Source: Girardia tigrina (taxonomy: Eukaryota). From it: a DNA stretch of 55,208 bases. The notes beneath the pieces are model-generated. The model was not told where the DNA came from. It did not search any database and worked only from the letters and a program-made list of their open reading frames with translations. Every line of letters begins with the position of its first letter. Position 1 is the first letter of the stretch. Below are positions 1-55,208 of this stretch, piece by piece. The DNA is taken from assembly GCA_001938485.1 (NCBI GenBank), contig MQRK01228686.1:62001-117208 (forward strand), given 5' to 3'. The position numbers and the translations under genes are program-made.

Positions 1-599
1 GCGATTTCTATACGATCAATTTTAACATGTTTAACCTAACATCATTCGCATTATACCCATTTTCCTTGTTCAACGGGATTCCTTATAAGATGTACCATAT
101 TAATTGCGCTATATGGGAGTCTGCTGTTGAGATATTATAGTACATCGTTTTTGGAAACGTTTATTAATCATCTTTTAAATCTGAAAATTGTTTTCAACAC
201 TTCAATGACACAATGGAATTCACAATTGATTAGTTTGCATTTTCTATTATTTATGTATTTTTGCAATAGCAGTTTATTAAAGAATAACTTAACTTCAATC
301 ACTGCAAAATTGAAAATTGCAGGTTTTGTAATTATTTTGTTTTAATCGTACTAATAGATGGCAGAAACCAACGGTAATCATTGAATATAATTTGTTGGGA
401 AAATTCGGTCTGTAGGTGTTTTAGTAGGAAGAAATCGGCAACCGCATTCTTACAGATAGTCTAACAGAGATATCTGTGACTTCTTTTGCATTTGAGATTA
501 TAAAATAAATTATATATTTCCTTCTTTTCAAGGTTAAGATCGTTTGAAGGATTAAGATTTTATAACATGAGATTTTTTCAAGTTTAGAAGTAATATGCG

Positions 600-688
600 T
601 TTTGAAGAATAATTTCGAATGATATTTATTTTGTATTGTTTGGTGTGTTGTTATCAGGATTGTGTTTCTCCCACCAAAATGGAAGATT
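600..688 (+). repeat. degenerate copy A of Mutator-like terminal repeat family
   Basis: GT-rich tract followed by TTCTCCCACCAAAATGGAA, matching the CTCCCACCCAGATGG core of the copies at 27086, 32447, 33825 and 38176. Confidence 0.5.
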
Positions 689-1309
689 ATCGATGACGTT
701 TGGCATAATTATTGGACCGCGATGAGGCTCCTCACCACTTTCCGAAACCGAAGCTCCACTAAAAGAAGGTTATGGTGACTGTTTGGTGGTCTGCAGCCGG
801 TCTCATACATCACAGTTTTCTGAATATGGGCGAAACGATCACTGCAGTGAAGTACTGCCAACAAATTGACAAAATGCATCACGAGCTCCGATGTATGTGC
901 CCGAGATTGGTCAATATGAAAGGGCCAATTCTCCTCCACGACAACGTCCGGCCACACATCGCAAAACCGAACCTACAAAAGCAAAACGAATTGGGCTACA
1001 AAACTCTGCCTTATCCATCCTACTCACGGACATTTCGATCACCGACTACCATTTTTTCAAGCATCTGGACAACATCCTCCAGGAAAAATGCTTCAAAAAC
1101 CAAAACGACGCCAAAGACGCCTTTAACGCTTTCATCGCATCCAGAACTCAGGAGTTCTACACTAGGGGCATCAATAAACTTGTTTGTCGTTGGCAAAAAT
1201 GTATTGATTCTGACGGTTTTTATTTCGATTAATGAAGTTTATTCTGTGCTGAGTTACATTAGTTTAAAGTTTAGGTTCAAAAACCTGCATTGTTTTTGCA
1301 ACAACCTAA
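689..1309 (+). mobile_element. mariner element (cecropia/Hsmar1-like), 5'-truncated, frameshifted transposase C-terminal half plus right TIR
   Basis: MVTVWW..., LLHDNVRPH, YPSYS..TDYHFFKHLDN and RWQKCIDSDGFYFD motifs are split over two frames; ends TGCAACAACCTAA followed by TA; same family as 42205-43193. Confidence 0.93.
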
Positions 1310-2985
1310 TATTTTATAAATATATAATAATATTTTAATCAAAATATTTAAAATCTTAATGGTGCTTTATAATGTAAAAATTCATTTAAAATTATATATA
1401 ATATATTTAAAATGAATTAAAAATATTTTTAAATTTGTTGGAATAATTTAAGGTTTATAAATAGAATTCAAAAAATTTATCAATGAAGAACGACGTCTAA
1501 CTACGAAAGTTTTGTGGAGAATTGTCCTGGAGGCCATTTCAGTTGTGATGTTAATAAAAGTTTTAGAAATCACATTAGTGCTCTTAATATACTAAAAAAA
1601 ACAAAACTCGTAAAGTTTTCCCTAATTCTAGACCTCATATTAAAGGTTACCAATTCTTTTTATATATAATAGTTGCGATAAAAGCACTTCGAAAATTAAA
1701 ATCTAAATTGAAACAATAAATCTATTTGAATGAACCAGGATAATGAAGGTAACAATTTGTTAAAAAAACATTACAATTGGATCAAAACGACTAATGACCT
1801 TTGGTTGTAAACACTAAAATTGTTAATATCTCATTCTATAATATCTTCTATTATTAATAAATATTTAAATTTTGGAAATTACATCATTGTTTTCAGTTCT
1901 AAACTGTAATATTTTGAATTATTGTTAAAATTCCTATGATCAGAATTCTTGATCAAGGAGGATGTATCAAAGAGACCATCCTAATCAATTGAATATCACC
2001 AAAAAGAAGGAATGTTTATTTGAAAAGAAAAACTTGAAAAACAAGATTTAAAAAAGATAATTTTCTTAAATGTCACGATATTTTATTATCAAAATACGGT
2101 GTTTTAAAATTAATTAATTATATTAATTAATCACAAATGAACTATTTATTACATTAACCTCTCGTCTGACTGTTATGGCACTTTTATGACTCGCTCCCTT
2201 CATGGTTCTTTTTCGTTCTTTTATTAATCCTTGATTTTTTTTTCTTAAAAGACATTGTGTATTGATTATTTTTGCTTGTTTTTCATACAAAACTAGACAC
2301 TATAAATATAAATTTCCAAAGAATATAATTTTTTTGATTAAAAATAAAAGCTTGAAGCTATAAAGTCAAATTCTAAACTTTGAAAGAGGATGTTAAAATA
2401 TCGTTTCAAGGATTACAAATGTCTTGCAAAGACGTTTTTCGGGAAAAGGATAACACTTCTTTGACATGAACAAGTAAATAATTGAATAATTATTGTAAAT
2501 TTATTCTAATTATTCTTTCAACAAATTATTGTTTTTATTCACTCTCGAGAAATTCTCAAAAAAATAATATCAATTTATAAAATGTTTGTTTTGATTCATT
2601 TTATTGATTCAGTTCAAATGAGTCATTTTGTTTGAGAATCCAAAAGGATTAACAGTTCCGATCATAAATATATTTTTGTGTACTTATTGACTCTGAAACC
2701 ATTTTGTTATTAATTTGTAATTGAAATAATTATTCTTCTCGTTTTAGAGACTTTGTAAATATCTGACCTCATCAACCCTCAAAGGGTCAACCCTCAAAGG
2801 CTTCAACACTAATATTTGGATAGAACCCTAAAAACAATTGATTTTGCTTAAATGAATCCAAGAAAAAGAGAACTATTTTGATGATTTACAAATAGGCTCA
2901 TCTTTTCCAATTCAAGAATAAGTAAAATTTAATAAATCCACATTTCAAAATAAATACTTTGTGAAGAAAGATACAAAGAAAAGTT

Positions 2986-3221
2986 GGTACTTATGTATTA
3001 ACGCAACCGCAGCAAAAATTCTGCTAAATGAATGTTTTAAGGGTTAGACGTAATTACGCACTGTCTCGTGTATTTTCGTAGCACTAGAAAATCGGGTCAA
3101 AAATCAGCAAACAGCATGGTAACATAAAAACCAAAAGTTATTCTTTGCGAATGCAAAATAACAACTCTTTATTGGCGCATTAGCCGAATATTTGCTGCGG
3201 TAGCGTTAATACGTCAGTACC
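2986..3221. mobile_element. MITE, Merlin-like termini
   Basis: About 45-bp imperfect TIRs GGTACTTATGTATTAACGCAACCGCAGCAAA / TTTGCTGCGGTAGCGTTAATACGTCAGTACC; flanks GAAAAGTT and ACAAAGTT resemble an 8-bp TSD. Confidence 0.75.
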
Positions 3222-3464
3222 ACAAAGTTAATATTATACGTACAAAACATGTTAAAAAAGATTTGTTTATAAAAAAACTTTATTTTACACTTCAAAGCTA
3301 AAATCACGATCTTTTATACGTGTACGATGTCATGAAACATTTTAATGTAACATCCATAGGAATATATATATATATATTCGCCATGTCCATACAGACAATA
3401 ATAAGTAATAATTCAATGTAATAAATATAATAAGATAGAAAAAAGATAATTATTATTGACGATG

Positions 3465-3700
3465 GTACAGTCAAATTACTTCAAATAATAGGGACGTGTT
3501 TTAAGTGTTGGACGCTCATCATGACAGTGAACGTACGAATCCTCCGGGTTCGGTTGGTACCCGTAGAAAATCTATCAATGTAAATTTTCAATGAACAATC
3601 CATCTTTAAATCGGTTTTGACCTCTTTCGGTCACCACGTTTGACTACATTCAGCCCAAATGGTTGCTATGTTGAATTGAGCGGGTATCACCGGTTACCTC
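3465..3700 (+). pseudogene. possible degraded eIF2A-like WD40 exon fragment
   Basis: Frames read GRVLSV...GFGWYP*KI and FDLFRSPRLTTFSPNGCYVELSGY, resembling recalled eIF2A segments GPIYDV..YGFMPAKA..FDFGTGPRN..YSPHG..LAGF; stops and a frameshift are present. Confidence 0.3.
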
Positions 3701-3942
3701 TAGGATTTTATCAAACTACTCTACTCAGCTTTTTATTCCTTTAATCAATTTTTAGGTCACTGTTTTTTACATATGTTTTTCCTTCAATAATTTATTGTTG
3801 TCTAGAGATTAAATTCTTATTGAGGTTTACTTGAAGAATTGAATTTATATTATTGATAGTTATTAAATATTTTCGGGGTTTAAAAAAATTGTGGATTTAC
3901 GATACTTTTAATCTCCATCGGAGATCTTGTTTTTGTACTTAA

Positions 3943-4153
3943 TCCATTGAGTGCCATTTTTTATAATTTGTTGATGTGGTTGGGAAATTTAACTATTTTG
4001 TAATGTTAAAAATACAAATAAAAAAACCAGATTAAATCTTGATAAGTTTTTATTCGTAATAAATACAATAAGAACATTTATTACTTCAAGGAATTTGCTA
4101 TTGTTTTTTAAAAAAGTTAATGTTCCCATTTGAAAACATTGGTACTTAATGGG
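3943..4153. mobile_element. piggyBac-type MITE
   Basis: TTAA|TCCATTGAGTGCCA ... TGGTACTTAATGGG|TTAA inverted termini with TTAA TSD. Confidence 0.7.
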
Positions 4154-6012
4154 TTAATATGATAGCAATAATCTGTAACACATTTCTTTTTCTTGAAATA
4201 ATGTCTTCACTAAAATTGAATTTACTTTTTATTCAAAAAGTTTATGTTATGAAGTTTTAGTACTTTGTTGAAACTTTTATACCATTCAAGTGTTGTTCTC
4301 GAGAATCTTAGATCGTCGAATGTTTTTTTTATAAGATGGTAAATATTTCAGAAGAAGAACATTAAGAATAATTCTTTTCCACAACAAAAGTAACTATTAT
4401 GAAGTTGAAAACATGAAGAATTTTTAAATTAAATTTCGATTGTGATCCTGAAATATACAAAAAGTCTTCAAATTATATACATTTTGAAAGGGATCAGTCC
4501 CAAAACCTTTTAAAAAGATGGTGTGGTACATTTGTACGTTGATAAATCAATGAAAGAAAGTAACGATCGATTGATATAGTTCAAAACTATTTAAACTTGG
4601 TTGAGTTTTGATATTATATTTATCAAAGACGAAACTTTCGTTGAAAATATGATTGAGAATATAAGATGCTCACATTCAGAAGGTATAAGGTACATGAAAA
4701 AACGTTTCCTATATTAAGTAAATGTTATAAAGTTTGTTCAAATGAAAACTTCTTATCAAACATAACATTTAACAAAACTTTGAACCGAGATTATTCTGCT
4801 ACTTTCAAAGCTTATAATACGAAAGATTTCGATTTGTAAACTGCGGTTTCCGTTATCAGTTGTCGAGTGTTATAAATGATTATAATTAATATAAATTATT
4901 AATAGTATTTATTGATATGGAATTTTGTTTACCTTTGATATTAGCGCTTCAAATAACATCGATTCTCCTTCACTCCTTCTTACTCTATATTTTAAGTTCT
5001 TTTCTTCAGTGAAGAATATATGAATATTATCTCGTCGGACTTTGATTTTATCTTTCGGTCCTTATCAGAGTAGTCACTGTAAACATTGTCAATCTTAACA
5101 ATCCTTTAACAATGTATTGCACAAAAGTTGGTAACAGTGAAAGATAAGAACAGTCACGTTGAAGTTGTAAGATTTAGTTTTAATCAATACAGAAGATTAA
5201 AGTCTCCATTTCACGTATGGTCACCGAGACCTTGTTTCGTGCTGTGTCAGTAAAATCGACAGATAATAAATGATTAACCTAACTTCATATAAGTATTGAT
5301 TATGGCACTCGCGCTACTTTTCCGACTCGTCTTTCTTTCATTATCGGTGTCAAAGAAGATTGTCCCTCGATATCTTAAGAAGATTTATAAGTCCTTCCTT
5401 ATTTGTATTTATACACAAAATTGATACTGAAATAAATAAATAAAATTAATTATATAATATTTGTTTCTATGTGATAATTTTCAGACCGTCACATTTTCTT
5501 CAGAAAAACATGTTACTCTGTTTAAGGGTATTAATAGCTGAAAGATTTGAAAACTTTTTATTACCTTAAAGTGGTATTACCATGAAAACCTCCGATCTTA
5601 AAGATACTTTTTTCTTAATCCTCCTTTCCAGAGACGATATAAACGGAATCCTTAGCATTAATTGATTCAGTGGTGTCATTTTTCACAATAAAATATAATT
5701 ATTTTATAGTGAACTTCATATAGAACTTTCCGACAATTAATATCTTATATTATGATATTATTTTAAATTAAGAAAATATTAATGTGTAAAAATAATAATA
5801 ATAATGTTATTGTATATATCATAAAATAATTATTGTAAGTAAGCTTTTTTAAAAAAAATCTATTGAAAGAACATTTAAATATCGTAAGTTGCTTATCTTA
5901 GGGAATATATTTTATTGTGTATATATATTATATATGCTCTAATAAGGCTGTTTATAATAGGTATTTTATAGTATAATCAAACGACCATTTCATCATTCAT
6001 ATCTTAGATTAT

Positions 6013-7187
6013 TATATCTGCATTCAATAAGTACCCGACCTAATAAAGAAAACGGATTCCACAAGAGCCATTTTTATAAATCAACAAGCTTAACGAGTTA
6101 TTGAATCATCCGCAAACAAATAATCAACTCAGAAAACGCCTTGTTGAAAGATTTTTGGGGTATGCGGCTAACAAATACTCCATGGACACCTTCAATCGTC
6201 TTAGGTTCAAAACTGGATGCCTCTCAAATGCTTCTTTAGATGTCTGAAGAGGAAAAAATCACTCTGTACCGAATCTGGGCAGTACTGCAGATGATCCACA
6301 TGCACTAATGCAGCATCTTCAATTGTTACCCGAGAAATTTCAGGTTGTGTACACTGGCAAATTGTTGTGGAGAAACATTAGTGGTGTGATTTTCAGCTTC
6401 CGTCAATTCTTATTGGCGGTGGTCATGAGTTGGTTGTAATAGGTGGTGAATTAGTGATGCATCTCTCCACGAAATCCATGAGAATAACATCTTTACAATC
6501 CAAGCAAATTGAAAGCATTGCTCGTCCATGACTTGTCCCCGTTTGTATCTTCAAAGGTGGCTTCTCTTGCGGGCAGTTACCACTCTGCTGACTCACGGGT
6601 TGTTGCTGATAAATACATACTAAGAGAAGTTTCATCCTCCATAATTAAATTTGCCAGGTAGGTCTCACAACCATGTAAAAGTGGTTTTTAATGCACTCCA
6701 AGCGGCTTCACTTGCAGCGGGGTACGACTCTGGAGAACAGTTTTCTGATAACCGTGAATTTCAATATGACGTGGGCTGTACCAATATTGAAGTTGAGATC
6801 CGCTGACAACATTTTCATTGTACTTCGACGCTCTTCTCCGATTTTTCATCAACTGTGTCAAAAAAGTCTTGTGGTTGATCTGAATTTTCTTGGTCAAAAA
6901 AGGAGGTACGACCGCATTTAAACTTTCTTACCCAATAGTTAACAGTTGTAAGAGATGGTGAGTCATGTAGGTAGGTTGATTGCAAAAGATGTAGTCTTTT
7001 TCTGCAACGCAAAGAACTTGATAATTCTGCGAAAATTCATAATGTCACAAAAAAAATTTTAATGTGTTTGATAAAATAAAAAAATGCTGAAATTAAAACC
7101 TATATTAATTTATTTAATCACACAAAAAACTAATTTTTGCAATTATATTTTTTTACTTTAGGTCGCATACATATTGAACACACCCCG
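6013..7187 (-). mobile_element. degenerate near full-length mariner element
   Basis: TIR pair CATTCAATAAGTACCCGACCTAA / TTAGGTCGCATACATATTGAAC; minus-strand remnants SPSLTTVNYWVRKFKCGRTSF and HLQYCPDSVQSDFFLFRHLK (equivalent to HPPYSPDLAPSDF). Confidence 0.85.
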
Positions 7188-7924
7188 AATAAAACTAGTT
7201 TAATAGTTCAAAGCGATTCGTCCAATCATATTAACGTATTTTGATCTTAGACATAAATGGCATAACCATCATCTGATTATGCAAGCAATATATTTTTTAA
7301 TAAAACATAGAAATGATGACATAAAGGTTAAACAGGATGTTTCGTGCTTTATAATAATAATAAAATTGATTTATCTACTATAATGCTTTAACAAATATAT
7401 CTGAATTATTTATAGTTTTTATGTTTTATTTATTAAAATTTTCAAATTTTAAAAGTTACTTTTGTTTCTATTTCTGGTAAAATTGTTTTGAAGGTTGACA
7501 TTTTGGAAAACCTTTACCTAATGAGAAGATTATGATCTTTTACGGAAAGAATCTTAGAATTCACTGAACTGTTGTAAGAGTAAGTGACCGTTTTAACCTT
7601 TAAGTAGGAAGTCACGTAAAAAGCTTATTTAAGTGAAGTAATTGGTGCTCTTGCATTTAAAATGTTTTTAGACGTATTTCGACTTATTTTAATGAAATAA
7701 AAAGGTGGAGGGCTTTTAAAATGAAATTCATTAAGTTTAAAAATGATCATTTAAGAATTTGACCAATTTATGGTTAATTAATCATTCTAGATTTATTCAC
7801 CAAAGGGTAACTAAAACAATTAGGAATTAAGTTTATTATTGAAAGAGCACTTCATGGTGTATTCCCGGGATGAATATATTTCAAAAGGTTTTAAAATAAA
7901 TTATAAAGGAAAAATAAATTTTTA

Positions 7925-8700
7925 TACTGGTGGGTTCAAAAAGTGTCGAAACTGGTTACATAAGGAAAGCAACCGGAAGTGTTAATAACATAAGAGCAAC
8001 TATGATATGTAGGTTTTATTTTTCAATGTAAGACCCATTTTGGTCCACATACTTCCTCCAACCATGTAAGAGTTCAAAATTTCATTTTCTAAGAAGATTG
8101 GGCATTGATCTCTCAAGAAAACTTCAAAATCTTTTTAAATTTGCACAGTTTTGATAGGATTTCTCTTACCTGAAAAATCTTACTTCATATTCCTGAATAA
8201 ATGAAAGTTACTGGGTGTCAGTACGGGTTTTTTTGAAGGGTGATCTTAGATAACGAAACCACGTTTCTTAATCACTGCCACTTTGTCTCTACTTTGGTTG
8301 ACTGAGCGGTTGTTCTTTTAGTGATAACGTCTATAGGTGTCCCTAATTAGGTAGAATTAATTTACAGACATTTGATCCATAAAATCTGTGTTAATTATGT
8401 TACTTTGATTCCAATTAATTGTTAACCTCAAGAATTTTAGATATCATCTATTTGGAACTCCTTTCTTCGTGTAATTTATATTTGCGATTCACTCTTTGGC
8501 TCAGGAATAAATAAATTGCATTCAAAATAAGGATATTTGGAGGAATTGGTTGCCAAAAGGGAGATTTTTCATGTAGCATTCTCTCAGATTTTCACACATT
8601 TCAGAAGAATTTAAACGAACCCGTTTACAGAGATGACGGACCGTAATTAATTGGTTAATTCAGCAATTAATGTCCAATCAAGTGACTCTTCAACTTTGCT
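7925..8700 (-). mobile_element. degenerate mariner 3' part
   Basis: Minus-strand TPSNFHLFRNMK and HGWRKYVDQNGSYIEK mariner C-terminal motifs; TIR-like GGTGGGTTCAAAAAGT at about 7929. Confidence 0.7.
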
Positions 8701-10149
8701 GAAAGTGTTTACGCAAAACAGTAATTACATAATAGATTACATATTCATCTTTTTTTTTAAGTAAAATAAAAAATAAGGTATTTACGATACCATACATTTA
8801 TTTATATTTTATTTATTATATTTTATACACTCAACAAACTTACCACATACAACATGTAAGAAAAGTTCTTTTTCGAGGAATGGGAAAAATCCATGAAACA
8901 TTTTTGCTGAACCGAGAAGGTCGAATCATTTCCGAAGATAGACACCCAAAATAAATACGAAATTTTTTATTGTCAATTATTAAACGCAAGTTTTCTAAAT
9001 CTGAAAATTGGGATGATGAAAGTTTTCCCAAAACGGGATAATATAAATCTATTAATTCCAAACATTATATTTCGTCGTGCGATGAATGTTAATAGAAATA
9101 TTGCACATATATTATAATTGAATATCGGATTGCGGTGATTTTATTTGATTTTCCTTTATATTTTATATTTTTCAAATGTATCACACTCCATCTTTATTGA
9201 TAAAATTTAATTAATTTATTAACATTTTGGCTACAAATTTAATTGTATTCAGGAAATTAAGTTTTCATCAATCATTTATTGAAATATTTAAACACTCAAA
9301 TCGTTTTGTATCATTAAAATGATTGGGATAATTCAGTGATCTCGAGAGTCTGTTCAAAGGATTCAAACTTCTTTTTACGACTACTTGCGAAGCAACTTCA
9401 TATCCGAAAGGTGCGACAGAGTTCTTTCGGGTTTTAACAAGAGGAATTCTGTTGAAATAATCAGATAACAAATTGAAGAGGATATTCTAAATCAGTTTTA
9501 GGATGCAGTCTCAAATGAGAGAAAACTATTGTTATAAATATGATTAGAGAAATGTTTCGCTTGAGAAGCTGAGATATTTATGTAAAAATTCTGAAAATGA
9601 CGCCATTAGTTGTGAAAGAAACTGATGGAAAGAGGAAACGTTTCACTGGATTGAGGTTGAAGTCGGATAAGATTGAATTTATCACCGAAAGGCGAAACAG
9701 GGAAGTGAATTAATGTCTATCTTGTTTTTTTTAATACAGCTTTAAATTTTGAAGATTCCATAAGATTAGAAAAAAAGAGTAATAGATAGTCGAATGTTAA
9801 ACAATTTCCTTACATAAAAGATTATAATAATTTTATTATTTTACAATAATTTCAATACTTAAATAAATATTTATAATAAAATGGGGATTCTACAAAATAC
9901 GGCAGGGGACAGATTAATATGATCACTTACAAAAGTACGCCTGCCAATCCCGAACAACAAGACTTGCTTAAGACATACTTTTAATCAACTTCCCTAGGTA
10001 AATCTCCCTATTGTAATGTTTAACAAAAGCTGAGACCGATTTGGTCCGCTTAGACATAGCTATCACCGACAACGACATTCAAAGAAAACCTTATTTTTTT
10101 GGGAAGTCATAATATTCTGTCCTCTTCTGTTAATCAAAATAATTTATTG

Positions 10150-10912
10150 AAAAAGACCTACATACACAGACTCTCCTATATATTCGCAAGCTAAAGTAAC
10201 AAAAAATATTTTACAGAATTTACAGTACATCGATCTTATTCCCTTCTAAATAGTCCTGTTTGTACCAATTTACTTGTTTCATCTGAAGTCCGATGAAGTT
10301 ACTGCTCTCATGCTTAAATTATTTCTTTTCATAAATCTTGTGCACCAACCATTCGTTTTTTTAAAATTTTTTATATTAAAATCATATTTTGCCATTTTTT
10401 CGCTGTTAATCTAATATCAATTGTAGAAACTTTAAACCCTTTCTACTTTTTCTCAATTACATACTTTTAACGGCCTTTTCTAAATCGGGCCAATGTGCCA
10501 ATCCCCCTCTTTTTGCTTTCTTATTTTTCGGCATTACGTTTAAAATATTTTTCGATTTTCTATAATCCCGAAAGTTTTTTTTATTTATATTGAATTCTCT
10601 TTCTGCTTCTCTGTTACCATGTTTTTCAGCATAAGCAATAATTTCCAATTTTCTTTCGACCATAAACGATCTTCTTGTTTTCTTCATTTTTAACGTGGAT
10701 TTTAAATTCAAATTATTTTAATAAAACAAAAATAATTAAAGTCAAAATTAAAATAATATTAATTTAAATTTAATGATTTCTTCATTTGCATAATTTAAAA
10801 TAAATTTTTGATTCAAGTTTTCAAGTTACAAAAATATGCGACTATACGCTGTTGAATTTAATTTTCAAAATTTACAAAAAATGGGATGCGACTTATATGC
10901 CAATAAATACGG
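10150..10912 (-). mobile_element. pogo/Tigger-like DNA transposon 5' fragment (Brinker-type HTH plus start of CENP-B HTH)
   Basis: ORF 10457-10711 RRSFMVERKLEIIAYAEKHGNREAEREFNI...WPDLEKAV; terminus on minus strand TA|CCGTATTTATTGGCATATAAGTCGCA. Confidence 0.8.
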
Positions 10913-12729
10913 TACTATGATAATTTAATAAAACATTATTATTTAAATCTGCCAAGGATGTTAACAAACTCTTTCTTCACGCATTACTTTACACCAAGGT
11001 CAGTCATCGACCCTTTATAACTTCATGAATCTAAAAAATCAAAATGGGTAATTAATAAATTTTAATTTAAAAACTAATTTCGAAAATCTGAAATCAAATG
11101 AATGAAAAAAATACTATGAAATCAAAAATGGAATTTATCAAATATTTTTAATAAATATATAAATATTATTTTTTTAATTAAATAAAATAAGAAAACTAGA
11201 AATAAAATAATTAACAAATTAAATTAATTAATATCAATTAAAAAATTTTAAAAAAAAATTATAAACAAAAAATAAATATAATAAATTCAACAAGAAAATT
11301 TAATTATAAAATAATTATTTATTTATTTGTATTAAAACTTTTGATTAAATTATTTTTTAAAAAAAATTTAATTATTTTCTCATTATTTATTTCATAGTTA
11401 TTTTTAATTAAAACGAATTTGTTTGTACGAAAGAAAAAAAATTAATTTAATTGTCTATTTTTATAAATTCCAAAATTATTATTCCCAAACATTCCAATGG
11501 AAATTTTTTATCATATTTAAAATAAAATAAATTTAAATAATTCAATTAACAATAATAAATGATTTGCGAAAATTGTTTTCAAAATCAAAAAAATCAATGA
11601 TAAATAAAAGAAAAATAAACAAATTTATTGAAATTTAATTACTTTTCAATTTTATTAATGATATAATTTTTTAATTAATAATTTATTCTTTACAAAAAAA
11701 GATTTTCTTAATTTTATTGTAATAAAATGTTTTTTTTAATTTTTCCAAATTCCAGACTTTTTTAAAAGGGTACAAAAAATCAATAATTTTTTTTTAAATT
11801 TTCAATTTGAAAAAAACAATTTTTTTCTCATTTCATGATTGAATAACAATAAAATTATAACTTCCCATTTATGTATTTTTACAAGTTGATAAAAGCCATT
11901 CCACTGGATTATTTCTGTCTTGAGAGACTTTCTACAAGACAATTAATATTTTTCCTTATTCAATAAAACTTTTTATCAGTGTCATTTTAAACAAAATTAA
12001 AAAATATTTTTTTTCATAAAACATTGAATTGAAAAAAAAATTTAGAAAAAATAAAATAGGATGAATTTATTTTTAATTTTAAAATAATTTAATTTTTATT
12101 TAATTATAATATTTATTTCAAGTATTATATAATATAATATTATTTTTTATATACTAAAGCAATAACTTATTCATTATTCATTATTAATGATCATTCGATA
12201 TTCGATTATTTCAACAAATTATCCAATTATTATTCAAGTAATATTTTGTAATTAAATATGTATTTCAATTTTCAATGGAATTAAAAATTTCAACAAAATT
12301 TTATAATTCATTCAAAATTTAATTTAAATTTTAAATTTTTTAATAATTTTTAAAATAAATAATTTTAAAATAACAGTAATTTATAATTTACGTATTTGGT
12401 TTAAAAAGAAGTACCACTATAAAATAACAGACAATAAGTTCCGAAACTATACTACGTAAATTCATGTGCATTCAGATACGTTAAATAGATTTATTAAAAA
12501 ATTTAAATTATAAATAATGAAAACTTATTTTTATTATAGATGAACTAATTTGATATTTTAAGAAAATCTAAATATTATTGTAAAATAATTTGAAGAAATC
12601 AAATAAAAAAGTTAAATAAAAAAATTTATTCACATTCAAAAATTTGTTCTCTCAGACATCTGCATTTAAATTCAAAAGAATTCGGATACTTAATAAAACT
12701 TAAATATCTTGATGGTAAATTAAAGCCCC

Positions 12730-14150
12730 AGTTTTGAATTTGTTGACTTTATTTCAAATTATAAGATTAGTAACAAAAATGAAATTATGGTTTCTTTTGA
12801 TGTGGTTAGTCTTTTCACCAATGTTCCTCTGAAGGAAACGATTAATTTATGTTGCATTCTTTGTAAAGATAATGTTGGTGAACACCATCTTATCGATGAA
12901 GTTGCATTTCGTGAATTGTTGTGTTTTGCCACTTCTAATATTCATTTTCTTTTTAATAATGAGTTGTATAAACAGGTTGATGGCGTAGCAATGGGTTTTC
13001 CCTTAGCTCCAACGCTGGCTTCAATATTTTTGTCAAGTATTGAAGATAAGATCAATTTGTTTCCGGTTCAAAAACCTCTAGCTTATAAACGCTATGTTGA
13101 TGACATTTTTCTTATTTTCAATAATCAAATTGACATAGATCCATTTTTAGGATAATTAAATTCTTTGCATCCAAATATTAAGTTTACAACAGAAACTGAG
13201 AATAATGGTAAATTATCTTTCCTAGACTTACTGATTGAAAGGAAAAGAGATGTTTATGAGACTGAGATTCACAGAAAGAAAACTGATACTGGGTTATATA
13301 CAACGCCAAACAATTTTTGTGAATCTCGATACAAATATAATATGATTAGAGGACTAATTTTTCGATCTTGGTCATTATCATCAACTTATACAAAAAGTTG
13401 TGATAGCATTAATCAATTAACTAAATTATTGAATAAAAATGGTTACTCAAAATCAATTGCTGAGAAATTGACCAAAGAAACAATTGATAAATTAATTAAT
13501 AAACCGATTAAAAATGACAAAGAAGACTCAACAAATTTAAAATACGTTTTAAGCACTCCATATTCAAAGGGATTTGGTCAATTTAAACGTTCAATTTTAA
13601 AATGCGTAAATAATGCCTTTAATTTAAAAATAATATCACAAACATAAAATCCAAAATGTATTTTGTAATAAATCTCCAATCCCATTTGGATTATGTTCGG
13701 ATCTCGTATATAAAATTACATGTAATGGGTGTAATGCCACATACATTGGAGAGACGTCCCGTCATCTTTGTAAGAGAATCCAAGAACATGGTCGGAATGT
13801 AGGTGGGAGTAATATTGTAGAACACAGAAATGGTTGTAAGTCGAATGAAAACATAAACATACATGATTTTAAAATTCTGTGTTCTCGTTTTAAAAACTAT
13901 TGGGAGAGGGTGGCCTGTGAAGCCCTTTATATCAGATCTTTAGATCCTAAGATTAATGTGCAAACGGGTCTCTCGAAAACCCTATTGAGCGTGTTTAGAT
14001 GACATAATAATCCATTGATGACATAATCACTGCTTGCCTATATAAGCAGATTTAAAATTGATCTTTTTTCTTGAGACCTGACGATGACGGTTATACCGTC
14101 GAAATTAATTGTCTTGAAAAATAAATGTCTATTTAACAAATAGCGTATTT
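12730..14150 (+). mobile_element. Penelope-like retroelement, 5'-truncated: RT plus GIY-YIG endonuclease plus 3' pseudo-LTR
   Basis: SFDVVSLFTNVP, YKQVDGVAMGFPLAP, YKRYVDDIF, HPNIKFT, LSFLDLLI; then VYKITCNGCNATYIGETSRHLCKRIQEH...EALYIRSLDPKIN, stop at 14000-14002; one internal stop and one frameshift. Confidence 0.95.
14071..14117 (+). ncRNA. minimal type I hammerhead ribozyme in Penelope pseudo-LTR
   Basis: Stem I UUGAGAC/GUCUUGA, core CUGACGA-U, stem II GACGG-uuaua-CCGUC, GAAA, palindromic AAUUAAUU stem III, predicted cleavage after AUU; TATA-like box about 30 nt upstream, AATAAA just downstream. Confidence 0.88.
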
Positions 14151-14224
14151 TTGTTTTTAAAAATAAGTTGTCATCATTTTTTAATTTTTTGATTAATAAA
14201 AATTATAATATAAATTATAATATT

Positions 14225-14445
14225 AAGTCTTATAGAGAATGCTTAGGCAATTATAAAAAAAAGAATTACTAAAAAATGTCCTAAAAATAAAATTGAATTG
14301 AAGAATAAAATTTTAAAAATATGGATTAGTTTTGTCATTGACTAATGTCAGGATTTAATCAATTCAATGAATAGAAGAATGAAAGATGCCATAAAAGCAA
14401 AGAACGATGCTACAAGATTTTAAATAGTTGCTGTCCGAATTCTAT
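14225..14445 (+). mobile_element. Tc1 transposase C-terminal remnant plus right TIR
   Basis: W...CQDLINSMNRRMKDAIKAKNDATRF* matches the Tc1 C-terminus LIxSMPxRxxAVIxAKGGxTKY; TGTCCGAATTCT is an inverted match to AGAATTCGGATA at about 12677. Confidence 0.7.
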
Positions 14446-15138
14446 ACTTTTTAATATAAAAGTATATACTTATTACTTATAATTATTATTAAAAGTATAT
14501 ATTATAAAAGATGATTATATTCTTTCTGATAAATATGATCAAAAAGACAATGATCTGCTGTATAAGTCGCGCCACCAGGTATTTAAGGGAATCAAAATAT
14601 TCACTGAACTTTTTATTAATCATTCAATCTCTAAAAGGATTTACTACTTAAAATTTTCATTTACTATAAGACTTCCAATTTCCAAGTCTTGGTACATTTA
14701 AAATATTAAAAAACTTACCTATATACTCCAAATCTCATCCTAACTAAAAAGGATGAAATTGGTAAATGGAATACAACAGAGGATAACTAGTCCCATCTCC
14801 CATTCTCTAATGATTTAAACATGAAAGAATAATTTTCCTAGAAAATTAAAAGGAATTTACAGTATTTACAAATTGCTTTTCAAAAAACATAAAAAGAAAA
14901 GCAGAAGAAGACTCTTTAAAACAAAGCATGAATGAGCGAAAGACATGTTTAAATTTTATATGGCTAAAGTTATGTTACAAAAAGGACATATTCCCAATAA
15001 AAAAATTGCTTATGTCCGTACGTACGTAAGATCATCAATAGTAATTATATACTTCATAAGTATAATGTAAACATAATCTTACAAGGACGTGGATTCTTCA
15101 TTTATGTGTGCCATTATGATTTTTTTATACACAATATA

Positions 15139-15549
15139 TAAGCCTCCCCGACTGGACGGATAACTGAGTATCGTAGAGACTACAGTACCAGCATTGGCCT
15201 ACAGGGTTGTGAGTCATAGACTCTGTATCGGTTAGAAACCATAAATTGACAATACAGAGCCTACTGACTTTCTCGCACGGCTTTAGATGCAAGAATGCGA
15301 GCTGTCAGTGCACAGGCACGCTTCGGTTTCCCAGTCATAAAGGACCACTCATGATCCATCGTACCATTTATCTGTAGAGTTTTGGCTGTGTGAATACATT
15401 TCATTCAAATTAGTTGTATTACTTAACCAAAAGTCAAGAACCACCCTTGGAATCACTCCTGAGTCCGTCACCGGGGTACCGTCGATGAGCACTGATATAT
15501 CATGCATCGCGATCGGTTCCGAAGATTCTGTATATCCTCCATCTACTTC
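15139..15549 (+). mobile_element. candidate tRNA-derived SINE with 11-bp TSD
   Basis: GC-rich 411-bp island flanked by the direct repeat TACACAATATA (15128-15138, 15550-15560); degenerate box A (TAACTGAGT) and box B-like (GGTTGTGAGTCATAGACTC) in the 5' part. Confidence 0.55.
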
Positions 15550-15887
15550 TACACAATATAAGATTATTATTGAATAAAATATTAATAAGATAAAAAATAA
15601 TTATTAATGTAATTTATTAAAAACTGATAATAAATGTGATAAATACAGGAATATTTTAAATAAATATATTTTTGTAAAATTTAAGATAAATAAAGAAATA
15701 CGTTGGTATTTTACCAATTAAATAATTAAGTATACAATAAATTAAGTAACTTAGGAGATTTTATTGCAAATTTACATAAAGACAATAAATGACAAAAAAT
15801 AAGAAAAAATAAAATTCTTTTGAATAATTTTACGATCGAAACTCTTTGAAATTAAAATTATTTCATTGCATTATTAAAAAAATATTT

Positions 15888-16222
15888 NNNNNNNNNNNNN
15901 NNNNNNNNNNNNNNNNNNNNNNNNNNNNNNNNNNNNNNNNNNNNNNNNNNNNNNNNNNNNNNNNNNNNNNNNNNNNNNNNNNNNNNNNNNNNNNNNNNNN
16001 NNNNNNNNNNNNNNNNNNNNNNNNNNNNNNNNNNNNNNNNNNNNNNNNNNNNNNNNNNNNNNNNNNNNNNNNNNNNNNNNNNNNNNNNNNNNNNNNNNNN
16101 NNNNNNNNNNNNNNNNNNNNNNNNNNNNNNNNNNNNNNNNNNNNNNNNNNNNNNNNNNNNNNNNNNNNNNNNNNNNNNNNNNNNNNNNNNNNNNNNNNNN
16201 NNNNNNNNNNNNNNNNNNNNNN
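15888..16222. other. assembly gap
   Basis: run of N. Confidence 1.
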
Positions 16223-16649
16223 ATAATTGTAATTAAGTTTTGAGAAAAATAAAAAAATTAAAAAAATATTATTAAAAATATCTTATATTAAAATTATTAT
16301 TAGCGTTATTTCAGACCACTTTCACTTTAAGGGGTTCCTCGTAATCAGGTATTGTGGCCCTTATAAGGTTCTAGTGAACGAAATTTGGATGGTTTTCCTT
16401 GTGACCACAACCCTAAAACATTTTTTATGATTCTCTTCTCTCTCAATTATTGGGAACTAATTTCCATTCGATTATTATTAATCATATATAAAAGTATTTC
16501 TTAATATTAAATTAATATTATTTTAAAATATGAAAACAAAAATTTATAAATATTCTAAAATTTTCGAAAAATAAAGTTATCTTTAAAAATAATTTTAGTT
16601 TTTTTATTTTTAATTGTGGTATATCATATATGATTTTAATGTGATTTTA

Positions 16650-16657
16650 TTATTATA

Positions 16658-16704
<47 letters not shown>

Positions 16705-16735
16705 GACTATTACTAAGCTTGTTATTATTATTATA
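16650..16735 (+). repeat. (ATT)n microsatellite
   Basis: visible ATT trinucleotide run with a degenerate tail. Confidence 0.95.
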
Positions 16736-18819
16736 AAGCTCTAAGCAGCTGTTTTAAACAATTATAACTTCGAAAAATAATTGTCCACACCTCAAAAGAA
16801 TTTATTAATAAAAATGGATAATAGTTAACGAGAGTCATTCTGGTTAATGATGATTTCCCATTGTTCACATTCCGTACAAAAGTTTTCCTAACAGAATGAA
16901 ATAAAAAACAAAGAAGTTGTTTTTTTTTGGTTTTGCAAATTAATATTAAAACATTTCTATCAAATGAGACGAAATGTTTCTTTGTTTTTCAGTAAATTAG
17001 AATTGTTTATATATTATTATATTATATGCTATATAATATAATATAATATAATATTATTGTTTGCGATCCTACCATAATTGTTTTATGTAACAAAACTTGT
17101 TGTTTTTTAAATTTTATTCGAAGAATGATTATTATAAAACCTCAACATCGTAAATATTGAAAATTATTCTTTAACTTGGAGAAGTAAATAGAATAACATC
17201 AACATAAAGGAGGATTAACGACCAAATCACAAAAGGAAGAAGATTTGATATTCTTGTATAAATTTAAACAAAACAGATTTAGAGAAATTGTATTAATTAA
17301 ATATTTACTTTATCTAAACAGTCTACACCCACAGAGCGACAATAAGAAATTGAGTAAAAACATGATTTATAAAATATTCTCTCATAATATAATATAATGT
17401 AAATGTATCAAAAGGTAAATATAACCGCGTGTTCTTTAAAATATTTTTTTGAAAATTTAGGTCAGTCTGTCTGTCCATAGGGGTAAGGAAATATTTTTCT
17501 TGAATAAGAACCAAAAGAATTAATGAAAATTTTTAATTCGTTATCTTTAATAAGGTTAAATAAACATTCCTTGAGACTTAAAACGACAGCTCATCAGACC
17601 TACAGATGATAATCAGAAAGATTATTAAGGGCTTTTAGTGAAAAAGAATCCTAGAGTACAGATTTTAATCTTAAAATATGGCTCTTTGAAAACTAAGCCG
17701 AAATCGGTGCTAAAGGAAAACAACATTAACGGTAAATTTTATTAGAAAAGCCGCAAGAATATGTAGTGGGAGTATAAAAATAATGGATTTCGTTTCTCGA
17801 ATGAAGGAGTGTACCAATCCGCTATTTTTATATATTACAGGTACTGAGTAACTAACCAGGTTAATCCAACTATGTCTTTGCTGGATGAACCTGTTTAGAG
17901 CAAAAAAAGATAAATTCAACTAACAAATATAATAATCTTGGTTATAACAGTTAACTTCTTTAATCACAGAATATTTACTCACAATTAATAAACGATAGTT
18001 TAGAAGTTTGATCAAATATAGTTGATATTCAATGAAATGTTCTTCGGATGTTATCATCTCGTTGGCAATAAATAAAACGTTAAGTTTGCTCGTTGATCTA
18101 TTGTATTTGATGGTAAAAAAAATCTTCGTATTTAGTCAGCCCGAAAAATTATCGTGAAAAGTATTAGTTAATAACTACTGTTGGGGTTAAATTTGGGTTC
18201 CTGTTGGTGAACTTTAAGTTTTTGATACATTTAAATTTTTGATATTTTCAAATTAAAAATCATATTTATATTTTAGATAAATTAAAAATAATGTTCGACT
18301 AAGTAAAACGAAATAATCTTTTAAATAAAAAATTTAAGTTTATAGATAATATTTTTTTACTAATTAAAATAAATAAGATTTTATAAAATATATATTTTAT
18401 AGGTAACATTTCTACCAATTAAATTGAAATATTTTTTGTAAAAATTATAGTTCACAGATAGTATATTACTAATTAAAATGAAATAAGTTTTGTGAAAAAT
18501 TTTAGAGTAATGATAATATTTTAATTAAATTGGGACAATTTTTATAAAAATTAAGTTTTAAAAATTCACAAATAAAATATCATCTTCGAAGTTAAAGAAT
18601 ATTGTAAAGAAGATTTTGATATATTTTGTAACACTATTTAAAATAAAATTAGAATGTTTATTGTACCAGGAAAGTTTTATTAAAAAAATAATTTATAATG
18701 AAATGATTTAAAATTAAAGAAAATTATAAAAAAATAAAAGTTTTAGCAAATAATTTTGAATTTTTTTGCGTTTTCCAAATTGGTTCATAAAATTATTTAA
18801 AATTATTAATCTTGTAAGA

Positions 18820-19180
18820 ATGTCTAGGAATGAAAGCTTAACTATGGATTGTCCCAAGGATGAACCAACTTGTGTGTCTAATAAAATTTATAATCAATGT
18901 GTGAGTTCACAAAACATGTTCGTCTCTTTTTTCAATATGAAACCCATTTTGGTAGTGAAAGACTTACCAAAAGCATTTTTGAAGAAAATTAGGCTTTATT
19001 CTATCAAGGATTGTTTCCCGCCCTGTTTCAAATCTGCAGCATTTTGCTAGATTTTCCTTGGAAATTGGGATGGTGATTTAAGATAACAATTCTGAACTAC
19101 TGATTTTGTTCCTGCACTATTGTTGATTGGGGCGTATGTCCACGAGGTTATTGTATATGGAAAAATTAATTCCTAGACAT
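18820..19180 (+). mobile_element. possible Merlin/IS1595-like transposase N-terminal remnant
   Basis: MDCP, YSIKD and TIVDW..(frameshift)YVHEV resemble the Merlin TxVDWxxFCREV motif; heavily degraded. Confidence 0.3.
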
Positions 19181-19739
19181 TTTCAGCGAAATCCGTTCAT
19201 ATTATGCCACTTTAATCCCAAAAATGTTTTAACATCAACAATTTTCGATGATATGTTCTAGATTTCATCTTTATGGAATTCATTTCTCTATAGGTTTTCT
19301 ATGCATTGACTCACAGTTTGTTCTCAGTATCATACAGAGAAAATGGGTTTTATCAGCATTATGATATTTTGGACGAATTGGCCAACATTTTCATCAATTT
19401 TTTTAGCAGCATTCGAAATTCAACCGGACGTAATATAACTACAACTTACTTCAGCATAAAAAAATGATGTTTAAAAAAAATGTTTCTTAGCCACATTTAA
19501 AACAGCTTTGAGCGACAGCTTGTTGAGGCCATTTGAATAAAACTTTGTACTTGAGAATCTATAAATTCCAGGAAGGTCATGAATTATGAATCTTGAATTT
19601 TATGAATTTTAATTTAATTTTGAATTTTTATTTTATTAATTGTTAATGCAGTTTTTGATTTTTAGTAATTTGTTAATTTAGTTCTTAAATTTTAAATAAT
19701 TTTTTAAATGTTGCGAAGTTGGCGTATAGAACAGAAATG

Positions 19740-21180
19740 AATTCTCCATTGGAGGAATTTCAACCTCCCTCATCGTCATTACATTACAGAGACCCAAACT
19801 GCTATCTAGAAATGATAATCATCGTTGCTGGAGAAGTTCAGAAGGAACTCCCTCGTGAGCTAGAGCATTTTGTTGCTTACATAGCGCAAGTTGATAGCTG
19901 CATCAATCTACAAATGGTGGATTATATGTAAGTCTCTACGAGAATAGTAACGAAAGAGCGTGAAGTAAAAAAAGTATTCAAAGCTTTCAACGAACCTCAA
20001 CATATTGGAGCCCTTGGACTGCAGTAAGCCACTTAGCATGCCCTTAAGACCAGGGTCGCACTAACTTCCAAGCTGATTAGTGTTACAAGAAATGACAAAA
20101 GCGCTAATACAGAGGCAACAAGGGAGTTTGGAAGCTTACGAAGACGTTTTGGTGTGCTGTTCACAAAAGTAACTCAGTTTTTAAAAGCTTTGAAGTAGGC
20201 GTTTCGGAGCTGTATATCTAGGTTAAAAGTGTCAAGCCTCTAGCTAACTTCTTCAGGACGTCTAAAAAGACAACGGAACTCCTGCATCAATTTCAACCAA
20301 CGGTGAATTATTTCCCTGTTCATTATGAAGTTCGATTTGCTGAGCACAAATCATTATAAACCTTTTAACGGTCATTCTTCATACTTTTTAAGACAACAAG
20401 GAAGTTTTTAAGTTTTTAGAAGGGAAAGGCGAATTGAAAAAAAGTGAGAGCAACAGCACGGGGATATTTGAATCTCATCAAGTTTGGGTTAACGGTCTCA
20501 TAGTTGATATTTTGAAAATATTTCGTGATTTGCAAAAGCAGTTACTTCGACCTGATTCTACCAAAGATAATAAGCACTAGAGATTCGGCACTATAGTCCC
20601 AGGAAACAGAGACTCATTTTAGGAGCTGTAAACATGAATATGTCAATTACAAGAAATCGGGATGCGGTGCACCTTGAAATTGTATAATCAGCACAGAATT
20701 ATCTTGGAGAGCGGTTTGATGTGGAAAAAGAAGTAATCCAAGACATATTAACTCTTTTGCAAACAGCAGAACTCAAAACATTTATTAATGCAGGAGTCAA
20801 AATAAGATGATATTTGTTTTCAGAAGAAATCCAGGGATTTGCCAATGACTGTGCTGAGCAATGGCCAATAAATGCTTTACCTCCATTAAAGTTGAAATAC
20901 TTAATACAGCGCTACAGCGGCGTACTTTTGAAAGTAATATTGTCTTCAATAACACTCACTCCTCACTGCATGCTTCTTGATAGGCTTGATACTTTATACA
21001 ACTTGAACGTTTCAGCCTATCGCACGAGCACCTCAGCTGAGACAGGTAACTCTTGCATGATAATCCCAACGAATTGAAAGGGACCTGCAAGTTTGATCCT
21101 CTCAGTGCTGTGCTAGAAATCTTGTGGGTGAAAGAAAGGCGAGAAAGAAACCAAACCTTGATATTTATTCAGAAAGTGAT
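19740..21180 (+). mobile_element. degenerate hAT-type (KIAA1586/ZNF862-like) transposase
   Basis: Coding-like block with many stops; FPVHYEVRFAEH motif at about 20322-20347; C-terminal KFDPLSAV..KERR. Confidence 0.5.
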
Positions 21181-21469
21181 TTTGTTACCAATTCTTTTTT
21201 TAAAAGTAACATGTGTTGAAGTGTTATGTAATATAACTCGTGTTCGACTGTTTGTAAAATGTTATGGGTCGGGTGACTTGGGTATTTTCTTCATTTAAAT
21301 CTGAGAAAACTTGATAAACAAAACTTTTGGGAATAGAAAAATCCATTATAAAAAAACAAGAAAAAATAACTATTTTCGTCTGAGATTAAAAGTTACCGAA
21401 TTGCGGTACATGACCATTTCATATTGTTTGTGCCCCCTCCCCAATGAAAATTTCTTAAAAAAGGCCTTG

Positions 21470-21966
21470 ATTTGAGCCAAGTGATTCAATCGTGTTTGCT
21501 TTGTGACAGCAAACGTTAGTGATAAATCATGAACACTTTGTGAAGGATCCGACTCCACAATTACCTTTAGTTGGTCATTGTCTGTTTACATTCCAGGGAT
21601 CCATTATTGAGGTTAAAATAGTACATATCACGAATTTCCTGAATCGATTTGAGACTGTCTGTTATTTAACAGTATTTTGTTCAAATACACTACTGATGTT
21701 TCACATGGTTTCTAAAGCTGAAGTTCCACGTAAGAACTCGTACTTCATAATAATTCGAATTTCTGCCTTTTCGATTTTTTAAAATACTGATTATTAAAAC
21801 AAGTTATGAATAATTTTAATTAATGTTTATTGCTGTGTTCAGAAGCGAATATTTGTAACAATCAAACAAAAAACAACTGAGCGGCCAAATGTTAAGTCAT
21901 TGTCAAATGATAACTATTTGAATTAATTGTAACTATGTCTACAATTTTTTTACTTGACAACCGAAT
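21470..21966 (-). mobile_element. mariner 5' fragment (HTH region plus left TIR)
   Basis: Minus strand EIRIIMKYEFLRGTSALET...DNDQLKVIVESDPSQSVHDLS...LNHLAQI; terminus TATTCGGTTGTCAAG. Confidence 0.8.
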
Positions 21967-22814
21967 ATTATATATTTCCGTTAAAACACAAAACCACGAA
22001 ATTATTCCCTAATCTTGAAGGCCAAAAGCGACTCGGTGTTCTGTTGTCGCTCACGTTTTCCGTGTTGACAAATCGATAAAACTTGGTTTAAACAAAGAAA
22101 TTCTTTAAAATTAATTATACCAATTGCACGGATTGTAAAAGATGACTTTTTAAAATTGAATTTCGAGCGGTAAAATGATTTTCAACATAAAAACAAAACG
22201 CACTGCAGCAGAGTTAATCAGTGCGAGTGAATCGGTTTTATCGATTTTAACAAACAATTTGACGGATTTAAACAAATCTCTCATACATAAATTTCGTGAA
22301 ATATTAAAGTTTGTTTTATTAGAATTATTGCAAGATTTATCTATTGATAAAAAAGACAAATATAGATTAAAACAAAATTAAAATTATTTAAAGAAAAATA
22401 ATATAAATAAATAATAATATTAATAAATAAATAAGAAAAAAGTTAGTTGTAAAAAAATGTTTAAACGCGAAAACTTCTGAGACTTAAGAAAAAAAAGAGG
22501 AATAAAAATTTTTTTGGAACTTTTTCCTTTTAACCATCGGCAATGTCGTCTCCCAACTCCAAACAGTTGGATATCTTTTCTTTGCCTCCGGCTTAATTAG
22601 GTCCACCATTTACGGAAGACTAATTAATTAAGAATTAATTAAAATCACCGTTTTCATTAAAACAATTATTTAAAATTCACCTAATTTCGGTCAACACAGA
22701 GTGATTTTTGAAAAATAATACATTTTTAAAACAAATTTGTTTCAATATATAAATAAAAATTGTAATAAAATAATATTATTTTTTAAAAAATTTTATTGAA
22801 AAAAATCAATTTAA

Positions 22815-23048
22815 CTCTTCGTAACATGATGTGACACTTTTGTAACAAACCGTTGTAACTCATACGGGATCTCTAACTATTAACATATCACATTTTATAT
22901 AAAATTGTATATAAAATTTTATATTGTTGTATAGATCGGTGTGTAACAGATATGCAACAGTGATTTAAAATGTGATATGTTAATAGCTCGAGATCATGTA
23001 AGAGTTACAACGGTTTGTTACAGAAGTGTCGCACCATGTTACGAAGGG
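22815..23048. mobile_element. piggyBac-type fold-back MITE
   Basis: About 80-bp imperfect TIRs (CTCTTCGTAACATGATGTGACAC... / ...GTGTCGCACCATGTTACGAAGGG), TTAA on both sides. Confidence 0.88.
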
Positions 23049-23597
23049 TTAAAATATATGAGAAAGAAAAGATTTTTAAATGATTTTTCCGATCCAGCTA
23101 GATGAATTGCTTTTCGGAATTTGTAATCGTCGTTTTATAATTACTGATTAACCTAGAATTAGTATGGACAAGAGGAAGTCGACTGACTAATTAAAACAAA
23201 AAATTGCGGAAGGGAGTTTTCAGTCAAATTGATTTGTTCCAGAACGAAATTTTAATAAACCTTTGGTAAGAAGTACTAAAGATTGAGAATTCAAGCATCA
23301 TTGGAAAATATCAATCACATCAAAACAATAGGACTATATTCGAAGTTACTATATTAAATGGTTATTCAAGTATTCATTTTAAAATCCCCATGGATTAAAA
23401 ATCGTGTTAATTGAATTTCATCATTTGTATCTGATAAATAAATCAAAATAAAATAAATCAATCAAGACATTGAATTTCAATATCCCATTTGCCATATTAC
23501 TTATTATGCCCAACCTTTATTTTTAGTTTTTCCTGAATAGCTATGCAAAGCCAACAACGAAAGACTGTCACTCAAGAAATCAACAATTTAACCATTT

Positions 23598-25080
23598 CTA
23601 TGGTAACAAATGTCGAGTATAAAATAAAGAAATTGCAGTCTCTGGAGATTGACGGTAAAACCTTGAGCAAACTAATCAGGAAGATTGAAAAAAGGTTAAT
23701 GCTTTGCTAGTGCACTTTTGCCAGTGCTAGCGAGAAACGATCTAAAACATTCTGTCGGAGAAATAAAGTGCTTAGAATCAACTCAAGTAGCAATACGGTA
23801 ATTCAAAAATAAATCCGAGATGAATTTGAACAAGAAAGTAATATGAGAATTTCACAGCCAACCATTTCAAGAAAAATTTTAAAAATAAAATTCACTTGGA
23901 AAAGGCTTTCTTTGAATCCTTAAGAGCGTAATACACCAGTAGGATTGGATCAGAGAGCTTTGTTTGCTAACGAAATATCTCGTGTTCCAAATAGAAATCT
24001 GATATTCCTTTATGAAACTAATTTCAATCAACATACGAGAAGTTACGAGTATTCACTCGAAAGTCTATATTACCGTTCCTGGGAATAAAAATATTATCAA
24101 AAGCTTACTATATGCAATAGGTTAACCTGGCATGATCGGATATAATTACAGATCTGGATCTTTCAATTCAGATTACTTTATTGACTTTATTTTTAACGTC
24201 CTTGTGCCATTTTTTGAGCAAAATCCCAACTAGATACTTGTTAGGTTCATGATAATTCGCAGTTGAAGAGTCAGAATTGGAAAATTTTATGAACTTTAAT
24301 TTAATACAACAAAATAACATATTTTTAAACAAGTTTTTTTGAATAAATTTCCGAGGAACACTTCATTTTTTTTCTGGCACAAATCATAATGAATTTTAAA
24401 TCAAGATAAATAATTTAATATTTTATTTAATTTGAATTTTACAAATATTTTACTTCAAGCATTATTAATGTGGTTATTTTAAATTATTTATTTCAAATTA
24501 AAAACCTATTTTTAGTACAAGCATTATTAAAGTCTTACATTTTAAAATTTGTAATCAAACAATTTAATTACATATATTTCATTTCAAACTTATTAAGTTT
24601 ATTTTGATTTCCAAAAGTCTTTGTTATCATATTTAATTTACCATTTTTTCATTTAAATTATTTTATAATAAATCTCAATTTTTTTAAATTTAAAAATGTT
24701 TATTATTTTATTCTAATCGTAAAATTCTTATATTTACATTAATGATATATTTTTTTATGTTTTTGAAATTTCTTTTTTTAGATTTAATTCCAAAATCTAT
24801 AAGAGTTTCCAAAAATCCTCACAATACTTATGATGGATCACGCTAAGATCCATAAATCTGTTCGGGTTATAAGATTGTTACTATCAAAAAACTTTGCCCA
24901 TAAATTCCTTGTTCCTTATTCTTCACAAATTAATCCAATTGAGAATTTTTTTCTCAATGTTAAACACTCGTTTTAAATCTGCGAGAATACAAATGCCAGA
25001 ATCCTCAACCGAGGAATGTTTAGATGCGGTATTGGCCGAAAATAGTCATTTTGAGAGCAATGCAAAGGGTTCTTCGAGAA
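23598..25080 (+). mobile_element. degenerate IS630/Tc1-like transposase interrupted by a MITE
   Basis: ISQPTISRKI..KFTWKRLS, LIFLYETNFN (equivalent to FxDExGFN), GSFNSDYFIDFI, FLVPYSSQINPIENFFSMLN (equivalent to LPPYSPxLNPIE). Confidence 0.8.
24270..24820 (+). mobile_element. truncated MITE related to 29856-30547
   Basis: Shared blocks AATTTCyGAGGAACACTT and AGATTT(T)AATTC..AAAA..TA.AAGAGTTTCC in the same order as the 30-kb copy. Confidence 0.6.
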
Positions 25081-27085
25081 AGCCAAGCTTTTCTTTTTAA
25101 TGGTTAATAAATCCTAGATGATAGTATTTAATCAATGGAGATATAAAAATGAATAACCCTATACACAATAAAAACTTCAATGAAAAATATAATTATCATC
25201 ATTTGAAGTGGTCACATATTCTTCAAGTTATAAAAATGACGACGAAACGTTTAATTTCTTTTCAAATTTACTCCAAAAGGATCAAATACACTTTTTTCTT
25301 AAATGTCGGCAAAATCATAAGAAAAACATTGAATTATTATTTGTTTTAATGAAATGAAGAGTTTTATTTATTTATATTTATATTTTCATAAAATGATGTT
25401 ATCTATTTGTCTTTTTCTCTAATCATAATCAATGTCAATTTCACAGTCAAATCCAAAAATCATCAATGATGTCACAAATCCAAATATCACATTATTCATA
25501 TCGTATTATTATTCTTATTTTTTTTCTATTACATCCTCTGACAAATAAAGTAAACAAGACAAAAACAATTTTTTTTCATACCGACAAACACCAAAACACG
25601 AAAGAACACAAATTCTCATACTCAAAATTGTCAACCGAACAAAAGACGAACAAGACACAAAAACCAAAAAAAGTAGAAACAAATAAAGTTGAAAAAAATA
25701 CGGGGAAAAAAAAGAAATCTGTGTAAAAACCAAAGAGGCTTAGGTCGGCTAAGCAATTAATTCTGGAGCCAACTTCAAAGCGGCTCTATCTCCCAAAAGA
25801 AATCGACATCCTAATTGATTCTCAAGGCCAGATTGATTTATAAATTGCCATCAATAGCAAATAATATTTCGTGTTTTTAATCATTTTTCTACTAGAAGCA
25901 AATAGATTTTTTAATGTGATATTACCTGTACAGAAAAAAAACCCTCTCAATTCTGTGTCGTGCAGTAGATCGATTTAATAACAACCCGGGCGAATAATCC
26001 TTTGTACGCTGAATCTACAATTGTTTGATGAGGCAAAAAAATCAATTTGACCGCCTTTTTCTCTTTTTCTATTCTACAGCTTCCTTCCTTTTTTCAAGAA
26101 TTCAGTCAGCACAGTAGATAATATCTAGAAAGAGATGACGATGACAATAGTCTATCTAATTAAGAATTAATGAGTCGCGATAATCTACTATAGCGAAGCA
26201 AGTGTTTTAAGAAGATTAGTCAGTGGCTCAACTTCGTAGCGGAATGAAATCTATCCCTTGAAAAACAAGAAAATTAATTTTTTTTCAAAATCGAGACCCG
26301 GTTCAACAGCGAAAACAGAGAGTTAGAGTAGCGGATTTGGGGAATTGTCAAAGGGCTGGAAAGAAAACGGGAGGAGGTAAATTGATTTTGTGATTTCGTT
26401 CGGGTTAAGATCCCGATCAGAGTTTGAGATTTATCGGCACAATTATTAAAAGAAGGATTATGCAATTTGTATTTAATTAGTTTTTTTTTATTAACCCGAG
26501 TACAGGTGTAATGGGAAAAATGATGGAAAATATAATCAGATTCTCGTAATCAACTGGGCAGTTTTTTTTTATTCAATTTGATAAAATGTGTAATGCGGAA
26601 TTATTTATTTATTTTTTTTAATAATGACTGAAAGAAAGAGAAAAAAAGAAAACGATTGAAAGAAAAAAAAACTCAGAAAAATAAATATGTTGATGAAATT
26701 TAATATAACTGCGATTTTATTTTTTTTGTAATTATTTTTTTCTGATTAATTAAAAATTAATTTATTTTTGAAATCAAAGAAATTATTTTTTTAAATTAAT
26801 ATAAATTATTAATAATAAATTATTTTGAGGGAAAAAAATAAAATCGAAAAATAAATATGAATATGATTTTCAAAAGATAAGTTTTTTATAAATTGAAATT
26901 TTAAATATTAATTTTTTTGGAATTTTATATATTTTTTTAATATTTTTTTTGTAATATTTTTAGACCTTCTTGTCATAAAAACTCTGACTTTTATTCGCAA
27001 AAAACTTTTCAAAGTAATTTTCAAGAGTTGTCAAGAGACTTGAAAATATTTCCATGGAAAAAAGACAGGTCTACTTAATGAGGAC

Positions 27086-27230
27086 TGTGAGGAATATTTT
27101 ACATTGTATGGATCGTGTATGTTGATTTAAGTATGTTGAATTTAGAATGGTGATTCTCCCACCCAGATGGAAATTGGTATTTTTATATCTATTTTTAATA
27201 ATGATTATTCGAATAATTTCCTAAATCTTT
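27086..27230 (+). repeat. copy B of Mutator-like terminal repeat
   Basis: TGTGAGGAATATTT...CTCCCACCCAGATGG; the downstream TTTTTAATAATGATTATTCGAATAA block is also found at about 37793. Confidence 0.75.
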
Positions 27231-28048
27231 TTTAAAATATTTAATTTCAAAAAAGTTATTTATAAAAAAATTAATAATTTTAACTATTTCTTTATAAAAA
27301 ACTATTTTAAGGATTAGAGTTTAGGCTATATAAAAAGTTAGAGCTTAAATAGTGAGGGTTAGATGCTTATATATAAATTTAAATTTGTAAAACTTAAAAG
27401 AAATTAAATATCCCAGTGCTGAGTTTCCCCGGACCCGAGTCTTCATATTTATTGAATATATTGTTTTGGATGAGAAACAAGAATAAATAATTCTCTGTAA
27501 TATAGTCGTGGGACTACTTAAAATTATACAATTATCATACTTTAAAAAAATTTTAAAAAATGAATTCCAATTAATAAATCTAAAAATATTTATAAATTTT
27601 CTTTATAAAAAATTTTCAACCAAAAAGAACTTGTAAATAAATTCCATTTTAAATTTAATCAAATAATTAATACAAAAAAAACAAGTAAAAAAACGTAAAT
27701 TTTACAAATTTCTGAATTTTCTCAAAATTATTTTTTTTCATACAACAAAAAATTATTCGACAATTTTTTTTCCATTTCTTTTATATTGTTTTTTCTTTAT
27801 AATTCAATGAAGGGGCGATTGGAAAACACAAAATCAGTTTTTTTTGTCAAAATAACAAATTAATGAAAATTAAAAACCCGAACTTTATAGACTAAATTTA
27901 TTTAATAACTTTTATAAACTGGAGTATGTCTTCTAATCCTTGGTCAGTCTATTCCTCTTCTTTGCGTAGGAGCTCGAATTTCGATGTTACCACATTAACT
28001 GCAGTCAAAAGCAGGACATTATTTAGAATATGAACTAAAATAAAATAA

Positions 28049-28567
28049 TTATTCATAACTAGAAACGTAATGAGCAACTTCCCAATTTGTCTTCAGGATG
28101 TGAGGTCCAGTCAGTCGGACACCGTCTTTGTCGATCACTGCCATTTGGTACTTGAGACTGGCGCGACAGTCTTGATAATACAGCACTTTCAACGCATCGA
28201 TTATTTCGATTTTCGCGTCCTCCTCACACAAATTCTCACACTGATTAGCAACATCTCGTAGTTTTGGTATTGCCAAGAATTTACCATAGCCAGTAGCGCA
28301 AATCTTGTCTTCAAAAGACTCTCCTTTCATATCAGTGACAATGTAAGAATTTCATAAGGGATCCATTTTCGTTCGCCGATCATAAAGAACGCGAGTGATA
28401 AAACTGTGTAAACCATTCGAAGTCATTTCGAACCCGTCGCCTTCTAAACGATCATTGTGTACTTTCTCTTTAATAATACCGTGAAGATATTGAAAATCTG
28501 CGATATCCCCAGTAAAACCGAGAACGGTCGTATTGTTGATTTTCTGAATTCTTTCAATGTCACTAAA
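28049..28567 (-). pseudogene. PSMB4: proteasome subunit beta type-4 (beta7) intronless 5'-truncated pseudogene
   Basis: FSDIERIQKINNTTVLGFTGDIADFQYL...GDG...LHSFITRVLYDRRTKMDPL*NSYIV-TDMKGE...ATGYG..LAIPKLR...LKVLYYQDCRA...TNWEVAHYVSSYE; a conserved Trp became TGA (28352-28354); about 12 codons deleted; N-terminus missing. Confidence 0.92.
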
Positions 28568-28569
28568 TA

Positions 28570-28730
28570 CTTTTCAGCGGTGTACTCACCATGAACGAAT
28601 TTATTGACATTGAAACTGTTATGTGCAATTACAGAACATAAGTGAATACTAGTAATCTTATAGTTGATCCTTTCGAAGCTTTCACAAGTTTTTACGCACA
28701 AGTTAACTCGATATATATTGTCAACCAAAT
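28570..28730 (-). mobile_element. degenerate SWIM zinc-finger segment of a MULE transposase
   Basis: YRVNLCVKTCESFERINYKITSIHLCSVI...KFVHGEYTAEKY follows the MULE pattern V.L...TCxC......IPCxH...V......FV...YT.E.Y, with some Cys lost. Confidence 0.55.
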
Positions 28731-29855
28731 GAATTGATTTAGTTGACGCTTTTACCGTCAGTTTTGTAGCTTTTACTCGTAAATAAATTCTATTTAAAAT
28801 TTAATCAAATAATTAACAGAAAAATAAATAAGAAAAAATATAAATTTTACAAATTGTGGAAATTTCTAAAAAAATAATATTTTTTTTCTCATTGAAAAAA
28901 AATAATTCGACAATTTTTCTTCATTTTTTTTATTTTTTTTCTTGAAAACCATACTAAATATTATAATTAAAAACTTTTATTAAAATTTTTCAAATATGAG
29001 AAAAGCACATTTTTTATCAAAATTAATAATCAATTAAAATAGTTATTTTTTTAAAAACAATATCGAAAACATTTAAAATTATTTTTAAAAAATTCAAATA
29101 AATAAATATCAAAATCTTTAAGAATTTTTTTTCAAACCACACATAAAAACTCGTAAATAAATTCCATTAAAAAATTAATCAAATAATTAGCATAAAATAA
29201 ATAAGCAAAAAAACATAAATTTTTCGAAATTTCTCAAATAAAATGATAATAAAAAAATTATTTTCCTCTTTCTTTTATTTTTTTACTCTTCTTGAAAATC
29301 ACACTAGAACCGACAATTCGGTTAAAATATCATTGTTAAATAATTAAATAATTTTTTTTCTCAAAAGAATCATCACTTTCCTTAATTAAAGTGACCGTTA
29401 ATAGTTTCCAAAAAAATCTTCCTTGGTCATTTCCTTCCATTAGCAGTATCAAAGCAATTATCGTGTTCAGTTTTCCGTTTGGTATTGTTCAAATCCACGC
29501 TGGGATATTTGATGGCCACAATAGCCGGCAACAAAAGATGATGATTTATTTAATGTTCTTCCGGCTACATACCGATATGGGATATTATTTGTTGTTTATC
29601 AATGGTCGGCTGTGAGAAAACATGACATCAATCATGCGTGAAAGACTGGAAACAATTATTCATTGTTAACTAATAATTAAAGGTTTGAGATTAATAATAA
29701 CTAAGTTTTTTTTATAATGTCTAATCGATTCTGAGTTTGGAGATTTTATAATTGCAAAAGAAAAATGGGAAAAAAATTAGTAAGAATTTCGACGAAATCT
29801 CTCGACTGGCATGTTTCCAAGTCGAGAGAGTTTTGAATCGGTTTTATGATTTTGA

Positions 29856-30547
29856 CACTAGAACTACCTATTTCTACCAAACAAACTTGTTAGTTTAGTG
29901 GGTGTATTCTGATGAAATTTCAGAAGACATTTTTGAAACTTTTAACAATATAACATAATATTTAAATCAGTTTTGTTTAATTAAATTTCTGAGGAACACT
30001 TTTTTCGTTTTTCTTGTATAAACCAATAATACCAAAATAAATTGTATCTATAAATATATTTTAATCAACTTATATCCTGTCGGTAATGATTATGTAATCA
30101 ATACGTCATCAATAAATCATTTCAAAACCCTCAATAAAGTTGTCGAGAGTGCAAAAATGAATGATTTATTGATGACATATTTTAATTAAATGTCAATTTT
30201 ATCATTTTTTGAAATCTTTAATATTGTATTTTTTTTAAACTATAATACGTTATTGAAACCTTTTTTAAAAATTTTTTATATCTTTTTAAATCACTTCGTA
30301 CTTATTTTTGTATTTTAAAAAATTTATATTAATTTGTAAAAAGTTGTTTAATTAGATTTTAATTCTAAAACTTAGAAGAGTTTCCCGAAATTCGCTCTAA
30401 ACATTTATTATAAAAATGGAATTTTAGAATCAAAATAATTCAGGATGTTATTAAATACATAAAATTAGAAAAAATCATAAAATTTAAATAGGAATCTTGC
30501 GAAAAATTGATACCAGCGGCCATTTTGACCGGTTGGTGGTTCTATTT
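29856..30547. mobile_element. piggyBac-type MITE (CACTAGAAC termini)
   Basis: TTGA|CACTAGAACTACC ... GGTGGTTCTATTT|TTAA; subterminal GGCCATTTTGACC; internal 17-bp inverted repeat at 30105-30176. Confidence 0.6.
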
Positions 30548-31250
30548 TTAAGGAGAAAAAGATGACAATTAGACGTAATCAAACCCGAGAAAGGGCGTGT
30601 CAATGTTTTGCTTTTTGATAATGATGTCAACTAAAATATCTTGTTTGTTTGTTTTAATGCGTCCATAAAGACTTTGATTAAACAAATTTTCTTTGATAAA
30701 TGACGCTCAGCGTCAATTATCAGTCATTTTGCTTATGGTATTAGACAATAAAACCTTGTAAAAATCAGTTGGTTTCAGTTCAACAAAACGTATGATTAAA
30801 TTAATACGTTTACGTTTTAACGTTTTTCTTTAATCAATAGCATTTGAAATGGTCCGATGGTTATTGAAGATTTTTCTCACAGAGATTACTTATTTTTTAT
30901 AACAAAAGTTTTGTTTTTTATTTATCTTTTATTTACGTTTTAGTCAAATGAAGAAAACTAAGTTTTAAATTAAAATAATTTGTTGATTTGTTTTTAATTT
31001 TTATTAAAAATGGAATGAAGATGTTAAATGTTAACGTGTCACAATGTTGTAACATGTGAACGTTTATGGGTGGAAGGGCGCATCCACGTCGTTTGACTTA
31101 ACATTTTCATGATTTTAAAATGAGAAAAATTATTTTAAATAAACATTTTTTGCTATACAATTTATTTTTCAAATTAGACATTTTTCTATAAATTATAAAT
31201 TTAATAAATTTGTTTAAATATTAAATAAAAATCTATATTATTGTAAATCC

Positions 31251-31850
31251 ATGAAAGATCAACCAACAGAACAAACTCAAAATAGCCGCGCAAATAAATA
31301 CAGTAGCGTGTCTAAAGAGAAAAGGTCTTTAGTCCTATCAGGCTAGTTGAAGGTCTTAGGCATTCGATTAAAGAAGCATCATCAATTTTGGAGATAAATG
31401 CAAGCACTGCTCGAAATATCGTAAGGGAGAAACGAACCAAAAATCGAGTATTAAAGAAAAATGCTGGAGGTGTACGTAGAGTTGCTATGAATCCTGAGAT
31501 TTTATTGAAAATCGAAGAATTATTATCTGAAAATAATTTAACGACTTTAAAAGAGCTACAATTAAAAATTACTCAATCATTTAATACAAAAATTTCTTTA
31601 TCTACAATCAACAAAGGAATTAGTGATATTGGGATTACAAGGAAGGTAGGATACAAAGAACTTTATAGGGTAAATGCTGCCAGAAGCATTGCTCTTAGAA
31701 GAGAATGCGCTTTGTGGTTTAATAACTACTTTGAATCTAACTTTTCAAAGATGTATTGTATTGACTCATCTTCTTTTAATCTTCATATGCTACGTTAATA
31801 TGGGAGATCCAAAAAAGGATCCAGAGTTATTGTTTTATACAAGCTTCTAG
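31251..31850 (+). mobile_element. IS630/Tc1-like transposase N-terminal half, degenerate
   Basis: INASTARNIV...GGVR, TTLKELQ..ISLSTINK..IGITRK, YCIDSSSFNLHMLR*YGRSKKG (first catalytic D region). Confidence 0.85.
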
Positions 31851-32446
31851 TCCCATAAATAAAGTTATAAGGATAAGAAAAGATAAGAGTTAATATAGAA
31901 CACAAAATAAGAGTTTATCAAAATACATAATTATATTACTCTTAATAACACTAGTCTTTTCAAAGTTAAAAATTTTCCTATACGAAGTTATCTTACAAGT
32001 GAACCTAATCCATGTCCATTGACATTTCCCCTTGGTTGTTGAGTTTTAAACAGAAGAAGCGCAAAAATTATTGCTACAAAAAAAGAAGACGAATTCGAAA
32101 GAGATCTCCTCTAAAGAAGTAATAACTGAATCCAATAATCTTCTTGATCCATTCATTTTCTTCATTTTACAACTGCGAAGAGAATGTTTGTTTTCTACAA
32201 ATTGTTTATATTTAATTAGATTTATAAAATAAATATTATGAGTGATTAATGAGAATGGTTTACAAATAGTAATTATAATAATCAAAATCTGCTCCGTAAA
32301 GGCTGTATGAAGTACCGAAATACTGTCAGACAGAAAAAATATAATTATTTTATAATATAATAATCGTACAACATAATACTTCAGTAAATTGATTGTTTTT
32401 TTGTCTGCTCAAATTTTCAATTGATTACCGCAACTTATTTCATGAA

Positions 32447-32890
32447 TGTGAGGAATATTTGAATGTTTGATGTTTTGTGTTTGAATGTGTATGTTGATTT
32501 GGAATTGTGTCTCTCCTACCCAGATGGATGATTAATATTTTAATTATTATTATCTGAAAATATGTAATGTTTAAATTTATTTCTATTTCAAATTAATTGT
32601 AAAATTTTAAATAACTTTATTAAATTTTATTTACAAATTTTAAGTAAATAAATTGAATTAAAAATCTTAATAATAATAATTAATAATCATTTTTATTTTT
32701 AACAAATAAAATTTTGAATAAATATTTTAACAATTTATTTAATTCTCCATTTGCTTAAATAATAAGATTAAAGTCATTAATCAATCAATTAGAATGCAAT
32801 CGTACGAAAGCATTGACAAAGATTGTCTTGAGGACAATCAAATTTGTTATGTTAATAAAAATATTAAAAGTCAAATTGGTGATCTTAATA
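32447..32890 (+). mobile_element. copy C of Mutator-like terminal repeat plus start of ORF
   Basis: TGTGAGGAATATTT...CTCCTACCCAGATGG; ATG at 32794 gives MQSYESIDKD...VNKNIKSQI, homologous to the ORF start after copy D. Confidence 0.6.
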
Positions 32891-33824
32891 ATGAAGTGAT
32901 ATTAAAAATAACAATAATAATAGTAATTATTATTATTATTGTTGCTTAACAAAGATAACCGACAATTAATTTTCAAATATTCAAAAATTTATGAATTCGC
33001 CAAATCCTAACAACATCATTACTATTCCAAGAAGCACCCTCCCGAGATTAAGTTGTCGCCGGTAATAACTGATAATATAATGATTGTGGTTTTCTGTTTA
33101 CCAAAGAAAATGTTTCCTTTGGATTTAAAATAATCTGAAAAACAATTTCCGTCGGAGTTTCATGGAGATTAATTTGTCGATAACTGTTAAAATGAAATAT
33201 TGTGCGATTTGGGAGAGAATTAGCTCTAATCTTAGACGTCAATTAAAGAGTTAGATTAGTTTCCAAATATATTGGAAATATCGTTTTAAGGAATGATTAA
33301 TCTAAACAATAATTGAAAACCCTAAAATTAAATATTAAGAAAAACTATATAAAGTTAATTTAAAATCTGATCCGTTCAGATAAAACATATTTTATCGTAG
33401 GCAAAACGTACATAAATCGAAAAGTCATTTTGGTTTATGGAAGCTTTTCTTTGGAATCCTATAGTTTCTAGGCACTAAGATGACTGAAAAGATTAGAAGA
33501 CAAACTTTATTCATATTTTATTCTTCAAGGGGATATGAAGATCAAAAGCACAATCAAATAAACCATAATCAAAAATTTGATCATTTATGGGGAGGATTCT
33601 GATAAGCATCTGAGAGATCCAGTAGAGGTATCCTTTATACAGCCTGACGGTTTAATACTAATTTTAGTATATATTTAATAAAATTTAAGTATATTAATGA
33701 CCATATTAGTTATTTCAATAATTCTTCTATTAATAATTTCGTTATCTTATAAAGAAGTTTAACATTTTATACAAAACATTGTTTCAAAATTCGATTAATT
33801 TTTTTGAAAAAACGTTTTGTACCA

Positions 33825-35850
33825 GGGAGGGAAAAATCAGAATGTTGTAAGTTTGTTGTTTGTATGCTGTTTAGATTGGTGACTCTCCTACTCAGATGGG
33901 ATTGATATGTTATTGATTAATTATTTAAATCTGACAAATTAATTTAAGGAAATTAATGTTTAAATACTAATTAATTAAAAGTTTTATAATTATAAATTTT
34001 AATAATATTTTTAGTTAACTAATTTATTGAATTTAACTTATTGAATTTAATATATTTTAAAAACTAATGTTTATTTTAAAAATTACTTAATGCATTTTTA
34101 TCCAATAAAATTTTGAGAAATTAAAAGTTAATATAATTCTAATTTCATTAATTAATTTAAAGATTCAAATATAGCTACAAACACATATTAACCAAGAATG
34201 ACGCTTCCCGCAGAAATTGATACTGAAAATGTTCGTGTTGTTAATAAATGTTTACACTCAAATTGAGATGTTACTAATAGAACCTTTCGAAAATATTTGT
34301 AGGATTTTATTCATCTAGTTATACAACTTTTTTGGACAAATAGTTGAAGAATCTGAAATAAGAAAAGGTTACAAATAAGTTATATCTGTCGTTTGTTGGG
34401 ATCTATACAGGGTGCGGCAGCTATTTGAGAACAAAATGACATAAAGTTCAAAAAATGAATATACAACAGAAAAATAACTTTTATTACAATTTAAAATTTT
34501 ACATATATTAACACGTACATAAAGNNNNNNNNNNNNNNNNNNNNNNNNNNNNNNNNNNNNNNNNNNNNNNNNNNNNNNNNNNNNNNNNNNNNNNNNNNNN
34601 NNNNNNNNNNNNNNNNNNNNNNNNNNNNNNNNNNNNNNNNNNNNNNNNNNNNNNNNNNNNNNNNNNNNNNNNNNNNNNNNNNNNNNNNNNNNNNNNNNNN
34701 NNNNNNNNNNNNNNNNNNNNNNNNNNNNNNNNNNNNNNNNNNNNNNNNNNNNNNNNNNNNNNNNNNNNNNNNNNNNNNNNNNNNNNNNNNNNNNNNNNNN
34801 NNNNNNNNNNNNNNNNNNNNNNNNNNNNNNNNNNNNNNNNNNNNNNNNNNNNNNNNNNNNNNNNNNNNNNNNNNNNNNNNNNNNNNNNNNNNNNNNNNNN
34901 NNNNNNNNNNNNNNNNNNNNNNNNNNNNNNNNNNNNNNNNNNNNNNNNNNNNNNNNNNNNNNNNNNNNNNNNNNNNNNNNNNNNNNNNNNNNNNNNNNNN
35001 NNNNNNNNNNNNNNNNNNNNNNNNNNNNNNNNNNNNNNNNNNNNNNNNNNNNNNNNNNNNNNNNNNNNNNNNNNNNNNNNNNNNNNNNNNNNNNNNNNNN
35101 NNNNNNNNNNNNNNNNNNNNNNNNNNNNNNNNNNNNNNNNNNNNNNNNNNNNNNNNNNNNNNNNNNNNNNNNNNNNNNNNNNNNNNNNNNNNNNNNNNNN
35201 NNNNNNNNNNNNNNNNNNNNNNNNNNNNNNNNNNNNNNNNNNNNNNNNNNNNNNNNNNNNNNNNNNNNNNNNNNNNNNNNNNNNNNNNNNNNNNNNNNNN
35301 NNNNNNNNNNNNNNNNNNNNNNNNNNNNNNNNNNNNNNNNNNNNNNNNNNNNNNNNNNNNNNNNNNNNNNNNNNNNNNNNNNNNNNNNNNNNNNNNNNNN
35401 NNNNNNNNNNNNNNNNNNNNNNNNNNNNNNNNNNNNNNNNNNNNNNNNNNNNNNNNNNNNNNNNNNNNNNNNNNNNNNNNNNNNNNNNNNNAAGAGTAGC
35501 TTCTGCCATGTCTACCAGCAAAAATAAAATTATGTAATTATAACACACAAAAAGATATGGTGTCTATATTACGTGTTCTCAAATAGCTGCCGCACCCTGT
35601 ATATTATTTTCGCACTTTTGTCAAATGATGTTCTAGTTGACCCCTTGAGATCGTATATGAAGGTCACTCGCTTGAAAGATGCTTATTGCACGTGTCTGCC
35701 TTGTCATATGAGCCTCTTATTTTGTCGCCAACAAAATTTTTGTCGTCATTATTTTATTGAATATTTATTTTATTTATATCATGACCTTAGGAGTCGTCAA
35801 TTACTTTGCCAATGAAAGTTCGGAACATTAATAATATTTGGATGTGAAAG
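33825..35850 (+). mobile_element. copy D Mutator-like element 5' end with degenerate N-terminal zinc-finger-like ORF, split by a Tc1/mariner insertion
   Basis: CTCCTACTCAGATGG core; ATG at 34198 MTLPAEIDTENVRVVNK..., later SYICRLLGS, resuming after 35601 with RLKDAYCTCLPCHM...IEY..YHDL. Confidence 0.45.
34408..35599 (-). mobile_element. young Tc1/mariner element, interior in assembly gap (N 34525-35491)
   Basis: Perfect TIR CAGGGTGCGGCAGCTATTTGAGAACA at both ends, TA TSD; minus-strand ATG (MAEATL) runs into the gap. Confidence 0.9.
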
Positions 35851-36303
35851 AAAATCAAGATAGATAATTTTCGCGAATCATCTAAATTGATTCTTTTACA
35901 TAAATCAATCGTACATCTATCATGTATATCGTTTAACTAATTTAAGAGTATTGACCAAAACTTATATTGTCGACGTAGAGTTTTCGTTTCTCTTAAATCA
36001 CCTAAAGTACTTAGGTCAAATGACCTCATTCAAAAAATTGGAGCCAAACTTATTTTAAGATATTTTGTTTTTGGATCTTCATTTATATACATATTTTAGG
36101 TTCATACATATTTAAATGTTTCAAGTCACACTAAGTACAATAAATAATTTAAAATAGAAAAAAGTTCAAATAAAGAGTCATATGTATATGCAAATAGTAA
36201 CTTACAAAAGTATTTTCGTATTTCATCCCATTTTATTCTTTAAAGTTGTATCTGTTATTTATTATTTTTCTAGTTAAAATCAAAAACTGGTTTGGGTGGG
36301 TGA

Positions 36304-36612
36304 GCTAATATTGTTCATCATTTTGATGTCACGGATGTCAGAATTCGTACATTGGAGAGACACACCGTCATCCCCATACTCGGTTTAATGAGCACACATC
36401 ATCTAAACGGGCTAGTAAGGTCTGTAAGCATTGGAAGTCGTATTAAAATAAGGAATCAGCTGATATAGAGAATGCATTCTCAATTCTGATTTCGAAATTT
36501 GATACGCAATTTGAAAGGCACTTTTGCGAGTCATTATTGATCAGACATCGCAACCATTTTATAAACATTCAAAAAGGAAATAGTAAAGCTGTCACAATGT
36601 GAATATTTTCTT
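36304..36612 (+). mobile_element. Penelope GIY-YIG endonuclease fragment 1
   Basis: ANIVHHF*CHGCQNSYIGETHRHPHTRFNEH...ERHFCESLLIRHRNHFINIQKG (not in the ORF track because of stops). Confidence 0.85.
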
Positions 36613-36760
36613 TGTATATTGTGATAAATTAATCAAGTTTGAATTTGAGTCTATAATTATATATATATATATATGTGTGTGTGTTTTCTAGTCTGGTAAA
36701 CAATAGATTGATAATATTCGAATAAATATTTGATAAAGCGATTTTTAAAAATTTTTTAAT

Positions 36761-36800
36761 ATAGAACAGGTTTCGATCAGCTTTGATCATCATCAGCTAT
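36761..36800 (-). ncRNA. minimal type I hammerhead ribozyme in an inverted Penelope pseudo-LTR
   Basis: Minus strand AUAG-CUGAUGA-U-GAUCA-aagc-UGAUC-GAAA-CCUGUU-CUAU; ATTAAA immediately downstream; TATA-like sequence about 40 nt upstream. Confidence 0.82.
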
Positions 36801-36879
36801 CCATTAGTGTTTGATTTAATTGGTTAAAATATAATCTATAAAATATCGACAATGTTAGAATAGTTCAGTAACATCTAAA

Positions 36880-37235
36880 GTGACAGATTTCCTTACAGTG
36901 AAATCGAGAAATAACTGTGCATTGAAAGCTAATCTTGTACATAAATTTATGTGTCACGGGTGTCGCAACTCGATCATTGGAGAGACAAATCGTCATCTCA
37001 AAACACGTATTAGTGAACATTCACAGCCAAGTCGATCGAGTAAGTTTTGGGATTATTATGTTTGTTGCAAGAATAGAACCTCTTCCATCTCAAAATATGA
37101 TTTTTCTATTCTTCAAACCAAATTGATTCACATTATGACAGGTTATATTGTGAATCCATGTTAATCAGGCACTATAACCCATTGATTAACATCCAAAAGG
37201 GAAAGTGCAGGACAACGACAATATTAAATATTTAA
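36880..37235 (+). mobile_element. Penelope GIY-YIG endonuclease fragment 2
   Basis: ANLVHKFMCHGCRNSIIGETNRHLKTRISEH...(frameshift) CESMLIRHYNPLINIQKG. Confidence 0.85.
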
Positions 37236-37382
37236 AATTAATTAACTTTTGTCCAATCCTAAATATTAATAATTTTATTTTTTGTAACATAAACAACCAT
37301 CTTTTAATTAGCGCCCTTATATTGTTCTTATATATATATTATATATTCTAAAGTTCTTTCACCATTTGTCATCATTCTAATT

Positions 37383-37769
37383 CCTAGGTTCTCAATCTTT
37401 TTGAAGTCTGGGAACACTAAACTTTAACATTAATTCCTGTGGACACTTGCAATAATAGGCTAGAAAATACGAAGATGCATGAATACCTGTACGAAGCCCG
37501 TCCGTCATTTTCGTGAAAAATATCTGATCATTATATCAATCAAGAATACATATTTTGTGATAATTTAAATCAAATAAATGATGACTAGAATATTTCGTAT
37601 GACTAACTGTGCCACCCGGTCTAGTATGTTACAAATTACATCATTGGCATTTGCTGATTACATTATCATTATTTTACAATTTTAATTCTAAATTTCATTT
37701 TTTCGCAGAACACTTGTTATGTCTTCGCGGATTACAAGTGTTCCACGGAGCACGGTTTGAGAACCACGG
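37383..37769. mobile_element. hAT (Charlie-like) MITE
   Basis: TIRs CCTAGGTTCTCAA / TTGAGAACCACGG; 8-bp TSD TTCTAATT / TTCTAAAT. Confidence 0.8.
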
Positions 37770-37777
37770 TTCTAAAT

Positions 37778-38176
37778 AGTGTTATTTCTGAATTTTTAAT
37801 AATGATTATTCGAATAAATTTCCTAATTTTTCAATAACATTTATTATTATTTTAACTTTAAAATATTTTATAAAATTATAATAAATAATTAAACTAATTT
37901 AAAAATTATTTAAAACTCTAAAATGTCTTTAATTAAAACTTAAACAAGTTTTTTTTTCATTTTTGAAAATAGATTAATTAAAAATTACTCTATTACTTAA
38001 ATTTAAATTTTGTCGGATTATTAAATTTTCATTAATTTAAAAATGTAAATTCAGTTCGAAATATCAGTTGTCGTAAATACAATAAATCACTAATTTTCCA
38101 ACTGGGTGGGCGATTCAAATTTCAGCACTCTCAAATAAACACACCACATACATACACAATATAAATATTCCTCACA
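37778..38176 (-). mobile_element. short non-autonomous Mutator-like copy (terminal repeat copy E, inverted)
   Basis: Reverse complement TGTGAGGAATATTT...CGCCCACCCAGTTGG at 38098-38176; subterminal block of copy B at about 37793. Confidence 0.65.
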
Positions 38177-39244
38177 TATATAAATTAATAATAATAATAT
38201 TTTTGTTAATATTAAAATAAGTTAGGACAATTTATATTTGATGGGAGTCTGTGTTTTGTCATATGTCATTCTTTCAATAATTATAAAAAGTCTTGAGAGT
38301 TTACTCAACATTCTGAGTTATTATTAATATTTTTAGATTTTTGGCAATATATTTTCATAATATATTTTTATAATAGCAAAGTAATTCCTTTTTTAATTTC
38401 GTTTTTTATATCAAAAGAAAACTATATTAATAAGTAAAAATTGTTATAAATTAATCTGAAAAAATTGATTAAATTTCCTTTTAATTTGTTTATTTCTCTC
38501 TGATTTACTTTTATATATAAAACTATATCGAAATTAAATTCAGTTCAATGAAACAAAATCGCATTGTAAAGGTATATAATCTTTGCCGGGCAGGGAGAGG
38601 ATTAGACTATTAAGTTTCGCCTATTTGCTTTAATATTGTTTCAAGAGTACTTTACAATTTTATCCGCTGATAAGAATACCATTTTAGGGGAAAATATAAG
38701 CGACTCCCTACATTTTATAATATGTGAATTATAACAATTCGTCTTTCCACGATCGTTGCGGTAGGTGCCCAAGTGGCTCACGACGGCTACTTCGTTACTG
38801 GATTTCCGAAACTTAAAAGGATTAAGAGGAGATTTTTCAAAAATATAAATCATTGTTAAAAAGATTTTCAAGATTTCTTAAAATGCGCTCAAAATAAAGC
38901 AAATATTATTAATTTGTATTATTTGACTTAAAAGAAGAAATTTCTTTTCAATAATTACAACAACTGATTTTTATTTTTAAAAATATCAACAGAATTGAAC
39001 AATCTTTTAAGACGATTTTATTGTTTCATTTTCTTCTTTCTTTTTTCTTCTTTTCTTTTTTATTTATTTTAAAATAAATGATTATGAATAATGAGGGTTA
39101 GCTTAGAGTTAGAGTTAAGGTTAGGGTTACGTGAGGTTGTATACATATTAAGGTTAACCCAAATTAAAATAAAAAAACAATACAACGGTTACTCATTACA
39201 ATTTTTTATCATCTTTCAAGTTTCCATTTTGATAATATTTTCAC

Positions 39245-40390
39245 TCCACGATCGGTTCTAATCTTTATTTGTTTCTGTGAAACCTTATCGTACTTTCCCA
39301 TTTTCTTATGATAATAGTGCTAACATTTTGGTTTCGTTTTTTCGTTTCACGATTCTGGTCTCACAGGGTCAAGTTGTTCTGCTGCACTTCATTCGGTTTC
39401 GCATCACTGTACCAGTCAAAAAGCGGGGTACAAATCTGAAGAACAGTTTTTTGATAACCGCAGATTTCAATTTGGCGTGAGCTATACCAACATTGATGTT
39501 TGCCTTCGTTGACAGCATTTTCATGGTAATTTGACGCTCTTCTCAGACCATCTTCTCCAATTTTTCATCAACTGTGTCAAAAATTTACTTAGGTTTTCTG
39601 ATTTTTCTTGATCAAAAATGGAATTGTGACAACCCTTAAAACTCTTTGATTCAATATTTAACACTTGTCACATATACTGAGTCATATAAGTAAATTAAAT
39701 GCAACAGATCGTAGATTTCACTGTCTTCTTCTGCAACACAAAGAACTTGATAACGCTACAGTAATCGACATCTGAAATCATAGTTCTAACCTAAAGGGTA
39801 ACTAGTAGAAAAACAAAGGCTTACAAAAATGCACCGAAGTTCTTCCTCTGTTTTTCGCTCATATGACTGAAAGTCAGTTTAACACTGTGTGTAATAAACT
39901 GAAGAATATTGATGTGCCCGCTGCCCAAATACGTAAGAAAGGAATAGGTAGAAAACAAAAACTTCACTCCAGTTAAACAAACCGTGCTCAGAATAACAGT
40001 CACTCCAGAAAACAGTCCTCGATGTTGGCACAGCAGTCATAGGACAAATTGCACCTACATTGCATATTTCAAAGAATCAAAATTCAATATTTTAAAGAAA
40101 AGTCGCTTGAAATGTTACTGCAAAATCAAATGTCCTAAACTGACGGAATGTCGAAAGTGTTGCAACAATGATGAAGGACATTTTGAAAAGTCTGAACAGC
40201 AAGCTTATTTATGTAAATATAATTCTTTGCTTTTATTCCGTGTTTAATGAAATACATTTTGGTTTTATAAAATCCTTTGGTTTTCTACTGGGTTAGTTTA
40301 CTCTGTTTATTAATTTATTTAATCACACAAAAAATCAAATTTGCTATTAAATTTTTTACCTTAGTTCGAGTACTTATTGAACGCACCACG
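39245..40390 (-). mobile_element. mariner 5' half, same family as 6013-7187, with a ~470-bp foreign insert
   Basis: Shared GAACAGTTTT.TGATAACCG, TTTTCATCAACTGTGTCAAAA and AAAGAACTTGATAA; TIR TTAGTTCGAGTACTTATTGAACGCACCACG|TA. Confidence 0.8.
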
Positions 40391-41419
40391 TATGTCTTAC
40401 TATTGATACCCAATCGTTCGAGTGAACACCAAAAGATGGATCCTCCGGTAATGTCTAAAAAGAGAGGAACACAGAAGAAAGTACCAAAATTAATAAAGAA
40501 ATATAAATATAGAATTTTCATTTTAATATAGATACGAATAAGGATCTCTAATTTCCCCTAAAATAAGATTTAAATTGAAACCACAATTAATTTTTATTTC
40601 CCGAAATGTACTTTCTTCTTCGCTTGCCGAACAAACTCTTTCATTCTTCCTTCGACAATCGACATTCAGCGGGGCAATGGCATTTGGGAAATTTGCACTT
40701 TTAAATGTTTGTTTTAATGGGAGAAATTAATTTTTTTGTAATTTACTCTTTACAAGTTGTTAATTTTTGTTTGTCAATTTGTTTTAATCAACAACATTTA
40801 CTTTTTATAGAATTTTCTTACTCTTTTTTCTTTTGTTTTTTAATGGTTTCTATTGTATCGGTAATGTGGGAAAGATTACTTTCTATCAATCATTCCTCTT
40901 TGGACTTTTTCTTTCCAGCAACTGAAATTCGTTAATTAATTATGTACGATATTTTAATTAATTATTACCGACAACGGAACAAATGTTTATTGTTGATTAT
41001 TTTATATTTACGACAACGGGGATTTTTATTTTTAAATATTTATACATAAATCTTGAAAATAATTTTTAATACAATGGAACGATTGTTCAATTACAACAAT
41101 TCTTTGTAGACTTTCTGGTGCTATTCTCTTTCTTATTCTTATTAATATTATTATTATTATTAATATTGTTGTAGGAGATAAAAATATTGCCGTGGAATTC
41201 TTTTTTTATTAATTGTAAATTAAAATAATTAGAATACAAAATCATGACGAATTGTTGTAAAAATAATTATTTTTTTGGGCAGAGGAAAATTCGATTTAAA
41301 TAAATATTTTATTATTATTATTGAAGAAAGTTAATTAATTTTTATAAATTTATTTTTGAAATTTTATATTTAATTGACTTAATTTTATTTGATTGTTTTG
41401 ATTAGTGATTGAATTCATA

Positions 41420-41728
41420 TGAGTCTCTCTTTTTCCCGATCATGTGGATCATAGTGTTGAGGCTTGTTAGGTCAGGCGTGTTTGTCAGGCAGTTGTCAAT
41501 GTGGTTGAATGTTGACTTGTGGGTCGCATCGTACATACGTGTCACGGCCTGGAAAAGCTCTTGTCCCATGATGTGCAAGATCTGCAATTTAATCTTCTCA
41601 AAGTTGATCTCAATGATCCTCTTGTCGAAATCCACACAGATCAAGTGTGGACAATCCACCATAAAGTTCTTTTGATGAGCTGGTGCAGTAAGCAGTTCTT
41701 GTCGATGATCATTTAACCGAAAACATAA
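41420..41728 (-). pseudogene. RAB14: Rab14 small GTPase intronless pseudogene fragment
   Basis: KNCLLHQL..(frameshift)FMVDCPHLICVDFDKRIIEINFEKIKLQI..GQELFQAVTR-MYDATHKSTFNHIDNCLT..LTSLNTMIHMIGKKRD matches recalled Rab14 [32 protein letters not shown]; P-loop partly deleted and about 11 codons deleted. Confidence 0.9.
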
Positions 41729-42204
41729 GAATAATATTAATTCTGACTTTCACAAACATAGATCAAATGGTACGCGTTAAATCAAAGATCTTCCTGTGTA
41801 TTTCGATATACTATACAACTGTCATTCCTTAAAAGTAATTCTTTCTTGGATTTAATACGATCCAATTCAATTTACTGCTTAAATAGGAATTCAAGCAGAT
41901 TTTTTTGTTTTTCGATTGTAAAAGTCCAAACATTCTCTCAGAAAATTTCGAACAGTTAAAAGTTTGAATTTGTGAACCACCAATTTGAAGCAACTCATGA
42001 TCGAGCCACACTGAAAATTCGATATTTGAAGAACATATGGATTGTTGATCAACAAAATTTTGAAAATTAAAATGTAATAAAAACGAGTAGGCCTATTCTC
42101 CAAGATTAGGAATAATGCTATTAATATCATTTATGCCTCTTTCAGAAAATTCTGATTAAGATTTTTCGTAGATATTTAACATTGGATTATTTATGAAAAA
42201 TATA

Positions 42205-43193
42205 TTAGGTTGATAGAAAAATAATGGTGGTTTTTGAGCTTTATACTTTGTTTATCTACTTTGATATGTATATAAGTTTAAATGCATTAGTGTTAGATAT
42301 TATTTTAAATCTTATGCCTAGCTGTATATTCCTATAGCCATTATTAANNNNNNNNNNNNNNNNNNNNNNNNNNNNNNNNNNNNNNNNNNNNNNNNNNNNN
42401 NNNNNNNNNNNNNNNNNNNNNNNNNNNNNNNNNNNNNNNNNNNNNNNNNNNNNNNNNNNNNNNNNNNNNNNNNNNNNNNNNNNNNNNNNNNNNNNNNNNN
42501 NNNNNNNNNNNNNNNNNNNNNNNNNNNNNNNNNNNNNNNNNNNNNNNNNNNNNNNNNNNNNNNNNNNNNNNNNNNNNNNNNNNNNNNNNNNNNNNNNNNN
42601 NNNNNNNNNNNNNNNNNNNNNNNNNNNNNNNNNNNNNNNNNNNNNNNNNNNNNNNNNNNNNNNNNNNNNNNNNNNNNNNNNNNNNNNNNNNNNNNNNNNN
42701 NNNNNNNNNNNNNNNNNNNNNNNNNNNNNNNNNNNNNNNNNNNNNNNNNNNNNNNNNNNNNNNNAAAAATTGAAAACCCTTTGTCCGGGATTGGTCAATC
42801 GAAAAAGTCCCATCCTTCTTCATGATAACGCTAGACCTCATATTTCAAAAGTGACTCTTCAAAAGTTTAATGAGTTGGGCTATAAAACCCTGCTTCATCC
42901 ACCATATTCAACAGACCTCTCGCCAACGGACTTCTACTTTTTCAGGCATTTGTACAACTTCCTACGTGAAAAAATTTTCAAAAACCAAATGATGCTCAAA
43001 ATGCCTTCCAAGAATTCGTCGCTTCGAGAACCGATGCATTTTATGCTGATGGAATNNNNNNNNTTGTTTCTCGTTGGCAAAAATGTATTGATGCCAACGG
43101 TTCATACTTTGATTAATAAACTTTTGTTTCTGTGAATTTGCACGTCTTTGAAGTTTGTGTCCAAAAACCGCCATTATTTTTCGACCAACCTAA
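42205..43193 (+). mobile_element. mariner element (cecropia/Hsmar1-like) with both TIRs; gap 42348-42764
   Basis: TA|TTAGGTTGATAGAAAAATAATGG ... CCATTATTTTTCGACCAACCTAA|TA; LLHDNARPH, HPPYSTDLSPTDFYFFRHL, RWQKCIDANGSYFD. Confidence 0.95.
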
Positions 43194-43479
43194 TACTATA
43201 ATCGTTCCATAATTTGACACTAATAAAAATTTGACTTCTATTAAACCATTTTTCGTGTGAATGGTTTCTGGTATTTCTTTAACGATTCAATTTAAATTCT
43301 ACTCCTTGTAGGCTAAATTTATCGAAAATTTTTACAGCAATTTTTTTAAAGTTTGAATTGGTTAATTTCTTTAAAAAAGCCAATATACACTATGAGGGGT
43401 TAATTTAAATTTTCATCTCACCAGAATTATTTATTATATTTTTAAAAGGTAAAATATTTTAATGTTAATATGCTTATTC

Positions 43480-43740
43480 AATATTTTAAAATTAAAAATG
43501 ATATAATAAAACAACTATAAAAATCAAATATGTATTTAAAAATAAAATATGTTTTTAATGTGTTTTTTAAATATTTTAAAAAGAATTAAAAATGATATAA
43601 TAAAAGAAAATCATAAAAAAATAAATATCTATCTAAAAAATAAAAAATATCTTTTTAATGTATCTATTAAATATCTTAAAATTAAAAATGATAAGAAAAC
43701 CATTAAATATTAAATATTTATTTATAAATAAAAATATTTT
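43480..43740 (+). repeat. degenerate AT-rich tandem repeat, about 3 x 95 bp
   Basis: AATTAAAAATGATA recurs at about 43490, 43584 and 43680 with similar downstream sequence. Confidence 0.65.
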
Positions 43741-45149
43741 TATTGTCATAACAATTTATATATTTTAATAGAAGTATTAAGCAATTTAAATAAATTTTTA
43801 GTTTTAATGTGAAATGTATTTAATAACTTTGCAAGATTTTAAAAATTGAATCGAAAAGAATTTAATAGATTAATTTGTGGCGAGATAATTAAATTAACAG
43901 AAAAATTTGTTTTATATATGTGAATTGTTGTTATATAAATAAAGTTTGGTGTTAAAAAAATGAATTCTGATATTGATGTTGCAAGCACCTCTCATATACA
44001 CGAAACAATCTTTACTTCTTTTTAATAAAAATATGTTTCTATGTAACTATTTCAATAAACAAAACATACAAAAATTTTCCAAAAATCAAATTAATAAGAA
44101 ATTACTGAAAGAATTAAAAAAAACAACTAAAACATCCACAATTGGCAATAAGAACTAATCAAAACACAAAATTTTCATTTTAAAATATTATGTATAATGC
44201 CAAAGATATTTTTAGAGAGAAATCTTTACAAAAAATTAACATTTACAACACTAAAAATACACTAATAATAATGAGACACGAAAGAAAAATTAATGAGATG
44301 AGCACAGGGATATGGCAGCGCCACCATGGATTTTTGAAAAGTTTTTTCTTGCTATTGATAGGGAAAGAGTGAACGTAAACCTTTTAAGGAAGGTCTTCCA
44401 AATCATATTTCTTTAAACTTAGCAAATATTCTTTTTAATTTCTTTTTCGTCTTGAGTAATAATGTTTTATAATAAAATGAATTTTTATAACATTATTTTC
44501 ATAAATATTATAAAATATTAAATATTTTTTTAATATTCTTTATTTTTCTAAAGAGAAAATCAAAAAGTATTTAAATTAATTTTATAAAACCAATTGAAAT
44601 AAAAACGATATTCGGATATCTTTCCATCTTTTTGATCATAATCGACTACTTTAACAATAAATATAGAAATCGATAATCTAAATGAAAAAAATATATAAAT
44701 TTATTTATTTTTGTATTATATTATACATTTATTTTTTAAATTAAAAACGGTTAATTTTGATTTAATTTGAGTTTTTATCTGTTAGAAATTAATCCATGAT
44801 ATTAATGTTGGGGAGCTTTCAAAAATAAAAAAATATAATTTTGTTCTTCATTTAAATTAATAAATTAATAAAATAAAACTAATTTCTTAATATCTTTGCA
44901 TATAATGCGAACCTGTTTACAGAAAAAATGCATAGAAATTGTAATTGTATGTTACACGTGAATGCAGAAATGTTCCATTCCTTTTTTATGAAGAATAGCA
45001 GATTTAATAACCATTTTTTGTGACGTGCACTTACAAACTTAATGCTTTTCCATTCTTTTTGTTCAATTCCTTTTATTAGCTTACTTTCTATTTACTATCC
45101 AAATTTTCAAATTTGGAAATAAATATGTGCATTTTTTATTGTATTTTCC

Positions 45150-45240
45150 ATTTAGCGTAAAAAATGTAAAAAAATGTGCGTAAACGTTGTAAAATTAGCG
45201 TAAATTTTGTAAAATTAACGTGTGAATTGTAGTACTCCCA
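45150..45240 (-). repeat. DNA-transposon end with ~20-bp subterminal tandem units
   Basis: Four units of the form TTAGCGTAAAxxxTGTAAAA ending in GTAGTACTCCC. Confidence 0.5.
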
Positions 45241-47283
45241 TTATTTTTATACATTTTACGAACTCCGAGCGTACCAGTGAATACATCCATTTGTCAGTTT
45301 TGCCCAATTCTTCGGTATCTCTTTGGCTAATTCTTCTCGTCGAGGGTTACGGCAATTGTATCAAGTTTAATTTAATTATCTCTTTATTTCTATTATTGGA
45401 GAATAATAAATTTGTTAATGATTTTATTCTGATAAAATAAGTTGATATTTTCGATAAAGGTTTCTTACAAATGTAACAATTGTAACAATATCAATATTAA
45501 TATATAAAATAATGAATATACAATTAGGAGAACACAATACTAATGGCAAATAATTTTATGAAAACAATTTGATACTCTTATATCTTTAGCTTAGACGAAG
45601 CCAATCTTTTAAAAATATGATAAACTTTTTGAAAATCTTAAAAAATGTAAAATGCAGAATAATATGAAAGAAGAGCAATTTGTACATTTATTAAAAATTT
45701 AAGAATTACTTTAGAAATACTTATGAACAGAGAAATGGAAAACTTATTAACAATTAGAGGAACGAAAGGAATTTTCGGTGTCATACGCTCTTAGAATACC
45801 GATATTAAAGAAACTTAGGGATCTTTGAAAGTGACCACCTCCCAGGACGCTCCTTTCATTTCAGCGAAATAGTTTCGAAAATTCCCATTCAAAACATCAC
45901 TATACGATAGTCGTACATCAGAGATGTTATTCGATATGTGTAACAGTAACTGTATCAATATCGGCGTTACTCAAACAAACATTTTAACCTTTTCTTTTTA
46001 AAATTCTTTATCTTATTCTTTTTATACATTCCTTTATAAGACAAGTTAGATTTAATTATTCATAATGATTTATTATGCATGTATGCCTGTGTATATTTAT
46101 AAGCTCTGATAACGTGTTCAACATTGGTGTTTCCTATGCTCAGACGTCTTACTATTCTCAATCTTCACACTGTATCCATGGTCTTTAATATTATATACGC
46201 AATGATAAGCGAAGTACGAATGTAAATCCAAACTGCCAGAGATTTATTGTAACGTGGAAGGAAGATCTTAAAAAACAAATCATCTTAACAAGTTCTAAAA
46301 ATAAATGTAAAACAGAAATCTATTAAAATTTATTCTTAACTTTTCTGAATAATCGAAAACAAATAGTTTCTAAAGAATTAGTTTAAAAATGTCAGAGTGA
46401 AGCAAGGGTCAAGTACCTTTGCGCCTTCATAACTCACAAGCAGTGATGAAATAACATTTAAAACTGAAATACAGAAAACATCAACCAAACGACTGTTGAA
46501 AGGCTTTCTAAGCTTACATTTGCATAATTCAATTGTCGTTTTGTATATTGAAATACAGAATTTGAAAGGCCTCTATTTCAAAGGTGCAATGGTTATTGTT
46601 GAGTGGCCGTGCTTGCACTAAGTACCCTACAAGGTCGAAGAAAGTTGTTCTTTCTTTATGTTCTTGAAGGTGTCGTAAGAATAGAACCTTTATGTTTGAT
46701 AAACAACCCTTAACACCAACCTTCAAGTTTAACAATAAAATTACTTACAAAAACAGAAATGGAGAACCATAAATATTTTCTGGGTCAAAACCTTTACCAA
46801 ATTTTGTATAAGTTAACACGAAAGCTCATTGACAAAATAATACAGCAGGGATTTGTGCGGCGTGAACTCTCAAAATTCATCTATATTTTATCACATAATT
46901 GTTTTTATTTATGTCTCGACAATCAAAATTTTGGTCTCGTTTTACTGAATAAACGAAATTCAGATGATAAAGTTCAAATGAAGCAGAAACATTCACCCTA
47001 TTTAACGGAATAATATTGAAATCACTGAACTGCACTACTGATTTTTTCCAACATAGAAAAATAAAACAAAACGAATTATATATGTTTAAGGTGTATAGAA
47101 TAATAATTGAAAATTAATGAAAGACGTCGTCGATTTTTCAACAGTGTTTTTTTTCAATAAATGTGATTTCTATTCAGCTTTTCACAGGGTTAACGTATCT
47201 TAGGTACCAGTGACTATGACATTCAGTACTGGAATTTCCCGTGGTTGGTAACATAAGAGCTCAAACCAGGTATTCGTTTCATA

Positions 47284-49010
47284 CGTAGTGCGTCTATTAA
47301 ATACCCGGAATAAAGGTCTAATAATCAGGGCCGCCGCGTACGATTGTTCATATTGTGCCCCGCACAAGGGCGCCGAGTGAAAAAGGCGCCTTTTTCACTC
47401 AGCGCCAACTCACTAAATAAAAAAATATAAATATAAAAAAATTAAATGATAAAAAAGAAAAAGTGACAAATATGGATTTATCAGAGAGTAAATATGTAAA
47501 AAGTATTTTGATTTTCGAGTGATGAATAATTATAAAGTAATCTAATTCTTAATCTATGTTTGAGACAAGCAAATTGTATTGATTGCTTAGATTTAGTATT
47601 ATATATTGTATGTATATAACCCATGCCTGTATATTATCGTATTATATAACCAGTAATTATTTTATAAAATAAAAGTATTCATTGGAAATATTCTAATGTT
47701 TAAATTCATACCAAGTCATAGTTTTTGACATGGGGGTTCAGTTCGGTGAAGGGCGCTGAAAATAATCTGGTACAAAGGCGCCTCTTACCCACGCGGCGGC
47801 CCTGCTAATAATATATCAATTTAAATAGATATTTTGTAATATATTCCTTGAGTAACTAAAATACAATTTGTTTTACGGTAGCATCTGCATTTGGTCTAAT
47901 TTTTGCGGACATTAAAATTTTCGTCATAATCATGTATTCTCCCGACGAATTTCGCAGTATAGTAAAGTTTCTTGTTTTGATGTTGTTGGTGAAGGAAATT
48001 ATTGAAGAATTGAGGAATGTATACTAGATGAAAGGTCACCCAAAACCCCTATTTATGACTGGATTGCACAATCTAACTATGATAGACAGATTGATTTTGA
48101 TTTGAAAAGTGCCGGAAGACCTTTGGAAATTTGAGAAAATATTAAAGAGAAATATGAAAATATTGTCAAATTTGACAGACTCATCACAAGAGGAATGCTC
48201 TGTGGCAGTCTGAATAGGTGGGAAGAAAGTTTGGATTCCTTAATTAAGTCTATGTTTCTGAGAAAATTTTCTTCTCGTATTGTTCCACGCTTCCTAACAA
48301 GAAAACAGACTCAGATCATGTCATCCAATCTCATAGGTTTACTGAACAACATCGTGACAGTTTACGAAACCCCGCTTTCTCTCTATCTACCTGACACTAA
48401 ACAGTAGTATAAAGAGTCAAAATTCCCAAAAAAGACGAGCAAAAGAAGCTACGAGCATGAACTTGCAACAGGGAATCTCTCATGCTAACGATTTTTTGAG
48501 ATTTCCAATATATTTTGCTGACAAGGATGTGAAAATTAACTCCTATTACTATGTTGAGCCCGTTCAGAAAGCCATGAAACTCTATACGAAAATCCCGAAA
48601 ATACAATCTATTTTTTCTTCAAGAATACACTCAAGTATATTATTTACAAGCAAAGTCGTGAAGATGGGTATCCAGAACCTCATCAAACCATCTATATTCA
48701 CCATTCCTTGTTCTGAATGATTTTTATTTGCTCTTCCATCTCAATAAACACCTACGAGGTAGAACTTTCACCTCAAAAGCAGAATCAAAAGTGGTCTTGC
48801 AAGAATTCCTGGAAAATAAATCCACCATTTTCTACGAAAATGCAATCTTACAGCTGGTAAGACACTGAAATTATGGTGTAGAGAATGCTGAGTACTATAT
48901 TGAAAATAAATACATTATATACATACATACCAATGTTGGTTAAACAAATTATGCATATGTCCATGTTCTTTTCTACTACATTCCAGGTCTTTTATATCAG
49001 TTTAGACTAT
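47284..49010 (+). mobile_element. degenerate mariner element hosting the hAT MITE
   Basis: MYSPDEFRSIVKFL, KSAGRP, SSRIVPRFLT (equivalent to WVPRxLT), IVTVYETPLSLYLPDTKQ (equivalent to IVTGDETW..Y.P); C-terminal LVRH*NYGVENAEYYIEN. Confidence 0.75.
47326..47804. mobile_element. hAT MITE
   Basis: Perfect 14-bp TIR CAGGGCCGCCGCGT / ACGCGGCGGCCCTG; perfect 8-bp TSD CTAATAAT; GGCGCC subterminal motifs. Confidence 0.95.
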
Positions 49011-49306
49011 TGAACATTTTTATTCATATTTCCTTTTTTAAATTGATGTAAAATTATAACAAATATCACGAAAAACGTTTTACAAATTATTTGTAGATTC
49101 AAGCGGTCTCATAAAAACGCGATTTAACTTCAATACAGTGACAATTTTGAGGAAACCCTTATATAACACGAAAATTGTATGACCCGGTTTCATTATAATA
49201 CGATTTTTATCACATAAACAAGTGGTCTCCTAATAACACAGTAGTTACTATATTGATATAAAATTTAAATTATCAATAATAAATACCATTTTTACATCAA
49301 TCTAAT

Positions 49307-50150
49307 TAGGGCATTCAATACCGGTAAAATTTTTTAATACCGGTATTTCGGTACTCAAAAATATCAATATCGGTACTACCGGTATAATATCAGTCTTAAA
49401 AATAAAAAAAATAATTAAAATATGAATAAAATCTCGAATAAATAGTAAAAATTTACAGTAATTCAATAGACTTTTTTATTTTATATCAAAATTACGGATT
49501 TTCTTTCATTTTGTGCTTTTTTTCTCCTTTGTAAAATATGTCCGTAAGAAACATAGAGCATCCAGAGTGTCATCCTGATCGTAATTTGGTGACAAAGTTG
49601 CCACTTGCCGAAAATCAACGCTCCGATTCGACACTTGTTGGCTTTATTGTTTTCAAGTATTCGTAGGAGTTTTTCAAATATGTTCCACTTCCGCGAGTTC
49701 CTTCTTCTTCGAAAACTGCAATCTCCTTGCGGATTTTTTTTATAAGTCTTTCGAAACGTTTGATCTCCCCTTATTTTTACACTTCTTATCATTTAAAATT
49801 GCCATGTCAAGCTTTTCTTTCAATGACAAGTTTGCAGTGCTGTTAATAAAATCGCTATCAGATGAAAAGCTGGTGTAAAGGAGATGCTCGTCTGCTCACT
49901 GATTGAGCCGCTCATTCAGTCGAACTATGGCGTTTACAATTAGATTATCTAATTTTAAATTTGAATTTTGGATTTATCACAAAAAAAATCTTTATTTACC
50001 AATCAATAAAATACAAATTGACTTTTTACTAATTGAGAGAAAAAAATGCTTTTCATGAAGCATAGATTTTCAGAAAAAAACTGATATTAATTTGTTAACA
50101 GCATCGAACAGTTTCTGTGAATCTAAGTATCGTCAAAATATGTTTAAAAA
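49307..50150 (-). mobile_element. hAT element 3' end with C-terminal dimerization domain remnant
   Basis: Minus frame YEYLKTIKPTSVESER*FSASGNFVTKLRS; terminus TAGGGCATTCAATACCGG with repeated AATACCGGTA subterminal motifs. Confidence 0.85.
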
Positions 50151-50379
50151 TCTTATTCTTCGTTATTGAGTGCTTTCACCTTGTGGTGCTCTGACAAAAC
50201 CACAAAAATTAAATTAATGATAAATATTAAAGAAAATTCTGTTCTTTAAATACACAAATGGAATGATACAATTTTGAAATAATGTAAATCTATGTGAAAT
50301 TTGAATGTAAAAGAAATAAACGTCTATAAATCGTTTTTTATTCCCTTTCACCGCATCATTTTGCTATAAACTGTGTTAG

Positions 50380-50736
50380 CAAACTCGAAAGCGACATCCG
50401 CTAAACCGTGTTGCTTTGCAGTGGATGAAACCGGTCGGGCATGTTTTACTGCCGCCTCATTCGGTTAATCGGTACACGAACGATTCACTCGAACTCATCG
50501 AGTGGACCATCGGGCACAAACTGATGGACCGACCGAACCAATCGTTATCCGAGATGGGACCGACCATCACGCGGATGGCGACACAGCACGGGGAGTTCTC
50601 ACTAACTGGTCAGAAAACCGATATTCGATTTTTTTGGTTTGTTTTCGAAAATGATATTTTGGAAACAGCTGCAGACCCCTTGCAAACGTCTCACGCCCCC
50701 CTTGGGTGGCCGCGCCCCACAGGTTGGAAACCACTG
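50380..50736 (-). mobile_element. hAT (Charlie-like) element end
   Basis: Reverse complement terminus CAGTGGTTTCCAACCTGTGGGGCGCGGCCACCCAAGGGGG; GC-rich subterminal region with GGACCGACC motifs; partner end not found. Confidence 0.65.
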
Positions 50737-52332
50737 GATTAAATAATTCATTTTATGATAATGTATTTTCAAATTCAATACTGAAAAACTAATGAAAGAA
50801 ACTATTTATGGATTTATTTGTATTTTTTAATAAACCGACATCATGGGGCTCTACAAACATCCCGAAACATGGATTGACGGTCGTGAAAGACAGAACTGAA
50901 AGAAAAATTCCAGAATATCTGGACGAAGCTCGTCGAGAACGTGGTGATCACAAACGAAGTGGTGTGACAGAAAGACGACAGTAACGGTCCTGTCACTCTC
51001 AATCTCCAAGGAAGAATCGAAAATATCGGACTGCCGATCGATTTCCGGCCGGGAATGATGGTCGCACTAAGTTCAGGGAGGCAGAGTGGCCTTTATCTCT
51101 TTTCTTTGGAAAGACAGTATGATATCGAACCAGAGTTGGTATATCGGAGGTGCCAGTGACACACTAGAAAATTTATCTCATCTTTTGAGCCGTGTGCTAT
51201 AAACCAAGTGGATCAATCATGGAATTTTGTTTATCGTTTGGTGCGGGGAAGGATAAGTTTTAATTTTTCTTTAGAAATGAATGAGGAAGCGCTGATGAGG
51301 CTCGTGTTGAAGCAACTAAAAATGAGGTTATAGAATCAGTTTGAATTTTGAATTGATAGTTGGCTTTTTCGGTTTAAAATATCGGTGCATGGGGGCAAAA
51401 AGTACCATTCAACCGAATTTTAATCGATCGAGGAAATTTAATAAGCTGTGTAGTCAAACCCGTGTCATCAAATGGACTAATTCCGACGGCCAGGGATGAA
51501 GAGCTTAAAGAGACCGTTAAAGACCAAGTATATGCTGTGCTATCGATGACTAGATATAGTGAGTAGAATGATATCTATCTGTTGGATCAAAATGAAAAAT
51601 CCGGTTATGATACCGGTGATTGATTTCTTCTATATGCCTTAATGGCAAGGAGGTGTATGGATTTGTTTTAAAAAACCAAAATAGGTGTTTGTTTTAGATT
51701 TAAAAATAAATTTTCTTGGCTTTACTCACCGTGCTGTTGCTTTTTTTAATCAAACTAATTACAAGTTTACTGATGTCCAAGATCAAACTGGCAAACTGAT
51801 AATAGCTGTCGGATATCTTTTTGAGATGGGTTTAAAGTATTTTAAAATTCTTTTTTAAAAGCATTAAATAATAATATAAATGTAAAGATTATATCAGATG
51901 ATATAAAGATGATACCCAAAACATTGAAAGAATGTTGGTCAATAAATATTCAACATAGCGTGTTTTCTAATATCGTTTACCAATACACATGCAATGATTG
52001 TAACACCGCATACATACTCAAGCATGTAATAATGTTGTTAAATATTCGAAAGTAAATTTGTTTAAATAAGTGATAAAAAAACAAATTGAATTTTTGTGTT
52101 GTACTTAAATAAACTTTGTTGTTCTATTTCTGGTGAAACTACAAAGCACTGTGGAAGCAATTAAGCACTAGTAAAAATATTAATTTCAAAATATTCATGC
52201 AACAAACAGGTGCCTCTTCAATATCTCTCTTTATGAGGTTTTATAGGACCAATTTCTTAGTTATCATTTTGAAAATATTTTGTATTGAATTCTTCATTAC
52301 GGTGATTATTAAATATATTATTTTCTCTGGAC

Positions 52333-52593
52333 TTAACAAAATAATTTAACGCGGATAAATTCAAAATATTTGTGCGGTCGATTTAGTTGGGCTGCGTCGA
52401 AAATTTTAGTATCTTTATAAGTGACGAGTCTGAATCCGCGAGATTTGCCATTTTTACTCATTCTCATCATCGTGGCATCGACCAGTTCGCCCCATTGATC
52501 GAAATGCGAATTAAGTGTCTTTGTCACGAAATCCGATTCACCGATGAAATGATTTCGAAATGGTTCCGAAGAGCGATCGTTTCTATTCAACAT
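52333..52593 (-). pseudogene. hnRNP A/B-family RRM1 pseudogene fragment
   Basis: EPFRNHFIG..FVT-KTLNSHFDQWGELVDATMMR...KSRGFRLVTY....DAAQLNRPHK matches recalled hnRNP A1 RRM1 (LRSHFEQWGTLTDCVVMRD..RSRGFGFVTY..DAAMNARPHK); RNP motifs are damaged and the match ends after RPHK. Confidence 0.85.
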
Positions 52594-55175
52594 TGAATTT
52601 TTTTATTCAATAACAAATTTTTTTAACGCAGGAATTTATTAATTTTCAATTAAATTTACAAATTATTTCTTTCCGCGCTCAGACATATTTTTTTAATTCG
52701 AACAAACAAATTTTACAAAAAAAACTCTCTGTCCAAATCGCAGAGCTCGTGTCCCTCAAGTTGAGAGGTTGACGACTGACTGTTTCAACTACCCCCGCTG
52801 GGCGAATCGAACACTAAATGTTTATATTATTATTAATAAACAATTCTATAAATAATGAAACATTTTGTCACTTAATTTACGTATTAAATGAATTTTTATT
52901 TAAATCAATTTCAATTAATTTAATTTGTTAATTTAAATTTTATTAGACGTTTTTAGTTGAATTACATCGATAATATATCAATAAATTTTGTAAAATTCCT
53001 ATATACTCGGAATAAATAATTTGTAAAAAAAATTTAATAACATCTAGAAAATATTTTTAAATAAATACTTTAATTAATTAAAAATTAATCTATTGAAAAA
53101 AATTTTTTGATCTATTTTTAAAAAAAAATAAATTAATAATTAAATATTTTAATTACTGAAAGAATAAATAGAGACGATTTCGTAATACATTACGACAACG
53201 CGATCGTGTCGCGCAGATCCGCTTGCTCAACCAGTGCTCACTACAACAGCCCAATAAATTTCAAATATATTCTTATTTGTTAATTCAGTTTTTTTCGTTT
53301 TGTAAATTTGCATCAAAATTGTCATCCGAAGCTAATAAAAAACTCAAAGAACGTGCTTCTGGTGAACTCTATTAATTAAAGATCTTTCCCCGGCAATACT
53401 CAATGCAAAATAACAATACTGCGGAGGCTCAAATAGGAGTTATTAACTTTTGACATCTTAATGATGAGTCTCTTGATGATATTAAATGATGATACGGTCG
53501 TCTTGAGTTGACGGAGTTGCCGGGCTGTTCTCACGTATGGAAAACAGTGCATTGCAACCGCTCTCTTTCCACCAATCTGACCGAATCTAGCGCCCCAGAT
53601 CAAACGAAATAATAATGAAGTAATATAAGGATTGTATGACATTAATAATTTACGATAGGACTAAAAGTGGGCAAGTTAACTGTTTGAGTATTGCTCTGTT
53701 ATTAAAACAGCTCGATTAACTTTTCCGTTTACTAACTGTTTTATTTCTTTTGATGGTGCCGCTTCGGCGTTGAAAAAGAGACAAGAAAAGAGGTGTAACA
53801 ATGATATACAATATGGAAAAGGAATTATTCTATTAATAATAAACCTAATTCTTAATCAATTGACGTTTTCTTTTTGTCACTCTCGCGCCAATTATATTGT
53901 AAAAATAATTTTGTTTTATTAGTATAATCTTGACAATTTCAATGAGACTTTGTTTTTATTTGTTAATATTTCAGTTGATCTATTTAAGAAAATAATGTCT
54001 CTCTTTTCTTTCTTTCTTTCTTTCTCACTCTCTCTCGCACTCTCTCCCTCTTGCGTTCTTGGTTCGAAGAGGTCGGAGGGGGGTTGGGAAGATTTATAAA
54101 TAAGAAAATAATGTTTTCATCATTATTTATTTTTTTTGACAAAAAAAAACATTTATTCAACTTGTTGAACTGCAATTTAAATAAAAGAAAATTTAATTAA
54201 AAATTTAAACTTTAAATAATATATATAAATACAATTATTTACTTTTTTTCTAAGGAGAAAAAAAATACGACGATATATATTTAAAATATTTGGAAATAAA
54301 ATAATGACTCCAATTTTTATTGTTTTATTTCTAATTCTGATAGATTTATAGTTTTGTTTTTATTAATTATTTATTTAAATAAATATTGTAATGGTTATTA
54401 AAATTAAAATAATTAATATTATTATGTAATATTGTATAATAAATAGTATAATATATATATCTCTAAATTATGTATATTGTTTTGAGATAACAATATTATC
54501 ATCAGGTCAATCTACATCATTCAGTAAACTAATCGAAACCCGGTCGTCTTCTTTTTATCCCTAATATATAGATTTTACTTTCTATTGTTTATATTTTGAC
54601 AATAAAATTAATAATTTTGTGAAGGATTGGGAAAGAATGAAGAAATTCAATATAAAATGTATTTTGTCGGTGCGTGCTTGTCTTGTACAGTTCAAATGCG
54701 TTATTATGCTGAGTGTCATTAGTCTCAAACCTAGAACAGTTGAAAGACCCCGCTGTTCTCTCAGATTGCCATTTGGTCAGACATTTCAGTCGAATTGCAT
54801 CGATGAGATTTCGGATTGTTTTGGGTTTGATTTTAAGGCTAAAATTAAGTGGATTACATTGAGTGACAGACGTTTCATCTCAAAGATTAGTTTTTGGTTG
54901 GCTGTCAATTGTTATCATATGTCTCCATTACCTTTATTTAATGTTATGTTATTTTTTGTTATATTTATTAATTTTAAAAATACATAAATTTTGTTTAATA
55001 TAAATAAATCTTTTTAGTTTTTTAAGTTATTTAGATAAAATTATAATTCTGATAATCATATTTTTGATTTTGGCTTGGACTGTTTATCAATAACTTAATA
55101 TAACTTAACAAGTCGCGAATTGTAAAATAATAAATTTTTATATTTTTTTCTTTTTCTACTTTGTGAAAACAATTA

Positions 55176-55179
<4 letters not shown>

Positions 55180-55208
<29 letters not shown>
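55180..55208 (+). repeat. (TA)n microsatellite
   Basis: TA run at the window end. Confidence 0.95.

Follow-up and report, generated by a model that had tools for sequence, protein, structure and literature searches.

Our results suggest that a 527-bp fragment of the host gene PSMB4 (proteasome beta-7) was captured by gap filling within a MULE that was already dead, most likely during the repair of a DNA break. We consider this history probable, if well short of certain. The locus is best read as a genuine repair accident of a type already described, and not as a mobile element that carries genes. What it offers is an example, resolved to the base, of a piece of host coding sequence that was copied into the transposase gene of a dead animal MULE. 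The first-pass annotation had already seen a MULE remnant with host-gene sequence inside, and this part holds: the host sequence aligns with PSMB4, and the MULE remnant can be identified by its SWIM finger.

The window (the whole stretch of 55,208 nucleotides that was analysed) is a gapped, AT-rich eukaryote scaffold with a GC content of mostly 15-40%. It holds four N gaps and is full of transposon remnants; a lenient self-BLAST produced chiefly AT-rich noise. Information about copies comes from public contigs of four runs (X1 to X4), aligned to positions 26700-30300 at a cut-off of at least 80% identity. X1 and X2 belong to the same study (share of sampled words 0.68 and 0.44, respectively) and X1 is possibly the source of the assembly. 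X3 is RNA by its guessed label but looks like DNA, since an interspersed repeat of the window (repeat B, see below) reaches a depth of 56,778 there, versus 7-41 for near-identical X3 contigs of PSMB4. X4 covers both MULE flanks and leaves 28273-28514 uncovered; at a depth of 2-3 this gap is uninformative and was left uncounted. Deep X3 and X4 matches near 28140-28186 continue into GC-rich sequence and were taken as PSMB4 of another organism.

The PSMB4 insert occupies positions 28042-28568 on the minus strand. From 28561 to 28052 it aligns with residues 39-219 of mature human PSMB4 (E 1.5e-38). The match to yeast is far weaker (E about 1e-19), which agrees with the earlier view that the host is an animal. 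The insert is 5'-truncated: what remains is the last two thirds of the coding region and a short piece past the stop. The natural stop codon lies at 28051-28049 and the insert ends 7 nt beyond it. Both ends were set by contigs. At 28568 one contig each from X1 (record 6) and X3 (record 20) quits matching and then continues; at 28042 the match of another X3 contig (record 17) quits, and that contig continues for 275 nt. No poly(A) is found in the last 20 bases of the insert, 7 of which are A.

The copy in the window is damaged. It contains one in-frame stop (TGA at 28354-28352) and, compared to human PSMB4, a gap of 12 residues that corresponds to a 36-bp in-frame deletion near 28335. The deletion is filled in contigs with depths of 830 (X1) and of 482 and 128 (X2), where 33 additional letters stand between 28335 and 28333 for a net gain of 36 bp. 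Translated by hand, the filled-in 36 bp restore the missing residues, including KPFLGY, as in mollusc homologs. Since these contigs keep the 36 bp, the PSMB4 copy in the window is a derived pseudogene. It is 96-99% identical to the X3 PSMB4 contigs (three records), and a diverged extra copy (88%) is also present among the contigs. A homolog search with the fragment retained 10 of 25 candidates, the best at 37-44% identity and none of them close. The sequenced bases of the window hold no second PSMB4 piece and no parent gene. Hence, the bias for nearby templates that is typical of gap filling finds no support here.

Contigs of the intact type of PSMB4 reach depths of 830 in X1 and 610 in X2, which is 2.7-3.3 times (X1) and 4.6-7.2 times (X2) the depth of the locus. 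Candidate explanations for the excess are that PSMB4 exists at more than one locus, that its locus is polymorphic or that GC bias inflates the depth; the ratio is unlike in the two samples. One X1 contig of depth 1011 extends without a break from about 28132 to 28286 or beyond and alone accounts for the depth at 28169-28209. The contig of depth 830 crosses 28335 and adds only the 36 coding bases. Among the contigs listed, intact-type PSMB4 thus appears to lack introns between about 28132 and 28286 and at 28335. The absence of introns in the insert therefore does not imply retroposition.

Directly adjoining the insert, on the same strand and without a spacer, lies the remnant of a MULE SWIM finger (28569-28775, minus strand), as had been described earlier. 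The remnant has lost two cysteines. In the ESM Atlas its top matches score 0.95, 28 of the 30 matches belong to the same family set, SWIM is found in 14-53% of cluster members, and the recognition value is 2710. Other copies carry the lost letters: S33 of the window is a cysteine there, T42 a proline and S43 a cysteine (3 of at least 13 differences in the SWIM stretch, among those listed). Together they restore C-x-C...P-C-x-H, which we take to be the SWIM finger pattern. By its sequence, then, the remnant is one decayed member of a SWIM-bearing repeat. The HMM search that had been proposed as a check came out blank with Pfam, which matches neither SWIM nor MULE on the decayed copy; the SWIM identity itself is upheld by the ESM Atlas and by the letters of the other copies. 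Protein searches gave no valid match either. A word search with the 73-aa SWIM piece against longer proteins scored none of 17 candidates, and the sole phmmer match among 1.84 billion representatives was a tandem-repeat protein, which we rejected as an artefact of summed repeats. Hence, no intact transposase of the family was recovered.

A stop-free frame crosses the junction between SWIM and PSMB4 (28444-28800, minus strand). It is one base out of register with PSMB4, as the earlier description of an out-of-frame reading frame had it. We do not regard it as a gene: no ATG lies upstream, and the only one sits 3 codons ahead of the stop.

Beyond PSMB4, from 28041 down to about 27810, what we infer to be MULE-like repeated sequence resumes. 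The part at 27900-28041 (minus strand) appears to be a coding remnant that followed the SWIM finger and has since acquired stop codons, and 27810-27899 (minus strand) is the probable 3' non-coding end of the MULE. When 28042-28568 is excised, the SWIM finger runs into the far side in one unbroken frame, with zero bases lost or duplicated. Frame continuity by itself has a chance of 1 in 3; the ends of the insert came from contigs and are independent of the frame test. The far-side frame contains four stops in 47 codons (the neighbouring frame contains one), and Pfam is blank on it. It includes a proline- and arginine-rich stretch, presumably like the one that follows SWIM in MULE transposases. 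The bin 27910-28030 has a depth of 669 in X1 and 326 in X2, which is 2.7 and 2.5 times that of the respective junction contig. X4 contigs match 27900-28041 with 84-88% identity, and a related X3 contig (record 16) aligns to 27819-27934 and then diverges. With MULE-like, repeated sequence on both of its sides, the PSMB4 fragment appears to be an insertion into the element, which goes beyond the anatomy described earlier.

The G-rich start at 27812 may be one surviving terminus of the MULE. An inverted partner of 27806-27850 is not found in the window, and neither is a TIR pair of the MULE. On the other side the MULE is cut off at 28775, where the alignment of an X4 family contig (record 26) ends, so that there is no second end with which a TSD of the element could be tested. 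No Pfam match to a DDE domain, no TIR pair and no 8-11 bp TSD came out of the analysis, and the element is therefore not assignable to a MULE group.

At the 5' junction, between SWIM and PSMB4, the two sequences share an identical run of 4 nt; runs of at least 4 occur in a fraction of 0.02 of random pairs of MULE and PSMB4 positions. The run at the 3' junction is 1 nt. TATTT flanks the insert on both sides and may be a short (5-bp) TSD; four of the five letters of the copy on the 5' side also match the PSMB4 contigs. The 3' junction is spanned without a difference by an X1 contig (record 5, 27883-28074, depth 252). The corresponding X2 contig (record 12) extends 29 letters into PSMB4, just short of the bridging threshold of 31. 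Among the matches listed, no contig bridges the 5' junction, and none joins the MULE flanks without PSMB4 as an empty site would. The depth on the SWIM side, at 28624, is 249 in X1 and 146 in X2. Next to both junctions the depths are 249-252 (X1) and 131-146 (X2), versus 830 and 610 for intact-type PSMB4. Most of the intact-type copies are hence not joined to SWIM or MULE flanks, and, as far as summed contig depth can serve as a rough guide, not being a copy number, the chimera looks like one locus. The diverged contigs from X1 and X3 that depart from the window sequence at 28568 do not enter SWIM. Beside the locus there is an indel polymorphism, a segment of 106 bp (27359-27464) that an X1 contig set of depth 82 and an X2 set of depth 52 both lack.

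The surroundings of the chimera consist largely of repeats. Three copies of an AT-rich local repeat of about 160 bp had been noted, and they stand up to a shuffle control: the pairs score 106-181, whereas 300 shuffles of each pair never scored above 53. Copy 1 (27541-27808, core 27629-27794) matches copy 2 at 81% identity along 173 nt and copy 3 at 77% along 177 nt. Copy 2 (28775-28990, core 28775-28943) begins exactly where the MULE homology is cut, and copy 3 (29072-29378, core 29072-29237) follows 374 bp after copy 2. The join between the SWIM remnant and copy 2 is bridged by an X1 contig (record 7, 28582-28835, 0 differences) and by an X2 contig (record 13). The simplest history is that the MULE inserted in a short AT-rich array and then lost its 5' part.

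Repeat B, which had been described as a Mutator-like terminal repeat, turns out to be a separate interspersed repeat of very high copy number without a tie to the MULE. It is made up of a core of roughly 100 bp (27086-27184, plus strand, with a 5'-TGT start at 27086) followed by AT-rich sequence. At least four aligned copies, 72-73% alike, are present in the window (27086-27184, 32447-32530, about 33826-33900 and, on the minus strand, 38095-38176); a further one possibly lies at about 625-690 (by eye only). Its depth is 2.1 million in X1 and 1.9 million in X2, versus 121-284 in adjacent sequence (279 and 121 at 27305-27425), or about 8,000-15,000 times the depth of the locus. Contigs from elsewhere than this locus contain head-to-tail joints of repeat B. 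None of the three inward-facing pairs that were tested is surrounded by a TSD, the repeat B pattern has no match in metagenome contigs and Rfam has none over 26500-34500. Extreme depth, the lack of a partner and the lack of a TSD led us to reject repeat B as a TIR of the MULE. A second high-copy repeat occurs at 29846-30411 and 24308-24834 (62% alike over 536 columns), with a depth of up to 247,000 in X1 at 30088-30208.

The GC-richer block at 29390-29660 had been called exon-like. This is not borne out. Its depth is that of a single locus (294-317 in X1, 85-93 in X2), hence it has no parent at 80% identity or more among the aligned contigs. Pfam finds no family below E 0.05 in the block and no MULE match in the six frames of 29368-29722, and the recognition value in the ESM Atlas is 1046 against a threshold of 2300. 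On these grounds we rejected the block as a second host cargo. By eye only, its interrupted minus-strand frames look like the catalytic core of a MULE.

Elsewhere the window contains a second scrap of a host gene, 13 kb from the locus: an uninterrupted Rab14-like fragment (41402-41749, minus strand; E 5e-21 to human RAB14; Pfam Ras) with a gap of 11 residues and a cut 3' end. Mariner-like transposase remnants come in pairs (763-1338, 42782-43195, 6716-7024 and 39422-39753), and remnants of Penelope-like reverse transcriptase and endonuclease are found at 12724-14002, 36303-37164 and 50026-50124; both labels were given by eye. There is also a fragment of a Tc1/IS630-like transposase of 160 aa (31316-31798, with a weak HTH_32 match). 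Two short MITE-like elements have long inverted arms (22810-23053, 91 nt at 89%; 2985-3222, 43 nt at 88%). Perfect inverted repeats of 30 bp (34404-34433 and 35574-35603) around an N gap of 967 bases probably mark a young, unassembled element.

How could a proteasome gene fragment have ended up in the middle of a transposase gene? We propose that a SWIM-type MULE would have inserted in or beside the short AT-rich tandem repeat and then decayed. Later, a DNA break may have occurred within the transposase gene, just past the SWIM finger. The broken end could have annealed at a short AT-rich microhomology, and 527 bp would have been copied from a PSMB4 gene before repair rejoined the MULE with essentially no MULE sequence lost. 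At some time the 5' part of the MULE, including one terminus, would have been lost at 28775. The chimera would thereby have become unable to transpose, an inert fossil at a single locus. The sequence of these events, the use of DNA and not cDNA as template, and the lack of function are our inferences. That the capture came after the decay is suggested by the identities: the insert is 96-99% identical to PSMB4 contigs, versus 83-84% between the MULE parts and three family contigs, although these three are labelled as other organisms and could be old paralogues. DNA-templated repair is favoured because the insert lacks poly(A) and because its end lies within sequence that continues after the stop. 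Repair or template switching had been put forward earlier as the route, and the microhomology, the missing poly(A) and the rejoined frame support it as likely.

An unlikely alternative is that a reverse transcriptase of the non-LTR or Penelope type made a cDNA fragment of PSMB4, with priming at a microhomology and not at poly(A), and that this fragment inserted into the dead MULE. Such an insertion would account for an insert that is 5'-truncated and has no intron, for the 4 nt of microhomology at the 5' end, and for TATTT on both sides if this is a 5-bp TSD. The window also contains a Penelope-like reverse transcriptase remnant (12724-14002) and, with the Rab14-like sequence, another uninterrupted gene fragment. 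However, there is no poly(A), the insert quits 7 nt past the stop whereas the X3 contig goes on for 275 nt, the sense strand is rich in T at the 3' junction, and the intact-type DNA contigs likewise have no introns where they could be followed. The first-pass annotation had set an ordinary retrocopy in a dead MULE against its own view; the junction does appear to be single-copy as such a retrocopy would have it, but poly(A) and an unambiguous LINE-type TSD are absent. An assembly error that fused PSMB4 and MULE at common AT-rich words is extremely improbable. The scaffold is a gapped draft and the 5' junction is unbridged among the matches listed, but an X1 contig spans the 3' junction without a mismatch and an X2 contig comes close to doing so, the insert carries its own deletion allele, and the flanks rejoin in frame.

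The annotation's own view was that of a damaged copy of a mobile, multicopy Pack-MULE with PSMB4 and other cargo, which we consider improbable. Host sequence does appear to sit inside a MULE, intact-type PSMB4 exceeds the locus depth in both X1 and X2 with at least one diverged extra copy, and animal Pack-MULEs are on record. Against this, the sequence beside either junction is no deeper than one locus, the 36 bp missing here are retained in the PSMB4 copies of greater depth, and the diverged contigs leave the window sequence at 28568 and not into SWIM. A Pack-MULE bounded by repeat B with several cargoes fails further because repeat B is unpaired, neither a TIR pair nor a TSD was found and the second block has no parent. 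Still less probable, in our view, is that the whole MULE-PSMB4 piece (about 27810-28775) was made elsewhere and copied between the AT-rich direct repeats by template switching. Copies 1 and 2 do flank the piece, and the MULE homology does quit exactly at the start of copy 2. Yet a donor copy should lift the depth at the junctions, where there is no such rise, and insertion of a MULE into the array followed by one deletion yields the identical picture. We therefore keep to gap filling in a dead MULE as the preferred explanation.

The copy is broken and probably immobile. The process that we propose is itself known, and animal Pack-MULEs have been reported in Drosophila and in a preprint on a myxozoan. 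A single broken copy settles no open question alone; many captures or multicopy chimeras, if true, would matter. There is a slim chance that this genome amplifies fragments of housekeeping genes via DNA transposons at a plant-like scale, that the locus is a decayed member or by-product of this activity, and that a number of SWIM-cargo chimeras can still move or are transcribed. This reading derives from the 3- to 7-fold depth of PSMB4, the difference between the samples, the diverged copy and the Rab14-like fragment 13 kb away. If true, it would describe an animal Pack-MULE system that captures cargo inside the transposase gene itself.

Processed pseudogenes (retrocopies) are intronless, 5'-truncated and decayed copies of housekeeping genes. 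The insert is unlike them in that it lacks poly(A) and a clear TSD, ends 7 nt past the stop and has a parent type that looks intronless over the stretches covered by contigs. Turmoil-1 of C. elegans is reportedly a further element for comparison. Our literature search, which was non-exhaustive, found no title describing this SWIM-PSMB4 locus. The SWIM finger in the transposase is a feature that the locus has in common with many MULE groups, including the animal Curupira, MuDR-4_Sm and some Phantom elements, as described by Dupeyron et al. (2019, PMC6446971). For the myxozoan Sphaerospora molnari, Pack-MULEs with 99 genes have been reported (bioRxiv 10.64898/2026.02.11.705288), and as at our locus fragments of housekeeping genes are found in MULEs of an animal genome. 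Those elements were called from TIR spans, and the word proteasome is absent from the main text of the preprint.

In Drosophila melanogaster, Ssk-FB4 is described as a multicopy Pack-MULE (Tan et al. 2021, PMC8277862): its TIRs are long, it occupies three loci that each have a different TSD of 9-10 bp, and the gene that it holds is nearly complete and yields a protein. It shares with our locus an animal MULE-type element with host coding sequence. Long TIRs, several loci with TSDs, a near-whole gene and a protein are features of Ssk-FB4 none of which is demonstrated at our locus: no partner for 27806-27850 is present in the window, the MULE is cut at 28775, an 8-11 bp TSD is missing from all three repeat B pairs, and the depth beside the junctions, a rough guide only, does not indicate a multicopy chimera.

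The closest comparison is with the 370 animal Pack-TIRs that Tan et al. (2021, PMC8277862) report from 100 reference genomes. Nearly all of these are single-copy, and they are attributed to gap filling inside degenerate elements with microhomology of 1-36 bp (median 2), a range that includes the 4 nt and 1 nt seen here. The carriers are hAT and TcMariner elements in 323 of the 370 and a Pack-MULE in none of those from reference genomes, so that, going by this survey, a MULE is an uncommon carrier. A Pack-TIR, as defined there, contains 100-5000 bp of internal sequence that comes from the host and is at least 90% identical to its parent, and it has both termini of the transposon. The cargo of our locus, 527 bp of PSMB4 at 96-99% identity to X3 contigs, falls within these limits, and the carrier has the SWIM zinc finger of a MULE transposase. 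In contrast to those Pack-TIRs, there is at most one terminus, the carrier is a MULE transposase gene and no parent is seen nearby. Hence, the locus behaves like a single-copy Pack-TIR, yet it fails on the two termini and the TSD and is not classed as a Pack-MULE. What it appears to share with the single-copy Pack-TIRs of Tan et al. (PMC8277862) is a few hundred base pairs of host sequence at an internal breakpoint of a degenerate DNA transposon, little or no loss of transposon sequence, short microhomology, a single copy and a capture that followed the insertion of the element.
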